Source: a virus (Duplodnaviria > Heunggongvirae > Uroviricota > Caudoviricetes). Taken from it: a DNA stretch of 25,936 nucleotides. A program made the translations under genes and the position numbers. Numbering within the stretch: the first letter of the stretch is position 1; each line of letters opens with the position of its first letter. Positions 1-25,936 of this stretch are shown one piece after another. The stretch is from IMG/VR virus record IMGVR_UViG_2778261639_000014, positions 1 through 25,936 of that record. One strand, given 5' to 3'. The notes below the pieces were generated by a model. The model saw nothing but the letters and a program-made list of their open reading frames with translations, made no database searches and had not been told where the DNA came from.

Positions 1-30
1 CACTGCAAACAGATCCATAGCACAGCTCTT

Positions 31-936
31 TCACTGCTTAGCCTCTCCACCAAGGGCATTTACCAGAGCATCAACCAGGCACGAAATTTCACTGGTCAAC
101 AGGAAGAAATCTACGTCCAGTCGCTGCGCAACATCTTCACTATCAATATCAGAGTTCTGCTCAAGCAATTCATCCGCAAATTTGACGCTGGTAAGGCTGA
201 AGTTATGGTCCAGTGTAAATTTAATGCGGTTCTGCCAGTCGAGTGCCAACTTAGTGACGAGCTTGCCAGCTTCCAGGTGTGTGGAAATTTCATCGCTTCC
301 CAAATCCTGCTTTTTCACTCGGGCAATACCGCCACCCTCAAGCACTGCCTTAAGTTCTGCCGCATCCCCCATTTGAAATCCCTGTGGAGCACTACCATCA
401 CGTACCCAGTTGGTCAGCGTTAATTCAATGGGATTTTCAACACTCAGGGGAACAACAGGAAGAGAACCCAGAGACTTACGCATAAGCGCGAGCATATCCT
501 CTGCCTGCCGCGCGCTGGCATTGATATAGATACGTTTAGTTGAACCGTCGTAGATCGCCTGGATAACAGAAAACTTTGAAAAAGCCCGTGGCAGAAGAGA
601 ATGCAGAACTTCGTCTTTCAGGGAGTCCTTCTCTGTTTTCTTCAGTTTACGCGCTTGTTCTTGCTCAAGTTTTTCAATTTTTTCTTGAATAGCTCGCTGG
701 ATAACCGGCGGGTGAAGAATTTTTGTTTCGCGCTTTGCTTCAACAAGGATAAAACCATTTCCATGCATAGCGATAACTTCGGAATTATCACCAAATGGCG
801 ATACAAAACCGAACTTGGCCATATCCTGACTACCGCATGGCGTGAAAAGGATCATTTTCTTTTTATCTTCTAAGTCGGTCAGATCCGCCTCACGAGAAAG
901 TTTATAAATAGTAATGTTTTTCCAGTGCTTAAACAT
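31..936 (-). CDS. rdgC: RdgC-family recombination-associated protein (P1 hrdC-like)
   Basis: Track ORF 31..957 (TTG). Full-length similarity to RdgC as recalled from E. coli (blocks [52 protein letters not shown]). First ATG is at 936 ([16 protein letters not shown]). P1 carries an RdgC homolog (hrdC). Confidence 0.85.
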
Positions 937-1213
937 GTTGTAACCCTTGAATATCAACCACAGAAAGCTCGTCTTTGTAGAAAAAGGCTAGGTTGTGGCA
1001 CCCCCTCGTTTGAGCGTATGAGCTGGGACCAATTTCGTTCTTCCAGACAAATGGCTTCAAATCCGTACGGCGAAGCATAAAAACGCGATTTGTTCCGCTC
1101 TGATTCCCAATGAGGCAAAAGCCTTCTTTCACCTTGATAGCCTGCAAGTTGTCGAGTTCACCGCTGGTTACACGGCTATCGAACTCTTTGCGGCTTATTA
1201 GCTCCATCTGCAT
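929..1213 (-). CDS. Hypothetical small protein co-transcribed upstream of rdgC (position of P1 cra)
   Basis: Track ORF 929..1285. Start placed at ATG 1213 (GGAG 9 nt upstream) because the track start abuts the operator at 1285-1301. Stop overlaps the rdgC start by 8 nt. No recognisable domain. Confidence 0.4.
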
Positions 1214-1284
1214 CTGACGACTCCAAACAAATGCCCATCGAAGGGCGATAGCTGAATGGTACCGAAAACACGACATAAAAAACA

Positions 1285-1301
1285 ATATTTATTAGAGCAA
1301 T
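1285..1301. promoter_or_regulatory. C1 repressor operator-like site
   Basis: ATATTTATTAGAGCAAT on the + strand is the reverse complement of the asymmetric P1 C1 operator consensus ATTGCTCTAATAAATTT with one mismatch. Lies in the divergent region between the rdgC operon and the + strand genes. Confidence 0.6.
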
Positions 1302-1381
1302 TATGCAATGGTTGACGCCATGTAGACCACAAGTAACCTAAGTTAAAATAAAGAAAACCAGAGCAAATTATTGGTGATGCC

Positions 1382-1666
1382 GTGGCAAGTATTGCAACAA
1401 AAGACAGCATTTGTTCGGGGCACGGAGGATTCCCATCCAGGCCTCCTGTAGAGAGTGAACCACTACTTAAAGTCAACGGAGTCGAAGTGTTAGTTGATGG
1501 TAAGCAATATGCACAGCATACCGATGGAAACAGTACGCACGGTGGGCAAGCTATATCAACCAGGGCATGGTTTACCGTCAATAGTAAAGGGATCGTATGC
1601 GTTGGTGACCCTGTTTCATGCGGATCTACCGTAGCGTCCGGAGACGGCCTGGTTCAGGTAAGTTAG
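1382..1666 (+). CDS. PAAR-like small protein (possible spike-tip protein)
   Basis: 94-aa ORF with GTG start. Repeated elements SGHGG, VNGVEV, THGG, VNSKGIVCVGDPVSCG resemble PAAR or gp5.4-type repeats. Stop is followed 8 nt later by the next gene with an AGGAG SD. Confidence 0.4.
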   Translation: MASIATKDSICSGHGGFPSRPPVESEPLLKVNGVEVLVDGKQYAQHTDGNSTHGGQAISTRAWFTVNSKGIVCVGDPVSCGSTVASGDGLVQVS

Positions 1667-1674
1667 GAGATATC

Positions 1675-2463
1675 ATGCTGGAAAAAGACTACCAGTTATC
1701 CGCATATAAAAAATTGGCCGCCGCCGGTGGGATGAAAACACCTGGTGCCATAACATCGGCACGAAACTGTGCTAACACAGCAAAACTGCTTGCAGAAGAA
1801 TTGACCGGATTAATTCTGGATACAATTGTCTATCCCGACACTATTACCTGCTATGTTTCAACGATAAGAACAACCACAACCGGCTTAACGAACATTGGAG
1901 AACTGGCAACTAAGCACGCGGACCTGTTGGCTGGTTATGCAGATCTGTCAATGCTGCTTCAACTCGATATTGGTTGGGATGTTTACTGCCGTGCTAATGA
2001 GCGAGAAGTTTCAGAACTGCCGATCTCTATTGCCATTGGTGATGTGAATATTACTAAATCGCTTGAGGACGCTGTTAACGCGCTTAATACATCAAGTTTA
2101 GTCGCTGCTATGGGGGAGATTAACCAGACCCTTAACACTGGCTCAGTAAGCTCGTCAGGCTCTGGTTCAGGCGGCGGCACTGCCACTCCCCCACCAACAC
2201 TAACAGAAGAGCAAATTGAATCTCTGAAAGTAGCAACTGAACAGTTTGGGGTTGTTTTCAACCAGACAACAGCGCCCACAACTGCGTTACAACAGCAGTA
2301 TGAACGAGCGAATGAAAGCGCCAACGTAGCCATAACTGCTTATGGACATGCTATCGGTACCGCGCTTGCGGAAGCATCAGCAAATAAGGCCAGCACAGCC
2401 AGCGCAGTTGCTGCTTTGGTTCCTGATTCTGTTCTTGATGAATTAAACAAAGCGGCACAGTAA
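1675..2463 (+). CDS. Hypothetical protein with low-complexity linker
   Basis: Track ORF 1618..2463; ATG 1675 is preceded by AGGAG. 262 aa with Ser/Gly/Thr/Pro-rich linker (SSSGSGSGGGTATPPPT) and Ala-rich C terminus. No catalytic motif recognised. Confidence 0.55.
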   Translation: MLEKDYQLSAYKKLAAAGGMKTPGAITSARNCANTAKLLAEELTGLILDTIVYPDTITCYVSTIRTTTTGLTNIGELATKHADLLAGYADLSMLLQLDIGWDVYCRANEREVSELPISIAIGDVNITKSLEDAVNALNTSSLVAAMGEINQTLNTGSVSSSGSGSGGGTATPPPTLTEEQIESLKVATEQFGVVFNQTTAPTTALQQQYERANESANVAITAYGHAIGTALAEASANKASTASAVAALVPDSVLDELNKAAQ

Positions 2464-2502
2464 CAAAGGACTTCATTGATAATTTTTCTTCAGGAGGAAG
2501 AC

Positions 2503-2919
2503 ATGTCATTCTTTTCTACGTTAAAAACAGCTTTGTCTTTGAAGGAGAAACTTGCTGCTACTGGTGTTCTTGTTCTGATTTGCGCACTTGTTGGTGCTGG
2601 GTTTGCATGGGAACGTCATCAGCTAAAGCAAGCCATAGAGAAAATTGGCAGTCTTGATCAGGCTGTTAAGGAACGTGATAAGTCAATAATGGATCTTAAC
2701 CAGACCATTGAGACGATGAACAAAGCAGAGCAACATTTTCACAGCCAGGAAGTGAAAAATGAATCAGAGCAAGCCAAGTATGCTGACAGGCAAATGGAAC
2801 GAAAAGCTGAAGTTCAGAAACAACTGGTTGCGGCGGGTAATGTTCGCCAGCGCATTCCTGCTGACACTCAGCGGTTGCTCCGGGAGTCGATCAGCGAATT
2901 TAACGCCGACAAAGGTTAA
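2503..2919 (+). CDS. i-spanin-like membrane protein (position of P1 ppfA)
   Basis: Track ORF 2476..2919; ATG 2503 preceded by AGGAGG. N-terminal transmembrane helix (LAATGVLVLICALVGAGFAW) followed by about 100 aa of charged coiled-coil-like sequence. Confidence 0.5.
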   Translation: MSFFSTLKTALSLKEKLAATGVLVLICALVGAGFAWERHQLKQAIEKIGSLDQAVKERDKSIMDLNQTIETMNKAEQHFHSQEVKNESEQAKYADRQMERKAEVQKQLVAAGNVRQRIPADTQRLLRESISEFNADKG

Positions 2920-3085
2920 CCACCCTGCCCCCAAAAGTGCATTTATGTGCAGGATGCCGGAGTTTAGCAGTGAATATTTTGATGATCTGCCAGCGTATAT
3001 CCTCGATACAGAAACGATGCTGATGGGGATTAACAGGAAGAATCGCAATGTTAATGATTACAACCGCGCTATCAGCGGTAACTAA
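2759..3085 (+). CDS. Lipoprotein overlapping the preceding gene, o-spanin-like (position of P1 mlp)
   Basis: ORF in another frame overlapping the last ~160 nt of the upstream gene. Lipobox L-S-G-C after a hydrophobic stretch (FASAFLLTLSGC). Start uncertain: 2759 has an AGGAAG SD, internal ATGs at 2780 and 2840. Confidence 0.5.
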   Translation: MNQSKPSMLTGKWNEKLKFRNNWLRRVMFASAFLLTLSGCSGSRSANLTPTKVNHPAPKSAFMCRMPEFSSEYFDDLPAYILDTETMLMGINRKNRNVNDYNRAISGN

Positions 3086-3096
3086 AAGGGATTTTT

Positions 3097-3489
3097 ATGT
3101 CTGATAAAGTAACAGTTAAGCAAACTATCAACAAAGCGACTTCAATCTACAAAATTGAGCACATCACTGTTGGCAAGCCAGGATCTGAACAATACCGTCA
3201 TGCTTTCGAGCTTGCCGCTCAGCTTGGTTTAAAACACCCGGATTGCATTGAGCATGTATTTCCGACCTATGCTGATGAGCAATGTACTCATGTTCTTACC
3301 GAAGAGGATTTTTTCAGCACTGAAGAACGAGAAGGCGTTGATCGCTGCATTGGTGTGATTTGCTCTTCAGTGAGTTATGAGTTATTCCCTAATGTCCATG
3401 AAAATGGTGGTATTGGATACCAATTCCTGTACGAAGGCGATGAGCTTAAATGTTATGAACATGGTCTTCTTATCGAAAGCGTAGAATAA
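3097..3489 (+). CDS. Hypothetical protein (position of P1 upfA)
   Basis: 130-aa ORF with AAGGGA SD. Acidic, Cys/His-containing, no recognised domain. Lies immediately upstream of the plasmid origin. Confidence 0.55.
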   Translation: MSDKVTVKQTINKATSIYKIEHITVGKPGSEQYRHAFELAAQLGLKHPDCIEHVFPTYADEQCTHVLTEEDFFSTEEREGVDRCIGVICSSVSYELFPNVHENGGIGYQFLYEGDELKCYEHGLLIESVE

Positions 3490-3502
3490 TACCCTTCCTT
3501 CC

Positions 3503-3528
3503 AACCGGCTATGTTGGCCGGTTTATTC
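3503..3528 (+). terminator. Intrinsic terminator-like hairpin
   Basis: Inverted repeat AACCGGC / GCCGGTT with 7-nt loop followed by TTTATT, starting 14 nt after the upstream stop codon. Confidence 0.45.
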
Positions 3529-3529
3529 A

Positions 3530-3760
3530 ACTTATCCACAGCATAGATCCAATAAACAGATCCCAAAGAGAACCTAGGAAGATCCAAAGAAGATCCCGGA
3601 TCGCTGTAAGCCGCGCCGTTCATGGCCTGAAACGGGATCAACATTGACTATACGCGATTTTATGTTGACTGTGTGCGATTTTATGTTGACTGCACGCGAT
3701 TTATTGTTGACTATACGCGACAGAAACGTTGACTGTACGCGATTTTAGAGCCTGAATATT
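3530..3760. other. Plasmid replication origin (P1 oriR-like)
   Basis: DnaA box TTATCCACA (3532-3540), five GATC sites in AGATCC heptamer-like repeats (3546-3602), then five direct iterons. Same layout as P1 oriR. Confidence 0.8.
3644..3747 (+). repeat. incC-like iteron array (5 direct repeats)
   Basis: Five copies of TTGACT-N4-GCGAT(TT) starting at 3644, 3665, 3686, 3707 and 3729 (21-22 bp period), immediately upstream of repA. Confidence 0.85.
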
Positions 3761-3823
3761 CACAGCTGTTGATAACAGTCATCTAAATTAACGCCAGGCC
3801 GCGCCACACATGGAGAAACCACG

Positions 3824-4708
3824 ATGCCGGAAGAAAGTAAAGGCTTCCTTAGCGTTGAAGAAGTTGCAGGAAATACAGGAGAAATCCACAGCCTGAAGCC
3901 CAATAACAACAGCACTATACAACCTATCGCTTTGTTGCGCTTAGGTGTGTTTGTGCCAACCTTAAAATCTACCAATGTGGCACTACGTCGCGGATCGTCA
4001 GTTACTACAAACACAACGAACGCAACCGAAGAACTATCAAGCCTTAAAATTGTTGAGCAGGAAGGCTATGAGGGAATTGAAATTCATGGCCCACGCCTGG
4101 ATATGGATACTGATTTTAAGGTGTGGGTGGGCATAACCTCCGCGTTGTTTGACTACGCACCTGATGATGACGGCATAATCACCCTGCCATTCTCCGAGTT
4201 TGCCGATCGATGCGGCTATCCACGTAAGCGCCTTTCAAAGGCGTTCCGTAAAAGTATTGATGACTCTCTGACACGCATTCAGCAGACAGTTGTCAAATTC
4301 CGCTTCCCGGCGGCAAAAGGTCATCTCAATAACATTAACGTCAACTTGTTGGCATATAGCAGCCTGAATACCGAGCTTGATGTTATCGAGATCCAGCCGC
4401 AGAAACAGCTATCTGAACTTTACTATGTTGACTATAAGCGAATCCTGAAGCTGAAGATGCTGGATAAGCTCGGGCGCAAAGAGACGGCCAAGGTGCTGTA
4501 TACATTCTTTGAGGCTCTACCCGCCAACCCGGCACCTGTCAGCATTGAGCGCCTTAGAGCAAGGCTTAATCTCAAATCATCCGTTAGCGTGCAAAATAGC
4601 GTTATCAGAAAAGCCATGAAAGATTTGGAAGCTATTGAATATCTTAAATTTTCAGAGATAAAAAACGGCAGGAAAATCGGCTTCCAGATTCATAAGCGCA
4701 ATCCATAA
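3824..4708 (+). CDS. repA: Iteron-binding replication initiator RepA (diverged P1 type)
   Basis: 294-aa ORF with GGAGAAA SD. Homologous to P1 RepA as recalled (VQP.AL.RLGVFVP, GPRLDMDTDFK.W.G, YTF.E.LP.NP.P.S, C-terminal HSRNP-like) but only about half the positions conserved. Flanked by iteron arrays. Confidence 0.85.
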   Translation: MPEESKGFLSVEEVAGNTGEIHSLKPNNNSTIQPIALLRLGVFVPTLKSTNVALRRGSSVTTNTTNATEELSSLKIVEQEGYEGIEIHGPRLDMDTDFKVWVGITSALFDYAPDDDGIITLPFSEFADRCGYPRKRLSKAFRKSIDDSLTRIQQTVVKFRFPAAKGHLNNINVNLLAYSSLNTELDVIEIQPQKQLSELYYVDYKRILKLKMLDKLGRKETAKVLYTFFEALPANPAPVSIERLRARLNLKSSVSVQNSVIRKAMKDLEAIEYLKFSEIKNGRKIGFQIHKRNP

Positions 4709-4710
4709 TA

Positions 4711-4965
4711 TTGACTATATGCGATAGCGAGAAGTTGACTATAGGCGACATTCGTTGACGCTGGTGGATTTTTGCTGGCGTCAATATTCTGCAAGTCGCT
4801 ATTGAGATGGCTTTTAGGGTCATTTCATCGCGTATAGTCAACGTTTCTCCCGACAATATCTTACATAGTCGATCTTTGGTGGAGTTAAATCGACTACAGT
4901 CAACTTTTGACTGTAGTCACATCGCGCATAGTCAACTATTCACATTAACCTTCGCGCATAGTCAA
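4711..4965. repeat. incA-like copy-control iteron array
   Basis: At least eight copies of the 14-bp iteron core (TTGACTATATGCGA, TTGACTATAGGCGA, TCGCGTATAGTCAA, TCGACTACAGTCAA, TTGACTGTAGTCAC, TCGCGCATAGTCAA x2) in both orientations downstream of repA. Confidence 0.8.
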
Positions 4966-5000
4966 CATTTGCGCGGTTCTCATCAAGCAGTGGTATTGAT

Positions 5001-5810
5001 ATGCAAGAAGAGAAACAACACTACCTCTACGTTCTGGTGCCGGAGAACGGAGATACTTTTAAAATCGGTATTTCATGTGGTCCATTGGCACGGTTTAAAG
5101 GGCTACAAGTGAGTCCCGATTTTGCGCTTTCACGGGTCTATCGTGGTACGCGTTTGGCAATGGTTAATCTTGAGCGGGCTTTACACGCAACCTTTTTCCC
5201 CTGGAATGCGCCGTGGGAGAAAAGCGCCGGTGGCGGGCATACTGAATGGTTTACACGAGAGTGTCTTGATAAGGTTTTGGCTCATATCGAATATCTAAAT
5301 GATATGTGGGGAGGGATTCTCGAGCGCATTAAGTCGAATGATTTACTTCAGCGTCCAGTAGATGCTGCTCGCTCTTTCGAAAAAGAGTTGGATGTTACTT
5401 CTATCGTGACTTTCAAAGATGACGCAGGAATGAGGGACGTGGCTTATGTCTCCATATCTGGCTATGAACCGGACGCGATCCGCGCTCAATGTGAATTGCT
5501 GAAAGCAGTGTTTATGCTTCGGACTAAATATCCCTGGGAGACAGGGCGGGTGTGCTTCCCTATGGAAGAGTTAACCGCCACCATTGATTCCCAGCTTTAC
5601 CACGATAATCCAGAGAAGTTTTTTAGCCTTTTAGCCGGTAATGGGCTTAACTGTGTGTCCGGGCTGGGGCGAAGTAGAATCCAACATGCCTCGCTCTTCG
5701 GTCCCTTCTTTTACGATCGACACGGGTACTTTGAGACTGAACTTCCGGCGCTTACGCGTGCTATAGATACTATCGATTTCGAACGATTATTCGCTGCTCT
5801 TAGCAAATAA
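5001..5810 (+). CDS. GIY-YIG-like (T5orf172/MUG113-type) domain protein
   Basis: 269 aa. N-terminal pattern YLYVLVPENGDTFKIGIS...R...GGGHTEWF fits the GIY-YIG-like T5orf172 fold. C-terminal ~170 aa unassigned. Has its own terminator. Confidence 0.6.
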   Translation: MQEEKQHYLYVLVPENGDTFKIGISCGPLARFKGLQVSPDFALSRVYRGTRLAMVNLERALHATFFPWNAPWEKSAGGGHTEWFTRECLDKVLAHIEYLNDMWGGILERIKSNDLLQRPVDAARSFEKELDVTSIVTFKDDAGMRDVAYVSISGYEPDAIRAQCELLKAVFMLRTKYPWETGRVCFPMEELTATIDSQLYHDNPEKFFSLLAGNGLNCVSGLGRSRIQHASLFGPFFYDRHGYFETELPALTRAIDTIDFERLFAALSK

Positions 5811-5817
5811 CACTGAT

Positions 5818-5838
5818 GCCCCTGAACGGGGCTTTTTT
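5818..5838 (+). terminator. Rho-independent terminator
   Basis: GCCCC-TGAAC-GGGGC hairpin followed by TTTTTT, 8 nt after the stop of the 5001..5810 gene. Confidence 0.7.
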
Positions 5839-5884
5839 GTGTCCTCCTTGTAACTCTCAATCGTGCAAAATGAACCAAACATGC

Positions 5885-5935
5885 AGAGAATGCTATGTAC
5901 AAGCATCTGTGCATACATTATTATTTTATGCAGCA
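5885..5935 (+). promoter_or_regulatory. par promoter/operator region
   Basis: AT-rich region 40-90 bp upstream of parA with two inverted repeats: ATGCT-N7-AGCAT (~5890-5906) and TGCATA-N11-TATGCA (~5910-5932). Consistent with an autoregulated par operator. Confidence 0.5.
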
Positions 5936-5978
5936 TTTTTAAGTAAATTCAAAAATACAGCATAAAGGATGACTTTCG

Positions 5979-7175
5979 ATGAGTGATTCCAGCCAGCTTC
6001 ACAAGGTTGCTCAAAGAGCAAACAGAATGCTCAATGTTCTGACTGAACAAGTACAGTTGCAAAAGGATGAGCTACACGCGAACGAGTTTTACCAGGTCTA
6101 TGCGAAAGCGGCACTGGCAAAATTGCCTCTACTGACTCGAGCGAACGTTGACTATGCCGTAAGTGAAATGGAAGAAAAGGGTTATGTTTTCGATAAACGC
6201 CCTGCTGGCTCTTCAATGAAATATGCGATGTCAATTCAGAACATCATTGACATATATGAACATCGCGGAGTGCCAAAATACCGGGATCGCTACAGCGAAG
6301 CGTATGTGATTTTCATCTCCAATCTTAAAGGCGGTGTGTCAAAAACTGTATCGACGGTTTCTCTGGCGCATGCAATGCGTGCCCACCCTCATCTTCTGAT
6401 GGAAGATTTAAGAATTCTGGTTATTGACCTTGATCCGCAATCTTCAGCAACGATGTTTTTAAGCCATAAACACTCTATTGGTATCGTAAACGCAACATCT
6501 GCACAGGCTATGTTGCAGAATGTAAGCCGTGAAGAGCTGTTAGAGGAGTTTATTGTTCCTTCTGTTGTACCTGGGGTTGACGTTATGCCTGCGTCGATTG
6601 ACGATGCCTTTATTGCATCCGATTGGAGAGAGCTGTGCAATGAGCATCTACCGGGTCAGAACATCCATGCTGTCCTGAAAGAAAATGTGATTGATAAGCT
6701 GAAGAGCGATTATGACTTTATCCTCGTTGATAGTGGTCCTCACCTTGACGCCTTCCTGAAAAATGCTTTGGCCTCGGCCAATATACTGTTTACACCTCTG
6801 CCGCCAGCAACTGTCGATTTCCACTCATCGCTTAAATACGTTGCCCGCCTTCCTGAGTTGGTAAAACTCATTTCGGATGAAGGCTGCGAGTGCCAGCTTG
6901 CGACTAACATTGGTTTTATGTCCAAGTTGAGTAACAAGGCAGATCATAAGTATTGCCATAGCCTGGCTAAAGAAGTGTTCGGTGGAGATATGCTCGATGT
7001 CGTCCTCCCTCGCCTTGACGGTTTTGAACGTTGCGGCGAGTCTTTTGACACTGTTATTTCAGCTAACCCGGCAACGTATGTTGGTAGTGCTGATGCATTG
7101 AAGAACGCGCGAATTGCCGCGGAAGATTTTGCTAAAGCAGTTTTTGACCGTATTGAATTTATCAGATCTAACTGA
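5979..7175 (+). CDS. parA: Partition ATPase ParA (type Ia, P1 type)
   Basis: 398 aa. Deviant Walker A KGGVSKT and ~100-aa N-terminal extension typical of P1 ParA / F SopA. Length and sequence match P1 ParA as recalled. Confidence 0.95.
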   Translation: MSDSSQLHKVAQRANRMLNVLTEQVQLQKDELHANEFYQVYAKAALAKLPLLTRANVDYAVSEMEEKGYVFDKRPAGSSMKYAMSIQNIIDIYEHRGVPKYRDRYSEAYVIFISNLKGGVSKTVSTVSLAHAMRAHPHLLMEDLRILVIDLDPQSSATMFLSHKHSIGIVNATSAQAMLQNVSREELLEEFIVPSVVPGVDVMPASIDDAFIASDWRELCNEHLPGQNIHAVLKENVIDKLKSDYDFILVDSGPHLDAFLKNALASANILFTPLPPATVDFHSSLKYVARLPELVKLISDEGCECQLATNIGFMSKLSNKADHKYCHSLAKEVFGGDMLDVVLPRLDGFERCGESFDTVISANPATYVGSADALKNARIAAEDFAKAVFDRIEFIRSN

Positions 7176-7191
7176 GGAGTAAGAAACCCCC

Positions 7192-8193
7192 ATGTCAAAG
7201 AAAAACAGACCAACAATTGGGCGAACCCTTAATCCTTCAATATTAAGCGGATTTGATAGTTCTTCAGCCTCTGGCGATCGAGTCGAGCAGGTATTCAAGT
7301 TATCAACTGGTCGCCAGGCCACATTTATTGAAGAGGTAATACCTCCGAACCAGGTAGAAAGCGATACCTTTGTTGATCAGCATAACAACGGGCGTGACCA
7401 GGCATCTCTTACGCCAAAATCATTAAAAAGTATCCGAAGCACTATTAAGCATCAGCAATTTTACCCTGCAATAGGTGTTAGACGGGCTACAGGGAAAATT
7501 GAAATTTTGGATGGTTCCCGGCGTCGAGCTTCTGCCATCTTAGAGAACGTAGGGTTGCGGGTTTTAGTCACGGACCAGGAGATCAGCGTTCAGGAAGCGC
7601 AAAATTTAGCGAAAGACGTTCAGACAGCATTGCAGCACAGCATTCGAGAAATAGGTCTGCGTTTGATGCGAATGAAAAATGATGGGATGAGTCAGAAGGA
7701 TATTGCAGCCAAAGAAGGGCTGTCTCAGGCGAAGGTCACGCGTGCTCTCCAGGCAGCGAGTGCTCCGGAAGAATTAGTCGCCCTTTTCCCTGTGCAGTCG
7801 GAATTAACCTTTTCGGACTACAAAACGCTTTGTGCTGTTGGCGACGAAATGGGGAACAAGAATTTAGAGTTTGATCAGCTTATTCAAAACATATCCCCGG
7901 AAATAAACGACATCTTATCCATTGAAGAAATGGCCGAAGATGAAGTTAAAAATAAAATCCTGCGCTTGATAACAAAGGAAGCCTCACTACTCACGGATAA
8001 AGGTTCTAAAGATAAGTCCGTAGTTACTGAATTATGGAAATTTGAGGACAAGGATCGCTTTGCAAGGAAGCGCGTGAAAGGCCGGGCATTTTCTTATGAG
8101 TTTAATCGACTTTCAAAAGAGCTACAGGAAGAACTCGACAGGATGATTGGGCATATCCTTAGAAAGAGCCTCGATAAAAAGCCGAAGCCTTAA
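7192..8193 (+). CDS. parB: Centromere-binding protein ParB (P1 type)
   Basis: 333 aa with GAGGAG SD. N terminus MSKKNRPTIGRTLNPS and length match P1 ParB as recalled. Directly followed by parS. Confidence 0.95.
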   Translation: MSKKNRPTIGRTLNPSILSGFDSSSASGDRVEQVFKLSTGRQATFIEEVIPPNQVESDTFVDQHNNGRDQASLTPKSLKSIRSTIKHQQFYPAIGVRRATGKIEILDGSRRRASAILENVGLRVLVTDQEISVQEAQNLAKDVQTALQHSIREIGLRLMRMKNDGMSQKDIAAKEGLSQAKVTRALQAASAPEELVALFPVQSELTFSDYKTLCAVGDEMGNKNLEFDQLIQNISPEINDILSIEEMAEDEVKNKILRLITKEASLLTDKGSKDKSVVTELWKFEDKDRFARKRVKGRAFSYEFNRLSKELQEELDRMIGHILRKSLDKKPKP

Positions 8194-8197
8194 ACTT

Positions 8198-8285
8198 TCG
8201 CCATTCAAATTTCACTATTAACATACTGTTTTTAAAGTAAATCCATCTAAAATTTCAAGGTGAAATCGCCACGATTTCACCTTGG
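8198..8285. other. parS: Partition site parS (P1 type)
   Basis: Box B TCGCCA (8198-8203), box A ATTTCAC (8209-8215), AT-rich ~45 bp spacer (IHF-bend-like), inverted box A GTGAAAT (8260-8266), box B TCGCCA (8266-8271), box A ATTTCAC (8274-8280). Confidence 0.85.
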
Positions 8286-8337
8286 ATTTTACCTTCCGCC
8301 CCTACTCCCGAAAAAAATAAAAAAATTGCTTGTCACG

Positions 8338-8368
8338 AGAAAGTCAACAAGTGACTTTCAATAAAATC
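8338..8368 (+). promoter_or_regulatory. Late (Lpa-dependent-type) promoter upstream of the gene-23-like operon
   Basis: Inverted repeat AAAGTCA-N5-TGACTTT followed 3 nt later by a -10 TAAAAT and no -35. Fits the organisation recalled for P1 late promoters. Confidence 0.5.
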
Positions 8369-8397
8369 TCTTCCGAAAAGGGATTCACACAAGTGCC

Positions 8398-10125
8398 TTG
8401 TGTTTAAGGAAGAGTAAATTGAGTAACTTACGCGAATACCAGAATCGTATTGCAGATATCGCAAAACGCTCTAAAGCTGTGCTTGGCTGGGCAAGCACTG
8501 CGCAGTTCGGTACTGATAACCAATTCATTAAAGATGATGCCGCGCGTGCCGCATCTATCCTTGAAGCTGCACGTAAAGACCCGGTTTTTGCGGGTATCTC
8601 TGATAATGCCACCGCTCAAATCGCTACAGCGTGGGCAAGTGCACTGGCTGACTACGCCGCAGCACATAAATCTATGCCGCGTCCGGAAATTCTGGCCTCC
8701 TGCCACCAGACGCTGGAAAACTGCCTGATTGAGTCCACCCGCAACAGCATGGATGCCACTAATAAAGCGATGCTGGAATCCGTCGCAGCAGAGATGATGA
8801 GCGTTTCTGACGGTGTTATGCGTCTGCCTTTATTCCTCGCGATGATCCTGCCTGTTCAGTTGGGGGCAGCTACCGCTGATGCGTGTACCTTCATTCCGGT
8901 TACGCGTGACCAGTCCGACATCTATGAAGTCTTTAACGTGGCAGGTTCCTCTTTTGGTTCTTATGCTGCTGGTGATGTTCTGGACATGCAATCCGTCGGT
9001 GTGTACAGCCAGTTACGCCGCCGCTATGTGCTGGTGGCAAGCTCCGATGGCACCAGCAAAACCGCAACCTTCAAGATGGAAGACTTCGAAGGCCAGAATG
9101 TACCAATCCGAAAAGGTCGCACTAACATCTACGTTAACCGTATTAAGTCTGTTGTTGATAACGGTTCCGGCAGCCTACTTCACTCGTTTACTAATGCTGC
9201 TGGTGAGCAAATCACTGTTACTTGCTCTCTGAACTACAACATTGGTCAGATTGCCCTGTCGTTCTCCAAAGCGCCGGATAAAGGCACTGAGATCGCAATT
9301 GAGACGGAAATCAATATTGAAGCCGCTCCTGAGCTGATCCCGCTGATCAACCACGAAATGAAGAAATACACCCTGTTCCCAAGCCAGTTCGTTATCGCGG
9401 CTGAGCACACGGTACAGGCGGCGTATGAAGCACAGCGTGAATTTGGTCTGGACCTGGGTTCCCTACAGTTCCGCACCCTGAAAGAATACCTGTCCCATGA
9501 ACAGGATATGTTGCGTCTCCGCATCATGATCTGGCGTACTCTTGCGACCGACACCTTTGACATCGCTCTGCCGGTTAACCAGTCCTTTGATGTATGGGCA
9601 ACCATCATTCGTGGCAAATTCCAGACTGTATATCGCGACATTATTGAGCGCGTTAAATCTTCTGGTGCGATGGGGATGTTTGCTGGTGCTGATGCAGCAT
9701 CTTTCTTCAAACAGTTGCCGAAGGATTTCTTCCAGCCAGCCGAAGACTATATCCAGACTCCGTATGTTCACTACATCGGTACCCTGTTCGGTAACGTGAA
9801 AGTGTACGAAGTACCTGCTGGTATTTGTAAGAACTTAACGACAGAGAACATTCAGTTCAGCTCGATGGATGTGCTGTGCTACGTCCGTGATGAAAATCCG
9901 GGTAAAGCAGGCTTCGTGACTGGTGATGCTGTCCCGGCCATCCCGTTCCAGCATCCGACCACTCCGGCGCTGGTCAACCGTACCACGCTGTGGGGTTCGG
10001 CTATCAACGATATGCACCCACGCAACGGCGCTGATTACTTCACTCGTGTAACGCTGACAATGGCCAAAAAAGGCGGGCTTAACTTTATAAGCGGCGACAC
10101 GATTGATGCCGGTGACTCTGAGTAA
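8398..10125 (+). CDS. Structural protein in the position of P1 gene 23 (putative major head protein)
   Basis: Track start TTG 8398; better start TTG 8419 with AAGGAAG SD. ~568 aa with strong codon bias. First gene after parS behind a late promoter. Assigned by position and expression signature, not by a verified motif. Confidence 0.6.
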   Translation: MCLRKSKLSNLREYQNRIADIAKRSKAVLGWASTAQFGTDNQFIKDDAARAASILEAARKDPVFAGISDNATAQIATAWASALADYAAAHKSMPRPEILASCHQTLENCLIESTRNSMDATNKAMLESVAAEMMSVSDGVMRLPLFLAMILPVQLGAATADACTFIPVTRDQSDIYEVFNVAGSSFGSYAAGDVLDMQSVGVYSQLRRRYVLVASSDGTSKTATFKMEDFEGQNVPIRKGRTNIYVNRIKSVVDNGSGSLLHSFTNAAGEQITVTCSLNYNIGQIALSFSKAPDKGTEIAIETEINIEAAPELIPLINHEMKKYTLFPSQFVIAAEHTVQAAYEAQREFGLDLGSLQFRTLKEYLSHEQDMLRLRIMIWRTLATDTFDIALPVNQSFDVWATIIRGKFQTVYRDIIERVKSSGAMGMFAGADAASFFKQLPKDFFQPAEDYIQTPYVHYIGTLFGNVKVYEVPAGICKNLTTENIQFSSMDVLCYVRDENPGKAGFVTGDAVPAIPFQHPTTPALVNRTTLWGSAINDMHPRNGADYFTRVTLTMAKKGGLNFISGDTIDAGDSE

Positions 10126-10151
10126 TCAGGGGAAGTTCTCCGTTTAACATA

Positions 10152-10170
10152 GCGCCCCCGTGCGGGGCGC
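10152..10170 (+). other. Intercistronic GC-rich hairpin without U-tract
   Basis: GCGCCCC-CGTGC-GGGGCGC between the gene-23-like and sheath genes. No T-run follows, so probably an RNA processing or stability element rather than a terminator. Confidence 0.4.
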
Positions 10171-10185
10171 ATAACAGGGAAAGTT

Positions 10186-11775
10186 ATGTCTCAATATTCA
10201 ATTCAACAGTCATTAGGTAATGCATCCGGCGTCGCTGTTAGCCCGATCAATGCCGATGCGACGTTATCTACCGGTGTTGCATTAAATAGCAGCTTGTGGG
10301 CTGGTATTGGCGTATTTGCGCGTGGCAAGCCGTTTACTGTTCTTGCGGTTACTGAGTCCAATTACGAAGATGTTCTCGGCGAACCGCTGAAGCCGTCTTC
10401 CGGCTCACAGTTCGAACCAATTCGCCATGTGTACGAAGCTATTCAGCAAACGTCTGGTTATGTTGTCCGTGCTGTTCCGGATGATGCGAAGTTCCCGATT
10501 ATTATGTTCGATGAATCAGGCGAACCGGCTTACAGTGCGTTGCCATACGGTTCTGAAATTGAACTTGATAGCGGCGAAGCCTTTGCTATCTACGTTGATG
10601 ATGGTGATCCGTGTATTTCACCTACCCGTGAGTTAACCATCGAAACGGCAACAGCGGACAGCGCAGGTAATGAACGCTTCCTCCTGAAACTGACCCAGAC
10701 GACTTCGCTCGGCGTGGTAACGACCCTGGAGACACACACTGTGTCTTTGGCGGAAGAAGCAAAAGATGACATGGGCCGCTTGTGTTATCTGCCTACGGCT
10801 CTGGAAGCCCGTTCTAAATATCTGCGCGCGGTTGTTAATGAAGAGCTGATTTCGACGGCGAAAGTAACAAATAAAAAATCGCTGGCGTTCACTGGCGGTA
10901 CCAACGGCGATCAGTCGAACATTTCCACTGCTGCTTACCTGCGCGCGGTGAAAGTGCTGAACAATGCGCCGTACATGTACACCGCTGTTCTCGGCCTGGG
11001 TTGCTATGACAATGCGGCGATCACTGCGTTAGGTAATATCTGTTCTGATCGCTTGATTGATGGCTTCTTTGATGTCAAACCGACATTGACGTACACGGAA
11101 GCGATCTCTGCTGTTGAAGATACCGGTTTACTTGGTACCGATTATGTAAGCTGTGCTGTCTATCATTTCCCGTTCTCCTGCAAAGACAAATGGACCCAAT
11201 CCCGCGTGGTCTTCGGTCTGTCTGGCGCGGCGTATGCGGCGAAAGCTCGTGGCGTCAAGAAAAACTCCGATGTCGGCGGTTGGCATTACTCACCGGCTGG
11301 TGAAGAACGTGCCGTCATTGCTCGTGCATCACTTCAACCGCTGTATCCGGAAGACACCCCGGACGAAGAAGCTATGGTCAAGGGCCGACTCAATAAAGTA
11401 TCTGTAGGTACTTCGGGCCAGATGATCATCGATGATGCTTTAACTTGCTGCACGCAGGACAACTATCTGCATTTCCAGCACGTCCCATCCCTGATGAATG
11501 CAATCAGCCGTTTCTTTGTCCAGTTAGCCCGACAGATGAAGCATAACCCGGACGGCATTACTGAGTCTGGCCTGACTAAAGGGATGACCAAACTTTTGGA
11601 TCGCTTTGTCGCCTCCGGCGCTCTGGTGGCTCCTCGTGATCCTGATGCTGACGGTACAGAACCGTATGTGCTGAAAGTTACGCAGGCGGAATTCGATAAA
11701 TGGGAAGTAGTCTGGGCCTGCTGCCCGACTGGCGTAGCCCGTCGTATCCAGGGCGTACCGCTGCTTATTAAGTAA
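10186..11775 (+). CDS. Contractile tail sheath protein (putative, P1 gene 22-like)
   Basis: 529 aa. Contains GGWHYSPAG, resembling the G-x-W-x-x-P-A-G motif I associate with sheath proteins. Size fits a ~57 kDa sheath. Confidence 0.65.
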   Translation: MSQYSIQQSLGNASGVAVSPINADATLSTGVALNSSLWAGIGVFARGKPFTVLAVTESNYEDVLGEPLKPSSGSQFEPIRHVYEAIQQTSGYVVRAVPDDAKFPIIMFDESGEPAYSALPYGSEIELDSGEAFAIYVDDGDPCISPTRELTIETATADSAGNERFLLKLTQTTSLGVVTTLETHTVSLAEEAKDDMGRLCYLPTALEARSKYLRAVVNEELISTAKVTNKKSLAFTGGTNGDQSNISTAAYLRAVKVLNNAPYMYTAVLGLGCYDNAAITALGNICSDRLIDGFFDVKPTLTYTEAISAVEDTGLLGTDYVSCAVYHFPFSCKDKWTQSRVVFGLSGAAYAAKARGVKKNSDVGGWHYSPAGEERAVIARASLQPLYPEDTPDEEAMVKGRLNKVSVGTSGQMIIDDALTCCTQDNYLHFQHVPSLMNAISRFFVQLARQMKHNPDGITESGLTKGMTKLLDRFVASGALVAPRDPDADGTEPYVLKVTQAEFDKWEVVWACCPTGVARRIQGVPLLIK

Positions 11776-11784
11776 GGAAATACA

Positions 11785-12600
11785 ATGAGCAAAAACTTTT
11801 TTCAATCCGGGGCATTTTTGGGGAATGGACTGTCCCGTTTCGCTTTGAACTCTGATCCTGTGCAGCTGATGGAGTCTGCCCGAGCAAGCGCTGAACCGCC
11901 AACAGATCCGGTTATTAATAATAATCCGGAACCGGCGGCACAGACTAACGATAACGTTCCATCTGCCCCGGCTCCTGAGCAAATCCTGGAAGGGAAAGAC
12001 GGTAAAGAATGGACCGTCGAACAGGCGCACCAGATGATTCTGGAAGCTGCAAATCGAAGTGCTATGCAGAATGCGTTGAGTGATGCGGCCGACGCCGTTT
12101 TCGCCTGGGCTGATAGCGGTGATCTGACTTTCGACTCCCTTGATGGTTTCGTTCAGGCTATCGCTGGTATCTCTGATGACGACGACTCCGAAGTTACAGA
12201 AGAACAGGACGATGCCTATAACGAAGCATGGGCAAATGTTGCTGACTTCCTCGCAGCATGCGGTGTAGATGATGACCTGATCGAAGCACTGGCTGACGAT
12301 GAAGACGACGACGCAGCTGCTGATGTTGGTGCCTCTATCGCTGGTTTAGATAGCGACGACCGCGACGAACTGGAAGCGGCGTTTGTTGTTGCTGGCACTT
12401 CTGATGAAATGCTGACTGAAGCATTTAAGAAGGTTGTTCGTAATGGTGAGATCAAACTCATCCGTAAACGCCTGCGTAAAAAACGTCTGACTGCGGCTCA
12501 AAAATCGGCGCTGAAAAAAGCGCGTCGAAAAGCCCAGACCGGCGCGGCAAAACTTGCCCGCAAAAAGTCAATGAAACTGCGCCGTAAGCGCCTTGGCTAA
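11785..12600 (+). CDS. Charge-segregated protein (acidic body, basic C-terminal tail)
   Basis: 271 aa with AAGGAAA SD. Long D/E-rich stretches (DDDDSEVTEEQDD, DDEDDDAAADV) and a K/R-rich final ~50 aa (KRLRKKRLTAAQKSALKKARRKAQTGAAKLARKKSMKLRRKRLG). No enzymatic motif. Confidence 0.6.
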   Translation: MSKNFFQSGAFLGNGLSRFALNSDPVQLMESARASAEPPTDPVINNNPEPAAQTNDNVPSAPAPEQILEGKDGKEWTVEQAHQMILEAANRSAMQNALSDAADAVFAWADSGDLTFDSLDGFVQAIAGISDDDDSEVTEEQDDAYNEAWANVADFLAACGVDDDLIEALADDEDDDAAADVGASIAGLDSDDRDELEAAFVVAGTSDEMLTEAFKKVVRNGEIKLIRKRLRKKRLTAAQKSALKKARRKAQTGAAKLARKKSMKLRRKRLG

Positions 12601-12635
12601 AGGAGGAGGCCGGAGAACTCCGGCCTTTAACTTGA

Positions 12636-13217
12636 ATGGCACCTATACCTTATGGGGTTTACAGCCAGGCTGACGGTGTATCGCCATTTCTGAAAGTTAC
12701 TTTAACGAACTCTCAGTACCAGGTTACCGGATATATCAGCCAGGGGGCAGCAATGAACATGGCCCAGAATTGGGAAGCGCCGTTTACCGGTATGTCCATG
12801 GGGTCTGTTGCTGGTGCTTTCAGTGGTTTTGCGCAGGTTGGTACTGAAACAACGTCGGTGGCCCGTTGGAACAGCTTAATGGTTTGGGAAGGGGGGACAC
12901 CGCCGACGTTCACGCTGCCCGTAACTTTCATTGCTTTGAACAATCCATTCATTGAAGTTTCAGGCGCTATCGCCGCGTTGACAGCCATGATTAGCCCGGA
13001 ACTAAAAGCGGCCAATGTTGGTGGTCGAATCCCGGAACGTGTGACGCTAAACATTGGTCGCCGGATCAACATCACCGATGTCGCTATCCAGGACTTAAGT
13101 TTTGATCTCGATGCGCCAAGGGACAGTAATGGATATTTCCTGAAAAACACCGTCAACCTCCAGTTGACCGGTTCTTCGATATATAACAGCTCCGATATTG
13201 TTCGGGCGTTCCAGTAA
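12636..13217 (+). CDS. Hypothetical late-operon protein (tail component candidate)
   Basis: 193-aa ORF preceded by a GGCCGGAG/CTCCGGCC hairpin. Gly/Ala/Thr-rich. No diagnostic motif. Confidence 0.5.
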   Translation: MAPIPYGVYSQADGVSPFLKVTLTNSQYQVTGYISQGAAMNMAQNWEAPFTGMSMGSVAGAFSGFAQVGTETTSVARWNSLMVWEGGTPPTFTLPVTFIALNNPFIEVSGAIAALTAMISPELKAANVGGRIPERVTLNIGRRINITDVAIQDLSFDLDAPRDSNGYFLKNTVNLQLTGSSIYNSSDIVRAFQ

Positions 13218-13228
13218 AAGGATTTTAT

Positions 13229-13738
13229 ATGGGGCACAATAACACTAAGGGAAACCGTAAATTTATTAAGGGCCGCTATACTGCCAACGCGGCCAAAGGC
13301 GAACGACTGGTATCTTCTGAATTCCAGCTCACTTTTGCAGGCCATGAAGATATCAGCGTACTGGTTCGCACGTCGCAAATTCCTGAAATGACCCGCGAGG
13401 ATGTGGAGGACTATGGTCCGAATGGTGTGAAGTTCAACCAGCACGGTCCAATTCGAAACTCTGGGGAAATCCAGGTCCAGTGCGTGGAGACTATCGAAGG
13501 CGATATTCTTCAGTTCATTAAGGATCGCATTGCGGCGAAGGACTATGTTGATATCACGATGGCTGCGACCCCTGAATCCAAATCTTCCGGGGTTAACGCT
13601 GTGACTAAAGCTGCTACAACAATTGAAATGTTGGACTGCAAAATCTACAGTGATGCAATCGACTTTAGTACCGAAGATGTGACTGCCGCTGTGCGCCCGT
13701 CACTTCGTATCGTCTACAACTGGATTGATTGGGATTAA
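13229..13738 (+). CDS. Tail tube protein candidate
   Basis: 169 aa with AAAGGA SD. Last gene of the sheath-containing operon, followed by a strong terminator. Size fits a myovirus tube protein; assigned by size and position only. Confidence 0.45.
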   Translation: MGHNNTKGNRKFIKGRYTANAAKGERLVSSEFQLTFAGHEDISVLVRTSQIPEMTREDVEDYGPNGVKFNQHGPIRNSGEIQVQCVETIEGDILQFIKDRIAAKDYVDITMAATPESKSSGVNAVTKAATTIEMLDCKIYSDAIDFSTEDVTAAVRPSLRIVYNWIDWD

Positions 13739-13757
13739 GAGCCATCCCTTGTATTTT

Positions 13758-13782
13758 AAAGCTCCTTCGGGAGCTTTTTTTA
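13758..13782 (+). terminator. Rho-independent terminator of the late structural operon
   Basis: AAAGCTCC-TTCG-GGAGCTTT hairpin followed by T7, 20 nt after the stop codon. Confidence 0.85.
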
Positions 13783-13909
13783 TAACTATTTTATATAAAA
13801 ATGCATCGATAACATTGTCTGGAGTTTTATGTTAGATTATTAATGTTCTAATAAACTACAATTATTGCGGTAGATGTTTGTGCCTGTACTGTTAAAGGGG
13901 GACTCTAAA

Positions 13910-14506
13910 ATGGCTGTGATTCCAATGTCGTACTCCCCGGGTACTGTCGCTCGTCGATTTTCGATCCTGGACGGAGTTACCATCCAGGGTGTGCTTTACC
14001 AGGTTATATGGGATTCCAAAACCCCATTTGCAGCTGTAATAGAGGCTGCGCCTTCTGTTATCGATGGTGATATGCGGCATAAGGTTGTCGCTACTCTTGA
14101 ACTTCAACGTCGCCCGCAGCTTGAAGGCGTACTGGTAAGGAAGTTCTGGGAGGATAGCGATGTTGGCCAGATTGAAGGTATCGTGGTTGATGGAACTGTC
14201 CGGGATGTCGGTTTAGCTACTTTTGTTTACGAAACCGTAGCCTCAAAAGCTGGTGTTGTTTTGCTCAGTGATAATGAGCAATACGAAGGTGGAAAAGCTC
14301 TTTGGCAACATATCGCCCGTCGCTCTTCCGAGCTAAAAGTGTTTATCCTCGACACCGATGCTGCTCAGTATTACCCGTTTGACGGCGAACGTGTTTGCTA
14401 TGACGGGAAAAGTATTCCTGAATCCGAGATATGGAGTGAACATCCGGATCGAAGTAAGCATGGGGTTGTTCTTGTCGCAGAATCCATAACTGGAAAGGCG
14501 GCATAG
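13910..14506 (+). CDS. Hypothetical protein (orphan gene with its own promoter)
   Basis: Track ORF 13874..14506; ATG 13910 preceded by AAAGGGGGA. 198 aa. Preceded by a ~100-bp AT-rich promoter-like region. No recognisable domain. Confidence 0.55.
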   Translation: MAVIPMSYSPGTVARRFSILDGVTIQGVLYQVIWDSKTPFAAVIEAAPSVIDGDMRHKVVATLELQRRPQLEGVLVRKFWEDSDVGQIEGIVVDGTVRDVGLATFVYETVASKAGVVLLSDNEQYEGGKALWQHIARRSSELKVFILDTDAAQYYPFDGERVCYDGKSIPESEIWSEHPDRSKHGVVLVAESITGKAA

Positions 14507-14688
14507 CAGTAAAAAATTCCTTGCTCCTTAAAAGGGGAGAGGGTTAATCTACGTATGCTAAGCATAGGTATGGCCCCGGTTAATGTTAAGCGTTGTGCGG
14601 GACGCATAATGTTTACTGGGGCTTTCTTCTATCTGCTTTTCGGGGAATGCCTGAAGCAGATAGCCTCAAGCACACCGCAGCGGGTGTA

Positions 14689-14934
14689 TCAATGTCTGGC
14701 TTTTTTTCTATAGAAATCACCTGGAAGGGTGAATATCCACATCAGAAGAAATGTTGCAGCAAACATGATCCCTAATGGCCAGACCGCGCCAAAGAAAATC
14801 CATACTAAGATCTCCTCTGCTCGTTCTTTGCGGTCGATATCGACAAGCATTTTTCGGCTGATCATGTATACACAGAAGCCAATACAAACATATCCTGCAA
14901 AAGCGATCGCTAACTGTAAAAAATCAGATTGCAT
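14689..14934 (-). CDS. Small two-helix membrane protein
   Basis: Track ORF 14689..15015; ATG at 14934 preceded by GAGG. 81 aa with two hydrophobic helices (LQLAIAFAGYVCIGFCVYMI; ILVWIFFGAVWPLGIMFAATFLLMWIF) and a basic C terminus. Confidence 0.5.
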   Translation of the reverse strand: MQSDFLQLAIAFAGYVCIGFCVYMISRKMLVDIDRKERAEEILVWIFFGAVWPLGIMFAATFLLMWIFTLPGDFYRKKARH

Positions 14935-14964
14935 CTCCGACCTCAAACTGAAAACGCCAGGTGA

Positions 14965-14981
14965 CTCCAGATTAGAGCAAT
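14965..14981. promoter_or_regulatory. C1 operator-like site between repL and the small membrane-protein gene
   Basis: Core ATTAGAGCAAT (14971-14981) matches the conserved half of the C1 operator; the upstream half is degenerate. Lies 4 bp below the repL stop and ~35 bp upstream of the membrane-protein start. Confidence 0.45.
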
Positions 14982-14984
14982 CTA

Positions 14985-15830
14985 TCACCCTCTGAATCCT
15001 GCCGGTATACCCCATTGTTCGTTATCTTTATTTTTGGCTAAAACCGCATTAAGAGCTTCGTTTACCGTCATGCAATGCGGCAGATTATCGAAGTTTGATA
15101 CCCCGCCAATATCAGGAGAACGCTTGTTCTTCAGGTAAGCATATTTCCGCGCTGCCGCCTCTACTTTCTGCTTGAACTCATGTTTTTGAGCGCGTTTTTT
15201 GGATAACCGCAGATTGTCAGCCTTTGCTTTTGCCTCAGCGATCCATGAAGTCAATTTTTTGAGTCTGGTCGTTCCGGCACCGCCGGAAACTGATCTTTTT
15301 GTTTTTTTAACTTGTGACTTCTTATTCTTTATTGCCACGTCATCCTGACAGGGGGAGGGGGTATCATTTTGACATGGGGGTGTGGATAAAAAATTAAATA
15401 AAGCCAATGTCTTAGCGAGAACAGCTTTAACCTTGGTTGCCGCTGAAGAGATCTTTAATTTGCTTTCAATCAGCGCATTTTTGGCTTGTTGTGCGAAGGC
15501 CAAAAAGGATGGTGTAAACCGGTACAGGTTAGCGCGACGTTCATGGTGATCGCCGATAACAATCTCTACAGACAGAATTCCTTTGTTTACAGCTTCACGG
15601 AATGCACGAACGACGGTTGATTGGCTATAACCAGTTTCTGCCGCGATCAGGCGGTGAGGCTTGTGAATGAAGTATTCACTAGTTGTTGCCGCGAGATTTG
15701 CACATTGCGACAGGATATGCCCGGCGCTACGGGATAGACCGGAGTGTGTTACAAAGCAGGCCAATTCATAGCCAGAAAAAGTAAAATCGCTCATCGTTAT
15801 ACAGCTCAGGAAAGTGACTTTAGCCAGCAT
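14985..15830 (-). CDS. repL: Lytic replication protein RepL
   Basis: 281 aa from the track start; internal ATG at 15794 is an alternative. Matches P1 RepL as recalled (MSDFTFSGYELACFVTHSGLSRSAGHILSQ). Directly downstream of kilA as in the P1 kilA-repL operon. Confidence 0.8.
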   Translation of the reverse strand: MLAKVTFLSCITMSDFTFSGYELACFVTHSGLSRSAGHILSQCANLAATTSEYFIHKPHRLIAAETGYSQSTVVRAFREAVNKGILSVEIVIGDHHERRANLYRFTPSFLAFAQQAKNALIESKLKISSAATKVKAVLAKTLALFNFLSTPPCQNDTPSPCQDDVAIKNKKSQVKKTKRSVSGGAGTTRLKKLTSWIAEAKAKADNLRLSKKRAQKHEFKQKVEAAARKYAYLKNKRSPDIGGVSNFDNLPHCMTVNEALNAVLAKNKDNEQWGIPAGFRG

Positions 15831-15859
15831 TACAATGCTGGTGGTTCTTACTACGTCTG

Positions 15860-16660
15860 TTAGCGCGTTGCCGCGACAGGTACCAGCACACCAGCATCAA
15901 GCAATCGCTTCATCAGCCACTGCTGACCTTTGCCGGTTATACGAGTCGTGAAAGAAATCCTGCTTCCATTGCTTGTATCGATCACGGTTTCTTTAAGGGT
16001 GAAATACCCACGGGATATGTATTCTTGTTTGGGGACGTTCCTGCGTTCACCGGTTGCGATCAGAATTCCGTTATCACGCAACCAGGTGAAGAGATAGTTT
16101 TGGCCCAGGCCGAGCACTTTGGCATAGTTGCCGATTAGAACTCCGCTGGCGGTAGCAACGCGTTCGGCGAATTCGACTTTAGGTGCATCCATAAGCATTT
16201 TTTGCTCCAGCCGTTGCTTTTGCTCTGCCAGGTCGGCAGCCAAACGGAGAGCTTCAGGGAGACTCTGCGGAATAGCAGGTTGTAATCTTCCGGCTCGATA
16301 GTCGATAAATGTCTGGTTTACCTTCAGCCGAAACGCGGGAGAAATCCAGCCTGCGTACTCCACAGCGAGCAATTCATGGGCAAAAGTGCCGCCGCCACGG
16401 CCTTCGAAAGAAACTATGCAATTCTGCATAGTTTCTTTTTCAAGCTCTTCGATGAGCTGTTTGGCTGACAGCGTTCTTAGCCATTGAGCTGGCGCTTTAT
16501 GGGCACCGAGTCCGCTCGCTCTGTGTAGAGCATTAAGGTTGTAACGGCCAGCGCGGTCGGTCGTAATTTCAACACCACAAATAACAGGCAGAGTGGTTGA
16601 AGGATCGACATTTTGATGAAGGTTTGATATATTCATATCCGCATTGAATGTTTGTTGCAT
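15860..16660 (-). CDS. kilA: KilA (KilA-N DNA-binding domain plus antirepressor-type C-terminal domain)
   Basis: 266 aa with GGAGAAAAA SD. C-terminal half (IPQSLPEALRLAADLAEQK ... TGKGQQWL) is clearly paralogous to the C terminus of the upstream ant-like protein. Preceded by a C1 operator. Confidence 0.85.
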   Translation of the reverse strand: MQQTFNADMNISNLHQNVDPSTTLPVICGVEITTDRAGRYNLNALHRASGLGAHKAPAQWLRTLSAKQLIEELEKETMQNCIVSFEGRGGGTFAHELLAVEYAGWISPAFRLKVNQTFIDYRAGRLQPAIPQSLPEALRLAADLAEQKQRLEQKMLMDAPKVEFAERVATASGVLIGNYAKVLGLGQNYLFTWLRDNGILIATGERRNVPKQEYISRGYFTLKETVIDTSNGSRISFTTRITGKGQQWLMKRLLDAGVLVPVAATR

Positions 16661-16729
16661 TTTTTCTCCAAATTTGCATCAACCTTCAATCACCAGCTCG
16701 AAATGGTGATTCTTTGCACTTAGAAAACG

Positions 16730-16746
16730 AAATTTATTAGAGCAAA
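16730..16746. promoter_or_regulatory. C1 operator (P1 Op53-like) controlling kilA-repL
   Basis: AAATTTATTAGAGCAAA is the reverse complement of the C1 operator consensus with one mismatch, ~70 bp upstream of the kilA start. Confidence 0.75.
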
Positions 16747-16789
16747 TTTTTCTGGCCCGATCCAGATCGGGTTGGTCGATCTGCTCAGA

Positions 16790-16818
16790 AACCTGCCAGT
16801 TTGCTGGCAGGTTTTTTC
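16790..16818. terminator. Hairpin terminator between ant and kilA
   Basis: CCTGCCAG-TTTG-CTGGCAGG flanked by an A-run on one side and T6 on the other. Strong in the + direction, weaker (short U-tract) for the minus-strand ant transcript. Confidence 0.5.
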
Positions 16819-16823
16819 TTTTG

Positions 16824-17867
16824 TTAACCTATTGCTACTGGTTTTAACAAACCAGCATCAAGTAGCTTGCGAGTTAACCACTGCTGGCCTTTACCCGTTA
16901 ATTGGGGCGTCAGCCGTATCTGGTAGCCATTTTCATCATCCAGCACCACTTCTTTCACCGTGAAATATCCGGCGTTGATGTACTGCTGGCGCGGTACGTT
17001 TTTGCGCGCACCAAAAGCCATGAGAATGCCGTTCTGGCGCAACCATGAGAAAAGGGCGTTTTGCTTAAGTCCAACGACCTTTGCAAAGTTCCCGATCAGG
17101 ATTCCATTAGCCGCTGATACCCGGTCGGCAAAATCGACTTTAGGGGCTGCGGCCACCAGCTGTTGTTCCAACTGCATTTTCTGTTCTGCCAACTCGGCAG
17201 CCAGGCGTAGAGCTTCTGGTAATGTTTGGGGGATCGATGGGGTAGGTGAGTTTGCCTGCTGCAATTCTTCCAGTTTGTCGATCAGCGAACGGCGGACCGC
17301 TTTCGATTCGCGCGCGGCGACTCGCAGGGCTTGTTTGTAGGTCATGGTTATGACCTCAAAAGAGCGCCCGGCCCTTGTGCCATGGGATTTTACGAAAGTT
17401 TCGTAAAATTCCCCATCAAGTTCATCCTTAATTCTATTGAGAAAATCGTTATTGCGGATCTCATTTTCCCTACATAGCTTGCGCGCATCATTAACCATCT
17501 TTAACAGCGTCTGGCTGTCGATTGTGTCTCCAGTGTTGGAGATAACATTCACAGCTGGTGATGGCGTAGCTGAAGCAACAGATGCTGGTTTTTTAACATT
17601 CAAATTATTACTGGTCATTCTATGTGCCTCCTTTCTCATTTCTGCTGCCACCGTTGCGTAACGTAGACGTCCTTGTTCAATCAAATAATCCCTGATCTCG
17701 GCTATCAGTAGCCTGTTGATCACAGCCTTATCTGTTCGGGTATAAAAACGCCTGGTTATCATGAAATAGTTGGCAATTGCGCCGGGGATCTCCCGTGTCG
17801 GCATACAGGCAGTATGCAGGGCGATCGCTTCGGCTATTTCATTACGGGTGACGAGAGGTTTTTTCAT
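16824..17867 (-). CDS. ant: Antirepressor (P1 Ant-like)
   Basis: 347 aa. Central Rha/AntA-like region and C-terminal antirepressor domain shared with KilA. Preceded by an overlapping 73-aa ORF and a C1 operator, as in the P1 immI operon. Confidence 0.8.
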   Translation of the reverse strand: MKKPLVTRNEIAEAIALHTACMPTREIPGAIANYFMITRRFYTRTDKAVINRLLIAEIRDYLIEQGRLRYATVAAEMRKEAHRMTSNNLNVKKPASVASATPSPAVNVISNTGDTIDSQTLLKMVNDARKLCRENEIRNNDFLNRIKDELDGEFYETFVKSHGTRAGRSFEVITMTYKQALRVAARESKAVRRSLIDKLEELQQANSPTPSIPQTLPEALRLAAELAEQKMQLEQQLVAAAPKVDFADRVSAANGILIGNFAKVVGLKQNALFSWLRQNGILMAFGARKNVPRQQYINAGYFTVKEVVLDDENGYQIRLTPQLTGKGQQWLTRKLLDAGLLKPVAIG

Positions 17868-18085
17868 AAAACCCCCTGAACGTCAGCAGAGAAGGGGAGG
17901 TTCCAGTAACTAAGTGAATTGCGCGAGTTAGTAGAAAAACGGGCAGTAAAAATGCAGGGGCCATCAGGCAATTGAGAGCGTGCTTCGTCTTCAGTTGCTG
18001 CGATAACGAAGTGATAGTGGTGTTTTTGGCAGGAGTAAAAGCGCCAGATAAATTCAGGATGAGTAGGGGTAGGGATAGTAGCCAC
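17864..18085 (-). CDS. icd: Icd-like small protein overlapping the ant start
   Basis: 73-aa ORF with GTG start and AGGAGG SD 9 nt upstream; its stop overlaps the ant start. Same size and arrangement as P1 icd as recalled. An alternative 81-aa frame (17842..18087) is also open. Confidence 0.5.
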   Translation of the reverse strand: MATIPTPTHPEFIWRFYSCQKHHYHFVIAATEDEARSQLPDGPCIFTARFSTNSRNSLSYWNLPFSADVQGVL

Positions 18086-18270
18086 AATGGCAGCCTCCTT
18101 TTGCTAATTTAAGGAGCTACCGCGTGAGGTTCCAATCTCAATGGCGGTAGCACTGACTGGGTTGGAACTACCGGCGCAAAAGGGAACCGGCCTGCCTTTC
18201 GGCAGCCCAGCCAGCACTACCATTGATCTCGGAGCTATGTGCTACGTATGGCTGTGCGATGGCATGACAC

Positions 18271-18410
18271 AAAAAAAGACGCTTTTGGCGTCTGTGTCGC
18301 CTTTTGCATTATCCGGGGTCTCAATCCCGGCACCCGTTTTAATGAGGTGCCTGATAAGCATAAACCGAAAATGCCTCAAGGCGCAAGAGGTCAGGCTCAA
18401 TGTAACATCG
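18271..18410 (-). ncRNA. c4-like antisense regulatory RNA region (immI leader)
   Basis: Between the operator/promoter at ~18415-18441 and icd: a T-arm-like stem-loop CCGGG-ATTGAGA-CCCGG (~18311-18336) and a GACGC-TTTTG-GCGTC hairpin followed by U7 on the minus strand (~18271-18292). Fits the position of P1 c4. Boundaries not determined. Confidence 0.3.
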
Positions 18411-18424
18411 GTAGTTAAAAAACA

Positions 18425-18441
18425 CAATTCATTAGAGCAAA
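18425..18441. promoter_or_regulatory. C1 operator-like site (P1 Op51-like) upstream of the immI-like module
   Basis: Core ATTAGAGCAA at 18431-18440 within a 17-mer with ~3 mismatches to the consensus. Lies 4 bp from the pacB stop codon. Confidence 0.6.
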
Positions 18442-18444
18442 TAT

Positions 18445-19929
18445 TCATTCATTAAGCCATGCCAGAGCTTCATCAACCTGCGCTTCGTCTTCGACGCTAA
18501 GCACTTCATCCTGGGGAACATAATCCGCCAGCATAGCGAAACAATATGTATCCCAATGGTCTGGTGAGTGCAGGTTGAGTTTTTTCTTCATATCCTCCTT
18601 ACTCATCACCTTCCATTGACCTGCGGAGTTAATCCCTACAGGGATTTTCGACGCTTCCTCAATAGTTTCATTACCCTTATCCAGTCTCATACGACCAGAT
18701 TTTACGGCCTCTGCGGCTTGAACATTGGCATAAGCACGTTTATCAAAGTACAGGCTCTTATCTTCACGGCTATGCATCTTTTTACCCCAGCGTATACGCT
18801 GTACGGTAATACCATAATACTCGTACATCAGATCCGCCGTTGCTTTACCCAGGCCATCGCCGTCTATCGCTATGGTGATATTGGGGAATCGCTCAGGATT
18901 ACATTCTGCGAAAATTTTGGCGGCAAGCTGCGTTTCTGTAACGTCTGTGTATTCCAGCATTCGATAGTTGATTACACGGCGTTTATTTCGCTGGCCGGAC
19001 ACCATCATGATATTGATAACGGACTTATCCCGTCCCGTACCACCAGCAACGTCCACACATGCAAGCCAGCCCCATCCTTTGGCAATCTTGACTTTCCGCC
19101 GCGTTGCACGTTCAACCTCATCACGTCCAAGAAGGAAGCCATCCTGTGATTTAGGGAATAGGCCGCGTACCTTAATCATGTACATAGGGTTATCACGCCC
19201 GCCGTACTCCGCCAGCTTCATTTTGATAAATGCTGGCGTTACCAACGGTGATTCCTCACTGTTAAGCGTGATCGCCGTATAAACGCCATCAGGGTTACCA
19301 GGACGCTTGGCCAGTTTATGGTGTGTATCGTAGAAATAGCCGCTTGGGCGTGTAGGCTGTGACAGCAATAAGATGCGGTTATCCTGTCCGGTAAGAGCAC
19401 CGGTGATGATACCGAAAGCTCTATCACTGACACCGGAGGCTTCATCGATAATATACAGAAGATGATCTGCGTGTTCACCGGCGAGAGCTTCTTCACTTCC
19501 CAGACGAAAGCCCTTCGGTACTACAGTCCATACACCTTTACCAGTAACCTCATAGAAAGCGGTTTCTGTCAGAACAAAATAATCAGCAAGCCATGGAAAA
19601 CGGCTGGTGGCAGTAGCCCAGTTTATCTTGATGTACTTGAATATACCGGTCATTACCTGCTGAATTTTGTTCGCAACGATAATGGCTCGGGCACCGGGAT
19701 ACATGATTATGAACAACATGATCATGATAGAAGTCATGTCTGATTTCCCGGTACCGTGACCAGACGAAACAGATGTCTTGCTACCCTGTTCCTGCACAGA
19801 CTCAATAATCAGATCCTGCTGCCAGGTAGGTGTTTTGCCGAACAAAACATCAGCGGCAGCAATCCAGTCATAACGATATAGCGCCACCAGCTCGCGCCAA
19901 CGTGGATCCGTTACGCAACTTCTGGCCAT
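18445..19929 (-). CDS. pacB: Terminase large subunit PacB
   Basis: 494 aa. Walker A GHGTGKS, Walker B-like [12 protein letters not shown]-terminal nuclease-like acidic region. Start overlaps the pacA stop. Confidence 0.9.
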
Positions 19930-21122
19930 TAATCATCATCCCCGTATAGCTTGCGGGTAACTTCTTCGTCTTCCTCCTCGTCTTCGTCCAAGTCTTGTTC
20001 CAGCCATGGGTCGTTTGATACACCTTCAGTATCAACATCTCCATAACCGCCTGTATCAACGATATCGGCGATTTCTTCCCTACGCTGCTCAATCCACAAT
20101 GCGGCATCGGCGCGGCGGTTGGCGGCCCGTTCTCGCGCAACTTTGTCCAGATCTTCAAGAGAAGGGCCACCGACGGCTGTTTGCCTTTCCTCATCATCGG
20201 TATTGGTCTTAGGAGCACGCAGATCGGCTTTGATTTGCTCCAGCATCAGGGGCGGCACTTTTCCGCCATGCGCCTCGATGAATTCAGCTGCTTCCAGCAC
20301 TGACCAGTTATTTTCACGCTTTCGTTCGTATGCCAGCTTAACAATGCCAGCTTGCCCCATAGACAAAGCGTGCTTTTCCGCCTCCCGGCTTTCTTTTCGA
20401 TAGTTATTCCGGATGCTGTAAATGGTGTTGATCAGGCTGCTTATCTGCGCGGAACAGCTGTTTAGCATGCTCGCGATACGATATTCAGGCGGAGTCCCTT
20501 CATCATCGTCTTTTTGCTGATCGCGCATTTCCTGCACCAGACGAATACACGTATCCCTGGCGTTCTCCAGCATAAGGAGATGAGAGAGAGACTTTTCCAG
20601 AAGAGTGGTTTCCAGAACATCAGCCCCGGACCGACGCAACATAGCGCGCGCGGCCTTCCGCGCTTCAACGTTATCTATCAGGTAATCGCCAGCTTCGAAT
20701 TCAAAGCGTTCACCATCATCATCCAGGGTGTCGCGTTCCAGGCGATCACGTAAGGTCCGGTGGGCGCGGGTGATCACGTCATGATCATCAGAACGATCAT
20801 TTATGCGCTTATTCTGGCGCTTCGCGTTCTCGACTGCGGCACTGACAACAGCATTAACTCTTTGTTTTTCAGCCATTTCAGCCGCAATGTGATCACCTGC
20901 ATGTTGATCATTAGAGTGATCAATGATCATGCTTTTTAGTGGCTTCCTGACTGGCTTATTTGGCTTGCGGCTGTCCGCTGTCCTGGTGTCTTCTTTGAAG
21001 GCACGGAGATAACGACGTGCGGTATTAGGGTTAAGATTAAACTCGGCGGCATACTGTGCGATGGTGTAACCACCATCTCGCGCCAGGCGAGCAAAATTCT
21101 TCTTGTGATCGTCCCAGGTCAC
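19929..21122 (-). CDS. pacA: Terminase small subunit / pac-recognition protein PacA
   Basis: 397 aa with GTG start. Immediately upstream of pacB and contains the pac hexamer clusters. Acidic C terminus. Confidence 0.85.
20742..20930 (-). other. pac: Packaging site pac (TGATCA/G hexamer clusters)
   Basis: Two clusters of GATC-containing hexamers inside pacA: ~20742-20798 (CGATCA, TGATCA x2, CGATCA) and ~20889-20928 (TGATCA x4), separated by ~90 bp. Matches the described P1 pac architecture of 4 + 3 hexamers flanking the cut region. Confidence 0.75.
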
Positions 21123-21207
21123 TTATGCTTCCTTTCGTAAAAACTCTTTTTGACGCGAGGGTAACGAAAGTCACATGTCAAAAGGCCCGGAACGGGCAAG
21201 CAATCAA

Positions 21208-21660
21208 TCAGATACGTGCGGATGTGGCATTACCGTAATGACGGTGCTGACGGGCCACCTTATTGAAAAGTTGACGCGCCATTACCCAAGGCTGGTGCTC
21301 CCGGCGTTCCTTTTCGTCCTGCGTCATATAGAGTTCGTTCTGGAGTTTTTCATCAAACCGGCGCGGCGCGCGGCTGCGGCGAAAGAATTCAGGATTCAGA
21401 GAGTGGATCTGAAATCTACGTGGGCGTGTACTGTCATCAATCAAAACAGACGAATACTTAGACACAGCGATAGCCTTTAAGCGCAGATAAACGTCGCGCT
21501 TATCGACATCCAGATGCGGGTATTCCTTTTCAAGGATTGCTGCGAGTTCTTTCGCTGATAGAAGAGATTTAGTGCGGATCATGTAATCCGCAATCTCGTA
21601 CGATGTTATTCGTGAGTGATTTATTTCCATGAAGTGGCGTCCCTGCCAGTTAAGTAACAT
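21208..21660 (-). CDS. lpa: Late promoter activator Lpa (putative)
   Basis: 150-aa basic protein ~70 bp downstream of a C1 operator and immediately upstream of pacA. Position and size fit P1 lpa. Alternative start at ATG 21630. Confidence 0.55.
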   Translation of the reverse strand: MLLNWQGRHFMEINHSRITSYEIADYMIRTKSLLSAKELAAILEKEYPHLDVDKRDVYLRLKAIAVSKYSSVLIDDSTRPRRFQIHSLNPEFFRRSRAPRRFDEKLQNELYMTQDEKERREHQPWVMARQLFNKVARQHRHYGNATSARI

Positions 21661-21730
21661 CCTGTCACCTACTGATTAGCCCATGTCAACTAATCAACGT
21701 GGAATATAATACCCTAGATTAAAGAAGTAG

Positions 21731-21747
21731 CAATACATTAGAGCAAT
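21731..21747. promoter_or_regulatory. C1 operator-like site upstream of lpa
   Basis: 17-mer with core TTAGAGCAAT (21738-21747). Adjacent to the stop codon of the upstream gene and ~70-85 bp from the lpa start. Confidence 0.55.
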
Positions 21748-21748
21748 T

Positions 21749-22792
21749 TTACCTAACGCTCGACGAGTGATTTGTGATAGCGCCGACTCCAAGCGCGTAA
21801 TCAAAGAACAATCGTTGATGCATCGCCAGCCTACCGTGCGTCTTCTCCCAATTATCGCGGTCACGCTCAATATCACGCTGGCATGACTGGCACAGAGGAA
21901 TTGCGTAAATGTCATGCGCGCATAATCGACTATGACGAACGATATAAGGCGTAATGTGAGCGCCAGCTCCCGCCGCTCCACACCCACAGCATGGACGGGA
22001 AGCAACAAAGTCCATGTACTCAGGTAATTTTAGCGATTGCAGTTTTGGTATTTTGAAATGCGCCATGCCAGGGTCGGAGTCAACATCCACAGGGCATACT
22101 TTTGCACGCATCGGCGCGGCGCGTTCTTCCATCATCTGGACATATGCTGTAGCGCGATCGTCATACGGGCGAATATCCGCCTCTTTCAGAGGTCCGCTAT
22201 CCTGCGTTGCGGCTTTCATCTTATTTATTGATATACGGTAAACTTCTTCCGGCATCAGGTGCATCATGTTGCGCATGAAAGCCCACCAGCACAGTTCCTG
22301 AATACTTAAATCATGGCCATCTGAAAGCCCCATTTCCTGACGGGCGACATCCAGTATCCAGTTAACGCGATTATTATGCAGCGTTTCTTTCAGCTCATTA
22401 AAACCACGCATCCGGTAATGGTTATCGTGATGCCAGCACAACAACACCGCGCTCTTGTCTCGTTCAGCGTGGACAATATGGTTGTCACACCAACTACGAT
22501 CTGCGGCCTGGCATTGCCCCTCTTTCCTGCGCAACCACGCCACCAGCGCGTCAATTCCACCAATACGGCGAAACAGTTCATCGCTATTAAAAAACGGCTG
22601 CAACGCCTCATTTGTTGCCATAGTTTGCTCGGAAACAACGAGGCCGTCGTCCATGTGCTCGATTAACTCACGCGGCACCGGCTCCATAATAAATTTACGG
22701 CCAGCCTCCACCAGCTTTCTGACTTCCTGATCCACTTTGAATGTGGCGACGCCAAGCTCTTTTTGTACAAAGGGAGTAATTACGGCTTTCAC
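21749..22792 (-). CDS. Cys-rich protein of unknown function (position of P1 pdcB)
   Basis: 347 aa. C-terminal cluster CCGCG...H...C.HD...PLCQSCQ suggests a zinc-binding or HNH-like element. No other motif recognised. Confidence 0.5.
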
Positions 22793-22819
22793 ATCACACC
22801 TTTCATCACTGATTGGGCT

Positions 22820-22999
22820 TTATCTGCTGCCCGGCATTCTCTGTTTAAGCACAACCATTTCCTGACGGCATAACACAGCAATAGCGGTCCTGACACCAAC
22901 TTGCTTACCAACCAGGTATTGCTTTACCTCGCGGCGACTCACGCCATCAAGAAGCATCTTTAACGCTTCACGGGACAATTTGTTGTATTTGCGTGCCAT
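22820..22999 (-). CDS. Small basic protein, possible HTH regulator
   Basis: Track ORF 22820..23020; ATG at 22999 avoids overlap with doc. ~60 aa with a helix-turn-helix-like segment (LSREALKMLLDGVSRREVKQYL). Confidence 0.4.
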   Translation of the reverse strand: MARKYNKLSREALKMLLDGVSRREVKQYLVGKQVGVRTAIAVLCRQEMVVLKQRMPGSR

Positions 23000-23003
23000 T
23001 AAT

Positions 23004-23384
23004 CTACTCCGCAGAACCATACAATCTACGTAACGTGTCGGCGACAGAAGATACAGATATCTCGCCAGTCGCAGCGCCTACAGTAAGGTCTGCCAGTTCA
23101 GGTGAATCAAATACCTGCACCCCGTTACGGCGTAGAAATAGCAGCGCACTGTTTAGCGCGGTACGCTTATTGGCATCATTGAATATATGCCCTCTCGCTG
23201 TAGCCACCAGGTAGGTGGCGGAGACTTCGAAAAGGTCGGTGATCTCTTCGTAGGCAACTCTGGCCTGAACTCTCCCGATAATGGCCTCTGCCCTACCCGG
23301 ATCTGACATGCCAGGCAGGCCGCCGTAGCGGCTTATATTCGCATCATGAAGCGCAACAAGTTCTTCCGGTGATATATGTCTCAT
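23004..23384 (-). CDS. doc: Doc toxin (Fic/Doc family)
   Basis: 126 aa. Matches P1 Doc as recalled ([25 protein letters not shown]). Its ATG overlaps the phd stop as TAATG. Confidence 0.95.
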
Positions 23385-23605
23385 TATCGGTTAACCAGTT
23401 CCTTGTTGGTGGAGTCCAGGGTGTCAAACAGGGATGCAAATTCAGCATCCAGCGCCGCTTTTTTGTAGGCTTCGAAAGTAGCCTTGCTGACAATTACTGC
23501 TGGCTCACGGCCTCTGCGGGTGATTTCAACCTCTTCCCCGGCTTCAACATTGTTGAGCACTTCAGAAAGGTTGCCACGCGCGGTACGGAAGTTAATGGAT
23601 TGCAT
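23384..23605 (-). CDS. phd: Phd antitoxin
   Basis: 73 aa from ATG 23605 (track gives an upstream GTG at 23611). Matches P1 Phd as recalled ([39 protein letters not shown]). Confidence 0.95.
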
Positions 23606-23610
23606 AAACA

Positions 23611-23640
23611 CCTCGTGTACTCGTTATGTGTACACAATTA
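23611..23640 (-). promoter_or_regulatory. phd-doc operator/promoter with GTGTAC-centred palindromes
   Basis: Perfect 10-bp palindrome TGTGTACACA (~23627-23636) and a second GTGTAC half-site (~23615-23620) just upstream of phd, next to a TATAAT-like -10 on the minus strand. Confidence 0.5.
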
Positions 23641-23677
23641 TAAACTTCACAGGCATAAAGCACCAGCACTTTGCAGC

Positions 23678-24067
23678 TTAAATAACCGGACAATCATCAA
23701 ATTCCCCACTTCGGGCATCATTGATGACATGAGTGATCACACCAAAAACAGCATTACTGCCCGTGTATCCATCGTCATCTACTGGTAACGCCTCTTTCTT
23801 CCCGGTGCTTAAGTCCTCCAGGTGCTGGCGCGGATACTTCCTGTATCTCTTTATGCGATATTCACCCTCCATAGCGCACACAAGCAGAGAACCATCAACC
23901 GGAGTAAGCGAGGAATCAACCACCAGCAAAGCACCCTGCAATATTCCCTCACGGTGATGGCTATCAGCTGCCCGCATGAAGTAGGTCGCTGAAGGATGTC
24001 TAATTATCTGCTGATCAAGAGAAATTCGGCTTTCAACATAATCCGCCGCAGGAGAAGGGAAGCCCAT
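23678..24067 (-). CDS. humD: HumD (UmuD'-like S24 peptidase-fold protein)
   Basis: 129 aa. Resembles UmuD lacking the N-terminal arm (GFPSPAADY...). Preceded by a LexA box. Confidence 0.85.
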   Translation of the reverse strand: MGFPSPAADYVESRISLDQQIIRHPSATYFMRAADSHHREGILQGALLVVDSSLTPVDGSLLVCAMEGEYRIKRYRKYPRQHLEDLSTGKKEALPVDDDGYTGSNAVFGVITHVINDARSGEFDDCPVI

Positions 24068-24085
24068 AGCGTTTTACCTCAATGA

Positions 24086-24105
24086 TACTGTTTATTCATA
24101 CAGTA
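24086..24105. promoter_or_regulatory. LexA (SOS) box upstream of humD
   Basis: TACTGTTTATTCATACAGTA is a perfect CTGT-N8-ACAG SOS box, 19-38 nt upstream of the humD start codon. Confidence 0.8.
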
Positions 24106-24190
24106 TACATTGAAAAGGCATAGTTTGTGAAAGCGGGGTTTGTAGGCGCGCCACGCTGGGGGCTAATCACATTTCTCCCCCATCTTGCCG

Positions 24191-24442
24191 TTATTTTTTT
24201 GGTGCATCCTCGTTCTGATACACCGGATCGCTCCCTTTTGGCAACTGGAGGCTTAACTGCCGGTAGTGCCGTAGCCGTTCCATGAAATAGGCGCGCAGGT
24301 TTTCCGGTTGCTCACGGGCCACCTGCTCTGCAATCACAGGTATATTCAGCCGTTCTTTGTAAGCAACGCCGCTGGCGGCAAGGTCTACGTTCACCTTGTC
24401 TCGCTCTTCCTGGCTTTTAGCTGCTATATTTCGATCTGACAC
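24191..24442 (-). CDS. hot: Hot (homolog of Pol III theta subunit HolE)
   Basis: 83 aa, GTG start with GGAGG SD. Similar to E. coli HolE as recalled ([33 protein letters not shown]). Confidence 0.85.
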
Positions 24443-24474
24443 AAGAAACCTCCAGGAGTTAGTGGATCAGGCAC

Positions 24475-24825
24475 ATGCACAATAACGTTCTCAATGTTAG
24501 CCGTTCAATTCAGACAATCAGAGACTGCACCAGTGTGGTGGCATCAATCCCATTGCGGAACAGCATAGACGAACTGCAAATTCGTGTATTGAATCCGAAT
24601 CAGGCTAATAAGCAATTGCGCTTTATTTTGACGCTGAAAAGTGAAACAGAGGGGATAAAGCACAGCGTAAAAGTGTTTTCTGAGGCCATTCTGCTTAATG
24701 GGAAGCTCCGGCATCTGGTAAGGCCAGAACGTCAATATCCTGACGTCCTGGCGCGTGAAAAAGACCTTCTTTCTGAAGTTCAGGATAGGGTGATCGATTT
24801 CGTCAAATGCTATCCCCTGCATTGA
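24475..24825 (+). CDS. Hypothetical protein divergent from hot (position of P1 uhr)
   Basis: 116-aa ORF 32 bp from the hot start on the opposite strand. No recognisable domain. Confidence 0.45.
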   Translation: MHNNVLNVSRSIQTIRDCTSVVASIPLRNSIDELQIRVLNPNQANKQLRFILTLKSETEGIKHSVKVFSEAILLNGKLRHLVRPERQYPDVLAREKDLLSEVQDRVIDFVKCYPLH

Positions 24826-25094
24826 GGGCAGGTGTTCCCTTCCGCAAAGTAGGGAAAATTGCTATCAAGTTCATCACACCATCTGCGATGGTCGTAGCAC
24901 CAAAACGCCTCCCACGGTGCACGGAAATACTTCATCCACCAGGACACTCGATCAGGTATATCTTCTGGTGGCAGTTCTTCTGGCAATAATTTGCCTGATA
25001 ATTCCCTTTCCGCCCGCGACAGCATTTTTTTGAGGCTCGCGTTCTCTTTTTCAAGCTCATCTACGCGCACCTGTAATTCAGCTTTCGTTGGCAT
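24810..25094 (-). CDS. Hypothetical coiled-coil protein with C-terminal Cys/His cluster
   Basis: Track ORF 24810..25175; ATG 25094 preceded by GAGGTGG, giving ~94 aa. Coiled-coil-like N terminus and C-terminal W.YDHRRWC...CPQC. Start lies 13 nt after the stop of the upstream gene. Confidence 0.4.
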   Translation of the reverse strand: MPTKAELQVRVDELEKENASLKKMLSRAERELSGKLLPEELPPEDIPDRVSWWMKYFRAPWEAFWCYDHRRWCDELDSNFPYFAEGNTCPQCRG

Positions 25095-25761
25095 GGTCCA
25101 CCTCATGCTTTTCAGCCACCAGCGGCAATAAAGCCCTGGCCATCTTATGAACCAATAGTGCATCAATAATGCCAAGCGTATGCCCCGGCTTAATGTTTAA
25201 TGCCGCCTCAAGGTGACACCTTTCCAAGCCACTTTTCTCGGCTTGTTTATGATGATCTGGTGTAATAACGTCGCCCAAAACACGGCTAATTCTTTCTCGT
25301 AATTGCTGGGTGCCAGCACACTTGATCGCTGTATCGTGGAGACGGTTAACCAGTTCGCGATAAACATGCGGCTTAATGCGGATACGTTCACCGGTGACGC
25401 CCTTTCCTGGCGCTGGCACCGAACTATCCGGATAGTTGCCAGCCTCGTAAGCTACCCGCAGCCAGTGCATGAATGTTTCAGTGGACACACAACCACAGTC
25501 CACATCGATTTTTCCGCGTTGCTGTTCCAGCCATTGCCCAAAATCCAACCTGTAAGTCTTACTTTCAAGTTCATCACCATTGAACTCGACTTTCTGCGAC
25601 GCTATGAGAGCTGATTCGTATTGTTCGCGAGTGACAACTGACTGGTATTCATCGCTATCAAGGTCACCAATTGGAAGCTCAATCTCACAACAAAAATTGC
25701 GCCCAAAGAAAGTGTCTTTTTTGTGGTCTGAGCCAAAAGCAAAAGTCGCGCATGGTGCCAT
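25078..25761 (-). CDS. Hypothetical protein
   Basis: 227-aa ORF convergent with the uhr-like gene. Contains several Cys/His pairs (CGC, HHKQAEKSGLERCH). No domain recognised. Its upstream region runs to the window edge. Confidence 0.5.
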   Translation of the reverse strand: MAPCATFAFGSDHKKDTFFGRNFCCEIELPIGDLDSDEYQSVVTREQYESALIASQKVEFNGDELESKTYRLDFGQWLEQQRGKIDVDCGCVSTETFMHWLRVAYEAGNYPDSSVPAPGKGVTGERIRIKPHVYRELVNRLHDTAIKCAGTQQLRERISRVLGDVITPDHHKQAEKSGLERCHLEAALNIKPGHTLGIIDALLVHKMARALLPLVAEKHEVDHANES

Positions 25762-25936
25762 TAAATTGACACTGGGTACTGAGAGATCCCCTCATAATTT
25801 CCCCAAAGCGTAACCATGTGTGAATAAATTTTGAGCTAGTAGGGTTGCAGCCACGAGTAAGTCTTCCCTTGTTATTGTGTAGCCAGAATGCCGCAAAACT
25901 TCCATGCCTAAGCGAACTGTTGAGAGTACGTTTCGA

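Follow-up and report, generated by a model that had tools for sequence, protein, structure and literature searches.

The window, by which we mean the whole stretch of 25,936 nt that was analysed, begins with the minus-strand genes of an operon of the P1 type. Its positions 1-1400 are 98.4% identical in DNA sequence to positions 65045-66445 of phage P1 (AF234172.1, reverse strand), and P1-like elements match the same positions at 97-99% identity in 18 phage and 562 plasmid records. The reference annotation for P1 is GenBank AF234172/NC_005856 (Lobocka et al. 2004). For the corresponding stretch this curated record lists the operator Odmt (former Op68), the promoter Pdmt and the genes uhr, hrdC and dmt, all of which could be mapped onto the window. 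Operon, operator and RdgC homology are already known from the P1 literature and GenBank entries of 1989-2004, and as a discovery the uhr-hrdC-dmt operon carries little weight.

All features of the operon are encoded on the minus strand. The first gene, uhr (929-1213, 94 aa), starts with an ATG at 1213 and ends with a TAA at 931-929. It is followed by hrdC (31-936, 301 aa), a member of the RdgC family that starts with an ATG at 936 and ends with a TGA at 33-31. Stop of uhr and start of hrdC share the 8 nt ATGTTTAA (929-936). The third gene, dmt, starts with a GTG at 34, overlaps the TGA of hrdC by 4 nt and is truncated by the left end of the window, which holds its first 34 nt (1-34). From the P1 annotation we take its product to be a bifunctional C5-cytosine/N6-adenine DNA methyltransferase. 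Upstream of uhr lies a short 5' leader (1214-1255) with the Shine-Dalgarno sequence GGAG (1224-1221) 7 nt 5' of the ATG. The identities of the genes, their order uhr, hrdC, dmt and the overlapping stop and start codons (8 nt and 4 nt, respectively) are direct observations.

The first-pass annotation, which was made from the sequence alone, had described an operon that is controlled by a C1 operator and encodes a phage homolog of RdgC, in agreement with Odmt/Op68, Pdmt, uhr and hrdC of the curated P1 annotation. It also regarded the 94-aa ORF as translationally coupled and without assignable function, as is borne out by the 8-nt overlap with hrdC and by the entry for uhr in P1 ("unknown protein function"). 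Two genes and the operator were recognized correctly, but the name-giving gene dmt was missed; since dmt runs off the left edge of the window, two of the three genes could be seen. In comparison to P1, the gene order, the Uhr protein, the operator, the promoter hexamers and the gene overlaps are the same. The window differs in five amino-acid changes in HrdC, in a diverged upstream intergenic region and in the dmt gene being cut by the edge. Taking all evidence together, we are highly confident that positions 31-1301 belong to an early operon of a phage-plasmid of the P1 type, Odmt/Pdmt-uhr-hrdC-dmt, which would be silenced by C1 in the prophage and encodes an RdgC-like HrdC protein.

The operator ATTGCTCTAATAAATAT at 1301-1285 (minus strand) deviates at one position from the asymmetric 17-bp C1 consensus ATTGCTCTAATAAATTT, which corresponds to a match of 16/17, and it coincides with the protein_bind feature Odmt of P1 (1285-1301), which is annotated as monovalent. 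Pdmt (1256-1285) comprises the -35 hexamer TTGTTT (1285-1280), a spacer of 18 nt and the -10 hexamer TACCAT (1261-1256), at the same positions as the sigma 70 promoter Pdmt of the P1 record (-35 at 1280-1285, -10 at 1256-1261). Odmt overlaps the annotated -35 hexamer by 1 nt. A plain consensus promoter scan missed Pdmt due to its weak hexamers; Pdmt is assigned here from the annotation of P1 and from its conservation. The predicted layout places the operator at the promoter, where bound C1 would interfere with RNA polymerase, and this arrangement is kept in five diverged lineages. Because the hexamers are weak and the operator is located upstream of the -35 hexamer and not over the -10 hexamer, the strength of repression cannot be read from the sequence.

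Sites resembling the C1 operator with up to three mismatches occur four times in the window, compared to 0.11 expected, and none of 100 shuffled sequences reached four. The three further sites are all located on the minus strand. The first (16730-16746, one mismatch) lies 5' of kilA and the second (18425-18441, three mismatches) 5' of the c4 RNA. The third (21731-21747, three mismatches) lies between lpa and a pdcB-like DUF968 ORF, the last codons of which it overlaps. A terminator-like hairpin in the leader of the operon (1251-1235) was also considered and rejected, as its stability does not exceed that of shuffled sequences (z = -0.58) and no counterpart exists in the Salmonella-type and diverged relatives. 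No RNA family of Rfam was found within positions 1-1400.

The operon shares with the other C1-controlled early genes of P1, namely ref, ssb, ban and kilA-repL, the type of the 17-bp asymmetric operator at the promoter and the induction upon inactivation of C1. The operator of ban differs in being bivalent and in overlapping the promoter hexamers, while Odmt, as a single (monovalent) site, touches no more than the first base of the -35 hexamer. Control by C1 and induction of dmt are taken from the literature. According to the title of Citron et al. (1989), a reference in PMC1934351, Op68 controls the P1 dam methylase. Ronayne et al. (2016, PMC4713147) count dmt among the C1-controlled genes and observed its induction by RT-qPCR when C1 had been inactivated thermally. 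Both sources agree with the control by C1 that had been proposed from the sequence. A preprint of 2025 assigns hrdC and dmt to the replication and processing genes whose expression is induced in the course of a P1vir infection (bioRxiv 10.64898/2025.12.28.696737). For the element from which the window derives, control by C1 is assumed.

No c1 gene could be identified within the 25.9-kb window, which is rearranged at the place beside pacB where c1 is expected. The window follows the gene order of P1 up to the immI module, which contains ant (16824-17867), then icd, and the c4 RNA (18140-18227; RF01695 of Rfam, 76.7 bits), and then continues directly with pacB, pacA, lpa, pdcB and doc. In P1 c1 is located beside pacB, and some plasmids (e.g. 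NZ_CP071390.1) show the alternative order pacB-c4-icd-ant-c1. Beyond about 18 kb the window is collinear with no reference, and positions 14000-21500 are not covered collinearly by any record of a phage, a plasmid or a complete genome of E. coli. The records match either 14000-18375 or 16835-21500, which places the junction near 18055-18445. As they match one side or the other only, the window either arose by recombination across the immI module of about 1.5 kb or is a chimera of the assembly at this module.

The absence of c1 from the window and the direct transition from the immI module (ant-icd-c4) to pacB-pacA-lpa at about 18.1-18.4 kb, which is collinear in no record, could indicate a rearranged or deleted derivative without c1, in which the operon would be outside C1 control. 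We consider such a derivative very unlikely. Only 26 kb of the element are visible, the junction lies inside a 1.5-kb module that has two alternative positions in relatives and may be an assembly chimera, and the C1 operators are intact throughout the window. Two further RNAs above the respective Rfam gathering scores were found in this part of the window, both on the minus strand: a sok antitoxin RNA at 14502-14675 near repL (RF01794, 72.9 bits) and an isrK-like RNA at 18272-18350 just 5' of the c4 RNA (RF01394, 59 bits).

The position and conservation of operator and promoter are observed directly. The 46 nt comprising both elements (1256-1301) show no difference between the window and P1, compared to 13 differences in the next 80 nt towards upfC. 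More distant P1-like elements were also compared. The Salmonella-type loci (L003, L005-L008 and L070-L072) encode Uhr and HrdC proteins with 65-69% and 78-80% identity to those of the window, respectively. The corresponding values are 63% and 70% for the locus L083 and about 50% (48-51%) and 63% for the locus L079, which is located on a contig of 94,409 bp, apparently identical with that of L094 from Candidatus Pantoea alvi.

In five diverged lineages an operator-like 17-mer with one to three mismatches is found at the same position, although the remaining intergenic DNA can hardly be aligned. The diverged relatives also keep a TGTTTT adjoining the operator and a TAnCAT -10 hexamer at similar spacing. 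The same 8-nt overlap of uhr and hrdC occurs in L003, L005-L008, L070, L079 and L083, and in all relatives examined a methyltransferase with both PF00145 and PF02086 is encoded downstream of hrdC. The comparison of the five lineages supports the proposed operon layout.

Loci with rdgC of another kind were also found in viral contigs. They show about 59% identity and have neither uhr nor a methyltransferase gene after rdgC, and they lack the operator, the best sites having seven to eight mismatches. With an identity roughly at the level of E. coli RdgC they are taken to be chromosomal.

E. coli RdgC is a ring-shaped dimer which encircles duplex DNA and inhibits RecA. HrdC of the window is 61% identical to this protein over the whole length (PDB 2OWL, E=3.1e-110) and matches the Pfam family RdgC (PF04381) with E=2.9e-95 and 319.4 bits (cutoff 25) over positions 3-298 of the 298 model positions. 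Among the NCBIfam models, the scores for the equivalog NF001462 (368.8, cutoff 330) and the subfamily NF001464 (281.1, cutoff 227) exceed the thresholds, while the score for the E. coli-type equivalog NF001460 (410.6) stays below its cutoff of 501.

Ten residues of RdgC that bear on ring closure and DNA loading were probed by mutagenesis (Briggs et al. 2010), and all ten are identical in HrdC. They include the fingertip residues for loading onto circular DNA, R97, K98, K100 and K101 of E. coli, which correspond to R96, K97, K99 and K100 of HrdC. They also include the residues of the dimer interface, with the gate R118/F120 and the horseshoe Q212/E218/H222/K227 (E. coli numbering). Because of the full-length identity of 61% and the conservation of all ten probed residues, HrdC most likely behaves like E. 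coli RdgC, that is, as a ring dimer that would bind DNA non-specifically and restrain RecA, with inhibition of both strand exchange and the cleavage of LexA. The control of host recombination that the first-pass annotation suggested would follow from the biochemistry of the E. coli protein. HrdC resembles E. coli RdgC in these residues and in the overall identity, and it passes the Pfam and one NCBIfam equivalog threshold. The two differ in that hrdC is borne by a phage-plasmid, behind a repressor operator, with uhr before it and a methyltransferase gene after it.

The five differences between HrdC of the window and that of P1 are H75P, N176D, G201D, N236K and V275A (residue in the window, position, residue in P1). 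The local omega value for this pair is 0.72 and is derived from only seven substitutions. In comparison with lineages in which the synonymous sites are saturated, omega for hrdC is about 0.06. For uhr, pN is 0.20 and pS 0.80 between the window and the Salmonella-type locus L003, and omega is 0.11 between L003 and L005, which is also Salmonella-type. Both hrdC and uhr are under purifying selection.

These values matter for the question whether hrdC could be a captured host gene in the dmt operon without real benefit, so that only dmt, by methylation of the pac site and protection, would be of importance. It would fit this explanation that uhr and hrdC were non-essential for lytic growth of P1 in a genome-wide CRISPRi screen (PMC10695390), that hrdC has lost its 3' part in some plasmids, their match starting only at window position 386, and that a broken hrdC allele is on record. 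The strong purifying selection across lineages with saturated synonymous sites speaks against it, and so does the full-length, uninterrupted hrdC match in essentially all P1-like viral contigs examined. We therefore regard a dispensable passenger gene as quite unlikely.

The broken allele is due to a 1-nt deletion in a run of five G (C5 on the coding strand, window positions 709-713), by which the hrdC reading frame of phage vB_EcoM-673R5 and of plasmid pAPEC201602 is split. Disabling mutations in close relatives had been named beforehand as a finding that would speak against the operon as first described. Such an allele does exist, but it is restricted to the one phage and to five of the 546 plasmid records with this segment, which match the frameshift (G4) allele exactly, and hence it mostly fails to refute that description. 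The intact P1 allele is matched exactly over 80 nt by 476 of the 546 records. Three of the five frameshift plasmids have neighbouring accessions (CP127257, CP127299 and CP127308), suggesting a single sequencing project, and in the record of vB_EcoM-673R5 dmt is fragmented as well. For the G4 allele, an error in sequencing the homopolymer and a genuine mutation are equally likely, and the place in a homopolymer together with the neighbouring accessions points to such an error or to one clone. In the window positions 709-713 read GGGTG on the plus strand; the run is interrupted, His75 is encoded instead of Pro75 of P1, and hrdC is intact.

From these data the following course of events can be proposed. 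In the plasmid prophage C1 would bind to the single asymmetric 17-bp Odmt, which overlaps the -35 hexamer of a weak promoter by one base, and Pdmt would be off. Upon inactivation of C1 during infection or induction one mRNA would be made, from which the three genes would be translated in a coupled manner via the 8-nt overlap of uhr and hrdC and the 4-nt overlap of hrdC and dmt. The P1 annotation, published work and conservation speak for these steps. Dmt would methylate the replicating phage DNA. The HrdC ring dimer would encircle double-stranded DNA without sequence preference and thereby limit RecA filaments and strand exchange on replicating P1 genomes. It could top up a host function that is titrated by the amplification of phage DNA and keep RecA loaded by RecFOR from diverting P1 DNA. 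Uhr would be a lineage-restricted small protein that is made together with HrdC. Supplementing the host RdgC during phage DNA amplification is a plausible benefit of HrdC. We know of no P1 phenotype for this operon, and in the CRISPRi screen all three genes, uhr, hrdC and dmt, were non-essential.

One point against this explanation is that a RecA-restraining HrdC is not an obvious fit alongside Ref, a C1-controlled nuclease of P1 that needs RecA filaments (PMC4713147). The question is raised why a phage that makes a RecA-dependent nuclease simultaneously makes a probable restrainer of RecA. HrdC might instead act like RexA of phage lambda, as a non-specific DNA binder that biases the switch between lysis and lysogeny or has a part in anti-defence or exclusion, perhaps jointly with Uhr. 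RexA shares the fold of RdgC and acts on the lambda switch (PMC11077077), and Uhr is lineage-specific; its gene is coupled to hrdC in every case and is missing at the rdgC loci presumed to be chromosomal. All the same, we judge a RexA-like role to be highly improbable and prefer an RdgC-like HrdC that would restrain RecA.

The Uhr protein of the window is identical to that of P1, and throughout the lineages examined its size is 92-94 aa. No match to Uhr was found in Pfam, NCBIfam or PADLOC, and a profile search of the PDB gave only a match at chance level (E = 1.1). When 1.84 billion representative proteins were searched exhaustively with an HMM, only Uhr proteins of the P1 type and frameshifted fragments were returned, and a word-indexed protein search gave the same picture. 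When one genome per species was searched (185,579 species), Uhr was restricted to two genomes of Escherichia (one E. coli and one Escherichia sp.), Candidatus Pantoea alvi and one contig binned as Bacillota. The latter (L092, JAFAFU010000017.1) is a 5.8-kb contig of a metagenome-assembled genome. As its Uhr is 99% identical to that of the window, it probably represents P1-like DNA of E. coli that was binned wrongly or is a contamination.

An AlphaFold2 model of Uhr, calculated from an alignment of four sequences, has a pLDDT of 66.6, with about 80 for residues 1-50 and a poor C-terminal half, and shows a mixed alpha+beta structure. With this model Foldseek found no match below E = 1e-3 in the PDB or BFVD, the best values being 9.5e-3 and 4.3e-3, respectively. 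The top hits, the N-domain of FtsH and a small protein of the 60S ribosomal subunit, were rejected as generic small alpha+beta folds.

PHROG 2213 and RefSeq phage records carry the label "nucleoside triphosphate pyrophosphohydrolase" for Uhr. Neither a MazG or NUDIX domain nor any other NTP-PPase domain could be identified in the protein, and sequence and structure searches gave no significant match. The label is therefore unsupported; it appears to be unfounded and is being propagated.

Uhr might be a dedicated partner of the phage copy of RdgC and act, for instance, as its loader, as a specificity factor or by inhibiting the RdgC of the host. Such a role, which we hold to be rather unlikely, is suggested by the occurrence of Uhr in P1-like elements of Enterobacterales only, its constant size of 92-94 aa, the purifying selection and the same 8-nt overlap with hrdC even at about 50% identity. 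If it were true, the pair would do something that chromosomal rdgC without uhr does not, such as steering the restraint of RecA to phage DNA or shielding phage DNA from the RecA-dependent nuclease Ref.

Some of the diverged lineages contain additional ORFs in the operon (L083:4903-5478, L079:4980-5576 and L070:7212-7910). An ORF of 191-198 aa is located between hrdC and dmt, with 4-nt overlaps in L083 and after a gap of 73 nt in L079, and an ORF of 205-232 aa lies just 3' of dmt. None of these additional ORFs has a match in Pfam. The ORF of 232 aa gave a faint SAVED-like match in PADLOC (E = 0.0033).

The diverged stretch between the operator and upfC comprises window positions 1303-1380. Over these roughly 80 nt it differs from P1 at 13 positions, compared to about 1% in the flanking genes, and the changes create a TTGACG at 1312-1317 on the plus strand. 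The stretch could be a patch acquired by recombination, or it could be a control region of upfC that evolves fast. The gene upfC itself (1382-1666, plus strand) is divergent from the operon and encodes 94 aa with a sub-threshold match to the PAAR motif (24.3 bits, cutoff 27); the P1 record describes upfC as similar to gp5.4 of phage T4.

Follow-up and report, generated by a model that had tools for sequence, protein, structure and literature searches.

The two adjacent open reading frames at positions 1382 to 2463 are, judged by sequence identity and gene order, upfC and upfB of a P1-like plasmid prophage. We put at about 85% the probability that they encode a T4 gp5.4-type spike tip protein and a helical protein, UpfB, that decorates this tip, and that both are expressed late. 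The window, that is, the whole stretch of 25,936 nucleotides analysed here, is on the same grounds a P1-like (Punavirus) phage-plasmid: positions 1200..3600 align over their full length with P1, P7, RCS47, SJ46 and vB_EcoM-Ro157c2YLVW at 95–98% nucleotide identity. The subject is already known, as both genes have names, UpfC has been solved in the P1 baseplate and the placement of UpfB on the tip has been published. What we add is minor: a correction to the start of upfB, a candidate for a twelfth late promoter, a conserved linkage of the PAAR gene with upfB and an evolutionary explanation of the position of the pair. The original prediction had proposed a PAAR-like mini-protein tightly coupled to a low-complexity 262-aa protein, possibly the spike tip with a partner, in a location unusual for structural genes.

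The gene order is common to the window and to the annotated records of P1 and RCS47. The minus strand carries hrdC (RdgC-like) and uhr, followed by the C1 operator and promoter Odmt/Pdmt; the plus strand then carries upfC, upfB, ppfA (with the mlp start inside it), upfA, oriR, repA, parA and parB, and the late genes 23, 22 and 21 lie beyond parB. The spike gene, P1 gene 5, is outside the window. Both reading frames are present as originally described: upfC has 94 codons from a GTG start (1382..1666, plus strand), and upfB has 262, beginning with an ATG at 1675 and ending with a TAA at 2461..2463 (1675..2463, plus strand). Three further plus-strand genes were assigned from PHROG matches, the P1 annotation and late RNA-seq kinetics in P1: ppfA (2503..2919), encoding an Rz-like inner-membrane spanin, mlp (2759..3085), which begins within ppfA and encodes an Rz1-like lipoprotein spanin, and upfA (3097..3489). 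A terminator-like hairpin with a T-run (3501..3527, plus strand; consensus scan only), 12 bases 3' of upfA and ahead of oriR, is likely to mark the end of a unit running from upfC to upfA.

UpfC is a PAAR-like protein of the T4 gp5.4 type. It matches chain A of PDB entry 9vyi, the chain named UpfC in a cryo-EM structure of the P1 baseplate, at 92 of 94 residues (E 1e-59), and phmmer searches of the PDB also recover T4 gp5.4 (E 6e-7) and the Vibrio cholerae PAAR protein VCA0105 (E 2.4e-3). The protein belongs with PHROG_281 (E 2e-29). The Pfam PAAR_motif profile (PF05488) matches residues 51–91 only, with an E-value of 3.8e-5 and a score of 24.3 bits that falls under the curated cut-off of 27; a PF05488 match is precomputed for most of the 94-aa UpfC homologues. 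The AlphaFold2 model, made from an alignment of 20 homologues (pLDDT 95.7, pTM 0.84), predicts a compact conical beta fold of ~95 residues. Foldseek aligns this model, each time with a probability of 1.00, with P1 UpfC (9vyi, TM 0.95), T4 gp5.4 (4ku0_D, TM 0.91, rmsd 1.7 Å) and the type VI PAAR proteins 4jiv_D (TM 0.88) and 4jiw_D (TM 0.87). The PAAR assignment, which had been offered as pattern recognition, is thus borne out by profile, sequence and fold. The likeness to gp5.4 was recorded in the 2004 P1 annotation and was noted again by Gonzales et al. 2022 (PMC9024508).

Residues H14, H46, H53 and C80 of UpfC are invariant across the 20 homologues, down to 39% identity. This three-His, one-Cys set agrees with the description of T4 gp5.4, which has an iron site of the same composition that includes H14, and in which H14 is required: the H14A mutant does not bind the spike (PMC12407873). 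A metal site of this kind probably holds the conical UpfC monomer together, and a single such monomer would cap the trimeric beta-helix needle of gp5 at its blunt end. The P1 protein has been located by cryo-EM, in two independent studies, as a monomer on the gp5 trimer (PMC12810830; bioRxiv 2025.07.21.665459). We therefore regard as established what UpfC is, how it folds and where it sits in the virion, the position being that seen by cryo-EM for the 98%-identical P1 protein.

To follow the pair through evolution we compared 11 loci: the window, P1 and nine non-P1 lineages (three Salmonella-type contigs, a metagenomic contig, Photobacterium damselae, Vibrio alginolyticus, Enterobacter kobei, Serratia and phage D6), the nine being searched as six-frame open reading frames. 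All 11 have a UpfC-like gene upstream of upfB and on its strand. In ten the two genes are immediate neighbours, with 0–36 bases from the PAAR stop to the upfB start in the relatives among them; in the Photobacterium locus two open reading frames intervene. The linkage persists at UpfB identities as low as ~20–22%, and this conservation supports a functional pair independently of the cryo-EM fit. In five relatives 0.1–2.1 kb separates the pair from the homologues of genes 23, 22 and 21 downstream, with no replicon between; in the four others a replication module follows the pair, as in P1, and RepA is recognisable in three of them (L087, L088 and L093). Since the pair heads the capsid and sheath genes in these relatives, it is best seen as the edge of the late structural block, with the plasmid module as a variable insertion. 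PAAR-upfB would then be a conserved module at the head of the capsid-sheath block, into which a plasmid replicon has been inserted in some lineages, P1 among them.

The pair does lie beside an operator-controlled region, as the original prediction had remarked. The C1 repressor operator Odmt (formerly Op68; ATTGCTCTAATAAATAT; 1285..1301, minus strand), identical to the annotated P1 operator, is 80 bases upstream of upfC. Together with the assignment of PHROG_281 to the category "moron, auxiliary metabolic gene and host takeover" and the position of the pair next to the plasmid replication module, this operator could suggest that the pair forms an early accessory or moron cassette under C1 repression, with no part in virion structure. 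However, the operator overlaps the -35 element of Pdmt (-35 at 1280..1285, -10 at 1256..1261, minus strand), a divergent promoter that drives uhr-hrdC-dmt and is directed away from upfC, and 27 bases lie between its end and the late-promoter-like site described below. We conclude that it regulates the divergent early operon uhr-hrdC-dmt only, and not the pair.

The timing of expression in P1 points the same way. In an RNA-seq time course of P1vir infection (PMC8201110, Table S1), the log fold changes at 10 and 30 min are 4.86 and 10.63 for upfC and 4.12 and 11.07 for upfB. Their neighbours ppfA (5.57 and 11.25), mlp (4.15 and 10.53) and upfA (5.21 and 11.24) were measured in the same series, as were gene 23 (5.44 and 12.07), gene 22 (4.68 and 11.45) and sit (3.66 and 11.03). 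The flanking early or constitutive genes, on the other hand, are already high at 10 min (uhr 8.62, hrdC 9.40, dmt 8.85, repA 7.37, parA 9.46). The pair rises like genes 23 and 22 and unlike uhr, hrdC and dmt, and is therefore expressed late in P1. The conditions for refutation set in the original prediction thus do not apply: a PAAR profile matches, a conical fold is predicted, and expression in P1 is not early. With UpfC resolved in the P1 baseplate, and with the pair directly upstream of genes 23 and 22 in five relatives that have no replicon between, the early-cassette explanation is contradicted by the present evidence, and we regard it as scarcely credible. Nor is the location as odd for structural genes as had been supposed: the operator serves the divergent operon, the kinetics are late, relatives have the pair in front of the capsid and sheath genes, and the pair has a late-promoter-like site of its own.

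A source for the late transcription can be proposed. The annotated late promoters of P1 have the layout AC-AAGTNACTT-N4-TANNNT, with a 9-bp inverted repeat box near -22, and from ten annotated P1 sites we built a scoring matrix. Positions 1329..1349 of the window (plus strand; ACAAGTAACCTaagtTAAAAT) conform to this layout: AC, as in nine of the ten aligned sites, is followed by the box AAGTAACCT, which has one mismatch to the consensus, the spacer aagt and the -10 element TAAAAT (box to -10, 1331..1349), and the site ends 32 bases before the upfC GTG. Its matrix score of 16.2 is the third highest among ~52,000 positions of the window, after LP23 (8347) and LPpac (21178), the next score below being 13.4, and lies within the range of leave-one-out scores of nine annotated late promoters (13.2–22.1). 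A score of 16.2 is reached somewhere in the ~52,000 positions by 5.5% of shuffled windows; as this figure refers to any position in the window, the chance within one particular 100-base interval is far smaller. A simple consensus scan found no sigma-70-like site on the plus strand of the 168-base intergenic region upstream of upfC.

Relatives carry similar sites. The Salmonella relative L086, whose UpfB is 44% identical, has a perfect box at the same offset from the start codon, the best match in 10.8 kb, and in L087 and L088 the second-best matrix match falls at the same position. For D6 and E. kobei the P1 matrix was uninformative, as their own gene-23 promoters were not clearly recovered either. 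In the P1 reference the site is weaker: its box (AAATAATCT) has three mismatches, and its score of 12.6 ranks 15th in the genome. The third box position varies among 80 close relatives, and the site is not among the 11 late promoters in the very detailed P1 annotation (NC_005856). On balance we lean towards 1329..1349 as a predicted Lpa-type late promoter of upfC. It would head the unit upfC-upfB-ppfA/mlp-upfA and, as a twelfth late promoter, would account for the late expression published for the genes from upfC to upfA. A second, weaker late-promoter-like site (ACAAAGGACTTCATTGATAAT; 2463..2483, plus strand) lies just upstream of ppfA; its score of 13.4 is the fourth highest in the window, and L087 and L088 also match at this position.

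UpfB is an all-alpha protein with three parts: an N-terminal helical domain with an IGWD motif (aa 1–155), a disordered Ser/Gly/Pro linker (GSVSSSGSGSGGGTATPPPT; ~aa 156–177, nt 2140..2205, plus strand) and a C-terminal helical hairpin (aa 178–262). The AlphaFold2 model is all-helical (pLDDT 83, pTM 0.78), and pLDDT falls below 50 in the Ser/Gly/Pro linker only. The earlier description of a low-complexity protein thus holds for the linker, whereas the remainder is Ala/Thr/Leu-rich helix and not of low complexity. UpfB matches PHROG_1559 over its full length (residues 1–262, E 8e-136). The family is small, with 88 clusters at 50% identity among 1.84 billion proteins, and its full-length members, essentially all of 240–265 aa, have the three-part architecture in common and match from residue 1. 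Among deposited phages, tblastn with the distant homologue P0061 as query found UpfB in P1-like records and D6 only, and the Photobacterium homologue gave no match. Otherwise UpfB occurs in plasmids of ~80–140 kb, nearly all predicted to be non-mobilizable, from Escherichia, Salmonella, Citrobacter, Klebsiella, Serratia, Enterobacter, Xenorhabdus, Pantoea, Vibrio and Photobacterium.

Beyond its own family, UpfB has no clear relatives in the collections searched. The best Pfam E-value is only 0.27, with no family and no effector, Rhs or adaptor domain recognised; no PDB sequence is related at E up to 10, and no UpfB chain is deposited there. Foldseek finds nothing at E ≤ 0.001 in the PDB or in BFVD, a collection of predicted viral structures. 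The PDB matches are generic helical bundles only (best E 6.6e-3, TM ≤ 0.28), and the ~240-aa DUF7217 phage proteins found in BFVD (E 0.014–0.03, TM 0.31–0.38) are too weakly similar to be accepted as relatives. No signal peptide-like or membrane-spanning segment was found in UpfB, the maximum 19-residue hydropathy being 1.14.

The two genes are tightly coupled, in line with the original prediction. At the junction (1665..1677, plus strand) an AGGAG Shine-Dalgarno sequence (1665..1669) overlaps the upfC stop TAG (1664..1666) and is separated by five bases from the upfB ATG at 1675. The RefSeq record of P1 gives UpfB a different start, at the ATG equivalent to 1618, which makes the protein 19 residues longer (281 aa) and creates a 49-base overlap with upfC. 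We reject this start because the homologues all begin ML(E/D/N) and are 240–265 aa long, because an in-frame stop lies 3–9 bases ahead of the ATG in L086, L087, L088 and L091, and because the ATG at 1675 has the AGGAG Shine-Dalgarno sequence. On this comparative evidence, we take the 262-aa start to be the correct one.

The idea of a spike tip with a partner has a structural counterpart in P1, where UpfC sits on gp5 and UpfB has been assigned, at medium resolution, to a novel "tripod" on the tip. The tripod was described as three trimers anchored on UpfC (PMC12810830, PLoS Pathog 2026); the map is of medium resolution only, an AlphaFold3 model of the UpfB trimer was fitted into it (PMC12810830). 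A later paper repeats the tip placement, but with three copies of UpfB in place of the three trimers of PMC12810830. UpfB would accordingly be a lineage-specific helical protein, co-translated with UpfC and decorating the tip as the tripod, and on contraction of the sheath it may be carried into the host envelope along with the spike; its stoichiometry, its role and this delivery are inferred.

Alternatively, UpfB might not be a stable component of the virion at all, the tripod being something else and UpfB a late accessory factor, for example a chaperone of tip assembly or an envelope- or lysis-related protein transcribed together with the spanin genes. LC-MS/MS of CsCl-purified P1 virions did not find UpfB among the 27 proteins detected, while the three-copy hub gp6 and the six-copy PmgG were found (PMC9024508), and since UpfB has seven tryptic peptides of 7–25 residues, digestion alone does not explain the miss. 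The inconsistent stoichiometry of a fit to medium-resolution density, the absence of a plaque defect in the upfB deletion and the Rz/Rz1-like spanin genes directly 3' of upfB in P1-type genomes would also suit such a factor. Yet UpfC, gp5, gp26 and PmgA were missed by the same mass spectrometry and are present in the structure (PMC9024508, PMC12810830), and the predicted UpfB trimer is reported to fit density anchored on the tip (PMC12810830). What stays linked to upfB is the PAAR gene and not the spanin genes. Relatives from Enterobacter kobei, Vibrio and Photobacterium have the pair with no recognisable PpfA homologue adjoining, and a capsid gene comes next. The absence of a signal peptide-like or membrane-spanning segment likewise argues against this alternative. 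We consider a non-virion UpfB quite unlikely, and prefer its place on the tip. The peptides TTTTGLTNIGELATK, EVSELPISIAIGDVNITK and ASTASAVAALVPDSVLDELNK of UpfB are suited to targeted mass spectrometry.

Neither gene is needed for plaque formation in the laboratory. P1 deletions of upfC and upfB, as well as CRISPRi knock-downs, give normal plaques and plating (including PMC9024508), and no phenotype of either gene has been reported in the literature. T4 gp5.4 is similarly dispensable for plaques; its loss costs fitness in competition, and it is needed on hosts with truncated LPS (PMC12407873). By analogy, the benefit of UpfC and UpfB is likely to be conditional, lying in fitness or in the infection of hosts with an altered envelope. 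This raises the question of what a helical tripod does on a membrane-piercing tip, and why evolution keeps it when laboratory plaque formation does not require it. One speculative answer, which we hold to be doubtful, is that UpfB is the phage counterpart of the cargo on type VI PAAR tips: a helical protein, perhaps active on membranes, that the spike would bring into the host envelope and that could there help to open or stabilise the passage of DNA or could broaden the host range. If so, the PAAR-UpfB module, which is conserved in phage-plasmids of Enterobacterales and Vibrionaceae alike, would serve as a penetration device in its own right, made of two parts, and not as a decoration.

The PAAR-repeat proteins of type VI secretion systems (VCA0105 and c1882; PDB 4JIV and 4JIW; PF05488) have the fold in common with UpfC (TM 0.87–0.88). 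Like UpfC they sharpen a VgrG/gp5-type spike, and PAAR proteins can carry further proteins on the tip. UpfC differs from them in that it is part of a phage virion, lacks an extension at either terminus and has a Pfam score under the gathering threshold, and UpfB differs from type VI cargo in having no detectable similarity to an effector, an adaptor or a known Pfam family.

A closer parallel is T4 gp5.4 (PDB 4KU0, 5IV5), also a standalone protein of ~95 aa with a conical PAAR fold and the three-His, one-Cys set including H14, which, like P1 UpfC, sits as a monomer on the trimeric gp5 beta-helix and is dispensable for plaques. The identity between UpfC and gp5.4 is, however, only 26–31%, and P1 gp5 is without the lysozyme domain of T4 gp5 (PMC12810830, PMC9024508). 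A counterpart of UpfB is not known from the T4 tip, where a gp5.1 complex is an AlphaFold3 suggestion only. As to transcription, the site at 1329..1349 shares the box, the 4-base spacer, the TANNNT -10 element and the AC with the 11 annotated Lpa-dependent promoters of P1 late genes, such as LP23, LPs and LPsit, while differing from them in being unannotated and in that its Lpa dependence is predicted.

The closest system is phage P1 itself, whose UpfC and UpfB (PDB 9vyi, 9VZK; PMC12810830) are products of the same genes, 98% and ~95% identical to those of the window, with the same neighbours, operator and gene order. The differences are allelic only, such as the two substitutions in UpfC and a late-promoter-like box that is nearer to the consensus in the window than in P1 (AAGTAACCT versus AAATAATCT).

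Database annotation of the PAAR-like spike tip gene upfC and its downstream neighbour upfB contains several errors. Many UpfC homologues in NCBI and UniRef carry the name "alanine racemase", and PHROGs places the PAAR family in the moron/host takeover category. Gene boundaries are affected as well: the RefSeq entry for P1 UpfB (YP_006533.1) probably starts 19 codons too early (window 1618..1674), and the Serratia UpfC homologue is annotated as a 67-aa protein, while the locus contains an intact 94-aa ORF (L093 5717..6001). One 86-aa database protein, P0106, resembles both members of the pair: UpfC at 83% identity across 63% of the query, and the UpfB profile at its C-terminal end. The probable explanation is a gene call, frameshifted or fused, on a short contig.

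The Serratia locus lies on plasmid pJSRIV002_3 of Serratia sp. JSRIV002, a P1-like phage-plasmid, on which a gene (L093 2582..3061) with the annotation Hcp family type VI secretion protein is located approximately 2.7 kb upstream of the PAAR–upfB pair. The local layout of the module differs on Vibrio alginolyticus plasmid NZ_CP135970.1 (L091 2660..5700): the PAAR gene is directly preceded by four hypothetical ORFs on the same strand, and an N-acetylmuramoyl-L-alanine amidase gene is found between upfB and the capsid gene. Using Foldseek, the best BFVD neighbours of the UpfB model are predicted structures of ~240-aa DUF7217 proteins from Pectobacterium phage Wc4 and Serratia phage vB_SmaA_3M, with E-values (0.014–0.03) and TM-scores (0.31–0.38) that are too weak to call. 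These model-based matches could mean that other phages have analogous helical proteins associated with the tip.

A second late-promoter-like site, ACAAAGGACTTCATTGATAAT (2463..2483), scores 13.4 with the matrix built from ten annotated P1 Lpa-dependent late promoters and is positioned immediately 5' of ppfA, an Rz-like spanin gene. Two relatives have matches at the equivalent place (L087 at 5777 and L088 at 5776). The P1 annotation lists only predicted sigma-70 promoters before ppfA.

Sequence comparison with the P1-family phage RCS47 reveals a break in collinearity. The window follows RCS47 72282..53044 as far as position 18055, this first segment finishing in the ant/icd/c4 region, and from 17753 it corresponds to RCS47 104003..96176, a segment that carries pacB, pacA, lpa, pdcB and doc/phd. 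In the window the two matches overlap by approximately 300 bases (17753..18055); in RCS47 the matched segments are ~51 kb apart. Missing between them are c1, coi, lox-cre and sim. The overlap marks the junction of a rearrangement or deletion, or else an assembly chimera.

Finally, the replication and partition region contains a 269-aa ORF (5001..5810) between repA/incA and parA. The P1 reference lacks this ORF: there, the par promoter comes directly after incA. In RCS47, the corresponding position is occupied by a gene of the GIY-YIG nuclease family.

Follow-up and report, generated by a model that had tools for sequence, protein, structure and literature searches.

The ppfA/mlp locus and its surroundings

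The window, by which we mean the whole stretch of 25,936 nucleotides that was analyzed, carries two overlapping genes next to a plasmid replication origin. On the basis of sequence and gene order, these genes can be assigned with essentially complete confidence as ppfA and mlp of a P1-like phage-plasmid (genus Punavirus). The features of the locus, each with the basis for its assignment, are listed here.

1382–1666, + strand: upfC, gene for a PAAR-motif protein that probably opens the rightward string containing ppfA and mlp (phrog_281 'PAAR motif', 2.1e-29; P1 annotation)
1618–2463, + strand: upfB, directly upstream of ppfA, no assigned function (phrog_1559, 1.1e-135; P1 annotation)
2492–2497, + strand: Shine-Dalgarno sequence of ppfA, AGGAGG, 5 nt before the ATG (read from the sequence)
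2503–2919, + strand: ppfA, predicted i-spanin of 138 aa with type II inner-membrane topology (open reading frame, PHROG match, SpaninDataBase)
2551–2607, + strand: predicted transmembrane helix of PpfA, residues 17–35 (Kyte-Doolittle; inside AlphaFold2 helix 13–110)
2747–2752, + strand: Shine-Dalgarno-like AGGAAG, 6 nt before the mlp ATG (read from the sequence; AGGAGG in four divergent lineages)
2759–3085, + strand: mlp, predicted o-spanin, a 108-aa lipoprotein precursor in the +1 frame relative to ppfA (open reading frame, PHROG and BLASTP matches)
2828–2830, + strand: alternative TTG start at Mlp codon 24 (Leu24), which would give a canonical 16-residue signal peptide
2867–2878, + strand: Mlp lipobox L-S-G-C, with Cys40 as the predicted lipidation site (regular expression plus hydrophobicity check)
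2948–2950, + strand: Mlp Cys64, sole periplasmic cysteine of the PpfA/Mlp pair (invariant in six lineages)
3097–3489, + strand: upfA, last gene before oriR, no assigned function (phrog_1453, 7.3e-61; P1 annotation)
3534–3745, + strand: oriR core, a DnaA-box-like site and the incC iterons, given as context outside the spanin unit (repeats; P1 annotation)

The gene order is that of P1, running upfC, upfB, ppfA/mlp, upfA, oriR (DnaA site, iterons), repA, parA, and parB. The DnaA-box-like site lies at about 3534 and the iterons at 3644–3745, with a direct-repeat family at 3639–3745 spaced by 21–22 bp and repA at 3824–4708. To the left of upfC, again as in P1, are hrdC and uhr on the opposite strand and then the C1 operator Odmt, and the position of upfC is itself conserved in divergent lineages. 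The initial annotation placed the pair beside oriR rather than with holin or endolysin genes, and this description is accurate: upfA alone separates mlp from oriR, and no holin or endolysin gene lies near ppfA/mlp. A location within a lysis cassette is typical of spanins and does not define them. In P1, the lysis genes lyz and lydA/B belong to other operons that are unlinked to ppfA/mlp (Bednarek 2022). On a larger scale, positions 1–18058 of the window are collinear with P1 from approximately 66.4 to 48.5 kb, and the match then jumps to P1 93.2–85.2 kb. The window differs from P1 in this junction, at about 18.06–18.45 kb, and in an extra open reading frame between incA and parA.

A megablast search with the locus returned 97–98% nucleotide identity to RCS47, P1, P7, and SJ46, and other P1-like phages also match. 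PpfA is the same as P1 PpfA (NC_005856) apart from a two-residue AD deletion, and Mlp is 98% identical to its P1 counterpart, with the substitutions N4S and V32A. A single 6-nt indel within the overlap accounts for the missing AD of PpfA and TP of Mlp, and it closes neither frame. The P1 genes, ppfA (gp064) and mlp (gp063), have the same overlap, frame, lipobox, and neighbors (upfC, upfB, upfA, oriR, and repA) as the genes described here. It is this near-identical sequence, together with synteny beside oriR and repA, that marks the pair as Punavirus orthologues. Both ppfA and mlp belong to the 21 extremely conserved genes found across 77 P1-like phage-plasmids.

Two predicted envelope proteins in overlapping frames

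PpfA is predicted to have the single N-terminal transmembrane domain and periplasmic C-terminus expected of an i-spanin. Residues 17–35, LAATGVLVLICALVGAGFA, make up the most hydrophobic 19-residue window of the protein (mean Kyte-Doolittle 2.35), the flank on the N-terminal side has a net charge of +2, and 102 residues lie on the C-terminal side of the helix. The Shine-Dalgarno site given above for ppfA is also the one marked in the SpaninDataBase row for P1 (Kongari 2018, PMC6139136). An AlphaFold2 model, built on 17 homologues and of modest confidence (mean pLDDT only 65.9), places a helix at residues 13–110, a break at 111–119, and a second helix at 120–136. The initial annotation had described a protein with an N-terminal transmembrane helix and a periplasmic coiled coil. 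The transmembrane helix is present. As for the rest of that description, a helical ectodomain is supported because the model is nearly all helix, and a coiled coil is weakly supported: the best heptad window, residues 38–65, has hydrophobic residues at seven of its eight a/d positions, a statistically weak value reached by 138 of 2000 shuffles. When the PpfA profile was searched against PDB sequences, the single match was weak and irrelevant.

The second protein, Mlp, is encoded across the 3′ end of ppfA, as the initial annotation had also noticed, and its frame is +1. The two genes overlap by 161 nt (2759–2919) and mlp extends 166 nt past the ppfA stop, which is the overlapped gene arrangement looked for in a two-component spanin. 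A lipoprotein signal was found at the annotated mlp start by a regular expression and a hydrophobicity check. The signal region, VMFASAFLLTLSG, ends at Cys40, whose codon (2876–2878) comes after the hydrophobic run VMFASAFLLTL and is followed by Ser at the +2 position. The predicted mature protein has 69 aa, including five Pro and one further Cys. By the same check, Mlp has the properties of an o-spanin, namely, a small lipoprotein with a lipobox Cys and without Asp at +2. The periplasmic cysteine expected for a homotypic disulfide is supplied by the invariant Cys64 of Mlp, and PpfA has none. When a simple lipoprotein-signal filter was applied to all six frames of the 25.9-kb window, mlp was the sole open reading frame to pass. 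Synonymous resampling of ppfA gave an alternative-frame lipoprotein-like open reading frame in 0 of 5000 trials. Because mlp is unique in the window and no resampled ppfA reproduced it, the overlapped lipoprotein frame is not attributable to chance.

Comparison with divergent relatives provided evidence that both frames are maintained. Five lineages with 59–64% amino-acid identity in PpfA keep the synteny and the overlapped +1 lipoprotein frame; those recovered include Cronobacter phage JK004, Salmonella contigs, and a contig with a protein named for Klebsiella aerogenes. The lipoboxes of the homologues read LSAC, LNGC, or LNAC, with the lipobox Cys invariant in six lineages, and Cys64 and the motif AFMCRMPE...YFDDLPAYI...INRKNRN are likewise invariant in all six. 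Across the five lineages, third-position divergence in ppfA is 0.474 outside the overlap, 0.465 across the first 26 mlp codons, and 0.183 from the hydrophobic core of Mlp onward, through the lipobox and the mature part. In the region that belongs to mlp alone, divergence at the wobble position is 0.464 versus 0.15 and 0.12 at the other two codon positions. This distribution of divergence over codon positions, along with an indel that keeps both frames open, indicates that both frames are under purifying selection. Mlp codons 1–26 show no constraint in their own frame, and as judged by the alignments the dual-frame constraint starts at approximately Mlp residue 24–27. The point of onset bears on which start codon Mlp uses.

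We favor ATG 2759 as the predicted translation start of Mlp. This ATG and its Shine-Dalgarno sequence are kept in every lineage, and they are kept via differing ppfA codon pairs (AAT-GAA, GAT-GAA, GAT-GCA, and AAT-GAC). The 26 residues that this start adds are unconstrained in sequence and yet are basic in all six lineages. A start at codon 24, TTG 2828, is a conceivable alternative. The signal peptide annotated from ATG 2759 is unusually long at 39 residues, Met1 of P2 LysC aligns with Mlp Leu24 in BLASTP, and, of four divergent lineages, three have ATG at the codon that matches Mlp codon 24, where it stands without a Shine-Dalgarno sequence. Two other candidates were considered and rejected. 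ATG 2780 is unconserved, and ATG 2840 is unconserved and would leave no charged n-region.

The spanin assignment and its rivals

Taken together, ppfA and mlp very probably form an overlapped two-component spanin that acts in lysis. In a mechanism modeled on lambda Rz/Rz1, PpfA would be inserted into the inner membrane via its N-terminal helix, so that a helical domain of roughly 100 residues reaches into the periplasm. Mlp would undergo export and lipidation at Cys40 and, as a Ser at +2 does not act as a retention signal, would be sorted to the outer membrane. PpfA and Mlp would then bind through their conserved C-terminal parts to give a complex that spans the periplasm, and Cys64 of Mlp would form a homotypic disulfide, a bond argued to be universal among two-component spanins (Kongari et al. 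2018, PMC6139136). After removal of the peptidoglycan by Lyz, the endolysin of P1, collapse of the complexes would be expected to bring about fusion of the two membranes and complete lysis. Localization of the two proteins, complex formation, membrane fusion, and the timing of expression are all assigned here by analogy.

Summer et al. were reportedly the first, in 2007, to propose the P1 pair as equivalents of Rz/Rz1. The SpaninDataBase carries the entry 'P1, NC_005856.1, ovl', with gp064 as the overlapped i-spanin (140 aa, periplasmic domain of 104 aa, zero periplasmic Cys) and gp063 as the overlapped o-spanin (110 aa, 71 aa when mature, one periplasmic Cys).(Kongari 2018, PMC6139136) The same entry gives LipoP cleavage at 39|40 and flags the 39-aa signal of gp063 as 'Too long signal sequence' (Kongari 2018, PMC6139136). 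Among database labels, RefSeq calls mlp 'Rz-like spanin', and several GenBank records use Rz/Rz1 or 'Rz-like spanin'. According to Bednarek 2022, the spanin genes of P1 overlap and sit in 'yet another unlinked operon', and the paper describes the assignment as a prediction that is experimentally unverified. The two spanin labels are swapped in that paper; the sequences make PpfA the i-spanin and Mlp the o-spanin. The initial annotation had read the locus as an overlapped two-component spanin and had suggested that spanins of the P1 family may be encoded away from the lysis cassette. The first reading, as a predicted function, is supported by the SpaninDataBase, RefSeq, and probable homology to LysB/LysC, and the suggestion agrees with the unlinked operon of Bednarek 2022. 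Both the observation and the idea of a location away from the cassette were previously in the literature, and with the SpaninDataBase, RefSeq, and Bednarek 2022 already classing the P1 pair as a spanin, ours is a rediscovery. The finding changes little about a pair whose cataloguing as the P1 spanin dates to 2007–2018 and which RefSeq labels as such. Its residual value lies in P1 being a model phage with an unusually dispersed lysis system in which the role of the spanin is still predicted.

Published essentiality data and the promoters of the region both have to be reconciled with this assignment. CRISPRi in P1 gave efficiencies of plating (EOP) of 1.3/1.2 for ppfA and 0.24/0.19 for mlp, and both genes were called non-essential; in the same study, lambda Rz was essential with one of two systems (PMC10695390). 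Spanins are dispensable for lysis in shaken laboratory cultures (Bednarek 2022). Because spanin defects are conditional, non-essentiality by CRISPRi does not refute a spanin role. With respect to expression, the P1 annotation gives ppfA only predicted sigma-70 promoters (P1ppfA and P2ppfA) and no late promoter in the region, and scanning for generic sigma-70 promoters gave none immediately before ppfA. We derived a late-promoter box from LP23, AAGTGACTT-N4-TAAAAT, which is present at window position 8349. A copy with one mismatch lies at 1331–1349, upstream of upfC, where P1 has three mismatches. At this site, the box is missing from the divergent lineages, in which a −10-like TAnAAT is conserved. 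With three mismatches in P1 and no conservation in divergent lineages, the box upstream of upfC was rejected as evidence for late expression. The main text of two P1 RNA-seq papers does not mention ppfA, mlp, upfA, or upfB.

A different role for intact, expressed genes is one way to read these data. The pair could be an envelope module that serves the plasmid-prophage state, for example, in exclusion, and that is expressed constitutively from sigma-70 promoters with no part in lysis. The predicted promoters are of the sigma-70 type only, the pair adjoins oriR, repA, and par, and Lobocka named the genes in neutral terms ('possible periplasmic function' and 'membrane lipoprotein precursor' in the P1 GenBank notes). 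Both genes are also non-essential for plaques by CRISPRi (PMC10695390). Against this reading, the probably homologous LysB and LysC genes lie in the lysis cassette of P2, the topology and overlapped arrangement are exactly spanin-like, and the neighboring gene upfC has a product resembling a PAAR spike tip, a function of virions and not of plasmids. Lambda spanin mutants, too, are said to have given normal plaques under ordinary conditions in the work of Summer in 2007. Bednarek 2022 makes the same point about lambda spanin mutants, and non-essentiality is what would be expected of a spanin. We regard a dedicated envelope module as quite unlikely. A reading in which the genes are intact and no longer used receives a similarly low estimate. 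Here, the spanin genes would be a relic within a rearranged, possibly defective P1-like plasmid that may be without other lysis genes. Collinearity with P1 does break after window position 18058, with the jump to P1 93.2–85.2 kb, deletion derivatives of P1-like plasmids exist (the 54.8-kb IncY plasmid NZ_CP031232 is an example), and frameshifted ppfA-mlp fusions occur in public assemblies, as putative A4 alleles of the A5 run at window positions 2755–2759 (read sets ERR14116099 and ERR4565369). In this window, however, both frames are intact and nearly identical to those of functional P1, and the window spans just 25.9 kb of the element.

The reading in which mlp is a chance open frame in and beyond ppfA, with no protein made from it, is effectively refuted. 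It draws on the omission of mlp from most automatic annotations, which for most P1-like plasmids call ppfA only and so miss mlp, and on the first 26 mlp codons, which evolve as unconstrained in their own frame. Set against these points are the third-position bias of divergence in the mlp-only region (0.464 versus 0.15 and 0.12), the fall of the ppfA wobble rate to 0.183 over the Mlp core, and the invariance of the lipobox Cys, Cys64, and the C-terminal motif in lineages at 59–64% identity. The ATG and Shine-Dalgarno sequence are retained through differing ppfA codons, none of the 5000 resamplings reproduces such an open reading frame, and Mlp has a probable homologue in P2 LysC. A further reading accepts the pair as a spanin and modifies its importance: P1-type phages may depend less on it for outer-membrane disruption than lambda does, or the o-spanin may be unusually regulated. 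The CRISPRi result, the lack of a convincing Lpa-dependent late promoter, the oriR neighborhood, and the N-terminal extension of Mlp leave room for this reading, which we consider unlikely. If true, the extension could serve to slow or adjust how Mlp is exported and lipidated, or the pair could be made in the lysogen with a non-lysis role.

Relation to the spanins of P2, lambda, and T4

By family matching, and for Mlp also by pairwise matching, the P1 pair is probably a remote homologue of LysB/LysC of P2, the prototype overlapped spanin. This assignment follows from shared PHROG families and from the BLASTP match between Mlp and LysC. PpfA matches phrog_89 'Rz-like spanin' at 2.1e-24 and P2 LysB matches it at 5.8e-61. 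Mlp matches phrog_30284 at 8.9e-74 and phrog_456 at 2.5e-5, and P2 LysC matches the same two families with the strengths reversed (phrog_456 at 1.7e-31 and phrog_30284 at 5.4e-4). BLASTP aligns Mlp with LysC at 37% identity over 68 aa (E 2e-6). Pairwise, PpfA and LysB have no significant similarity by BLASTP (E 62) or by hhalign (probability 0.8%, a shallow profile against a single sequence). Scores against the curated NCBIfam models fall below the cut-offs, with 18.7 bits for PpfA on the LysB model TIGR03495 (cut-off 92.75) and 14.8 bits for Mlp on the LysC model NF038368 (cut-off 27). A Pfam scan of PpfA and Mlp gave sub-threshold coiled-coil noise and no Rz match at E ≤0.1.

The P2 and P1 pairs have the same design. 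In both, the o-spanin gene uses the +1 frame, with its start within the i-spanin gene and its end past the 3′ end of that gene, and the proteins differ little in length (141 and 96 aa for LysB and LysC versus 138 and 108 aa here). The P2 genes are inside the lysis cassette, Y-K-lysA-lysB-lysC, whereas no holin or endolysin gene is linked to the P1-type pair, and the Mlp open reading frame has a 23-residue N-terminal extension that is absent from P2 LysC.

The relationship to lambda Rz/Rz1, the only spanin studied mechanistically, is one of design and presumed role. Neither PpfA nor Mlp matches the lambda families phrog_13 and phrog_3198, and BLASTP gives E 0.2, so the pair was not placed in the Rz/Rz1 family. 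The lambda proteins share with the P1 pair the topology of a type II inner-membrane protein and an outer-membrane lipoprotein, the +1 frame of the o-spanin gene, and a periplasmic cysteine, and their role in lysis is presumed to be the same. The lambda genes differ in that Rz1 is wholly embedded in Rz, whereas ppfA and mlp merely overlap, and in that Rz/Rz1 directly follow S and R, whereas ppfA/mlp adjoin oriR. In addition, Rz has periplasmic cysteines and PpfA has none. For the position of the genes, the closer parallel comes from T4, in which PseT.3/PseT.2 form a separated spanin whose genes, like those of P1, lie apart from the genes for holin and endolysin, although the T4 genes are non-overlapping (Kongari 2018). 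With T4 as an unlinked precedent, linkage to a lysis cassette is not required of spanins.

Naming and annotation of the overlapping genes

In the introduction of Bednarek et al. 2022 (PMC9025707), ppfA is termed the o-spanin and mlp the i-spanin. The sequence features and SpaninDataBase, the spanin catalogue of Kongari et al. 2018, show that these labels are reversed and that ppfA is the i-spanin and mlp the o-spanin. Automatic annotation of P1-like plasmids usually leaves mlp uncalled even though ppfA is called, as observed in plasmid NZ_CP031232.1 (L008, 2503-3100) and among protein database matches. Where mlp is called by such annotation, only C-terminal fragments of 46-65 aa are recorded. 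Annotation outside curated phage records thus systematically under-represents the o-spanin gene. Relative to P1, a 6-nt indel lies within the ppfA/mlp overlap (window 2900-2910 versus P1 locus L001 3601-3612), with AD lost from PpfA, TP lost from Mlp, and both frames open.

Fused PpfA-Mlp reading frames

Public assemblies also contain ORFs of 193-195 aa in which the loss of 1 nt joins PpfA to Mlp. The commonest site of this loss is a short homopolymer:

2755-2759, A5 run, its last base being the A of the mlp ATG

Shortening of this run from A5 to A4 is found on two sequence backgrounds, one being the related loci L012-L017, all six of which come from one sequencing project, and the other being L018, a window-like contig from ERR4565369 that is 99.2% identical to the window. 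The remaining fusions carry a frameshift at about PpfA residue 97, 109, 127, or 139. Either the fusion ORFs are homopolymer or assembly errors, or they reflect recurrent inactivation of the spanins in plasmid prophages.

A separate feature of L018 concerns its dmt methyltransferase product, which reaches 1095 aa (L018 1-532, the gene running off the end) and has weak Hint_2 and faint LAGLIDADG_3 matches, suggesting an intein-like insertion in the methyltransferase. This dmt gene falls outside the window.

Genes and control sequences flanking the spanin pair

Upstream of the pair, the following features were recorded, with LP23, the P1 late promoter, listed for comparison:

1285-1301, C1 operator, adjoining the promoter-like sequence upstream of upfC
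1331-1349, + strand, promoter-like sequence AAGTAACCT-aagt-TAAAAT, upstream of upfC
1382-1666, + strand, upfC, PAAR-motif protein (phrog_281, 2.1e-29)
8349-8367, LP23, AAGTGACTT-tcaa-TAAAAT

The upfC product resembles the T4 gp5.4 spike tip, and upfC belongs to the same string of genes as the spanin pair, which places a virion component alongside lysis proteins next to the plasmid origin. The promoter-like sequence matches LP23 in geometry with one mismatch. Its equivalent in P1 itself has three mismatches, and the box is absent in more distant lineages; only a -10-like hexamer and the neighboring C1 operator are kept around this position.

Downstream of mlp, the divergent Salmonella lineages L003 and L007 (6600-6966) carry a Phage_gp49_66 (PF13876) gene rather than a UpfA homologue, and no gene is called there in the related locus L005 (6424-6977). 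The gene content separating the spanin pair from oriR therefore varies.

Departures of the window from P1

Collinearity with P1 does not extend across the whole window. Its positions 1-18058 correspond to descending P1 coordinates, about 66.4 to 48.5 kb (hrdC ... kilA, ant1), and the sequence from about 18448 corresponds to P1 93.2 to 85.2 kb, likewise descending (pacB, pacA, lpa, pdcB, doc/phd ...). The P1 matches jump at this junction (about 18059-18447), which leaves out the c1 repressor gene along with about 49 kb of P1 sequence (cre, res/mod, dar, tail genes, sim, c4). RCS47 matches both flanks, with window 17895-18055 as the common segment. One possibility is that the element carrying the window derives from P1 by recombination or deletion.

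A further ORF lies in the plasmid maintenance region:

5001-5810, + strand, extra ORF of 269 aa between the incA iterons and parA (phrog_2876 match, 1.8e-192)

In L012 and L018, the copy of this ORF bears the label T5orf172 (weak), and the ORF may represent an endonuclease-like mobile insertion into this region. Both P1 and plasmid NZ_CP031232 are without it, and the repA-parA gap measures 1271 nt in the window versus 558 nt in those two.

Follow-up and report, generated by a model that had tools for sequence, protein, structure and literature searches.

Layout of the maintenance module

The window, by which we mean the whole 25,936-nt stretch of viral DNA analysed, carries a plasmid maintenance module of 4,756 nt at positions 3530–8285. 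Its replicon follows the plan of phage P1, with a DnaA box, an A+T-rich block containing GATC sites, five phased repeats, repA and a six-repeat array. A T5orf172 gene follows the replicon, and then P1's own parA-parB-parS at ~99% identity (Table 1). The module was compared with P1, P7, related plasmids and a diverged P1-like contig of 95.7 kb (L008, Logan ERR2144811). An earlier sequence-only reading had described a P1-like origin with a DnaA box, five GATC heptamers, five iterons and an incA array, and all of these were present where it had placed them. Its list of elements left out the T5orf172 gene and a further repeat-like site inside repA.

Table 1 Features of the maintenance module (positions in the window).
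Feature	Position	Strand	Remarks
DnaA box TTATCCACA, perfect	3532–3540	+	Left end of plasmid origin; also kept in L008
A+T-rich block, five GATC (Dam) sites	3545–3605		AGATCC[A/C]-type heptamers; GATC at 3546, 3559, 3581, 3592, 3599
incC-like origin array, five direct 19-bp repeats	3642–3745	+	Putative RepA-binding; core TTGACT-N4-GCGA[T/C]; repeat starts 3642–3644, 3663–3665, 3684–3686, 3705–3707, 3727–3729
Two DnaA-box-like 9-mers, one mismatch each	3756–3775		Between repeats and repA; ATATTCACA (+, 3756–3764), TTATCAACA (-, 3767–3775)
repA, p0111-type replication initiator	3824–4708	+	294 aa; predicted repeat-binding
Repeat-like site in repA coding sequence, TGTTGACTATAAGCGAATC	4426–4444	+	18 bits
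incA-like control array, six repeats	4709–4967		Repeat pattern and weight-matrix scan; forward 4709–4727, 4733–4751; inverted (-) 4825–4843, 4887–4905, 4919–4937, 4949–4967
Half-repeat palindrome TTGACGCTGGTGGATTTTTGCTGGCGTCAA	4755–4784		Within incA-like array
T5orf172 (GIY-YIG-like) gene	5001–5810	+	269 aa; between control array and parA; part of replaced cassette
Intrinsic-terminator-like hairpin GCCCCTGAACGGGGC, then T-run	5818–5842	+	Closes cassette
Right junction, sharp	5877–5880		P1 identity returns from here, ~99% through parS
P1 par promoter and ParA operator	5896–5981	+	Transferred from P1 annotation, offset -121; -35 TGTACA 5896–5901, -10 TATTAT 5919–5924
parA, type Ia partition ATPase, N-terminal HTH	5979–7175	+	Pfam HTH_54 and AAA_31
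parB, centromere-binding protein	7192–8193	+	Pfam ParB PF08775
parS centromere	8198–8280	+	P1-type; B1 8198–8203, B2 8266–8271; A1 8209–8215, A2 8252–8258, A3 8260–8266, A4 8274–8280; IHF site 8219–8231

Origin repeats and replication initiator

The left end of the origin resembles that of P1. P1 has two tandem DnaA boxes here, whereas the window has one, the second being removed by a 7-bp gap relative to P1. The adjoining A+T-rich block, presumed to be the DNA-unwinding, methylation-controlled part of the origin, was ~75–80% identical to its P1 counterpart and almost the same as in L008. Next to the first origin repeat, at 3636, lies a sixth GATC. At the place equivalent to the two imperfect DnaA-like 9-mers, L008 has a perfect inverted TTATCCACA.

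The origin repeats take the form TGTTGACT-N4-GCGATTT and are spaced at 21/21/21/22 bp, identical to the P1 incC repeats. With at most one mismatch, TTGACTNNNNGCGA occurs 14 times in the window (expected 2.06; 0 of 100 shuffles reached 14), and 12 of these sites lie within 3644–4965. In a weight-matrix scan the 12 clustered sites scored 18–30 bits, the five origin repeats 25–30 bits each, and anywhere else in the 25.9 kb at most 9 bits. Sequence comparison gave no recognisable similarity between the window repeats and the P1/P7 19-mer GATGTGTGCTGGAGGGAAA. The first control repeat begins one base past the repA stop, as in P1, where the control array also has repeats in both orientations. There are six control repeats compared with nine in P1, and copy-number behaviour may therefore differ from that of P1. 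Within the incA-like region, CATTGACGCTGGTGGATTTT was 100% conserved in L008.

The window RepA was 42% identical to P1 RepA (BLASTP local, E 9e-71) and 39.5% identical globally, rather than above 90%. The sequence-only reading was thus right that both RepA and the iterons differ substantially from those of P1. Homology to P1 RepA is nonetheless unambiguous. The RepA proteins of P1 and P7 do not differ (100% identity). The Pfam domain Rep3_C (WH2) was detected in the window RepA at 27.3 bits (cut-off 21.1), and Rep3_N (WH1) scored 22.0 bits, just under its cut-off of 22.4. P1 RepA showed the mirror-image pattern for these two domains. No solved structures matching by sequence were found. The protein was 100% identical to RCS47 RepA and 292/294 aa identical to that of pO111_2 (NC_013370). 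At the nucleotide level repA matched pO111_2 at 874/885 positions (98.8%), which is within the p0111 type, defined by a repA identity to the reference of roughly at least 95%. Assignment to IncY would call for a RepA near-identical to P1 RepA and P1-type 19-bp repeats in incC and incA; the window RepA is far from such identity, and such repeats are absent.

No sigma-70-like repA promoter turned up in a consensus scan of the origin repeats and their surroundings, and some carriers of this replicon are large multi-replicon cointegrates. Both observations would suit a RepA/repeat unit that is a decayed relic in plasmids replicating from another replicon. This we find barely credible, because the repA ORF is intact and at least 99% identical in 392 plasmids, and the repeats and boxes are kept across 16% RepA divergence in L008. 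In addition, most carriers are P1-like elements of 90–100 kb whose inspected regions hold no second gene for a plasmid replication initiator, and SJ46-type plasmids have been transformed and then maintained (PMC5241659).

Partition system

The partition half of the module proved as close to P1 as the sequence-only reading had proposed. ParA was identical to P1 ParA at 397/398 residues (99.7%) and 57% identical to P7 ParA; the corresponding values for ParB were 333/333 (100%) and 40%. The promoter and operator carried three base differences from P1 (5909, 5910 and 5943). In parS, all six ParB boxes (A1–A4, B1 and B2) were identical to P1, with two changes in the IHF site (8223–8224) and three in the spacer (8243–8245). 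The comparison of box B hexamers that had been suggested gave TCGCCA for both boxes, as in P1, compared with GTCCCG and TTCCCA in P7. ParB identity and box B hexamers thus both place the system in the P1 par species. The p0111 partition system, labelled P7-type in one paper, is P1-type.

A replaced replicon cassette on a P1 backbone

By blastn, positions 1–3617 of the window aligned to P1 at 95.6% identity and positions 5877–13780 at 98.1%, with no P1 alignment across 3618–5876. On the left side, identity to P1 decayed over the DnaA/GATC block, from 97–99% to ~75%. The whole 4,756 nt was 98.5–98.9% identical to phages RCS47, SJ46 and JL22. Alignment to the typing reference, another check proposed earlier, gave 98.8% identity over 4,811 nt to pO111_2, the source of the PlasmidFinder p0111 reference, and hence p0111 rather than IncY.

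Very probably, the module is what maintains the prophage-plasmid of a P1-like phage-plasmid from the SJ46/RCS47/JL22 lineage (Punavirus), where a p0111-type replicon replaces the IncY replicon of P1, the cassette being an alternative allele of the replicon that passes between P1-like phage-plasmids by recombination. The module is already documented and not new, the p0111 replicon being known from published work. The repA' (p0111) and gp57 genes take the place of repA (IncY) (PMC9603915), and p0111 is typed separately from IncY (PMC9603915, PMC11165635, PMC10879196). On a Salmonella phage-plasmid tree, 17 replication-type switches were inferred (PMC11165635), and 63 of 119 P1-like phage-plasmids were typed p0111 (PMC10879196). 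We found the rep cassette in 404 PLSDB plasmids and in 419 of 5,426 complete E. coli genomes; the par half was present in 547 PLSDB plasmids and the whole module in 382.

Alternatively, a P1 backbone could have acquired the rep cassette from a non-phage plasmid unrelated to it, for example of RepFIB type, which would make the module a true inter-family mosaic. RepA is indeed slightly nearer to RepFIB/SSU5-type initiators (44–49%) than to P1 RepA, MOB-suite gives the replicon a non-P1 name, and some annotators write 'RepFIB replication protein A'. We regard such an import as unlikely. There are 398 PLSDB RepA records at 80% identity or more (392 of them at least 99%), all those inspected have P1-like surroundings, and identity drops to at most 48.6% in the next relatives. 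A search of one genome per species gave a single locus, and the DnaA/GATC block is homologous to that of P1. Moreover, L008, itself diverged and P1-like, has the same RepA family (84%), repeats and T5orf172 gene in the same slot. Because L008 carries the same replicon family there, the arrangement looks like a swap of replicon alleles between P1-like phage-plasmids and not a one-off import, as judged from these sequence comparisons. The earlier term 'mosaic' therefore applies insofar as a non-P1 replicon is joined to a P1 par system, but import from an unrelated plasmid is disfavoured.

Predicted working and incompatibility

By homology with P1, theta replication would start when RepA monomers, bound to the five origin repeats and acting with DnaA of the host, open the GATC-rich region beside them. 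The timing of initiation would be set by Dam methylation of the GATC sites and their sequestration by SeqA, and origin-bound RepA would repress its own promoter. The downstream array would cap copy number through RepA titration and RepA-mediated 'handcuffing' with the origin. On the partition side, ParB and IHF would assemble on parS, and the ParA ATPase would segregate the copies and repress the par promoter.

The established incompatibility determinants of P1, annotated in NC_005856, are the repeats (incA, incC) and parS (incB), not the DnaA/GATC block. Since neither RepA nor the repeats are related in specificity to those of P1/P7, the element should neither exert nor feel incA/incC (IncY) incompatibility. 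It should still show P1-type partition (incB) incompatibility, because neither ParB nor the specificity boxes of parS differ from P1. Like the sequence-only reading, we infer a different incompatibility type paired with a shared partition specificity. In the 5,426 complete E. coli genomes, P1-type par was found as 564 records in 564 genomes, never two records per genome. A single record per genome is consistent with partition incompatibility, although confounded by shared P1 immunity and population structure.

The same lack of co-residence could also reflect replication-level incompatibility with P1 that persists through the shared DnaA/GATC module or RepA cross-binding, with 'p0111' a mere typing label. 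The left part of the origin is ~75–80% homologous to P1, and no incompatibility experiment was found in the searchable literature. It is nevertheless very improbable, given that the determinants in P1 lie outside the DnaA/GATC block, that the window repeats have no recognisable P1 similarity and RepA only 42% identity, and that shared parS and shared immunity explain the missing co-residence equally well. We retain the expectation of incB incompatibility: because the partition system is P1-type, although the replicons differ, P1-like plasmids of the p0111 and IncY types that carry P1 par should still exclude each other via parS. This would qualify published suggestions that p0111 and IncY are 'theoretically compatible'.

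The T5orf172 gene

The T5orf172 domain is N-terminal (residues 8–85; PF10544, 27.6 bits versus a cut-off of 20, E 4.5e-6), and the product belongs to phrog_2876. The gene is absent from P1. It was found in 401 PLSDB plasmids, always at 90% identity or more, a number similar to that of rep-cassette carriers. It adjoins only p0111-family RepA genes and travels only with that replicon; its sole distant homologue occupies the same slot in L008. With this exclusive placement, and a slot kept in a relative where its sequence is down to ~40% identity, the gene may not be a passenger. The protein, as a putative nuclease, could conceivably promote the spread of its own replicon cassette, an idea that we rate as distinctly unlikely. 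In one route, 'replicon homing', T5orf172 would cut the rival IncY replicon region and repair would copy the p0111 cassette in; in the other, it would act against co-infecting P1-like elements. If true, its activity would help to explain the present majority of p0111 and the frequent switches of replication type on trees of P1-like phage-plasmids.

The p0111 branch of P1-like phage-plasmids is very common, and in E. coli and Salmonella its members carry ESBL, mcr-1 and virulence genes. How the p0111 origin is built in detail, with its GATC block, DnaA boxes and a repeat consensus present in 5 + 6 (+1) copies, is not set out in the searchable papers; nor are its P1-type partition and p0111/IncY exclusion via parS, although nothing in this is surprising. 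Beyond correct annotation, the practical value is small.

Comparison with known systems

The p0111 reference pO111_2 (E. coli O111:H- 11128, NC_013370/AP010962) and RCS47, SJ46 and JL22 have the same module as the window with point differences only, in the same order repA, T5orf172, parA, parB. In pO111_2 the annotation splits the T5orf172 gene into two fragments, whereas the gene is intact in the window.

The P1 replicon (IncY; oriR/incC, repA, incA) shares the architecture, including the five GATC sites and repeat spacing, the slot between upfA and parA and probably the Rep3 WH1/WH2 protein family. Unlike P1, the window has a T5orf172 gene and terminator before parA. The P1 par system (incB) is retained, with ParA, ParB, ParB boxes, promoter and operator. 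P7 is the reciprocal mosaic found in nature, combining P7-type par with an IncY replicon whose repeats nearly match those of P1. Because P7 combines P1 RepA with a different par system, rep and par modules assort independently in the P1/P7 group.

RepFIB/SSU5-type initiators of Enterobacteriaceae plasmids and phage-plasmids belong to the same family, with their 44–49% identity extending over about the full length. Their genetic context differs; the comparison covered the initiator protein.

In L008 the repeat core, spacing and DnaA/GATC block are the same as in the window, and gp23 is 80% identical. Its T5orf172 gene, between the upf genes and parA, encodes a protein 37% identical globally (43% by BLASTP), and its control array is far shorter than that of the window. 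The partition proteins of L008 are 89% (ParA) and 67% (ParB) identical. Box B2 reads TCCCCA, and L008 probably has a different partition specificity from the window.

A P1-like backbone with a replaced replicon

All 25.9 kb of the window belong to a P1-like phage-plasmid (Punavirus). In blastn alignments with phage P1 (NC_005856), positions 1-3617 and 5877-13780 were 95.6% and 98.1% identical, respectively, and in the intervening stretch (3618-5876) the alignment was limited to a single 59-nt segment of 75% identity inside repA. The genes of the left flank (dmt, hrdC/rdgC, uhr, upfC, upfB, ppfA, mlp and upfA) and of the right flank (parA, parB, then genes 23, 22 and 21) are all those of P1.

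The right junction of the replaced cassette is sharp (5877-5880) and lies immediately upstream of the P1 par promoter. On the left, identity to P1 fell gradually, from 97-99% in upfA to 93-94% at 3301-3500 and ~75% at 3501-3600, with none past 3617. A chimeric origin with its left junction inside oriR at 3617 was considered and rejected, as P1 identity had already dropped over 3501-3600 and the DnaA/GATC block was far nearer to that of L008, a 95.7-kb Logan contig, than to that of P1. The entire origin is therefore taken to be part of the cassette. Judged from the sequence, its partial P1 likeness may be read as common descent together with host-factor constraint, not as an intra-origin junction.

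Two further regions of the window depart from P1. At 13781-14970 the pmgF/rlfB/rlfA region, already known to be variable, is replaced. The replacement contains a 210-aa ORF without a Pfam match (13874-14506) and a match to the sok antitoxin RNA at 14502-14675 (-; 72.9 bits), hence a hok/sok-type post-segregational killing module; hokD is annotated at the equivalent place in plasmid pO111_2. From ~17753-18445 onward to 25936, P1 synteny is lost beyond the immI locus, where sim/pmgC/tub/sit, expected from the P1 order, are replaced by pacB-like onward. Many P1-like plasmids carry a second icd-ash-ant copy beside pacB, 94.5% identical to window 17753-19300, and only 3 PLSDB plasmids, at 87-90% identity, span the immI/pacB junction of the window. 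The junction looks like the product of recombination between two immI-like copies, leading to a large deletion or rearrangement.

Features of the replicon, the T5orf172 gene and the immI-distal region of the window
Feature	Position	Strand	Remark
DnaA box	3532-3540		perfect
Five GATC sites	3546, 3559, 3581, 3592, 3599		in AGATCC-type heptamers
Sixth GATC	3636
Five direct origin repeats	starts 3644, 3665, 3686, 3707, 3729
Two DnaA-box-like 9-mers			between origin repeats and repA
repA	3824-4708		GGAG ribosome-binding site upstream
Extra repeat TTGACTATAAGCGA	4426-4444	+	within repA coding sequence; 18 bits
Control array, forward repeats	4709, 4733
Control array, inverted repeats	4825, 4887, 4919, 4949
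T5orf172 gene	5001-5810	+	269 aa; N-terminal T5orf172 (GIY-YIG-like) domain
Intrinsic terminator	5818-5842		good; downstream of T5orf172 gene
ant	16824-17867	-	immI locus, plus icd
C4 RNA	18140-18227	-	immI locus
isrK-like RNA	18272-18350	-	immI locus
pacB-like	18445-19929	-
pacA-like	19929-21122	-
lpa	21208-21660	-
DUF968 gene	21749-22792	-
doc	23004-23384	-
humD	23678-24067	-

Origin, repeats and RepA

The sequence-only reading had described a P1-like origin layout with a diverged RepA and diverged iterons. The features that it listed (DnaA box, GATC heptamers, five repeats and downstream array) are all real. The origin repeats match the 21/21/21/22 bp spacing of the P1 incC repeats exactly, and the control array begins, as in P1, at the base right after the repA stop. 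Scored with a weight matrix derived from the origin repeats, these five, the copy within repA and the six control repeats (12 sites) reached 18-30 bits, against no more than 9 bits at any other position of the window. The repeat pattern was matched 14 times against 2.06 expected, a count reached in 0 of 100 shuffles, and the sites cluster far more than chance would give. Between the consensus TGTTGACT-N4-GCGATTT and the GATGTGTGCTGGAGGGAAA of P1 and P7 there is no resemblance.

RepA itself was 42% identical to P1 RepA (E 9e-71; 39.5% by global alignment), which is identical to P7 RepA; the same value has been noted for SJ46 RepA (PMC5241659). It matched the RepA of pO111_2, source of the PlasmidFinder 'p0111' reference, at 292 of 294 positions. 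Beyond the p0111 type, its closest kin are RepFIB and SSU5-type initiators (44-49%). A one-genome-per-species scan returned one locus only, 100% identical, with no intermediate relatives, and six PLSDB plasmids carry a RepA of 80-99% identity; the diverged relative used for comparison was L008. The Rep3_N score of RepA was 0.4 bits under the Pfam cut-off, no NCBIfam model matched RepA or the T5orf172 protein, and a PDB sequence search with RepA gave no match below E = 0.39, hence no solved homologue by sequence. A sigma-70 consensus scan did not detect the repA promoter, and hexamer combinations sought by eye around repeats 3-5 gave nothing convincing.

Two smaller elements were observed in this region. 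A GC-rich 16-mer (GCCGCGCC...) flanks the origin repeat array at 3610-3625 and again at 3798-3813; the equivalent left position in P1 reads CAGGCCGCGCCAC, and GTAAGCCGCGCC of the element is kept in L008. The 16-mer may be a spacer element with a function in the origin. Within the control array, a half-repeat palindrome (TTGACGCTGGTGGATTTTTGCTGGCGTCAA, 4755-4784) has its first 20 nt (with the preceding CA) 100% conserved in L008, where the surrounding array is not conserved.

Partition system

The partition half had been called essentially P1-type, and this was borne out: ParA and ParB were identical to P1 at 397/398 and 333/333 positions, respectively, and 23 differences from P1 were counted in the 2.4 kb that begin with the par promoter and include parS. 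The parS boxes, A1-A4 as well as the two B boxes (TCGCCA), are those of P1, the changes being confined to 2 bases in the IHF site and 3 in the spacer. In comparison, P7 has different B boxes, and its ParA and ParB were 57% and 40% identical to those of the window. Since RepA is far below ~90% identity to P1 and ParA and ParB are near-identical to P1, the reading of a diverged replicon joined to P1-type par stands and is supported at the sequence level.

Direct comparison also showed the opposite of a literature statement on the partition of phage RCS47 relative to P7: RCS47 is P1-type, not P7-type (ParA 397/398 and ParB 333/333 to P1; 57% and 40% to P7).

Distribution and the T5orf172 gene

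The 4,756-nt region aligned over its full length with phages RCS47, SJ46, JL22, phi456 and others at 98.5-98.9%, and with many E. coli, Salmonella, Shigella and Klebsiella plasmids at up to 99.3%. Identity to pO111_2 (NC_013370, the RefSeq twin of AP010962, used for comparison) was 98.8% over 4,811 nt. The rep cassette was present in 404 PLSDB plasmids and the P1 par half in 547; 382 had the complete module, and p0111 replicons are therefore nearly always linked to P1-type par. Of 5,426 complete E. coli genomes, 419 had the p0111 cassette, 361 the P1 IncY cassette and 564 P1-type par. The exchange of repA (IncY) for repA' (p0111) and an unknown gene, gp57, has been described, with p0111 in 24/55 and IncY in 31/55 (PMC9603915). 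Salmonella phage-plasmids comprised 132 p0111 and 94 IncY, with 17 inferred type switches (PMC11165635), and 63/119 P1-like phage-plasmids were typed p0111 (PMC10879196). The module is thus a documented, very common replicon-partition combination, already known and therefore of low interest. The literature searched yielded neither a description of the p0111 repeats nor any report of an incompatibility experiment. The p0111 replicon of the P1-like plasmid pS51_2 (NZ_CP015997.1) is typed 'IncHI1B' by MOB-suite in PLSDB, a misleading label.

The one feature of some interest in the module is the T5orf172 gene (5001-5810), which, with its terminator (5818-5842), lies inside the replaced cassette and had been overlooked by the sequence-only reading. 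P1 has no gene at this position, and its cassette measures 1,500 bp compared with 2,259 bp here. Of the PLSDB plasmids, 401 encode the protein, in every case with at least 90% identity, which is about the number with the rep cassette, and the gene is strictly linked to and co-inherited with the p0111 RepA and replicon family. In the pO111_2 annotation it is split into two fragments. Among 5.8 billion proteins it had a single distant homologue (43% identity), in the same slot of L008.

Expected function and incompatibility

By homology with P1, RepA would bind the origin repeats and, with DnaA, open the GATC-rich block, with timing under Dam methylation and SeqA control. RepA would also repress the repA promoter at the repeats, and the downstream array would limit copy number by titration and handcuffing. 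parS would be loaded with ParB and IHF, and ParA would segregate the copies and autoregulate. By analogy, the element should not cross-react with P1 or P7 through incA/incC, yet should show P1-type incB incompatibility. In the complete E. coli genomes, P1-type par occurred as 564 records in 564 genomes, never on two records of one genome, whereas a rough independence estimate predicted about a dozen such genomes. As a sign of partition incompatibility this absence is suggestive only, with shared immunity and population structure as confounders.

Comparison with related phage-plasmids

All close copies of the cassette that were inspected are located in P1-like elements. L008, reached through the T5orf172 homologue, is itself a diverged P1-like element (gp23 80% identical to that of the window) with the same gene order: upf genes, repA, T5orf172, parA, parB and gene 23. 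Its RepA is 84% identical to that of the window, and its origin shows five TTGACT-N4-GCGA repeats spaced by 21 bp and a DnaA/GATC block as in the window; that repeats and boxes were kept over such a distance supports a function for them. ParA and ParB are 89% and 67% identical to those of the window. A parS-like site (L008:10330-10570) has P1-type A boxes and a box B2 reading TCCCCA (P1 TCGCCA, P7 TTCCCA), and ParB is 67% identical to that of P1. The L008 par probably represents a third partition specificity, tied to a p0111-family replicon. P7, in turn, combines P1 rep with P7 par. Taken together, L008 and P7 show independent assortment of the rep and par alleles within the P1-like phage-plasmids. 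The window is one common rep/par combination and does not represent a chimera formed with an unrelated plasmid.

What the first reader, a model, noticed from the sequence alone, without database searches (positions are those of the whole stretch)
5001..5838. Free-standing GIY-YIG/T5orf172-like gene inserted between incA and the par promoter
A self-contained gene with its own terminator interrupts the otherwise compact rep-inc-par module. Its N terminus carries a GIY-YIG-type nuclease signature and the C-terminal ~170 aa is unassigned. It could be a selfish homing-endonuclease-type insertion, or a nuclease used against competing plasmids or phages. This is the clearest accessory insert in the window and my first candidate for an uncharacterised function.
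Basis: partly seen in the sequence, partly recalled or inferred. Interest (0 to 1): 0.7.

Follow-up and report, generated by a model that had tools for sequence, protein, structure and literature searches.

The report
Nuclease gene riding a plasmid replicon
A real but dispensable and often broken nuclease gene of the homing-endonuclease type travels with one version of the replication module of P1-like phage-plasmids; it is probably a selfish or competitor-targeting DNA cutter, and nobody has tested it.

Summary
Window 5001-5810 (+) encodes a 269-aa protein followed by a terminator at 5818-5842. It lies between the downstream iterons of repA and the par promoter. The N-terminal ~105 aa is a T5orf172/GIY-YIG nuclease domain by profile and by fold, with every family-invariant motif residue intact. 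The C-terminal ~145 aa has no sequence relatives outside this family. Its nearest solved folds are winged-helix WH1 domains of iteron-plasmid initiators, but that match is weak.

"Inserted" is only partly right. The gene lies inside a 2.26-kb replicon cassette (iterons, repA, iterons, gene) that replaces P1's IncY cassette. It is linked about 1:1 with this Rep allele (398 vs 401 plasmids). Diverged orthologues occupy the same site next to three Rep types, including a P1-type Rep, so P1 and IncY plasmids look like the exception.

The gene evolves much faster than its neighbours (piN/piS 0.31 vs 0.002-0.055). About 18% of sampled copies are broken by at least four independent events. These match published signatures of T5orf172 homing endonuclease genes.

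Best reading: a selfish or competitor-targeting site-specific nuclease tied to the replicon cassette. An Odn-like origin-directed nuclease is the most novel option left open. It is a new variant of a known kind, of moderate interest.

The parts
3618..5876 (+). Replicon cassette that differs from reference P1 (2259 bp here, 1500 bp in P1). It contains origin iterons, repA, downstream iterons, the nuclease gene and its terminator.
   Evidence: blastn of the window against P1 aligns only 1-3617 and 5877-13780 around this region. The L003 vs L047 pair of a second backbone has breakpoints of the same layout. PMC9603915 describes the same replacement in JL22: 'repA' (p0111) and an unknown gene gp57' replacing IncY repA.
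3643..3742 (+). Five direct iterons (consensus GTTGACTATACGCGA) upstream of repA, in the position of P1's incC origin iterons.
   Evidence: the repeat finder families D1/D2. The pattern search found 12 matches in the window against 0.5 expected by chance.
3824..4708 (+). repA: a 294-aa Rep3-family (WH1-WH2) iteron-binding initiator of the p0111 type.
   Evidence: Pfam Rep3_C 27.3 bits (cut-off 21.1) and Rep3_N/WH1 22.0 bits (cut-off 22.4). It is 40-42% identical to P1 RepA and 84% to the L003 Rep. RepA is >=95% identical in 395 plasmids.
4710..4966 (.). Six downstream iterons in the position of P1's incA: two direct (4710, 4734) and four inverted (4828, 4890, 4922, 4952). The last ends about 30 bp before the ORF's ATG.
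5001..5810 (+). The gene in question: a 269-aa two-domain protein (stop codon included in the span).
   Evidence: ORF; homology; RefSeq annotates it as 'GIY-YIG nuclease family protein'.
5001..5315 (+). N-terminal T5orf172/GIY-YIG nuclease domain (aa 1-105). Motif residues Y10, K21, G23, R31, E58, H62, G79, T81, E82, W83 and F84 are all present.
5373..5807 (+). Fast-evolving C-terminal domain (about aa 125-269), reached through a low-confidence linker at aa 117-126. Residues 157-231 are predicted to have a winged-helix-like topology.
5818..5842 (+). Intrinsic-terminator-like hairpin plus T-run that ends the (repA-)ORF transcript before Ppar.
5896..5924 (+). par promoter (Ppar), assigned by homology to P1. 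P1 homology resumes at about 5877-5881.
   Evidence: Promoter-like site TGTACA-17-TATTAT. It aligns with the annotated P1 Ppar/ParA operator.
5979..8193 (+). parA (5979-7175) and parB (7192-8193), 99.7% and 100% identical to P1's proteins.

Best explanation
The gene encodes a two-domain site-specific DNA endonuclease of the free-standing homing-endonuclease type. It has a catalytically competent T5orf172 (GIY-YIG superfamily) domain at the N terminus and a rapidly diversifying targeting domain at the C terminus. It is inherited as part of the replicon cassette (iterons, repA, iterons, nuclease) of P1-like phage-plasmids.

It is probably transcribed at a low level by read-through from the autoregulated repA promoter and stopped by its own terminator before Ppar.

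Proposed action: when the carrier meets a related P1-family genome with a different cassette or no such gene, the nuclease cuts that DNA in or near the rep-par interval. The rival is then either destroyed or repaired from the carrier, using the conserved flanks (the left part of oriR, and par). Repair would copy the whole cassette, nuclease included.

The gene gives nothing to plasmid maintenance itself, so it decays once there is no target to cut.

Shown: domain identity, intact motif residues, linkage to the Rep allele, conserved position, fast evolution, frequent inactivation, dispensability.
Inferred: nuclease activity, the target, read-through expression, cassette conversion.
For: N-domain:
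- Pfam T5orf172 above cut-off.
- All positions invariant in 146 relatives are retained (Y10, K21, G23, R31, E58, G79, E82). The conserved Glu is required for cleavage in the T5orf172 nuclease Odn (PMC8263062).

The published signatures of T5orf172 HEGs (PMC10448857) are all seen here:
- Presence/absence among close relatives. P1 and IncY plasmids lack the gene while sharing ParA, ParB and gp23 at >=99.7% identity.
- Instability. W68*, S112*, Q228* and an IS200/605 replacement give 8 broken copies among the 44 sampled loci that span the gene (43 viral-contig loci plus RCS47, one incomplete contig-end copy excluded). Frameshift forms P0007 and P0008, an IS3 insertion (H93) and a 229-member truncated cluster P0003 add to this.
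- Position next to essential genes and at a recombination boundary. The breakpoint at 5877 is about 45 bp after the terminator.

Relaxed constraint in the population: piN/piS is 0.31, against 0.021 (repA), 0.002 (parA) and 0.055 (parB).

Long-term maintenance with a very fast C-domain: the frame is open in four lineages, and dN is 0.74 for the C-domain against 0.13 for Rep and 0.07 for ParA.

The layout, a nuclease domain at one terminus, a linker, then a separate domain, matches the general HEG layout described.
Against: - No cleavage, target site or homing event is shown, and homing is unverified even for the ICP1 T5orf172 genes.
- The gene was never found away from its Rep cassette or at any other locus. 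Independent mobility, a hallmark of HEGs, is therefore not seen.
- The orthologue variant tracks the cassette over deep divergence. That fits a stable cassette component as well as it fits a selfish element.
- The C-domain is mildly acidic (pI about 5.2) and has no recognisable DNA-binding profile.
- Among about 400 plasmids there is no clean deletion of the gene. This is unexpected for pure junk.
- parA and parB next to the breakpoint show no elevated divergence of the kind a co-conversion tract might leave.
Confidence: 0.42

Rival explanations
1. Odn-like origin-directed nuclease for replicon warfare. The C-terminal domain is a diverged copy of an initiator's WH1 winged-helix domain. It brings the T5orf172 nuclease to iterons (or to iteron-bound RepA) of a rival P1-family replicon, whose origin is then cut. 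No homing is needed, and the benefit is displacement of an incompatible competitor.
For: - The neighbouring RepA belongs to that family (Rep3_C and Rep3_N/WH1).
- There is a precedent. ICP1 Odn fuses a RepA-like DNA-binding domain to T5orf172 and cuts the PLE origin in an iteron-dependent way (PMC8263062).
- Every family member sits directly after iterons, and each Rep type has its own variant.
- The C-domain evolves at an arms-race-like rate.
Against: - Profile-profile comparison of the C-domain with the four RepA sequences gives probability 0.2%.
- The C-domain is acidic.
- Odn's DNA-binding domain is of the RepA_N type and N-terminal, so the family and the domain order both differ.
- IncY and p0111 elements coexist at similar frequencies (31 vs 24 of 55; PMC9603915).
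Confidence: 0.2
2. Accessory defence gene: a single-protein nuclease that protects the lysogen against unrelated phages or plasmids. The C-domain would act as a sensor or specificity module.
For: - Phage-plasmids carry accessory genes in variable regions (PMC9603915).
- A distant N-domain relative (P0013) lies beside Mrr-type nuclease, WYL and Ymh genes on a chromosome.
- The gene is dispensable and patchily intact, like many defence genes.
Against: - There is no match to any of the 5027 PADLOC defence models, even at E <= 1.
- The gene is not in a variable cargo region. It has a fixed address inside the replicon cassette in all four lineages.
- The family is confined to P1-like elements across 5.8 billion protein clusters.
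Confidence: 0.12
3. Domesticated replication or partition accessory factor. The protein binds DNA or RepA near incA and tunes copy-number control, or insulates par from rep transcription. Its nuclease activity would be irrelevant or lost, by analogy with the HEG-derived repressor CapR.
For: - The position between incA and Ppar is conserved next to three Rep types.
- Co-transcription with repA is likely.
- There are no clean deletions among about 400 plasmids.
- WH1 is the Rep dimerisation domain (established knowledge of Rep3 initiators), so a WH1-like domain could bind RepA.
- CapR is a precedent for domestication (PMC10448857).
Against: - P1 and IncY plasmids replicate and partition without it.
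- About 18% of copies are broken in otherwise intact elements, and piN/piS is 6-150 times that of repA, parA and parB.
- The full nuclease motif set is kept across 25%-identity divergence. That is not expected if only binding mattered.
Confidence: 0.1
4. Relic with no present function in E. coli: a formerly active nuclease gene now drifting towards loss and hitch-hiking with a successful replicon.
For: At least four independent inactivations among 44 loci, plus further broken forms in the databases. Amino-acid polymorphism is elevated in both domains.
Against: - piN/piS is 0.31, still well below 1.
- More than 80% of copies are intact.
- All invariant motif residues are retained in the window copy.
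- Orthologues are open in three other lineages.
Confidence: 0.1

Closest known systems
T5orf172-family putative homing endonuclease genes of vibriophage ICP1 and other phages (Barth, Dunham & Seed 2023, PMC10448857)
   Same: Same nuclease domain family (Pfam PF10544; structural hits to these proteins at probability 1.00). Same general layout, with the nuclease at one terminus and a separate module at the other. Same genomic signatures: variable presence, stops, frameshifts and IS hits, a position next to essential genes, and a position at a boundary of genetic exchange.
   Different: 87% of those HEGs carry CapR/DUF723/DUF4397 zinc-finger DNA-binding repeats. This protein has no CxxC motif and no such Pfam hit. 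Its C-domain is an orphan found in only four protein clusters. It resides in a plasmid-replicon cassette of a temperate phage-plasmid, not in a lytic phage genome. It shows no sign of spreading to other loci.
Odn (ICP1 gp88), the origin-directed T5orf172 nuclease (Barth et al. 2021, PMC8263062)
   Same: A T5orf172 nuclease domain with the conserved catalytic Arg and Glu. Structural match to ICP1 ORF88. Physical and evolutionary association with an iteron replicon. The second domain possibly resembles an initiator's DNA-binding fold.
   Different: Odn's targeting domain is 42% identical to PLE RepA_N and sits at the N terminus. Here the second domain is C-terminal, has no detectable sequence similarity to either RepA type, and only weakly resembles the Rep3 WH1 fold. 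Odn is encoded by the enemy of the replicon it cuts, whereas this gene sits inside a replicon. No activity data exist for it.
I-TevI and the free-standing Seg endonucleases of phage T4 (GIY-YIG homing endonucleases)
   Same: N-terminal catalytic domain of about 100 aa, a linker, and a C-terminal module, in a protein of about 250 aa. Free-standing and intergenic between conserved genes. This architecture is from established knowledge and is referred to in PMC8263062.
   Different: It belongs to the T5orf172 subfamily (K-I-G in place of Y-I-G). There is no sequence match to I-TevI or Seg-type DNA-binding modules. The C-domain is acidic rather than basic.
SLX1 structure-specific endonuclease (nearest solved structures 6seh_C, 7cq2_A, 7wme_A)
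   Different: 11-16% identity. SLX1 is a eukaryotic repair nuclease whose other features have no counterpart here. The resemblance covers the catalytic domain only.

Membership tests
Pfam T5orf172 (PF10544), GIY-YIG superfamily | Profile HMM score above the curated gathering cut-off | tested here: met
   27.6 bits against a cut-off of 20, E 4.5e-6, aa 8-85. MUG113 scores below its cut-off (15.4 vs 22.3).
Pfam T5orf172 (PF10544), GIY-YIG superfamily | GIY-YIG alpha/beta catalytic fold | tested here: met
Pfam T5orf172 (PF10544), GIY-YIG superfamily | Conserved motif residues, including the catalytic Arg and Glu (Glu = E180 of Odn / the I-TevI catalytic Glu) | tested here: met
   Y10, K21, G23, R31, E58, G79 and E82 are invariant or nearly so in 146 relatives, and all are present here. 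They are also invariant across the four lineages. Equivalence of E82 to Odn E180 is inferred from the family alignment and was not superposed directly.
Pfam T5orf172 (PF10544), GIY-YIG superfamily | Metal-dependent DNA cleavage | not testable with these tools
   Needs purified protein, wild type vs E82A.
Free-standing homing endonuclease gene (HEG) | Presence/absence polymorphism at one locus among closely related genomes | tested here: met
   Absent in P1 and in two IncY plasmids with near-identical par and capsid genes; present in about 400 p0111-type plasmids.
Free-standing homing endonuclease gene (HEG) | Frequent degeneration (stops, frameshifts, insertions) and relaxed selection | tested here: met
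   8 of 44 sampled copies are broken by at least 4 independent events. piN/piS is 0.31 vs 0.002-0.055 for the neighbours.
Free-standing homing endonuclease gene (HEG) | Located beside essential genes, at a boundary of genetic exchange | tested here: met
   Between repA/incA and parA. The homology breakpoint with P1 lies about 45 bp past its terminator. The L003 vs L047 pair has the same layout.
Free-standing homing endonuclease gene (HEG) | Separate sequence-specific DNA-binding domain | tested here: inconclusive
Free-standing homing endonuclease gene (HEG) | Mobility independent of neighbouring genes (same gene at other loci or in unrelated genomes) | tested here: not met
   Every homologue sharing the C-domain, in 5.8 billion clusters and 1.84 billion representatives, lies between rep and parA of a P1-like element. 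It is linked 1:1 with its Rep allele.
Free-standing homing endonuclease gene (HEG) | Cleavage of the gene-less allele, and gene conversion into it | not testable with these tools
   Needs in-vitro cleavage mapping and mixed-infection or co-residence crosses.
Odn-type origin-directed nuclease | T5orf172 nuclease fused to a domain homologous to a replication initiator's DNA-binding domain | tested here: inconclusive
Odn-type origin-directed nuclease | Iteron-dependent cleavage of a replication origin | not testable with these tools
   No iteron copies lie inside or downstream of the gene. Biochemistry is needed.
CapR/DUF723/DUF4397 zinc-finger T5orf172 HEGs | CxxC...CxC zinc-finger DNA-binding repeats | tested here: not met
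   The C-domain cysteines are C164, C186 and C218, with no CxxC motif (sequence). No Pfam hit up to E = 10.
Known anti-phage defence systems (PADLOC-DB v2) | Match to a defence-protein HMM | tested here: not met
   0 families at E <= 1.

The most novel reading that the evidence does not exclude
The protein is a plasmid-borne counterpart of Odn: a T5orf172 nuclease whose C-terminal domain descends from an iteron-initiator WH1 domain. That domain would guide the nuclease to the iterons, or to the iteron-bound RepA, of rival P1-family replicons. Each replicon cassette would then carry its own weapon against the other incompatibility types. The nuclease would drive the replicon-cassette swaps (IncY vs p0111) seen in two separate P1-like backbones.
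Probability: 0.15. Interest if true: 0.8.

Novelty: new variant of a known kind. Interest (0 to 1): 0.5.

Why it matters
P1-like phage-plasmids are widespread carriers of resistance genes in Enterobacteriaceae. They are typed by exactly the two replicons compared here, IncY and p0111.

This work shows three things about the p0111 replicon:
- It always carries a T5orf172 nuclease gene, intact or broken.
- The gene is ancient at this address.
- The gene bears the evolutionary marks of a selfish or conflict gene.

If the protein cuts rival replicons or promotes cassette conversion, it would give a mechanism for replicon replacement and competition among phage-plasmids. It would also extend T5orf172 homing-type nucleases from lytic phages to plasmid maintenance modules.

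If it is merely a decaying selfish gene, it is still a clean natural example of the homing-endonuclease life cycle, and its RefSeq annotation should stay at the level of domain family only.

Tried and rejected
- Simple insertion into P1: rejected. The whole 3618-5876 cassette is a different allele.
- Remnant of the gene in P1's 171-bp incA-Ppar spacer: none found with blastn-short.
- L047-type orthologue in PLSDB plasmids with P1-type Rep: none. Only the N-domain of the window-type gene cross-matched.
- Window-type Rep cassettes lacking the gene: none. The 80-95% RepA hits were not a separate lineage.
- C-domain related by sequence to RepA, PDB chains or Pfam: no.
- Defence-system membership: no PADLOC hit. 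No NCBIfam hit.
- Own promoter or C1 operator near the gene: none.
- Iterons within or after the gene: none.
- Between-lineage dN/dS: synonymous sites are saturated, so only dN could be compared.
- First AF2 model (3 sequences, pLDDT 61): judged too weak for fold search and replaced by the 5-sequence model.
- The AFDB50 fold library was unavailable.
- The RepA profile did not reach solved structures by sequence.
- The full-text searches (T5orf172; P1-like / phage-plasmid / p0111 / IncY; GIY-YIG / iteron / plasmid / incompatibility / nuclease) turned up no study of this gene beyond its mention as 'unknown gp57'.

Full report
**1. What is in the sequence**

Window 5001-5810 (+) is an ATG-initiated ORF of 269 codons. 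A GC-rich hairpin at 5818-5832 with a T-run follows it.

Upstream lies repA (3824-4708). Twelve copies of a 15-nt iteron (GTTGACTATACGCGA, up to 3 mismatches; 0.5 expected by chance) surround it:
- five direct copies at 3643-3742;
- one copy inside repA;
- six copies at 4710-4966.

The last iteron ends about 30 bp before the ATG.

Downstream, a promoter-like site at 5896-5924 coincides with P1's annotated Ppar. parA and parB follow.

The window is a P1-like phage-plasmid. It is 98.6-98.9% identical over 3.4 kb to phages RCS47, SJ46, JL22 and vB_EcoM-Ro157c2YLVW.

**2. The protein**

*N-terminal domain.*
- Pfam assigns aa 8-85 to T5orf172 above the gathering cut-off. PHROGs gives a full-length match to phrog_2876 (unknown function) and a partial match to an endonuclease PHROG.
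- An AlphaFold2 model from a five-sequence alignment has mean pLDDT 73.9. It shows two well-predicted domains and a disordered linker at 117-126.
- Foldseek against viral models returns only T5orf172 proteins at probability 1.00. These include ICP1 ORF88 (named as Odn/gp88 in PMC8263062), CapR-homology proteins and annotated coliphage homing endonucleases.
- In an alignment of 146 relatives from the exhaustive HMMER search, Y10, K21, G23, R31, E58, G79 and E82 are invariant or nearly so. The window protein has all of them.
- The conserved Glu of this family is required for cleavage in Odn (PMC8263062).

*C-terminal domain (about 145 aa).*
- It has no match in Pfam, in PDB sequences, or to a profile of the four RepA proteins.
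- It is mildly acidic in every lineage and has no zinc-finger motif.
- Residues 157-231 are predicted as alpha-beta-alpha-alpha-alpha-beta-beta. This contains the winged-helix order plus one extra short helix.
- Foldseek ranks the same proteins next, but without significance.
- I treat this as a lead, not a finding.

**3. 'Inserted' is not the right word**

blastn against reference P1 aligns window 1-3617 and 5877-13780. The 2259 bp between them replace 1500 bp of P1.

That segment comprises the origin iterons, repA (about 40% identical to P1 RepA), the downstream iterons and the ORF. P1 has no gene between incA and Ppar, and its 171-bp spacer holds no remnant of one.

The literature describes the same replacement in JL22 as 'repA' (p0111) and an unknown gene gp57' replacing IncY repA. 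It counts 31 IncY and 24 p0111 among 55 P1-like elements (PMC9603915).

In PLSDB:
- 401 plasmids carry the ORF, all at >=90% identity.
- 398 carry this Rep type.
- About 150 further P1-like plasmids match only from Ppar onward.
- Two of those, typed IncY, have P1's gene-free 557-bp repA-parA gap.

**4. The family is tiny and always at the same address**

In 5.8 billion protein clusters, only four clusters share the C-domain:
- the E. coli group (1,241 members);
- P0004;
- P0009 (Salmonella enterica);
- P0011 (a faecal metagenome).

An exhaustive HMMER scan of 1.84 billion representatives adds only N-domain matches.

All three diverged orthologues lie between rep and parA of P1-like elements.

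The comparison gives a 2x2 pattern:
- P1 and the window share one backbone (ParA, ParB and gp23 at >=99.7%) but differ in Rep type.
- L003 and L047 share a second backbone (98-99.7% to each other; gp23 80% to P1) and differ in the same way.
- L003 has the window-type Rep (84%) and an orthologue 43% identical to the window's.
- L047 has a P1-type Rep (83%) and an orthologue only about 26% identical.
- L049 has a third Rep type.

So the nuclease gene belongs to the cassette in three Rep types, and P1/IncY is the exception. Loss in that lineage is at least as parsimonious as gain here.

Distant N-domain relatives occur in other settings. One is in a phage region with two HNH_3 endonuclease genes, and one is chromosomal beside Mrr, WYL and Ymh genes. 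The rep-par address is therefore specific to this subfamily.

**5. Evolutionary behaviour**

Between the window and L003:

| Gene or domain | dN |
|---|---|
| ParA | 0.07 |
| Rep | 0.13 |
| gp23 | 0.13 |
| ParB | 0.26 |
| ORF N-domain | 0.28 |
| ORF C-domain | 0.74 |

DNA homology between the two elements runs through the first 105 codons and is then lost until Ppar.

I sampled 43 IMG/VR loci plus RCS47. Excluding the contig-end fragment L045 and adding the window itself, 44 loci span the gene:
- piN/piS is 0.31 for the ORF, against 0.021 (repA), 0.002 (parA) and 0.055 (parB).
- Eight of these 44 copies are broken by at least four independent events. These are W68*, S112* (five loci sharing one haplotype), Q228* (in a 103,445-bp contig, the length of the SJ46 record) and an IS200/IS605-type replacement.
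- Databases add frameshift forms, an IS3 insertion and a 229-member cluster of N-terminally truncated calls.

The gene is therefore dispensable for the carrier and weakly constrained today. Four lineages have nevertheless kept it open with all motif residues, so it has been a working protein over the long term.

**6. Expression (inferred)**

No sigma-70 consensus promoter lies between the last iteron and the ATG. No terminator separates repA from the ORF. No C1 operator-like site lies nearby.

The simplest reading is low-level read-through from the autoregulated repA promoter, ended by the ORF's terminator before Ppar.

**7. Interpretation**

Barth et al. list the signatures that mark T5orf172 genes as homing endonuclease genes: variable presence, stops and frameshifts, proximity to essential genes, and location at boundaries of genetic exchange (PMC10448857). 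All four are met here. The domain layout also matches.

I therefore favour a site-specific nuclease of the selfish or competitor-targeting kind that is tied to the replicon cassette.

Rep types are too diverged to recombine with each other. A break near the rep-par interval of a rival could therefore be repaired only from the conserved flanks (the left part of oriR, and par). That repair would copy the whole cassette, and the observed breakpoints fit this. This step is inference.

Points against a classic HEG:
- There is no evidence of mobility apart from the cassette.
- The C-domain is acidic.
- There are no clean deletions among about 400 plasmids.
- No co-conversion-like divergence is seen in parA.

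The most novel option still open is an Odn-like origin-directed nuclease. It rests on the weak Rep-WH1 fold resemblance and on the precedent of ICP1 Odn (PMC8263062).

A defence role lacks any PADLOC support. A housekeeping role is contradicted by IncY plasmids, which lack the gene, and by the broken copies.

**8. Novelty and score**

The gene is already annotated by RefSeq as a 'GIY-YIG nuclease family protein' and has been mentioned as an unknown gene. Its domain family is a known kind of phage nuclease.

What is new:
- the orphan C-domain, possibly initiator-like;
- the obligate linkage to a plasmid replicon cassette across three Rep types;
- the population evidence of a homing-endonuclease-like life cycle in a phage-plasmid maintenance module.

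I rate it a new variant of a known kind, interest 0.5.

Noticed in passing
window 18058-18447 (junction) and 18447-25572: Synteny break. The window is colinear with P1 down to about P1 48.5 kb (the icd/c4 side). It then continues in the same orientation with the P1 84.9-92.9 kb region (pacA/pacB/lpa/pdcB). RCS47 and SJ46 have these two parts tens of kb apart. A C1-operator-like site (3 mismatches) lies at 18425-18441. This could be a real rearrangement or deletion, or an assembly chimera.
   Followed up: no
window 13781-14970: A 1.2-kb segment has no homology to P1. It lies where P1 has the variable rlfA/rlfB/pmgF region (this variable region is listed in PMC9603915).
   Followed up: no
L043:4295-6057: An IS200/IS605-type element (389-aa TnpB-like ORF on the minus strand and a 141-aa TnpA-like ORF) replaces nt 295-523 of the nuclease gene in one IMG/VR contig. 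The IS family was assigned by eye and not profile-tested.
   Followed up: partly
GenBank OR339795.1 (phage phi456) 39982-40788: The same ORF (98.5% identical) is annotated there as 'terminase small subunit'. This looks like a misannotation, given the T5orf172 profile and fold.
   Followed up: partly
L003:10001-10123: The database gene call for P0004 starts 41 codons too early. The extension (…AYSQH…AYSQH…) is a translation of the iterons. The aligned Met at L003 10124 is the likely start.
   Followed up: yes
L003 vs L047 (whole loci): Two elements with a 98-99.7% identical backbone carry different Rep cassettes. This mirrors the P1 vs window pair. The two-allele replicon polymorphism therefore spans two P1-like backbones whose capsid proteins differ by about 20%.
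   Followed up: partly
window 4807-5112 (+): A 101-aa ORF that overlaps the iterons and the start of the nuclease gene is a reading-frame artefact of the repeats. Its product contains the repeated 'AHSQ' motif.
   Followed up: no
L051:1799-7983 and L052:1914-4444: Distant N-domain relatives sit in different settings. P0013 is chromosomal, beside Mrr-type nuclease, WYL/WCX and Ymh genes. P0012 is in a phage region with two HNH_3 endonuclease genes, and its C-terminus looks by eye like a helix-turn-helix.
   Followed up: no

Follow-up and report, generated by a model that had tools for sequence, protein, structure and literature searches.

In herpesviruses, the precursor pre-VP22a consists of a scaffold body followed by a short C-terminal element that binds the shell, and the scaffold is freed from this tail when assemblin, a homologue of the phage prohead proteases, cuts at the maturational 'M-site' immediately upstream. 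In bacteriophage P22, gp8 binds coat protein electrostatically through a basic C-terminal helix-turn-helix. T4 IPI-III and adenovirus pVII and pre-mu are basic precursors that are trimmed by the capsid protease in the immature particle and are DNA-associated afterwards. The T4 prohead core/scaffolding protein gp22 is, according to the T4 annotation, degraded in maturation and absent from virions. Acidic, non-virion proteins are also known from tail assembly: the genes of lambda gpG/gpGT and P2 gpE/E+E' stand among those of the tail, close to the tube gene, and one part of gpGT binds the tape measure while another binds the tube protein.

According to recent proteomic and cryo-EM papers on this classic model phage, P1 lacks a separate scaffolding protein; the papers omit gene 21. 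The virion proteomics paper says that no P1 scaffold had been identified, and in the cryo-EM papers of 2023 and 2026 nearly every protein of head, neck, tail and baseplate is named, gp21 nowhere. Here we report that gp21 carries the motif of the P1 head protease at its domain borders, and we suggest, from sequence comparisons, that the gene 21 product is most likely a component of the immature head rather than a part of the tail.

The window (the whole stretch of 25,936 nucleotides that was analysed) derives from a P1-type phage-plasmid and runs in the orientation opposite to the standard P1 map; its features lie on the + strand unless stated. An ATG-started open reading frame at 11785..12600 encodes 271 amino acids plus a stop. 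P1 gene 21 (YP_006524.1) is 97.9% identical to it and the copy in phage JL22 is 100% identical; the protein was assigned to PHROG 1053 ('unknown function'), and GenBank annotates P1 gene 21 with the note 'baseplate or tail tube'. Net charge is -41 over residues 1-215 and +24 over residues 216-271, residues 211-270 contain 26 K/R and 2 D/E, and the cumulative-charge range of 44 compares with 20.1 +/- 2.2 (maximum 30, n=5000) for shuffles of the same composition. Translation and charge counts thus bear out the first-pass annotation, which had described a 271-aa protein with an acidic body and a ~50-residue K/R-rich tail, and its placement between sheath and tube genes is also right, with gene 22 on the 5' side and pmgG and bplB on the 3' side. 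Its interpretation survives in part: the protein was well described, and the gene was not recognised as P1 gene 21.

Gene 21 belongs to a late operon that starts from LP23, has the order 23-22-21-pmgG-bplB and ends at a terminator-like hairpin followed by a T-run (13758..13777). The P1 match at 8419..10125 is gene 23, whose product is the major capsid protein in its 568-aa form; the tail sheath gene 22 (10186..11775; PHROG 'tail sheath', E 1.6e-231) lies directly 5' of gene 21. Directly 3' of it, pmgG (12636..13217) encodes a tube-linking baseplate protein, and bplB (13229..13738), the final gene, encodes the tail tube protein, both assigned by P1 match and from cryo-EM work. That work describes BplB as the tail tube, PmgG as a tube-linking protein with a tube fold and Tub as the tube initiator, and the structure of P1 gp22 has been solved as well (PDB 8jaj and others).

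Two further features of this part of the window deserve mention. Sequence and folding reveal a 9-bp GC-rich hairpin (12607..12626) in the gap from the stop of gene 21 to the start of pmgG; it parts a Shine-Dalgarno-like AGGAGGAGG (12601-12609) from the pmgG ATG at 12636, which has no Shine-Dalgarno sequence of its own within 10 nt; the segment 12601-12638 has a fold energy of -24.8 kcal/mol (z = -2.9). This hairpin may draw the Shine-Dalgarno sequence near the start codon, or may lower translation of the low-copy PmgG after gene 21. Beyond the operon, positions 13874-15015 depart from the P1 reference: a 210-aa reading frame (phrog_7522, with a weak GNAT-like match) takes the place of the 98-aa pmgF, rlfA and rlfB are absent, and a 108-aa minus-strand reading frame precedes repL.

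The place of gene 21 is largely fixed across its family. In distant prophages, whose capsid protein is about 30% identical to that of P1, the order is 23-(small gene)-22-21-pmgG-bplB-pmgC-tub-pmgB-sit, and among 166 loci the gene 21 homologue starts at most 150 nt from the sheath stop in 154/158 cases and is followed by pmgG within 150 nt in 157/161. There are exceptions. In one locus (L008) the homologue stands two genes from a homologue of the Pro protease domain, with no tail genes within 18 kb, and in three others (L110, L114 and L123) a DarB-like gene, not the sheath gene, precedes it.

These exceptional loci have features of their own. In L008 (6238-8962) the gp21 homologue has 351 aa with four extra N-terminal 'FES' motifs, and the stand-alone protease-domain homologue has 177 aa; the 18-kb context holds integrase, Rep3, ParDE and Ldr-type toxin genes, without tail or capsid genes, and gave no match in the plasmid collection. 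L008 may be a satellite-like element carrying head-remodelling genes. In L114 (247-8535), as in L110 and L123, a gene for a 2046-aa DarB-like N6-methylase/helicase and a 122-aa reading frame lie 5' of the homologue, and a pmgG-like gene still lies 3' of it.

A word-indexed search found 85 relatives of gp21, mostly on contigs of 80-100 kb, and an exhaustive profile search (E<=0.001) extended the family to 604 clusters at 50% identity, whose members are currently labelled 'unknown' or mislabelled 'tail tube protein'. With charge segregation defined as a body of net charge -15 or lower and a net charge of at least +12 over the last 58 residues, 209/218 relatives of at least 170 aa show the pattern, and the nine exceptions are fragments or chimeras. 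Because so many relatives share it, charge segregation is a trait of the gp21 family and not a chance feature of one sequence. The best-conserved part is the basic C-terminal module, with the consensus KVVRxGKVxxxxKRxxKxxxSxAQKxALKKARRKAHTxxAxxxRxKSMKxRKxRGL. Three homologues (P0188, P0214 and P0216) have two such modules, each with an acidic stretch before it and bracketed by the cut-site motif described below, a polyprotein-like layout.

Searches of Pfam, NCBIfam and PDB sequences with gp21 alone, with a 25-member alignment and with its profile gave no match (no Pfam family at E<=1, and noise only in NCBIfam). A profile of the basic module alone recovered only fragments of this family, without any new architecture, and neither a fold match to the acidic helical domain nor a structural neighbour of the basic module was found.

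The AF2 model of gp21, with an overall pLDDT of 72, is built of four parts, beginning with an N-terminal region that is disordered and continuing with a confidently predicted helical domain at about residues 75-205 (pLDDT 81-91), a linker at residues 208-223 (pLDDT <50) and a C-terminal hairpin and helix. Folded alone, the basic module is predicted as a beta-hairpin and two helices with pLDDT 91. Alignment and model together divide the protein into an N-terminal peptide (residues 1-30, MSKNFFQSGAFLGNGLSRFALNSDPVQLME, 11785..11874), moderately conserved and of low pLDDT, which is a possible targeting or docking signal; a variable Pro/Ala-rich linker (residues 31-87, 11875..12045); the acidic helical domain (residues 88-212, 12046..12420; 13.0 kDa, net -35, pI about 4); and the basic module (residues 213-271, 12421..12597; 59 aa, 6.84 kDa, net +25, pI 12).

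The maturation cut of the P1 capsid protein, AMLE120↓SVAAEM, has been mapped by Edman sequencing (PMC9024508), and in the window it corresponds to M118-L119-E120↓S121 at 8770..8781. Its motif, (M/I/V)(L/F)(E/D)↓(S/A), is the same as that found on both flanks of the acidic helical domain of gp21. On the N side the predicted Pro site 1, L28-M29-E30↓S31 (11866..11877), coincides with an 'ESA' kept in the family consensus, and ILE87↓A88 (12037-12048) aligns with the sole N-flank site of shorter homologues; a further match, ILE69↓G70 (11983-11994), lies in the linker. The predicted C-flank site, L210-T211-E212↓A213 (12412..12423), stands directly before the basic module, and its E212 is kept in at least 90% of the family; in a second subfamily the equivalent residues 'DA' are invariant. 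The P3-P2' site profiles of the capsid protein and of gp21 are nearly the same, and the predicted sites sit in segments with pLDDT <50. Cutting at the motif sites would give products 1-30, 31-69, 70-87, 88-212 and 213-271.

When P1 proteins were scanned with the pattern [LIVMF][LIVMFYCT]E[SAG], gp21 gave five matches. In gp23 there are three, all within the 120 N-terminal residues that are removed and 0 in the mature 448 aa, and Pro has seven, including GMFE↓SAD at the end of its protease domain. DarA has two in 639 aa, both near the N-terminus, and there are none in Hdf, which is reported as unprocessed, in PmgG or in BplB. In DarA, the first residue that cryo-EM resolves comes one residue after the LLE68↓A69 match; the cryo-EM paper reports residues 1-69 as missing, without a precise site. 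The motif was not found in the N-terminal targeting signal of DarB and is therefore not a general capsid-targeting tag, an explanation we ruled out.

Two further observations concern the P1 proteins themselves. For P1 darA (L250, 4505-6424) the motif predicts the cut LLE68↓A69 and a possible second cut at MTE42↓S43. The prohead protease, P1 pro (L249, 515-1531), bears the label 'tail fiber protein' in both RefSeq and PHROG 1801, apparently in error; its C-terminal half (about residues 172-339), coiled-coil-like and with several of the cut-site motifs, might serve as a scaffold in its own right.

The residue before the cut is E in some genomes and D in others, and gp21 follows the capsid protein in this respect. 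With the Edman-mapped gp23 site as the reference column, 140 loci divide into 69 with E and 71 with D at the capsid site, and the gp21 C-flank residue is the same in 139/140 (capsid/gp21: E/E 69, D/D 70, D/E 1). The N-terminal motifs of gp21 track the same division: per protein there are 2.01 E-motifs and 0.01 D-motifs when the genome is E-type, and 0.04 and 1.05, respectively, when it is D-type. Pro homologues likewise contain E-motifs only or D-motifs only; P1 and its relatives have E at the boundary site, where the protease domain ends, and all five D-type genomes checked (L006 and four contig-matched genomes) have D there, so that the state of this site is concordant in 6/6 genomes.

Independence was assessed by parsimony on a neighbour-joining tree of the sheath from 88 dereplicated genomes. 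Four changes were counted at the capsid site and three at the gp21 site, the three D clades coinciding, which gives at least three independent E/D switches common to the two proteins; the test as a whole rests on about 3-4 evolutionary switches. The concordance of 87/88 on the tree was reached in at most 1/20,000 simulations with random placement of 3-6 changes. Sheath, PmgG and BplB, taken as a control for specificity, show no E/D switch, and the covariation can therefore not be put down to a genome-wide bias in E/D composition; the two genome types have similar overall contents of E and D. The gp21 motifs are thus conserved at domain borders, lie in predicted flexible linkers and covary in E/D state with the capsid and protease sites.

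Based on these observations, we suggest that gp21 is probably a substrate of Pro inside the prohead, a scaffold- or core-like pro-protein that releases a 59-aa, +25 module. A prohead protease substrate would therefore be located inside the prohead. According to this model, gp21 would be made in quantity from the late operon common to the capsid, sheath and tube proteins and be incorporated into the prohead, where its acidic block would neutralise the basic module. Pro would then cut it at (M/I/V)(L/F)E↓(S/A), that is at E30↓S31, E87↓A88 and E212↓A213 on both sides of the acidic domain, using the kind of site at which it would also remove the N-terminal 120 residues of gp23 and the N-terminus of DarA. 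Cleavage would part the acidic 13-kDa domain (net -35) from the conserved 59-aa module (net +25); the acidic domain may leave or be expelled during DNA entry, and the basic module may grip the shell from inside in the manner of scaffold C-terminal tails, or else remain with the packaged DNA.

The genomic evidence speaks on both sides. Gene 21 lies in the late operon of the capsid gene with the sheath gene between them, and the homologues near the Pro-domain gene in L008 and 3' of the DarB-like gene in L110, L114 and L123 favour a head function, DarB being a head-internal protein that P1 ejects from the head together with DarA. On the other hand, a fixed place between the sheath and tube-linking genes is unusual for a head gene, and with the 120-aa scaffolding-like N-terminal domain of gp23 and the coiled-coil-like half of Pro, an extra scaffold is not obviously needed. 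Homology of gp21 to scaffold families was found neither in Pfam nor in a comparison with T4 gp22 (hhalign probability 0.3%), and short motifs of this kind can serve for docking rather than cutting.

What is reported of the P1 virion is compatible with a protein that is lost, hard to see or present at low copy number. In the LC-MS/MS table of the virion, positions 54, 55, 57 and 58 are present and 56, which is gp21, is absent; all six Dar proteins were detected, and known low-copy proteins were missed as well. The body of gp21 has four well-sized tryptic peptides, none of them reported in virions, and since no tryptic peptide of the basic module is longer than 7 aa, the module would be invisible to tryptic mass spectrometry. 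No chain of gp21 is among the P1 structures in the PDB.

A variant of the same scheme, which we consider possible but less probable, is that gp21 is a polyprotein-like precursor whose true product is the 59-aa, +25 module itself, freed by Pro in the prohead, retained with the packaged DNA as a protamine-like peptide and ejected with it. The acidic domain would then be an in-chain neutralising propiece that blocks binding of the module to nucleic acid in the cytoplasm, and the module would have been missed on account of its tryptic pieces of at most 7 residues and of disorder in cryo-EM maps. The homologues with two modules and the predicted fold of the module on its own (pLDDT 91) are compatible with this variant.

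It is unlikely, in our estimation, that gp21 is instead a non-virion factor of tail assembly, acting as a chaperone for the baseplate hub, the tape measure or the tube. The tape measure Sit, whose N-terminal third is basic (a net charge of about +27 over residues 61-420), would be coated there by the acidic body of gp21. The basic tail of gp21 would bring in subunits of the tube, the lumen of which is reported as negative; this would amount to the job of lambda gpG/gpGT without a frameshift. The near-invariant slot between sheath and tube-linking genes and the absence of gp21 from the virion suit such a factor, as does the GenBank note. Against it, pmgB and not gene 21 lies directly upstream of the tape-measure gene sit, some homologues stand away from tail genes, beside the protease-domain gene or a DarB-like gene, and motifs that copy head protease sites and switch between E and D jointly with capsid and protease are left unexplained.

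Genetic data bear on this point as well. Walker and Walker (1983) reportedly classed gene 21 amber mutants as defective in baseplate or tail tube. This classical tail phenotype speaks against a head function for gp21; it could reflect polarity, or alleles misassigned to this reading frame instead of to pmgG or bplB, both of which encode tail proteins. CRISPRi scored gene 21 as essential, its authors stressing polar knockdown, and since the knockdown is polar on the essential downstream genes pmgG and bplB, the result is uninformative for gene 21.

The first-pass annotation had remarked that tail assembly does not obviously require this protein, and this fits, gp21 being unreported in the virion mass spectrometry table and in the tail and baseplate cryo-EM models. 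It had also named what would speak against its own reading, namely homology to a tail assembly chaperone together with a frameshift partner, and we looked for both and found neither: there is no such homology in Pfam, NCBIfam or PHROGs (25 diverse members were included in the Pfam search), the 3' half contains no X XXY YYZ heptamer, no alternative frame stays open beyond 55 codons, and a stop closes the pmgG frame 3 nt ahead of its ATG. Three roles had been put forward there, and 'assembly chaperone' comes nearest, though the data favour the head over the tail because gp21 carries covarying prohead protease sites; nothing positive supports a DNA mimic or an injected protein.

Two proposals about the tail, in which the basic end of gp21 would occupy the tube's negative lumen or make up for a tape measure that is 'too short', were set aside, charge being all that speaks for either. 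Tape measures usually span 1.5 Angstrom per residue, and the value for Sit is longer. The P1 protein (L005, 10989-14411) has 1140 aa, including a globular transglycosylase domain, and a tail tube reported at 53 rings of about 40 Angstrom gives about 1.9 Angstrom per Sit residue.

Improbable as well is a gp21 that is head-associated but neither scaffold nor cleaved precursor, acting as a regulator, pseudo-substrate or docking adaptor of Pro, for which the model would be T4 Inh, a minor protein of the head whose annotation makes it a T4 protease inhibitor. The same covariation data apply, because binding at the active site would impose the same dependence on E or D, and the stand-alone protease-domain gene near the L008 homologue can be read in this way. 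However, at least two sites fall exactly at domain borders in flexible linkers, and in the multi-module homologues each basic module is bracketed by sites, which looks like processing into pieces rather than a single inhibitory loop; expression from the most highly expressed late operon moreover suggests stoichiometric and not regulatory amounts.

Anti-defence genes are generally expected to be variable accessory genes. We regard it as very improbable that gp21 is an injected anti-defence protein whose acidic domain mimics DNA like Ocr or ArdA and is delivered with the genome. The domain is indeed extremely acidic (net -35 over 125 aa), and if gp21 is processed in the head it would share the compartment of the ejected DarA and DarB. 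Yet the gene is conserved and syntenic throughout in a core structural operon, and is expressed late, from LP23, and not at the start of infection. Pfam holds no Ocr or ArdA family match to it, no fold match was found, and its four normal-sized body peptides are unreported in virions in which all six Dar proteins were seen. A role as an RNA-binding regulator was set aside for want of support.

If gp21 is a head pro-protein, the textbook assignment of gene 21 to 'baseplate or tail tube' would be wrong, P1 head assembly would gain a missing player, and a family of at least 600 sequence clusters would receive a function; a literature search found no report of the head function proposed here. The E/D switch common to protease, capsid protein and gp21 is a natural experiment on the specificity of a prohead protease, and we propose E/D covariation as a general computational route to capsid-internal substrates in uncharacterised phages.

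Set beside the systems described at the outset, gp21 resembles the tail chaperones lambda gpG/gpGT and P2 gpE/E+E' in being acidic and apparently non-virion and in having its gene among those of the tail, close to that of the tube, but it has no homology to them, lacks a frameshift and does not adjoin the tape-measure gene, and those chaperones have no link to a head protease. With T4 IPI-III, pVII and pre-mu it would share a basic part trimmed out in the immature particle; their propeptides are short, whereas gp21 has a large acidic domain balancing the basic part in one chain, and its module is highly conserved whereas the T4 internal proteins evolve fast.

The C-terminal module is closer to the tails of pre-VP22a and P22 gp8, with two basic helices predicted at the end and a conserved putative cut site before it, although with 59 aa it is the longer one, carries a far higher basic charge (+25) and contains a beta-hairpin in addition, and its binding to gp23 is hypothetical. 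P22 gp8 is recycled and not cleaved, unlike what we propose for gp21.

In its overall plan gp21 recalls T4 gp22. The two differ in that homology is undetectable, that T4 gp22 is acidic throughout (net -28) without a basic tail, that its gene is flanked by the protease and capsid genes while gene 21 is flanked by those for sheath and tube-linking protein, and that the acidic part of gp21 is predicted by AF2 as a compact rather than an extended helical domain. They are alike in size (269 and 271 aa), in being acidic and helical, in carrying prohead protease sites of the form hydrophobic-x-E↓S/A (SIFE↓S, ELFE↓S and LTE↓S), and in accompanying a capsid protein that also loses an N-terminal propeptide. 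Gene 21 itself and the protease-processed head core or internal protein as a kind are known; the charge-block architecture of the pro-protein and the three-way E/D covariation are new.

What the first reader, a model, noticed from the sequence alone, without database searches (positions are those of the whole stretch)
13783..14981. Orphan island between the tail operon and repL: own-promoter gene, palindromic non-coding block, operator-gated membrane protein
A 198-aa protein of unknown function has a private AT-rich promoter. It is followed by ~180 bp of non-coding DNA with a perfect 13-bp palindrome TATGCTAAGCATA (~14554-14566) and a 10-bp inverted repeat CTATCTGCTT/AAGCAGATAG with a 15-bp spacer (~14629-14663). 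Convergent to it is an 81-aa two-helix membrane protein preceded by a C1-operator core. The arrangement suggests a lysogeny-expressed gene plus a repressor-gated membrane effector with a protein-binding site between them, for example an exclusion or abortive module. This is my second candidate for an undescribed system.
Basis: partly seen in the sequence, partly recalled or inferred. Interest (0 to 1): 0.6.

Follow-up and report, generated by a model that had tools for sequence, protein, structure and literature searches.

The report
Toxin-less hok/sok relic in P1 variable slot
The "orphan island" is the known hypervariable slot between bplB and repL of a P1-like phage-plasmid, holding three separable pieces (an acetyltransferase-fold gene related to P1 pmgF, a hok/sok toxin-antitoxin locus that has lost its toxin gene, and a small membrane-protein gene behind a C1 operator), not one new system.

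Summary
The sequence features are real and at the stated coordinates. The interpretation mostly fails.

- **The 182-bp "non-coding palindromic block".** It matches the Rfam hok/sok leader model RF01794 at 14502-14675 on the minus strand (72.9 bits, cut-off 59). Both palindromes are RNA stems of that model, not protein-binding sites.
- **The missing toxin.** Relatives with an intact locus score 114.9 bits and encode a 51-aa Hok. Here the hok ORF is replaced, from its ATG, by the 3' end of the convergent 198-aa gene. No Hok ORF exists in the window or in a complete close relative.
- **The 198-aa protein.** It is a conserved, divergent GNAT-fold protein. Its first 66 residues are homologous to P1 PmgF, which lies at the same position.
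- **The 81-aa protein.** It is a real two-helix membrane protein confined to P1-like elements. It sits behind the 11-bp core of P1's annotated C1 operator Orlf.
- **Modularity.** Relatives carry these pieces in different combinations, and the slot is a published variable region.

Verdict: a mosaic of known kinds, of modest interest. The substrate of the acetyltransferase-fold protein and the role of the membrane protein remain unknown.

The parts
13758..13777 (+). bplB terminator hairpin (AAAGCTCC-TTCG-GGAGCTTT followed by a T run). It marks the left end of the variable slot, because homology to P1 and to all slot variants ends at 13780.
13781..13909 (+). AT-rich leader of the 198-aa gene (28.7% GC). 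It holds only moderate sigma-70-like sites, for example ATAACA-18-TAGATT with an upstream TG and TAGATT-18-TACAAT, each 8/12. A weak C1-operator-like site lies at 13842-13858 with 4 mismatches, which is chance level.
13910..14506 (+). 198-aa divergent GNAT-fold protein, a long homologue of P1 PmgF. It carries the motif R98-D-V-G101-L-A103 between beta4 and alpha3.
14502..14675 (-). hok mRNA leader remnant (Rfam RF01794, 72.9 bits). The model's terminal AUG, which is the hok start, is 14504-14502 and overlaps the TAG stop of the 198-aa gene on the other strand. The hok ORF and its 3' region are absent.
14629..14663 (-). It is the long 5' hairpin of the hok leader (model positions about 11-49).
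14554..14566 (-). It lies in the third hairpin of the leader model and contains the mok-type start codon (ATG 14565-14563). In the intact relative this ATG opens a 68-codon ORF that overlaps hok in another frame.
14521..14630 (+). Candidate Sok antisense RNA gene. Its parts are a -35-like TTGCTC (14521-14526), a -10-like TAATCT (14545-14550), a long hairpin (14572-14623) and a U-rich tail TTTCTTCT (14623-30). It is co-oriented with the 198-aa gene and probably also serves as that gene's terminator.
14689..14934 (-). 81-aa two-helix membrane protein (phrog_3772), confined to P1-like elements. It is mosaic, with two N-terminal alleles joined at 14804/05 to an identical C-terminal half.
14964..14980 (-). 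C1 operator-like site ATTGCTCTAATCTGGAG. Its first 11 nt are identical to P1 Orlf (Op55). Homology to P1 ends at 14971, inside the site. A promoter-like TTCAGA-16-TAATCT (14996-14969) has its -10 inside the operator core.

Best explanation
The interval is the accessory-gene slot of P1-like phage-plasmids between the tail gene bplB and the lytic replication gene repL. Reference P1 carries pmgF, rlfB and rlfA in the same slot. In this window the slot holds three independent modules.

1. A self-contained cassette encoding a 198-aa GNAT-fold protein.
- Shown: it is a real, selected gene with a GNAT fold, and its N-terminus is homologous to PmgF.
- Inferred: it is an acyl-CoA-dependent acyltransferase acting on a host or phage target. 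It is dispensable for plaque formation, as P1 pmgF is. It terminates at the Sok hairpin.

2. A decapitated hok/sok type I toxin-antitoxin locus.
- Shown: the hok mRNA leader, the mok start and the antisense Sok region survive. The Hok toxin ORF and its 3' region have been replaced by the inverted 198-aa gene.
- Shown: the promoter-like sites of both hok and sok are weaker than in intact relatives.
- Inferred: it can no longer kill plasmid-free segregants and is a decaying recombination scar. Its surviving hairpin is retained mainly as a terminator.

3. An 81-aa two-helix membrane protein transcribed away from repL.
- Shown: a real gene lies behind the core of the C1 operator Orlf.
- Inferred: it is repressed by C1 in the lysogen and made on induction, either from a promoter overlapping the operator or by read-through from kilA-repL. 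Its activity is unknown.

The palindromes are RNA stems, not protein-binding sites, and the modules do not form one system.
For: Slot identity:
- Homology to P1 AF234172 stops at 13780 and resumes at 14971. P1 has pmgF(+), rlfB/rlfA(-) and operator Orlf in between.
- rlfA-rlfB-pmgF is a published variable region of P1-like phage-plasmids (PMC9603915). PMC6906374 describes '3 orfs between repL and bplB substitute rlfA-rlfB-pmgF'.
- PLSDB plasmid counts for the three alleles are 481 records for hok-intact, 125 for the 198-aa gene and 101 for the P1 type.

hok/sok relic:
- RF01794 matches at 14502-14675(-) with 72.9 bits against a cut-off of 59, E 1e-14.
- Intact relatives score 114.9 bits and encode a 51-aa Hok plus an overlapping 68-codon mok-like ORF.
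- The alignment shows the carriers of the 198-aa gene diverging after GTAGATTA and reaching GCTATG. There the hok ATG is followed by the antisense of the 198-aa gene.
- tblastn finds no Hok ORF in the window (best E 0.64). It also finds none in the complete 102-kb relative pLH10-b-1-B.
- The hok -10 is TACAAT in intact loci and TACACC here. The sok -35 is TTGACC in intact loci and TTGCTC here.
- The palindrome is mutated in pLH10-b-1-B. The SJ46 and L019-type copies fall below the Rfam threshold.
- The Sok-side hairpin has dG -33.3 kcal/mol and z -4.5. L019-type variants keep homology exactly to 14630, the end of its U tract.

GNAT-fold gene:
- Against a chromosomal homologue there are 85 synonymous and 25 non-synonymous codon differences, with differences by codon position of 20/8/101.
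- The AlphaFold model has pLDDT 90.5.
- Foldseek hits phage proteins named 'NAT_SF domain containing protein' at probability 1.0.
- One cluster of homologues is named N-acetyltransferase by NCBI.
- PmgF homology is 43% identity over 65 aa, E 5e-16. phrog_7349 matches at E 5e-11.
- P1 pmgF, rlfA and rlfB are non-essential by CRISPRi (PMC10695390).

Membrane gene:
- 19 protein clusters were found, all from Escherichia or phage SJ46.
- Two N-terminal alleles both keep a hydrophobic helix and the reading frame.

Modularity.
Against: - Nothing here measures transcription, so both promoter assignments and C1 control are inferred from position and consensus.
- The operator matches the 17-bp consensus at only 11 positions, although P1's own Orlf is only slightly better at 12 of 17.
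- The Sok -10, transcript and terminator are intact. All 8 viral contigs carrying the junction motif keep the sok part next to the 198-aa gene. The sok part could therefore still be selected for an RNA function rather than being a mere scar.
- The Pfam GNAT match of the 198-aa protein is below threshold (14.2 against 20.7 bits). No cofactor or substrate has been shown.
- Convergent transcription could couple the modules in ways not visible in sequence. It would run from repL, the 81-aa gene or the hok leader into the 198-aa gene.
Confidence: 0.8

Rival explanations
1. Orphan-antitoxin (anti-addiction) model. The toxin-less locus is kept because Sok RNA is still made. It would neutralise the hok mRNA of sibling P1-like plasmids that carry the intact hok/sok at the same slot. 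This phage-plasmid could then displace them, or coexist with them, without post-segregational killing of the host.
For: - The sok -10 (TAATCT), the transcript and the hairpin plus U-tract terminator are intact.
- The sok part is retained next to the 198-aa gene in all 8 viral contigs with the junction. This includes those that lost the hok promoter and 5' hairpin.
- The intact allele is the commonest in related plasmids (481 records), so there are many potential competitors.
- The Sok 5' region differs from that of the intact allele by about one base.
Against: - The sok -35 is degraded relative to intact loci, from TTGACC to TTGCTC.
- The target and palindrome region is mutated in the closest complete relative.
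- Stem substitutions separate this allele from the intact one.
- Retention up to 14630 is equally explained by the hairpin serving as terminator of the 198-aa gene.
- There are no expression data.
Confidence: 0.1
2. The 198-aa gene, the palindromic block and the operator-gated membrane protein form one exclusion or abortive-infection module, with a protein binding the palindromes.
For: - The three parts are adjacent in at least 83 plasmids that cover at least 80% of 13600-15100.
- The slot is a hot spot for accessory genes.
- Small membrane proteins are common effectors (general knowledge).
Against: - The palindromes are accounted for by a curated RNA model.
- The parts occur separately in relatives.
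- There are no PADLOC hits.
- The 198-aa gene occurs alone in unrelated contexts: at the edge of an AlpA/DUF3987 island, inside the dar operon of a distant P1-like phage, and next to a bacteriocin-export cluster.
Confidence: 0.05
3. The hok leader has been re-used as a regulator of the 198-aa gene. Transcription from the hok promoter, or read-through from the 81-aa gene, runs antisense into the 3' end of the 198-aa gene. Sok, or the Sok sequence carried in the 3' UTR of the 198-aa mRNA, modulates that antisense RNA.
For: - The hok ATG abuts the stop codon of the 198-aa gene, so the leader now heads an antisense transcript.
- No minus-strand terminator lies between 14689 and 14506.
- The junction is the same in every contig that carries its 26-nt motif.
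Against: - The hok -10 is destroyed in this lineage: TACACC lacks the final T.
- The 53-codon antisense ORF is not conserved in the chromosomal homologue.
- No data show antisense regulation.
Confidence: 0.05

Closest known systems
hok/sok (parB of plasmid R1) type I toxin-antitoxin family; Rfam RF01794 and Hok/Gef toxins
   Same: The leader RNA matches the covariance model end to end, with the same hairpins. A mok-type start codon is present, as is an antisense Sok-like unit with a -10 and a hairpin/U-tract terminator. Sibling plasmids carry the intact locus at the same place, annotated HokD or Hok/Gef.
   Different: There is no toxin ORF and no 3' region, because both are replaced by an inverted GNAT-fold gene. 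The bit score is lower (72.9 against 114.9). The promoter-like sites of hok and sok are weakened. It therefore cannot work as a killer module. From general knowledge, it resembles the decayed chromosomal hok loci described for E. coli.
P1 PmgF (putative morphogenetic function; AAQ14025), phrog_7349
   Same: It has the same position and orientation immediately after bplB. Identity is 43% over residues 4-66, E 5e-16.
   Different: PmgF is 98 aa and lacks the C-terminal GNAT core (beta4-alpha3-beta5-alpha4 and the RxxGxA motif). No morphogenetic role has been shown, and P1 pmgF is non-essential.
GNAT (Gcn5-related N-acetyltransferase) superfamily, including phage examples Mom of Mu and Rac of phiKMV
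P1 rlfA/rlfB with operator Orlf (Op55)
   Same: The gene has the same location directly downstream of repL and the same orientation. The same 11-bp operator core precedes it.
   Different: There is no sequence similarity between the 81-aa protein and RlfA or RlfB. The 3' six bases of the operator and everything beyond them are replaced.

Membership tests
hok/sok type I toxin-antitoxin | hok mRNA leader/Sok region matching Rfam RF01794 at or above the gathering score | tested here: met
   72.9 bits against a cut-off of 59, covering the full model 1-157 at 14502-14675(-). Intact relatives score 114.9 bits.
hok/sok type I toxin-antitoxin | Hok/Gef-family toxin ORF of about 50 aa downstream of the leader | tested here: not met
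   tblastn of two Hok proteins against the window gave a best E of 0.64. The same query gives E 1e-30 in L003 and L011. No hit was found in the complete relative plasmid.
hok/sok type I toxin-antitoxin | mok-type ORF starting in the Sok target region and overlapping hok | tested here: inconclusive
   The start codon is kept (14565-14563), but the ORF now reads into the antisense of the 198-aa gene. In L003 it is a 68-codon ORF overlapping hok.
hok/sok type I toxin-antitoxin | Antisense Sok RNA with its own promoter and terminator | tested here: inconclusive
   The -10 TAATCT and the hairpin plus U tract are present (dG -33.3, z -4.5). The -35 is weakened to TTGCTC, for 6/12 in total. No expression data exist.
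hok/sok type I toxin-antitoxin | 3' region of the hok mRNA (the fold-back element of the R1 paradigm) | tested here: not met
   The 264 bp that hold hok and its 3' region in L003 (2682-2945) have no counterpart in the window.
hok/sok type I toxin-antitoxin | Post-segregational killing | not testable with these tools
   This needs plasmid-loss assays.
GNAT acyltransferase superfamily | GNAT fold | tested here: met
GNAT acyltransferase superfamily | Pfam Acetyltransf_1 (PF00583) at or above the gathering score | tested here: not met
   14.2 bits against 20.7, E 0.054. Only 4 of 51 family members match at E<=0.01.
GNAT acyltransferase superfamily | Motif A, (Q/R)-x-x-G-x-(G/A), between beta4 and alpha3 | tested here: met
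   R98-D-V-G101-L-A103. R98, G101, L102 and A103 are invariant among close homologues. GLA appears in the consensus of the wide family. The motif position was read from the secondary structure.
GNAT acyltransferase superfamily | Acyl-CoA-dependent transfer activity | not testable with these tools
   This needs biochemistry.
P1 PmgF | Sequence homology and the same locus | tested here: met
   43% identity over 65 aa, E 5e-16. tblastn hits pmgF of P1, P7 and JL22. Both genes directly follow bplB.
P1 PmgF | Same length and architecture (about 98 aa) | tested here: not met
   198 aa against 98 aa. Residues 67-198 have no counterpart in P1.
C1-controlled operator of P1 | Match to the 17-bp asymmetric consensus ATTGCTCTAATAAATTT | tested here: inconclusive
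   The site is ATTGCTCTAATCTGGAG, with 11 of 17 matches (the contiguous 5' core). P1's annotated Orlf, ATTGCTCTAATTATAAC, matches 12 of 17.
C1-controlled operator of P1 | Binding of C1 and repression of the downstream gene | not testable with these tools
   This needs EMSA or reporter assays.
P1 RlfA/RlfB | Sequence similarity of the gene downstream of repL | tested here: not met
   tblastn of the 81-aa protein against the P1 locus gave no hit.
Known anti-phage defence systems (PADLOC-DB 2.0) | Match of either protein to a defence-system model | tested here: not met
   No family at E<=0.1 for either protein.

The most novel reading that the evidence does not exclude
Two unexcluded readings remain.

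(a) The 198-aa GNAT-fold protein is a phage counter-defence or host-modifying acyltransferase. A 69%-identical homologue sits co-oriented inside the darA anti-restriction operon of a distant P1-like phage. Others sit at the edges of satellite-like islands and in a jumbo phage. P1's pmgF would then be the stump of this gene.

(b) The toxin-less hok/sok is kept as an orphan Sok that disarms the intact hok/sok of competing P1-like plasmids.
Probability: 0.2. Interest if true: 0.55.

Novelty: new variant of a known kind. Interest (0 to 1): 0.25.

Why it matters
- **Annotation.** It corrects the reading of a common allele of P1-like phage-plasmids (125 PLSDB records). The "intergenic palindromes" are a hok/sok relic, and the "hypothetical protein" is a GNAT-fold relative of pmgF.
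- **How the hot spot evolves.** It shows gene-for-gene replacement at ORF boundaries, leaving regulatory RNA scars.
- **Two cheap experiments.** One asks whether an orphan Sok protects against sibling plasmids' Hok. The other asks what the phage GNAT-fold protein acylates.

It does not reveal a new kind of system.

Tried and rejected
- **Library scans.** Pfam, NCBIfam, PHROGs and PADLOC scans of both proteins gave only PHROGs of unknown function and sub-threshold hits. B12D, PRA1 and ElxI1 for the 81-aa protein were rejected as hydrophobic noise.
- **PDB sequence searches.** A single-sequence search and a profile search of the 198-aa family both found nothing meaningful.
- **First structure model.** The model built from 16 close homologues was mediocre (pLDDT 68.7). 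It was replaced by a 51-sequence model. The afdb50 fold library was unavailable.
- **Partner protein.** The 545-aa neighbour in the E. coli island has no Pfam or PADLOC match.
- **Intact hok allele with this window's SD-hairpin.** All 8 viral contigs with the 26-nt motif carry the same junction to the 198-aa gene, so no intact parent allele was found.
- **The 53-codon ORF behind the hok ATG.** Rejected as a gene. It is hydrophilic, antisense to a conserved gene, and closed after 5 codons in the chromosomal homologue.
- **Minus-strand promoter-like TTAACA-17-TATGCT inside the leader**. This single hit is below the shuffle expectation of 2.8.
- **C1-operator-like site at 13842-13858.** It has 4 mismatches, and about 0.6 such sites are expected by chance in the window (my arithmetic).
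- **Literature search on orphan sok.** It failed on term syntax and was not repeated.
Full report
**What the window is.** The window is from a P1-like phage-plasmid (Punavirus).
- Around the finding lie bplB (13229-13738, +), repL (14985-15830, -) and kilA (15860-16660, -).
- Reference P1 (AF234172) is about 98% identical up to 13780 and again from 14971.
- Between those points P1 carries pmgF (+) and the convergent rlfB and rlfA (-). The C1 operator Orlf (former Op55) lies just downstream of repL.
- The finding therefore occupies the pmgF-rlfB-rlfA slot.
- This slot is one of eight published hypervariable regions of P1-like phage-plasmids (PMC9603915).
- A substitution by "3 orfs between repL and bplB" has been recorded descriptively (PMC6906374).

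**Check of the observation.** Everything described is present.
- The 198-aa ORF is 13910-14506 (+). The 81-aa ORF is 14934-14689 (-).
- The palindrome TATGCTAAGCATA is at 14554-14566. It has 6-bp arms around a central base.
- The inverted repeat is CTATCTGCTT (14629-14638) and AAGCAGATAG (14654-14663).
- The operator core ATTGCTCTAAT is at 14980-14970 on the minus strand.
- The stretch upstream of the 198-aa ORF is 28.7% GC and follows the bplB terminator hairpin. It has no sigma-70 match better than 8/12.

**The palindromic block is a hok/sok leader.**
- Rfam's covariance model RF01794 (sok) matches 14502-14675 on the minus strand over its full length. The score is 72.9 bits against a gathering score of 59.
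- The 10-bp inverted repeat is the stem of the model's long first hairpin.
- The 13-bp palindrome lies in the third hairpin and contains an ATG (14565-14563).
- Many relatives lack the 198-aa gene, for example MH422554 (L003) and CP057856 (L011). In them the same leader scores 114.9 bits.
- In those relatives the leader is followed by a 51-aa Hok protein, MKQQKAMLIALIVICLTVIVTALVTRKDLCEVRIRTGQTEVTVFTAYESER, which PGAP names HokD or Hok/Gef.
- The ATG in the palindrome opens a 68-codon ORF that overlaps hok in another frame. This is the classical mok arrangement.

**The toxin is gone.**
- In carriers of the 198-aa gene, the alignment runs through a hairpin plus CAAGGA (the hok Shine-Dalgarno region) to GCTATG.
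- After that comes the reverse complement of the 198-aa gene's 3' end.
- The hok ATG (14504-14502) overlaps that gene's TAG stop codon (14504-14506).
- tblastn finds no Hok-like ORF in the window (best E 0.64 against 1e-30 in relatives).
- It also finds none anywhere in a complete relative, pLH10-b-1-B, whose shared segments are 96-98% identical to the window.
- The DNA that holds hok and its 3' region in L003 (264 bp) has no counterpart here.

**Signs of decay.**
- Intact loci have a hok promoter-like TAGAAA-16-TACAAT (9/12) and a sok promoter-like TTGACC-18-TAATCT (8/12).
- In this window the hok -10 reads TACACC and the sok -35 reads TTGCTC.
- The palindrome is mutated in pLH10-b-1-B.
- The SJ46 copy and the L019-type copies do not reach the Rfam threshold.

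**What remains intact on the plus strand.**
- The sok -10 is preserved.
- A strong hairpin (14572-14623; dG -33.3 kcal/mol, z -4.5) is followed by TTTCTTCT.
- This unit is co-oriented with the 198-aa gene.
- In L019-type relatives, homology to the window stops exactly at 14630, the end of that U tract.
- My inference is that the hairpin now serves as the terminator of the 198-aa gene. That would explain why this part of the relic travels with the gene.

**The 198-aa protein.**
- It is a real gene. Against an 87%-identical chromosomal homologue, 85 differing codons are synonymous and 25 are not. Differences fall 20/8/101 on codon positions 1, 2 and 3.
- DNA homology to that copy is confined to the ORF.
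- The family has 348 clusters at E<=0.001 in the 1.84-billion-protein library, nearly all about 200 aa.
- With a 51-sequence alignment the AlphaFold model reaches pLDDT 90.5.
- Foldseek hits phage proteins named "NAT_SF domain containing protein".
- R98-D-V-G101-L-A103 fits GNAT motif A at the beta4-alpha3 junction.
- Pfam's GNAT model is only weakly matched.
- Residues 4-66 are 43% identical to P1 PmgF (98 aa, E 5e-16), which lies at the same place.
- P1's PmgF thus corresponds to the N-terminal third and lacks the catalytic core.
- P1 pmgF, rlfA and rlfB are non-essential by CRISPRi (PMC10695390).
- Homologues also occur in several other settings. One is at the edge of an AlpA/DUF3987 island in E. 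coli chromosomes. Another is beside a bacteriocin-type export cluster.
- Others are in a Ralstonia jumbo phage and, co-oriented, between a ddrA-like gene and ddrB in the darA operon of a distant P1-like phage.
- The substrate is unknown. A host- or defence-directed acylation is my best guess and is marked as inference.

**The 81-aa protein.**
- It has two hydrophobic segments and belongs to phrog_3772 of unknown function.
- It occurs only in P1-like elements (19 clusters).
- There are two alleles of the N-terminal half, about 47% identical overall. They are joined at 14804/05 to an identical C-terminal half.
- Both alleles keep the frame and a hydrophobic helix, which argues for a translated gene.
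- It has no similarity to RlfA or RlfB.
- The site before it, ATTGCTCTAATCTGGAG, shares the 11-nt core with P1 Orlf.
- The P1 homology breakpoint (14971) lies inside the operator.
- A promoter-like TTCAGA-16-TAATCT has its -10 inside the core.
- C1 control is therefore plausible but not shown. Read-through from kilA-repL is an alternative source of transcription.

**One system or a mosaic?** The evidence favours a mosaic.
- In PLSDB the intact hok allele is in 481 records, the 198-aa gene in 125 and the P1-type allele in 101.
- Some relatives have hok plus the 81-aa gene without the 198-aa gene.
- Others have the 198-aa gene plus the sok part, with a ParA-like ATPase and a 123-aa ORF in place of the 81-aa gene.
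- Others add an Ail/Lom or extra RepL-like gene.
- Neither protein matches a PADLOC defence model.
- The parts therefore recombine independently, which argues against a single exclusion or abortive module.

**Comparison with what is known, and verdict.**
- The block works like, and descends from, hok/sok. It fails the defining test of having a toxin, so it is a relic or at most an orphan antitoxin.
- The 198-aa protein is a divergent GNAT-fold protein and a long relative of PmgF.
- The operator is the Orlf core.
- I rate the whole as a new variant of known kinds, with low to moderate interest (0.25).
- Two readings remain open: an anti-addiction role for the orphan Sok, and a counter-defence role for the GNAT-fold protein.

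Noticed in passing
window 18140-18227 (-) and 18272-18350 (-): Rfam hits to C4 antisense RNA (76.7 bits) and isrK (59 bits). This is the immI region of a P1-like phage.
   Followed up: no
window 16730-16746 (-), 1285-1301 (-), 18425-18441 (-), 21731-21747 (-): These are matches to the 17-bp C1 operator consensus, with 1, 1, 3 and 3 mismatches. The one at 16730 lies just upstream of kilA, like P1 Op53.
   Followed up: no
window 13842-13858 (+): A C1-operator-like AATGTTCTAATAAACTA (4 mismatches) lies in the AT-rich leader of the 198-aa gene. About 0.6 such sites are expected by chance in the window.
   Followed up: partly
L019 5722-7474 (IMG/VR UViG_2630968766_000004) and similar loci L022, L023, L026: In these P1-like contigs, window 14631-14893 is replaced by a 351-aa ParA/MinD-like ATPase and a convergent 123-aa ORF. 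The replaced stretch holds the hok 5' hairpin and promoter and most of the 81-aa gene. This is another cargo allele of the same slot.
   Followed up: partly
L016 4391-7118 (an 89.9-kb metagenomic P1-like contig): A 69%-identical homologue of the 198-aa protein sits co-oriented between a ddrA-like ORF and a ddrB-ParB gene. It lies downstream of lydB and two DarA_N genes, so it is inside the anti-restriction (dar) operon.
   Followed up: partly
L005 6001-8321 (E. coli chromosome next to proA and a tRNA): An 87%-identical homologue lies at the edge of an AlpA/DUF3987 (satellite-like) island. It is convergent with a 545-aa protein that has no Pfam or PADLOC match. The same gene pair plus island is found at three different chromosomal sites.
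   Followed up: partly
L002 4649-5353 (P1 rlfA): In plasmids carrying the P1-type allele, PGAP annotates a DUF3800 domain-containing protein under this slot (presumably rlfA) and, in some records, an 'oxidoreductase' (presumably rlfB). The 'replication-linked' label may deserve a second look.
   Followed up: no
window 15989-16258 vs 16950-17219: The two stretches are about 66% similar at the DNA level, seen indirectly through shared matches in relatives. This probably reflects the related KilA/Ant antirepressor domains.
   Followed up: no

Follow-up and report, generated by a model that had tools for sequence, protein, structure and literature searches.

Co-oriented C1 operators and a hybrid c4 module in a stretch of P1-like phage-plasmid DNA without c1

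Gene organization

The sequence described here is a stretch of viral DNA of 25,936 nucleotides, referred to as the window, which on the strength of its colinearity with P1 is P1-like (Punavirus) phage-plasmid DNA. Two segments account for this colinearity. Positions 1–18058 correspond to P1 coordinates 66445 down to 48497, and positions from 18448 onward correspond to P1 coordinates 93204 down to 89151. The genes and RNAs described below all lie on the minus strand. At the left end are hrdC (31–936) and uhr (929–1213), both intact and arranged as in the uhr-hrdC-dmt segment of P1; with these two genes the C1-controlled dmt operon begins, dmt itself lying past the left end of the window. The lytic replicon consists of kilA (15860–16660), the product of which has Pfam KilA-N and ANT matches, and repL (14985–15830), both of them intact open reading frames in the arrangement found in P1. 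Beyond repL is an open reading frame of 81 codons (14689–14934) whose translation contains two hydrophobic segments; it replaces the rlfA and rlfB genes of P1, has a Pfam match that is sub-threshold only, and is also called in the loci L010, L011 and L013.

To the right of kilA are an immI-type antirepressor gene, ant1/ant2 (16824–17867), recognized from a Pfam ANT match and its identity to immI, and an immI-type icd gene (17864–18085), assigned by the same identity. These are followed by a C4 antisense RNA gene (18140–18227), which is a full-length match to Rfam family RF01695 (76.7 bits, E = 1.2e-13), and, between this gene and its promoter, by an isrK-like leader RNA (18272–18350; RF01394, 59 bits), within which the terminator scan places a terminator-like hairpin at 18293–18277. 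C4 is a translational repressor of icd-ant, and its gene precedes icd-ant in the same transcriptional direction; the C4 loop GUUCCAA (18163–18169) is complementary to a UUGGAAC target (18127–18133) located before icd, and loop and target covary in other alleles (GUCUCAA and UUGAGAC). The right part of the window contains the terminase genes pacB (18445–19929) and pacA (19929–21122), identified by homology and annotation, and the late-promoter activator gene lpa (21208–21660), which is annotated in both P1 and RCS47; all three are intact.

C1 operators and their orientation

The C1 repressor of P1 has an asymmetric 17-bp consensus and 22 dispersed operators (PMC8546580). The exact 10-mer ATTAGAGCAA is present five times in the whole window, at 1291, 14971, 16736, 18431 and 21737, where 0.05 occurrences are expected under a uniform model on both strands, and all five are on the plus strand, in agreement with the initial annotation, which had reported five C1-operator-like sites in one orientation. 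When up to one mismatch is allowed there are seven matches against 2.46 expected, a number reached in none of 100 shuffled sequences. Four 17-bp matrices were made from annotated P1 operators, the names of which follow the GenBank annotation (NC_005856), and approximately 51,800 17-mers were ranked with them. The first four ranks are held by the sites at 1285 (rank 1 with every matrix), 16730 (rank 2), 21731 (rank 3) and 18425 (rank 4), and three of the sites are identical to annotated P1 operators, so that their assignment as C1-operator sites holds well.

The scores of the weaker sites depend on the matrix. With an 8-site matrix from which homologues were excluded, the 18425 and 21731 sites score 13.8 and 14.2 bits, inside the range of the shuffle maxima (mean 12.4, largest 16.8), and with a 12-site matrix they score 20.3 and 20.6 bits, above the largest shuffle maximum of 16.3. 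The 14965 site ranks between 20 and 329 with the 17-bp matrices, where its scores of −6.1 to 6.8 bits do not rise above background, and ties for the top score when scored over the 11-bp core ATTGCTCTAAT alone. The initial annotation had named 14965 and 18425 as the sites whose scores might fall below background; this is the case for 14965 and not for 18425, which ranks fourth. Four further candidates were not counted as operators: the one-mismatch core at 2763 (7.7–9.3 bits, within the shuffle range), the one-mismatch core at 4553 (outside the top 14 matrix hits), and the matrix hits at 4686 and 13842, with scores in the shuffle range.

The counterparts of Odmt, Orlf, OrepL and Olpa are at positions that match the P1 annotation by colinearity. 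Odmt (former Op68; ATTGCTCTAATAAATAT, 1285–1301, minus strand) has the sequence of the annotated P1 operator without change, and its 3′ end abuts and overlaps the −35 hexamer of Pdmt (TTGTTT, 1280–1285), the −10 hexamer being TACCAT (1256–1261). OrepL (former Op53; TTTGCTCTAATAAATTT, 16730–16746, minus strand) is identical to P1 in both operator and promoter, and includes the −10 hexamer of PkilA/P53 (TCTAAT, 16736–16741), with TGGATC (16759–16764) as the −35 hexamer; Op53 and P53 have been described, and kilA is lethal in Escherichia coli (PMC9948254). Olpa (former Op94; ATTGCTCTAATGTATTG, 21731–21747, minus strand) likewise matches P1 exactly in operator and promoter, and overlaps the −35 hexamer of Plpa (TTGCTA, 21728–21733), with TATTAT (21706–21711) as the −10 hexamer. 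At all three sites the −35 and −10 hexamers are conserved relative to P1.

The fourth site (TTTGCTCTAATGAATTG, 18425–18441, minus strand) is the probable C1 operator of the c4-icd-ant operon, as judged from its geometry and its identity to relatives. It is 3 nt away from the stop codon of pacB, and its last three bases begin a predicted −35 hexamer (TTGTGT, 18422–18427) that is separated by a 17-nt spacer from a predicted −10 hexamer (TACATT, 18399–18404). The c4-icd-ant transcript would be predicted to begin roughly 7 nt past 18399. The offset between operator and −35 hexamer is +14, as in Oc4/P2c4 and Olpa/Plpa of P1. Moreover, ATTAGAGCAA and the next 21 nt, up to the pacB stop codon, are identical in four independent records (RCS47, L007, L018 and L019), in all of which the operator-pacB stretch is followed by ash-icd′-ant′-c1. 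Identity to the RCS47-type module and analogy to Oc4 thereby point to its operator status. All four of these sites (1285, 16730, 18425 and 21731) overlap or abut a σ70 −35 or −10 hexamer and run in the same direction as the promoter. By binding to its asymmetric 17-bp site, C1 would be expected to block RNA polymerase at Pdmt (1285), PkilA/P53 (16730), the c4-icd-ant promoter (18425) and Plpa (21731), binding at these sites being predicted from sequence.

The single orientation of the sites had been regarded as unusual on the premise that their target promoters occupy both strands, and this premise does not hold. Homology to the annotated P1 record places Pdmt, PrlfA, PkilA, the c4 promoters and Plpa all on the minus strand of the window, and the five controlled transcription units all run on that strand. 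In two stretches of P1 in which 12 operators are annotated, each monovalent operator is on the strand of its promoter, and each bivalent operator has its promoter-side half on the promoter's strand. Because P1 operators point with their promoters and all five controlled units are on the minus strand, the shared orientation is, from the sequence comparison with P1, the expected arrangement and not an odd one.

A hybrid module at the usual position of c1

Searches of the window by tblastn with the C1 proteins of P1 and RCS47 and with Coi found neither c1 nor coi, with nothing better than E = 0.25, and the reported absence of c1 from the window stands. The conclusion that regulation is entirely in trans is correct for C1, but holds equally for all P1 operators other than those in immC, and is nothing special to this sequence. 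In P1, 24 bp separate the pacB stop codon from the start of c1, and in RCS47-type elements c1 comes after a 1.7-kb module that adjoins pacB; a c1 gene no more than about 2 kb from the end of pacB, in an immC region with the order c1-coi-imcAB, is a feature absent from the window. We note that the place beside pacB where c1 usually lies is itself within the window, and is occupied by a recombinant joint that had been overlooked.

The two sides of the joint have different relatives. The ant1 and icd genes are 94–100% identical to those of immI in P1 and NZ_CP134391, and 30–90% identical to those of the pacB-side module. Along the window, identity to immI stays at 94–100% as far as about 18250, and identity to the pacB-side module is 96–100% from about 18100 onward. 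Markers specific to immI are last seen at 18108 (compared with L007), and pacB-side markers are first seen at 18252 (compared with L006); comparison with the two modules of pP136-6 places the switch between 18241 and 18319, and the same switch is seen in sliding identity. The crossover interval defined by the marker switch and sliding identity (18108–18319) is inside the Rfam-confirmed c4 region, and the joint fuses kilA-ant1-icd-c4 to the pacB-side operator and pacB. The usual sim-side flank of the immI module is not present in the window, and pacB is found on the operator side instead. Exact look-ups of the Ant1, PacB and Icd proteins returned ordinary contexts only among the 24 blocks listed for each (24 of 20,408 for PacB), and in these blocks every other occurrence of Ant1 and Icd has the sim-side immI context.

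Many P1 relatives have two paralogous modules in direct repeat, each with a C1 operator, c4, icd and ant, the first being immI beside kilA-repL and the second being inserted between pacB and c1. In the window these two modules are fused within the c4 region, a fusion that bypasses the segment in which ant′, c1, coi, cre and the tail and lysis genes would be found. The lack of c1 is explained by a joint, formed by recombination or by mis-assembly, at the position where c1 normally sits. The whole explanation, in which P1-like DNA carries known sites of the C1 regulon that are co-oriented with minus-strand transcription units and has lost c1 at the joint between the modules, has in our estimation a probability of about 80%.

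The site beside repL and the origin of the joint

The fifth site (ATTGCTCTAAT followed by CTGGAG, 14965–14981, minus strand) resembles Orlf (former Op55) and is its positional counterpart, and it had been taken to give the small membrane protein a C1 control of its own, separate from that of kilA-repL. There is some basis for this in that the P1 record annotates Orlf/Op55 at this very position upstream of rlfA, the 11-bp core matches without a mismatch and recurs in all but one of 11 sequences (the window and 10 loci), and the core contains TCTAAT, the hexamer that forms the PkilA −10 inside Op53. However, the match is limited to that core (14971–14981), with the right-hand 6 bp unlike the consensus. 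In P1, Orlf consists of ATTGCTCTAAT followed by TATAAC, and the homology of the window to P1 stops at the edge of the core. The promoter scan found no σ70-like match overlapping the site, and the predicted PrlfA of P1 is 110 nt downstream, in sequence that is absent from the window. The core lies 3 nt past the repL stop codon and remains beside repL with each of three downstream cassettes, which argues against a control dedicated to the small open reading frame; and because no terminator or strong fold was found between repL and the 81-codon reading frame (z = −0.38), read-through from PkilA is a simpler source of its transcript. With the background score in the 17-bp matrices and all five controlled promoters on the minus strand, we consider separate control of the small gene, and with it an unusual orientation of the sites, to be unlikely, and the site is better described as a remnant 11-bp core of Orlf/Op55, and a weak site at best.

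Whether the joint was made in a cell or by an assembler is a question on which the evidence divides, with either a deletion or duplication of about 49 kb or an assembly chimera as its likely origin. No second copy of the joint turned up among the records and contigs examined. A megablast search of PLSDB gave no high-identity span across it, the best match (92.9%) being an ordinary pacB-side module, and the same was true of complete E. coli genomes (best 90.5%); two exact anchor-gap-anchor patterns, both of which do match the window itself, had no match in IMG/VR, GTDB representative genomes or JGI metagenomes. Its absence from the collections searched means that the reality of the joint depends on one sequence. 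One explanation, plausible although short of even odds, is that the assembler entered from the immI side and left on the pacB side of a normal P1-like element, or elements, with both modules and with c1 in its usual place. The switch falls exactly where the two modules are 96–100% identical, and the genes on both sides are intact, including the lethal kilA, as would be expected if nothing had lived without C1. Yet the near-identical stretch is short, approximately 150–300 bp (with a perfect run of 79 nt in pP136-6), and repeats of that length are usually resolved by paired or long reads. Recombination in vivo is a possibility that we hold somewhat more tentatively: exchange between the modules, which are direct repeats in complete plasmids, predicts the exact gene order observed, and would give either a c1-less circle of about 45–50 kb (pacB ... 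dmt ... repA/par ... repL-kilA-ant1) or, by unequal exchange between two copies, a larger molecule with a duplication in which c1 is kept. The retained segment has the plasmid replicon, partition genes and phd-doc, and the hybrid module keeps a matched C4 and target pair. Against this, besides the lack of a second example, an intact PkilA without C1 would express the lethal kilA (PMC9948254), together with repL and lpa, so that a lone c1-less circle should be unstable.

As to possible parents, pP136-6 is the better model, with the same c4 allele family in both modules and the 79-nt identical run. NZ_CP134391 has both modules and was rejected as a parent since its c4 alleles differ, and CP088502.1, considered as a full-length match, is a mosaic in a different order, with c1 retained. 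The c4 allele is carried twice in only 4 of 339 PLSDB plasmids, and suitable parents are therefore uncommon. We consider it improbable that the window derives from a natural c1-less P1 derivative of about 45–50 kb that arose by module recombination, survives only with a co-resident P1-like donor of C1 and could be packaged by that helper. Such a derivative would have the pac site, lytic and plasmid replicons, partition genes, phd-doc, and head and sheath genes, and would be without repressor, tail-fibre and lysis genes; if real, it would be a satellite-like parasite of P1 immunity. Until the joint at 18.1–18.3 kb has been verified, the window is unfit as evidence for a C1 regulon without c1. 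More generally, the two directly repeated, C1-operated c4-icd-ant modules of many modern P1-like plasmids are a substrate for a deletion of about 50 kb that would remove immunity, and they bear on both the stability and the assembly of resistance-carrying phage-plasmids.

Comparison with known systems

In P1 these operators have been described for decades, together with the consensus, the promoters that they target and their dispersed arrangement, and they are part of the reference annotation; the window is ordinary known biology with one structural oddity. It has the same genes, gene order and operator positions as the P1 C1 regulon (NC_005856; Odmt/Op68, Orlf/Op55, OrepL/Op53, Oc4/Op51 and Olpa/Op94); three of its operators are identical to P1 base for base together with their promoters, the 17-bp consensus ATTGCTCTAATAAATTT applies, and operators are co-oriented with promoters in both. 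It differs in that the Orlf counterpart is reduced to its core, the 81-codon reading frame and a sok-like remnant replace rlfA and rlfB, the c4 operator belongs to the pacB-side module and not to the Op51 locus, and c1 is not beside pacB.

The closest relatives of the sequence to the right of the joint are the pacB/c1 modules of RCS47, pTZ20_1P and many other P1-like plasmids, to which positions 18100–18448 are 96–100% identical, with an identical junction from the operator to the pacB stop codon. Insertion of an antirepressor module between pacB and c1 has been reported (PMC6906374). The RCS47-type module runs into icd′, then a gene for an antirepressor of 370–372 amino acids with ORF6N and ANT domains, and then c1, whereas the window runs into an immI-type icd, a 347-residue ant1 product and kilA-repL. 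With the immI region of P1 and P7 (sim, Op51, c4, icd, ant1/2) the window shares the C4 RNA, icd and ant1/ant2 followed by Op53-kilA-repL, and in both the C4 loop is complementary to an a2-type target; however, the c4 allele of the window is about 45% identical to that of P1 immI over 18100–18300, and pacB replaces the sim-side flank. Immunity-defective deletion plasmids such as P1cry are P1 plasmids that have lost c1 by deletion, and resemble the window in their lack of c1; in the window kilA-repL is intact and its promoter would be unrepressed.

Genome organization and C1 operators

By megablast the window belongs to the P1 group, which comprises Punavirus and the P1-like phage-plasmids found in E. 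coli and Salmonella. Positions 1–18058 are colinear in reverse with P1 66445→48497 and include hrdC, uhr, upfC/B, repA, parA/B, 23, 22, 21, repL, kilA, ant1/2 and icd; colinearity resumes at 18448, now with P1 93204→89151, and covers pacB, pacA, lpa, pdcB, then phd-doc and beyond. The window RepA is 294 aa long with Rep3 N and C domains (P1 repA is 860 bp). Between repA/incA and parA the window carries an ORF of 269 aa encoding a T5orf172 domain (5001–5810, + strand), which relatives annotate as a GIY-YIG nuclease and which has no P1 counterpart.

The sequence ATTAGAGCAA is present in exactly five copies (1291, 14971, 16736, 18431 and 21737), on the + strand every time, with 0.05 expected under a uniform model. 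The enclosing − strand 17-mers, named from homologous positions in the annotated P1 record, are ATTGCTCTAATAAATAT at 1285, TTTGCTCTAATAAATTT at 16730 and ATTGCTCTAATGTATTG at 21731, identical to P1 Odmt (formerly Op68), OrepL (Op53) and Olpa (Op94) respectively; ATTGCTCTAATCTGGAG at 14965, the counterpart of Orlf (Op55); and TTTGCTCTAATGAATTG at 18425, the operator of a c4-icd-ant operon. P1 Oc4 (Op51) itself falls where P1 and the window cannot be aligned, but its geometry matches that at 18425. Operators of C1, the P1 master repressor, follow the asymmetric consensus ATTGCTCTAATAAATTT, and P1 has 22 of them at dispersed positions (PMC8546580). On sequence, position and promoter geometry, four of the sites are predicted members of this family; the fifth qualifies by its core only.

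We scored the window with 17-bp log-odds matrices built from annotated P1 operators, using a set of eight (no window homologues) and a set of all twelve, each with two pseudocounts. In all four matrices sites 1285, 16730, 21731 and 18425 take ranks 1–4 of about 51,800 17-mers, and 14965 ranks between 20th and 329th (−6.1 to 6.8 bits), although it is joint best when the 11-bp core is scored alone. With the independent 8-site matrix, 18425 and Olpa score 13.8 and 14.2 bits, both within the dinucleotide-shuffle maxima (mean 12.4, largest 16.8); with the 12-site matrix they score 20.3 and 20.6 bits, above the shuffle maximum of 16.3. The fall below background that the initial annotation had proposed as a test of both 14965 and 18425 is thus seen for 14965, but not for 18425.

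The five sites share one orientation because the five operons are co-directional. The proposal that they control promoters on both strands is wrong, as the P1 annotation puts every one of Pdmt, PrlfA, PkilA, Plpa and both c4 promoters on the strand corresponding to the window − strand. Among the 12 operators annotated in two P1 stretches, the monovalent ones are all on the strand of the annotated promoter they control, and the bivalent ones (Oban, Oc1ab) have their promoter-side half on the promoter's strand. The hexamers of Pdmt (TTGTTT/TACCAT), PkilA (TGGATC/TCTAAT, with the −10 inside the operator) and Plpa (TTGCTA/TATTAT) are conserved in the window. At 18425 the final three operator bases begin TTGTGT, followed after 17 nt by TACATT; the operator-promoter offset of +14 equals those of Oc4/P2c4 and Olpa/Plpa, and we infer a candidate promoter here.

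The site downstream of repL

Site 14965 follows the stop codon of repL by 3 nt and precedes by 30 nt the ATG of an ORF of 81 aa that has two hydrophobic segments; this ORF, then a sok-like remnant, replaces P1 rlfA/rlfB. The site agrees with Orlf only in its first 11 bp (P1 ...TAAT|TATAAC, window ...TAAT|CTGGAG), homology to P1 stopping exactly at the core's edge. In the window and ten related loci the core occupies a constant place before three different cassettes (rlfA-type, 81-aa-ORF-type and IS605/hok-type), and therefore belongs to the end of repL and not to the small ORF. It is exact in 10 of these 11 sequences. The exception, L008 (CP074812.1), has ATTAGAACAAT, a single-base substitution in the Orlf core homologous to window 14971–14981; a similar G-to-A change, ATTAGAACAA, is seen in the pacB-side operator of the P1-like element pP136-6, so neither operator is invariant among relatives.

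Separate C1 control of the small membrane ORF, as initially suggested, is disfavored by the end of P1 homology at the core's edge, by the retention of the core across cassettes, by the lack of any sigma-70 match overlapping the site, by the location of the predicted P1 PrlfA, 110 nt downstream in sequence that the window lacks, and by the absence of any terminator-like fold between repL and the 81-aa ORF. Most simply, the ORF would be transcribed by read-through from PkilA, the core then being a weak or vestigial candidate C1 site, which may serve as a roadblock, a looping partner or nothing; its TCTAAT could conceivably be the −10 of a P53-like promoter, but the −35 would be poor.

The window also has a full-length match to Rfam sok (RF01794, 72.9 bits; 14502–14675, − strand). 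No Hok ORF follows it, and a 210-aa ORF without a Pfam match (13874–14506, + strand) is found where relatives, L010 and L033 among them, encode a Hok of 51 aa; the locus looks like a truncated hok/sok. An operator-like 17-mer, AATGTTCTAATAAACTA (13842–13858, + strand), points in the direction of the 210-aa ORF, from which it is separated by 16 nt on the upstream side, and comes directly after TTGTCT-17 nt-TATTAA. Its score of 11–13 bits is within that of shuffled sequence, and its conservation is limited to loci that share the cassette (L006, L013, L026).

The absence of c1 and the pacB-side module

The reported absence of c1 is borne out by tblastn, which found neither c1 nor coi in the window, and it is informative because c1 is expected there. 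In P1, 24 bp separate the pacB stop codon from the start of c1. RCS47, pTZ20_1P and hundreds of plasmids have an intervening module with an operator, c4', a short ash-like ORF, icd' and an antirepressor of 370–372 aa. The literature examined mentions this insertion only as 'two short orfs and ant' (PMC6906374). The module is a complete second unit resembling immI (the c4-icd-ant antirepressor region adjoining kilA-repL), with its own predicted C1 operator, isrK-like leader, C4 RNA, icd' and ant'. It corresponds to window 18100–18448, L001 7100–7694, L007 3830–4209 and L025 25207–25549, and from the operator core to the pacB stop the window is identical to RCS47, L007, L018 and L019. In L016 (CP050217.1, 6176303–6187787), another case of an lpa-pacA-pacB block cut off at the ant' module, a chromosomal copy of lpa-pacA-pacB-icd'-ant' is followed immediately by Rac-like prophage genes (YdfE, DicB), without c1.

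The joint between immI and the pacB-side module

Sliding identity of the window to immI (NZ_CP134391, P1) is 94–100% from 16800 to about 18250, versus only 30–90% to the pacB-side module; identity to the latter is 96–100% from about 18100 on, and that to immI drops from about 18300. Diagnostic positions place the switch between 18108 and 18252 (L006/L007) or between 18241 and 18319 (the two modules of pP136-6). Within the switch interval are the C4 RNA gene (18140–18227; Rfam, 76.7 bits) and the isrK-like leader (Hfq-binding RNA RF01394, 59 bits; 18272–18350, − strand), which sits between the operator/promoter and c4 and has a terminator-like hairpin at 18293–18277. Covarying bases distinguish the c4 alleles: the window combines C4 GUUCCAA (18163–18169) with target UUGGAAC (18127–18133), and RCS47 and pP136-6 combine GUCUCAA with UUGAGAC in their pacB-side modules, which suggests distinct C4 specificities.

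In complete plasmids the two c4-icd-ant modules occur as direct repeats, and exchange between them would give exactly the gene order of the window, with loss of ant', c1, coi, cre/lox, res-mod, the lysis and tail genes and sim, about half the genome. Such a joint was not found in PLSDB or 5,426 complete E. coli genomes, nor, with two validated exact patterns, in IMG/VR, GTDB representatives or JGI metagenomes, and contigs with the exact Ant1, Icd and PacB proteins had only ordinary contexts among the matches listed. An assembly chimera formed via the shared c4 stretch would fit these results, and we give it a probability of about 0.4. Suitable parents are uncommon: the window's c4 allele is present twice in only 4 of 339 PLSDB plasmids, the two modules of NZ_CP134391 have different alleles, and those of pP136-6 are near-identical in c4, with a 79-nt perfect run.

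A real rearrangement, either a very recent event or a partial duplication with c1 elsewhere on the same molecule, would fit as well; we rate it slightly less probable than the chimera, with the remaining probability assigned to neither. kilA is lethal in E. coli (PMC9948254), and a lone c1-less circle would express it, yet kilA, repL, ant1 and lpa are all intact in the window.

Relationship to P1 immunity

The immC arrangement of P1, with c1 beside pacB, is not present in the window, and the c4-icd-ant unit has the immI features compared, except for its flank. Only the structural joint, whose authenticity is uncertain, is out of the ordinary; the sites themselves represent the known regulation of P1, and the window holds no new kind of system.

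Follow-up and report, generated by a model that had tools for sequence, protein, structure and literature searches.

A probable immI-type control region in P1-like phage-plasmid DNA, with a predicted c4 antisense RNA behind an IsrK-type leader RNA

Introduction

The c4 antisense RNA of the P1 and P7 immI operon was reportedly described by Citron and Schuster in 1990. In both phages the leader carries, in order, the operator, the a1 and b1 sites, c4 and the a2 and b2 sites, with b2 at the Shine-Dalgarno sequence, followed by icd and ant1/2. The c4 precursor is an RNase P substrate according to PMC4919922, where Hartmann 1995 is cited, and to the summary in PMC5320573. A related arrangement is found in the Gifsy-1 prophage, where IsrK is a terminated short RNA and read-through yields both an mRNA and a processed RNA of about 80 nt complementary to IsrK (PMC4825925). 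There, IsrK acts in trans to turn on the antirepressor AnrP (PMC4825925), and the model proposed for IsrK, orf45 (STnc1160) and AnrP does not invoke a c4-type repressor (Hershko-Shalev 2016, PMC4825925). The CI RNA of phage P4, with its seqA/seqB/seqC, is likewise described as a tRNA-like immunity RNA made by processing, its pairing partners being repeats up- and downstream on its own transcript (PMC4825925), but it causes premature transcription termination on replication genes rather than covering an antirepressor ribosome-binding site. Finally, many P1-like plasmids carry a c4/icd/ant module linked to pacB and c1, an insertion described merely as "two short hypothetical orfs and an antirepressor" (PMC6906374).

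Here we analyze a leader within a 25,936-nucleotide stretch of Caudoviricetes DNA, referred to in its entirety as the window. An earlier note on the sequence had proposed a c4-type antisense control of an antirepressor, and the Rfam C4 score (76.7 bits versus a threshold of 45) and the P1 immI-like setting both support this. With a probability of roughly 0.9, the region serves a P1-like phage-plasmid as its immI-type control region, in which a c4 antisense RNA follows an IsrK-type leader RNA. Both RNAs are known, catalogued elements, and the reading is correct but ordinary.

Layout of the leader and its operon

The leader lies on the minus strand and spans about 340 nt, from a C1-operator-like 17-mer (18441-18425) to the GTG of icd at 18085, in keeping with the ~350 nt first suggested for the distance between operator and icd. 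It runs through the C1-operator-like site, the IsrK-type RNA (with a1, b1 and a terminator), c4, a2, and b2 with the ribosome-binding site, and ends at icd and ant1 (Table 1). Folded as a whole, it is more stable than its shuffled versions (z = -4.56, with 0 of 100 shuffles as good).

Table 1. Predicted features of the leader and of the genes behind it, in window coordinates.
Feature	Position	Strand	Remarks
C1-repressor operator-like site TTTGCTCTAATGAATTG (putative)	18425-18441	-	Counterpart of P1 Oc4/Op51
Weak promoter-like site overlapping the operator	18399-18427	-	-35 TTGTGT (18427-18422), 17-nt spacer, -10 TACATT (18404-18399)
Promoter-like site for the IsrK-like RNA	18357-18386	-	-35 TTGCGC (18386-18381), 18-nt spacer, -10 TATGCT (18362-18357)
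IsrK-type small RNA (predicted)	18272-18350	-	First part of the leader; Rfam isrK RF01394
a1 site TTGAGAC	18318-18324	-	Loop of IsrK hairpin 2; column of annotated P1 a1
b1 site GCAAAAGG	18300-18307	-	Between IsrK hairpin 2 and terminator
Intrinsic terminator	18271-18293	-	6-bp stem AGACGC/GCGUCU, loop CAAAA, U7; terminator scan
c4 antisense RNA gene (predicted)	18140-18227	-	Rfam C4 RF01695
b' CCUUUUGC	18176-18183	-	12-nt loop of c4 hairpin 2
a' GUUCCAA	18162-18168	-	Single-stranded junction between hairpin 2 and 3' side of closing stem
a2 target TTGGAAC	18129-18135	-	4 nt 3' of Rfam C4 match; 7/7 Watson-Crick with a'
b2 target GCAAAAGG	18097-18104	-	8/8 Watson-Crick with b'; overlaps icd Shine-Dalgarno
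icd Shine-Dalgarno AAGGAGG	18094-18100	-	8 nt before GTG; overlapped by b2
icd, 73 aa, GTG start	17864-18085	-	NCBIfam phage_ICD_like, 53.2 bits
ant1-like antirepressor gene, 347 aa	16824-17867	-	Pfam ANT, 107.8 bits

The operator-like site begins 3 nt past the pacB stop codon. Against an operator consensus it shows 3 mismatches, and a scan with the same consensus found 4 such sites in the window for 0.11 expected. It is identical to the annotated Oc4 of P1 at 13 of 17 positions and takes up the same column as the P1/P7 operator in the leader alignment. Two candidate promoters follow. The one overlapping the operator, read from the sequence and its alignment with the annotated P1 promoter, would be the positional counterpart of P1 P2c4/P51a, while the other, whose -10 ends 6 nt 5' of the isrK model match and which aligns with the annotated P1c4 of P1, would correspond to P1c4/P51b. 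The geometry of this second site recurs with other sequences in the homologous leader L007, in Stx2 phage F039, in phiP27 and in Salmonella phage sal3. A promoter scan of the region called neither site, the first scoring below threshold, and neither the scan nor inspection by eye found a separate c4 promoter in the 43-nt spacer at 18270-18228.

Behind the leader, the 3' end of icd overlaps the start of ant1 by 4 nt, and the length, position and icd overlap of the ant1-like gene are those of P1 ant1. A KilA-like protein and a RepL-sized ORF come next, and the series icd, ant1, kilA, repL is colinear with that of annotated P1. From 18058 onwards the DNA is 95.8% identical to P1 icd/ant1, and the downstream genes in general are about 96% identical. 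The exact Icd protein is recorded in 93 blocks of the assembly collection, and an Icd search of genome contigs gave 6 loci only. Unlike these genes, the leader and c4 have diverged from P1 and P7 beyond the reach of megablast and have another specificity: similarity to either phage starts only inside icd (query position 443), in agreement with the earlier note, which did not take the sequences for those of P1. The left neighbor also differs, being pacB in the window and simABC in P1.

T-arm-like hairpins, of which one had been noticed before, number two: CCGGG-AUUGAGAC-CCCGG is found within 18330-18313, and GCCGG-UUCCCUUUUGCG-CCGGU, which includes GGTTC, at 18191-18170. A tRNA or tRNA relic was ruled out at the leader, as ARAGORN calls no gene in 17900-18600.

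The c4 antisense RNA and its targets

The covariance-model search that had been advised for c4 was positive: the C4 model (RF01695) matches 18227-18140 on the minus strand over its full length (1-87 of 87) with 76.7 bits (GA 45, E 1.2e-13), and no non-canonical pairs are flagged in the alignment. For comparison, P1 and P7 score 68.8 and 69.6 bits. The RNA is built as a long closing stem around two hairpins, and across 14 c4 variants, 12 of the 23 RNAalifold pairs have both partners changed and still pair. This covariation scoring does not include hairpin 2, where MAFFT misplaced a gap and shifted the P1-type rows. The 88 nt are identical in L007 and in E. coli plasmid NZ_CP037905. The mature RNA is predicted to be about 79-80 nt long, from G18221 to about 18142-18143, with a candidate U|GGU RNase P-type site at 18222/18221 and GCCA at 18145-18142. 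These ends are placed by reference to the annotated 77-nt P1 c4 and to the GGW rule summarised in PMC5320573.

The resemblance to P1/P7 c4 extends to the pairing sites. The leader shares the C4 family and the P1/P7 order of elements, with a of 7 nt and b of 8 nt. As in P1/P7, b2 lies over the ribosome-binding site of icd, the predicted 5' processing site carries GG, and the tail reads NCC(A). Both target segments are repeated, the b segment exactly (b1 and b2) and the a segment as TTGAGAC/TTGGAAC (a1 and a2). Where relatives have a' GUCUCAA in place of the GUUCCAA of the window, their a2 is TTGAGAC instead of the UUGGAAC found here, a compensatory two-base change. Similarly, b2 covaries with b' in RCS47, 673R5, Stx2 F039, phiP27, sal3, P1 and P7, with alleles such as CCUUUUGC/GCAAAAGG, CCUUUGAC/GUCAAAGG and CCGAUAAC/GUUAUCGG. 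In 11 of 11 specificity classes, which cover P1, P7, D6, RCS47, JL22, 673R5, an Stx2 phage, phiP27 and a Salmonella phage, a2:a' and b2:b' are fully complementary despite their differing sequences, with at most one G-U each and otherwise Watson-Crick pairs. Non-cognate combinations of c4 and target show up to 9 differences in 15 positions, those between the closest classes only 0-2, and the target positions of the window are mismatched at 6/15 against P1 and at 8/15 against P7. When c4 was folded with a target segment or with the IsrK-like RNA (RNAcofold/duplexfold), ddG was -5.0, within the range of shuffled partners, in programs that cannot draw loop-loop (pseudoknotted) contacts.

A different pairing had been put forward in the earlier note, between CATTGAG-containing segments and TCAATGG. 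These strings do exist, CATTGAG at 18402-18396 and 18143-18137 and TCAATGG at 18226-18220, yet TCAATGG and CCATTGA lengthen the closing stem of c4 at its base when the precursor is folded, and the elements that pair as antisense and target are a'/a2 and b'/b2. The closing-stem extension is absent from the 673R5, Stx2, phiP27, Salmonella sal3 and P1/P7 versions. The upstream CATTGAG overlaps the -10 of a promoter-like site, 46 nt 5' of the predicted RNA start, and is missing from the homologous leader L007. CATTGAG is found 11 times in the window, and a regulatory CATTGAG/TCAATGG pairing was rejected.

The same stretch can also be read as coding for small proteins instead of RNAs, namely an "Ash family" protein of 39 aa (18223-18104) and/or one of 68 aa (18448-18242). 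We consider this very improbable. It is true that the 39-aa ORF matches Pfam Phage_ASH with 33 bits (GA 26), the sole match in Pfam and NCBIfam scans of the leader ORFs, that its UAG stop (18106-18104) abuts b2, and that PGAP labels an "ash family protein" in many plasmids, JL22 having hypothetical proteins over the leader. In Gifsy-1, moreover, orf45, which overlaps the c4-like RNA, is translated and coupled to anrP (PMC4825925). However, the 39-aa ORF is unconserved: it has 37-39 codons in the clade of the window, stays open into icd in the 673R5 and Stx2 F039 types, and in our reading of the P1 sequence ends after 14 codons, inside the b' loop. None of the leader ORFs has an NCBIfam match, and the 68-aa ORF, which matches no family in Pfam or NCBIfam, runs across the operator, the two promoter-like sites and the terminator. 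Compensating stem changes, together with loops that change with their targets, are the signature of an RNA.

The IsrK-type RNA and its terminator

The isrK model (RF01394) matches 18350-18272 over its full length (1-77 of 77) with 59 bits (GA 50, E 1.8e-10). Folded alone, this RNA forms three hairpins, at 18350-18330, within 18330-18313, and at the terminator. Hfq binding would be expected of it from the family name. The minus-strand U7 terminator pointed out in the earlier note is present (18293-18271), not as a part of c4 but as the 3' end of the separate, catalogued IsrK-type RNA, as predicted from the model match. Its hairpin is worth -7.3 kcal/mol and is present in all isrK-type leaders; the terminator scan gave 3 such sites in the region for 0.9 expected. 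As the terminator sits between the sole plausible promoters and c4, the latter would depend on read-through.

As at the Gifsy-1 IsrK locus, a terminated short RNA would form the 5' part of a read-through mRNA whose antirepressor output is obtained by coupling. Unlike the window, Gifsy-1 has no icd, and the ORF over its c4-like RNA serves as the coupling ORF. Going by the description in PMC4825925 and by other phages, STnc1160 would be the equivalent of c4. Matches to the isrK and C4 models form a tandem in the window and likewise in those lambdoid phages that were examined; altogether 83 phage records contain this tandem, and the record of Stx2 phage F039 annotates it as such.

The a1/b1 element of P1/P7 (RF03163) can be compared as well. 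Position and two-hairpin core are the same, a1 lying in the loop of the second hairpin and b1 directly behind it. The c4-a1b1 model scores 22.3 bits at 18363-18310 of the window, below its GA of 46.7 (E 0.0017), and conversely the isrK model covers P1 a1/b1 in full with 35.1 bits, also below threshold, including a terminator-like hairpin and U run. Because each matches the other's model, isrK and P1 "a1b1" are probably the same element. Differences lie in the window element reaching the isrK score and not that of c4-a1b1, and in its terminator hairpin, which is much stronger than in P1/P7.

Within the short RNA, b1 is complementary to b' at 8 of 8 positions and is unpaired in the fold except for a 2-bp pairing at its edges. 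Against the a' of the window, a1 gives 5 Watson-Crick pairs, 1 G-U and 1 mismatch. In 9 of the 11 classes a1:a' is a perfect match, the two exceptions being the window and the leader L017. Because a1 of the window mismatches its own a', the short RNA may be less able here to act as a decoy or to pair in cis.

Proposed mechanism

A model can be proposed by homology, its steps being taken from the P1/P7 and Gifsy-1 literature. Transcription would start just 5' of 18350, and possibly also at the promoter overlapped by the operator. The majority of transcripts would end at the U7 terminator, giving an IsrK-like RNA of about 79 nt, while the read-through transcript would carry c4, from which RNase P and 3' trimming would release a stable product of about 80 nt. 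Once released, c4 would pair through its a' junction and b' loop with a2 and b2, covering the icd Shine-Dalgarno sequence and blocking icd translation. Through translational coupling and polarity, no Ant1/Ant2 antirepressor would be made, and C1 repression, hence lysogeny, would be maintained. For P51a/P51b regulation and Rho-dependent polarity, the model follows the P1 GenBank annotation and general background on P1. The a1/b1 sites of the short RNA would mimic the target and most likely bind c4, either in cis on the read-through transcript or as a decoy acting in trans. This would tune the amount of free c4, an effect presumably weakened at a1 in the window.

A bolder extension, which we put forward tentatively and hold to be rather less than an even bet, is that in P1-like phages the IsrK-type short RNA is a trans-acting decoy that titrates c4 via a1/b1. 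The immI region would then be a three-RNA switch made up of target mimic, antisense RNA and mRNA. The long-unexplained a1/b1 of P1 might be the same device, because isrK and c4-a1b1 score on each other's elements, and the window and L017 would be variants in which the decoy is impaired and the set point between lysis and lysogeny shifted.

Alternatively, c4 could act mainly on the nascent leader as P4 CI does, enforcing termination at the U7 terminator by binding a1/b1 just 5' of it (autoregulation) and causing premature termination by binding a2/b2, instead of blocking icd translation as such. For the c4-like STnc1160, such control was raised by analogy with P4 CI/seqA/seqC (Hershko-Shalev et al., PMC4825925). 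In the window b1 ends 6 nt 5' of the terminator stem, and by sequence reading the GGCG at its 3' edge could pair, over only 4 bp, with CGCC of the terminator 5' arm, so that c4 binding could favor the terminator. We find this control unlikely, since b2 lies exactly on the icd Shine-Dalgarno in every class, which argues for translational occlusion; the proposed anti-terminator pairing is weak, and constitutive STnc1160 in Gifsy-1 did not behave like a termination factor for IsrK-dependent toxicity (PMC4825925). Control of the P4 type and a translational block are compatible with each other.

If c4 blocks icd translation as preferred here, the a'/b' alleles would define the mutual immunity of P1-like elements through the antirepressor circuit. 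The allele of the window, GUUCCAA/CCUUUUGC, is common to some E. coli plasmids and unlike those of P1 and P7. There is also a consequence for annotation, as records of P1-like plasmids and phages give an "ash family protein" or a "hypothetical protein" where two ncRNA features and their target sites should stand. The reciprocal model matches link the "putative" a1/b1 sites of P1 to the experimentally studied IsrK, and so provide a testable idea of their function. This link is incremental and modestly useful, not a new kind of system.

Mosaic origin of the leader

By megablast and alignment, the leader is of the RCS47/JL22/D6 type, not of the P1 type. It is 91-98% identical to D6 immI and to the leader of the pacB-c1-linked c4/icd/ant module (RCS47, JL22, 673R5, pTZ20_1P and many P1-like plasmids), in which the pacB stop, operator, isrK and c4 are identically arranged. 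The two settings part further on: the pacB-c1-linked module leads to a different icd, a Roi/ORF6N-type ant and c1, whereas the window leads to P1-type icd-ant1-kilA-repL. The part of the window upstream of about 18300 agrees with the pacB-linked module (JL22 50/50 per 50-nt bin), and the part downstream with the canonical immI of L007 type; from 18350 to 18101 the window is almost identical to both kinds. Accordingly, a1 is of JL22 type and a'/a2 of L007 type. As read from its sequence, the window is a mosaic, in which pacB abuts the leader and a1 mismatches its own a'.

This setting might be an artefact or a dead end, with the module intact and the leader not a natural unit: pacB-leader-icd-ant1 would be either an assembly chimera or a c1-less deletion derivative. 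A chimera could have formed across the ~250 nt common to two paralogous modules at the join, and would account for the mixed types of a1 and a'/a2. Under either version it is relevant that the join of pacB to the leader appears in no other record, a pacB-immI join in one piece being found in none of the phages, plasmids and complete E. coli genomes searched. We regard an artefact as possible, though on the doubtful side, since natural immI modules clearly do get shuffled: L017 recombines a1 and a' in the reciprocal way, and p88_1577-1 shows yet another arrangement. In the window itself, c4, a2 and b2 share a single parent and are still matched.

Architecture of the leader

The leader between pacB and icd holds members of two curated RNA families, and the circuit to which they belong is well studied. 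An Rfam scan of the whole window at the gathering threshold returns three matches. Two of them are in the leader, isrK and then C4 antisense RNA, and the C4 match covers the full model without any non-canonical pair being flagged. The earlier note had interpreted the region as a leader under c4-type antisense control, and both matches, that of the c4 covariance model itself included, support it. The element is already known, with identical copies in public plasmids. What is added here are the correct pairing sites, the assignment of the terminator to an IsrK-type RNA that is probably homologous to P1's a1/b1 element, and a mosaic origin of the leader with an a1/a' mismatch.

Upstream lies a 494-aa ORF ending at 18445 (-), whose last 250 nt are 100% identical to a JL22 gene annotated as pacB, terminase large subunit. 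The C1-operator-like 17-mer that follows has three mismatches to the P1 C1-operator consensus, and it aligns with P1's annotated operator Oc4/Op51, sharing 13 of 17 bases. Downstream, icd overlaps by 4 nt the gene of a 347-aa ANT-domain protein, followed by a 266-aa KilA-N+ANT protein and a 281-aa ORF, which is the gene order of icd-ant1-kilA-repL in annotated P1. With pacB and the operator-like site on one side and icd on the other, the leader that had been noticed is real, and about 340 nt long. It folds better than its shuffles (z = -4.56), and ARAGORN finds no tRNA in it.

Scanning the window with this consensus gives four C1-operator-like sites (0.11 expected). The other three, at 1285-1301, 16730-16746 and 21731-21747 (all -), have one to three mismatches, and the site at 16730-16746 precedes the kilA-like ORF, where P1 has Op53/OrepL. 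Just downstream of the repL-sized ORF (15830-14985), a sok antitoxin match (RF01794, 14502-14675, -; 72.9 bits against 59) looks like part of a hok/sok-type toxin-antitoxin module; two relatives (L102, L104) have a 51-aa HOK_GEF gene at the corresponding place.

Features of the leader, in transcriptional order
Feature	Position	Strand	Remarks
C1-operator-like 17-mer TTTGCTCTAATGAATTG	18441-18425	-	begins three bases past the pacB stop codon
Weaker candidate promoter TTGTGT-17 nt-TACATT	18427-18399	-	overlaps the operator-like site
Candidate promoter TTGCGC-18 nt-TATGCT	18386-18357	-	ends 6 nt before the isrK match
isrK (RF01394)	18350-18272	-	59 bits (cut-off 50), E 1.8e-10, full model
a1 TTGAGAC	18324-18318	-	loop of IsrK hairpin 2
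b1 GCAAAAGG	18307-18300	-	shortly ahead of the terminator
C4 antisense RNA (RF01695)	18227-18140	-	76.7 bits (cut-off 45), E 1.2e-13
b' CCUUUUGC	18183-18176	-	pairs 8/8 with b2
a' GUUCCAA	18168-18162	-	pairs 7/7 with a2
a2 TTGGAAC	18135-18129	-	4 nt past the c4 match
b2 GCAAAAGG	18104-18097	-	overlaps the SD AAGGAGG (18100-18094), 8 nt before GTG
icd, 73-aa ORF	GTG at 18085	-	NCBIfam phage_ICD_like, 53.2 bits

The two RNAs and their transcription

Folded alone, the 79-nt IsrK-like RNA forms two hairpins and a terminator, and the stretch between hairpin 2 and the terminator is predicted to be almost wholly unpaired. The terminator hairpin seen at the outset (AGACGC-CAAAA-GCGUCU with U7) is present, is found by the terminator scan, and is the end of the isrK match. 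At the gathering threshold, P1 and P7 have c4-a1b1 (RF03163); the window, JL22, RCS47 and D6 have isrK at the same place. At a relaxed threshold, the c4-a1b1 model matches the window at 18310-18363 (-) with 22.3 bits (E 0.0017), and the whole isrK model matches P1 (L003 2234-2315) with 35.1 bits (E 3.9e-6), taking in a terminator-like hairpin and U run. Because these sub-threshold matches are reciprocal, the two families are probably descriptions of a single homologous element. Rfam's output places C4 and c4-a1b1 in clan CL00128 and does not list isrK there.

The promoter scan calls no minus-strand promoter. By eye, two candidates can be proposed. The one nearer to isrK aligns with P1's annotated P1c4/P51b, and the homologous leader L007 and the lambdoid-type outgroups F039, phiP27 and sal3 have the same geometry ahead of their isrK matches, with different hexamers. 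The weaker one overlaps the operator-like site, in the manner of P2c4/P51a in P1. Between the terminator and c4 there is no promoter-like sequence, which leaves read-through as the source of c4. This agrees with Gifsy-1, in which deletion of the isrK promoter abolishes a processed RNA of about 80 nt downstream of IsrK (PMC4825925).

In the predicted c4 fold, a closing stem of 16-17 bp surrounds two hairpins, one capped by GAAA and the other with a loop of 12 nt. The literature describes an RNase P cut of the P1/P7 c4 precursor at a GG(W) site, giving an RNA of about 77 nt (Hartmann 1995, via PMC4919922; PMC5320573). In the window, the closing stem has U|GGU at its 5' base and is followed by GCCA, which would suit such processing.

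Pairing sites and specificity

The P1 record provides the annotated sites a1, b1, c4, a2, b2 and icd. By our reading of the P1 sequence, hairpin 2 of c4 has b' as its loop and is followed by a', a single-stranded junction, and the window has the same layout. The sites were compared in 92 homologous leaders, found by way of the Icd protein in IMG/VR and GTDB or taken from annotated phages, which comprise 67 distinct sequences and 16 site haplotypes. One plasmid leader and three lambdoid-type outgroups carrying the isrK-C4 tandem (Stx2 phage F039, phiP27 and Salmonella phage 118970_sal3) were compared separately. Haplotypes and outgroups condense to 11 specificity classes. The sequences differ between classes, yet in all 11 a2:a' and b2:b' are complementary throughout, every pair being Watson-Crick apart from at most one G-U in each duplex. 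Alleles include GCAAAAGG, GTCAAAGG, GTCTAAGG, AATCAAGG, GCTCAAGG, GTTATCGG, GTTAGTGA and GATTGTGA for b, and TTGGAAC, TTGAGAC, TTGGTCT, TTAGGAC, TTGGCGT, TTGACAG and TTAGCAG for a. Non-cognate pairs of c4 and target mismatch at up to 9 of 15 positions, the nearest classes being only 0-2 apart. In the c4 stems, 12 of 23 predicted pairs are maintained despite changes on both sides. Such covariation would be expected if this is a functional antisense RNA and its loops determine immunity specificity, which is established for P1 versus P7 (PMC5320573; PMC6906374). Judged by its sites, the window's allele differs from those of both.

In five cases (L024/L046, L072/L086, L054/L064, L043/L080 and L088/L091) two c4-icd-ant modules share a contig. 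Two such modules, a canonical P1/P7-type one and an isrK-type one linked to pacB and c1, are often present together in P1-like elements. With 6 of 15 positions different between the a/b specificities of paired modules, their antisense circuits look orthogonal.

The earlier note was largely right about this region, leader and terminator included; its proposed pairing of CATTGAG with TCAATGG is rejected as a regulatory interaction. The strings are present, and TCAATGG (18226-18220) and CCATTGA (18144-18138) flank the c4 stem, to which they add 8 bp across a 3-nt bulge in the MFE fold of the precursor. This extension is not conserved, being missing in 673R5, Stx2 F039, phiP27, sal3 and P1/P7. The second CATTGAG copy, at 18402-18396, lies across a -10-like hexamer ahead of the predicted RNA start; in L007 a different sequence stands in its place. 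The 7-mer is also frequent, occurring 11 times in the window.

The leader might instead code for a small protein, but the probability is low. A 39-aa ORF over c4 (18223-18104, -) ends exactly at b2, matches Pfam PF10554 Phage_ASH (33 bits; GA 26) and is labeled "ash family protein" by PGAP in many plasmids; its Gifsy-1 equivalent, orf45, is translated (PMC4825925). However, the length of the ORF varies: by our reading the P1 equivalent stops after 14 codons, whereas it has 37-39 codons in the window's clade and is open into icd in 673R5 and Stx2 F039. Its nucleotide changes are those of an RNA. The antisense RNA remains the preferred reading, and the Phage_ASH family may largely model an RNA gene. 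In the JL22 record, neither ncRNA nor icd is annotated. Hypothetical proteins gp120 (3053-3259), over the operator/promoter/IsrK region, and gp121 (3414-3659), over icd with a start 27 nt upstream, are probably mis-annotations of the leader.

A proposed model of icd control

What is established for the window is which parts it has and in which order, how these are complementary and covary, and that b2 overlaps the icd ribosome-binding site. Most likely, c4 covers the icd SD by b'/b2 pairing, and a'/a2 would be a second contact. A block to P1 icd translation reportedly causes Rho-dependent polarity on ant as well (Biere, Citron and Schuster, in 1992). Ant1/Ant2 are antagonists of C1 (PMC8198154; P1 record), and silencing of ant needs c4 besides C1 (PMC8198154). 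In Gifsy-1, two forms of IsrK occur, a short terminated RNA and the 5' end of a read-through mRNA. The middle of IsrK pairs with the region downstream, and in trans IsrK turns on antirepressor translation at least 100-fold (PMC4825925). In the window, a1/b1 on the IsrK-like RNA would act as a target mimic and bind c4, either in cis or in trans.

Origin of the leader

Megablast similarity to P1/P7 begins only at 18058, within icd, in keeping with the initial impression that these sequences are not P1's. Leader identity is 93% with JL22, 91% with RCS47, 89% with D6 and as high as 98.1% with E. coli plasmids. The 88-nt c4 is shared unchanged with L007 and plasmid NZ_CP037905. In JL22, RCS47, 673R5 and NZ_CP037905, such a leader heads a second module, pacB-leader-icd'-ant'-c1, described in the literature merely as an inserted antirepressor with two short ORFs (PMC6906374). 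An isrK-type leader precedes the canonical operon, icd-ant-kilA-repL, in L007 and in eight listed contigs whose Icd is exactly that of the window. Compared in 50-nt bins, the window is of the pacB-linked type down to about 18300 and of the L007 type beyond, and over 18350-18101 it is nearly identical to both. The crossover falls between a1 (JL22-type TTGAGAC) and a' (L007-type GUUCCAA), which leaves the window with an a1 that is an imperfect match to its own a' (five Watson-Crick pairs, one G-U and one mismatch). The reciprocal case is seen in L017.

The window's leader directly joins pacB to a P1-type icd-ant1-kilA-repL, with no c1 in view. No intact copy of this join turned up among 50,697 phage records, 72,556 plasmids and 5,426 complete E. 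coli genomes. A rare deletion or recombination, perhaps with loss of c1, may have produced it. The crossover lies inside a stretch shared by two paralogous modules, and the join may also be an assembly chimera across it. Another immI rearrangement is found in the E. coli plasmid p88_1577-1 (L105, NZ_CP074805; 2753-5343), where pacB is followed by an Icd-like fusion ORF, a simA-domain gene, a leader, icd, ant and c1, an arrangement that suggests frequent exchange between the two module positions.
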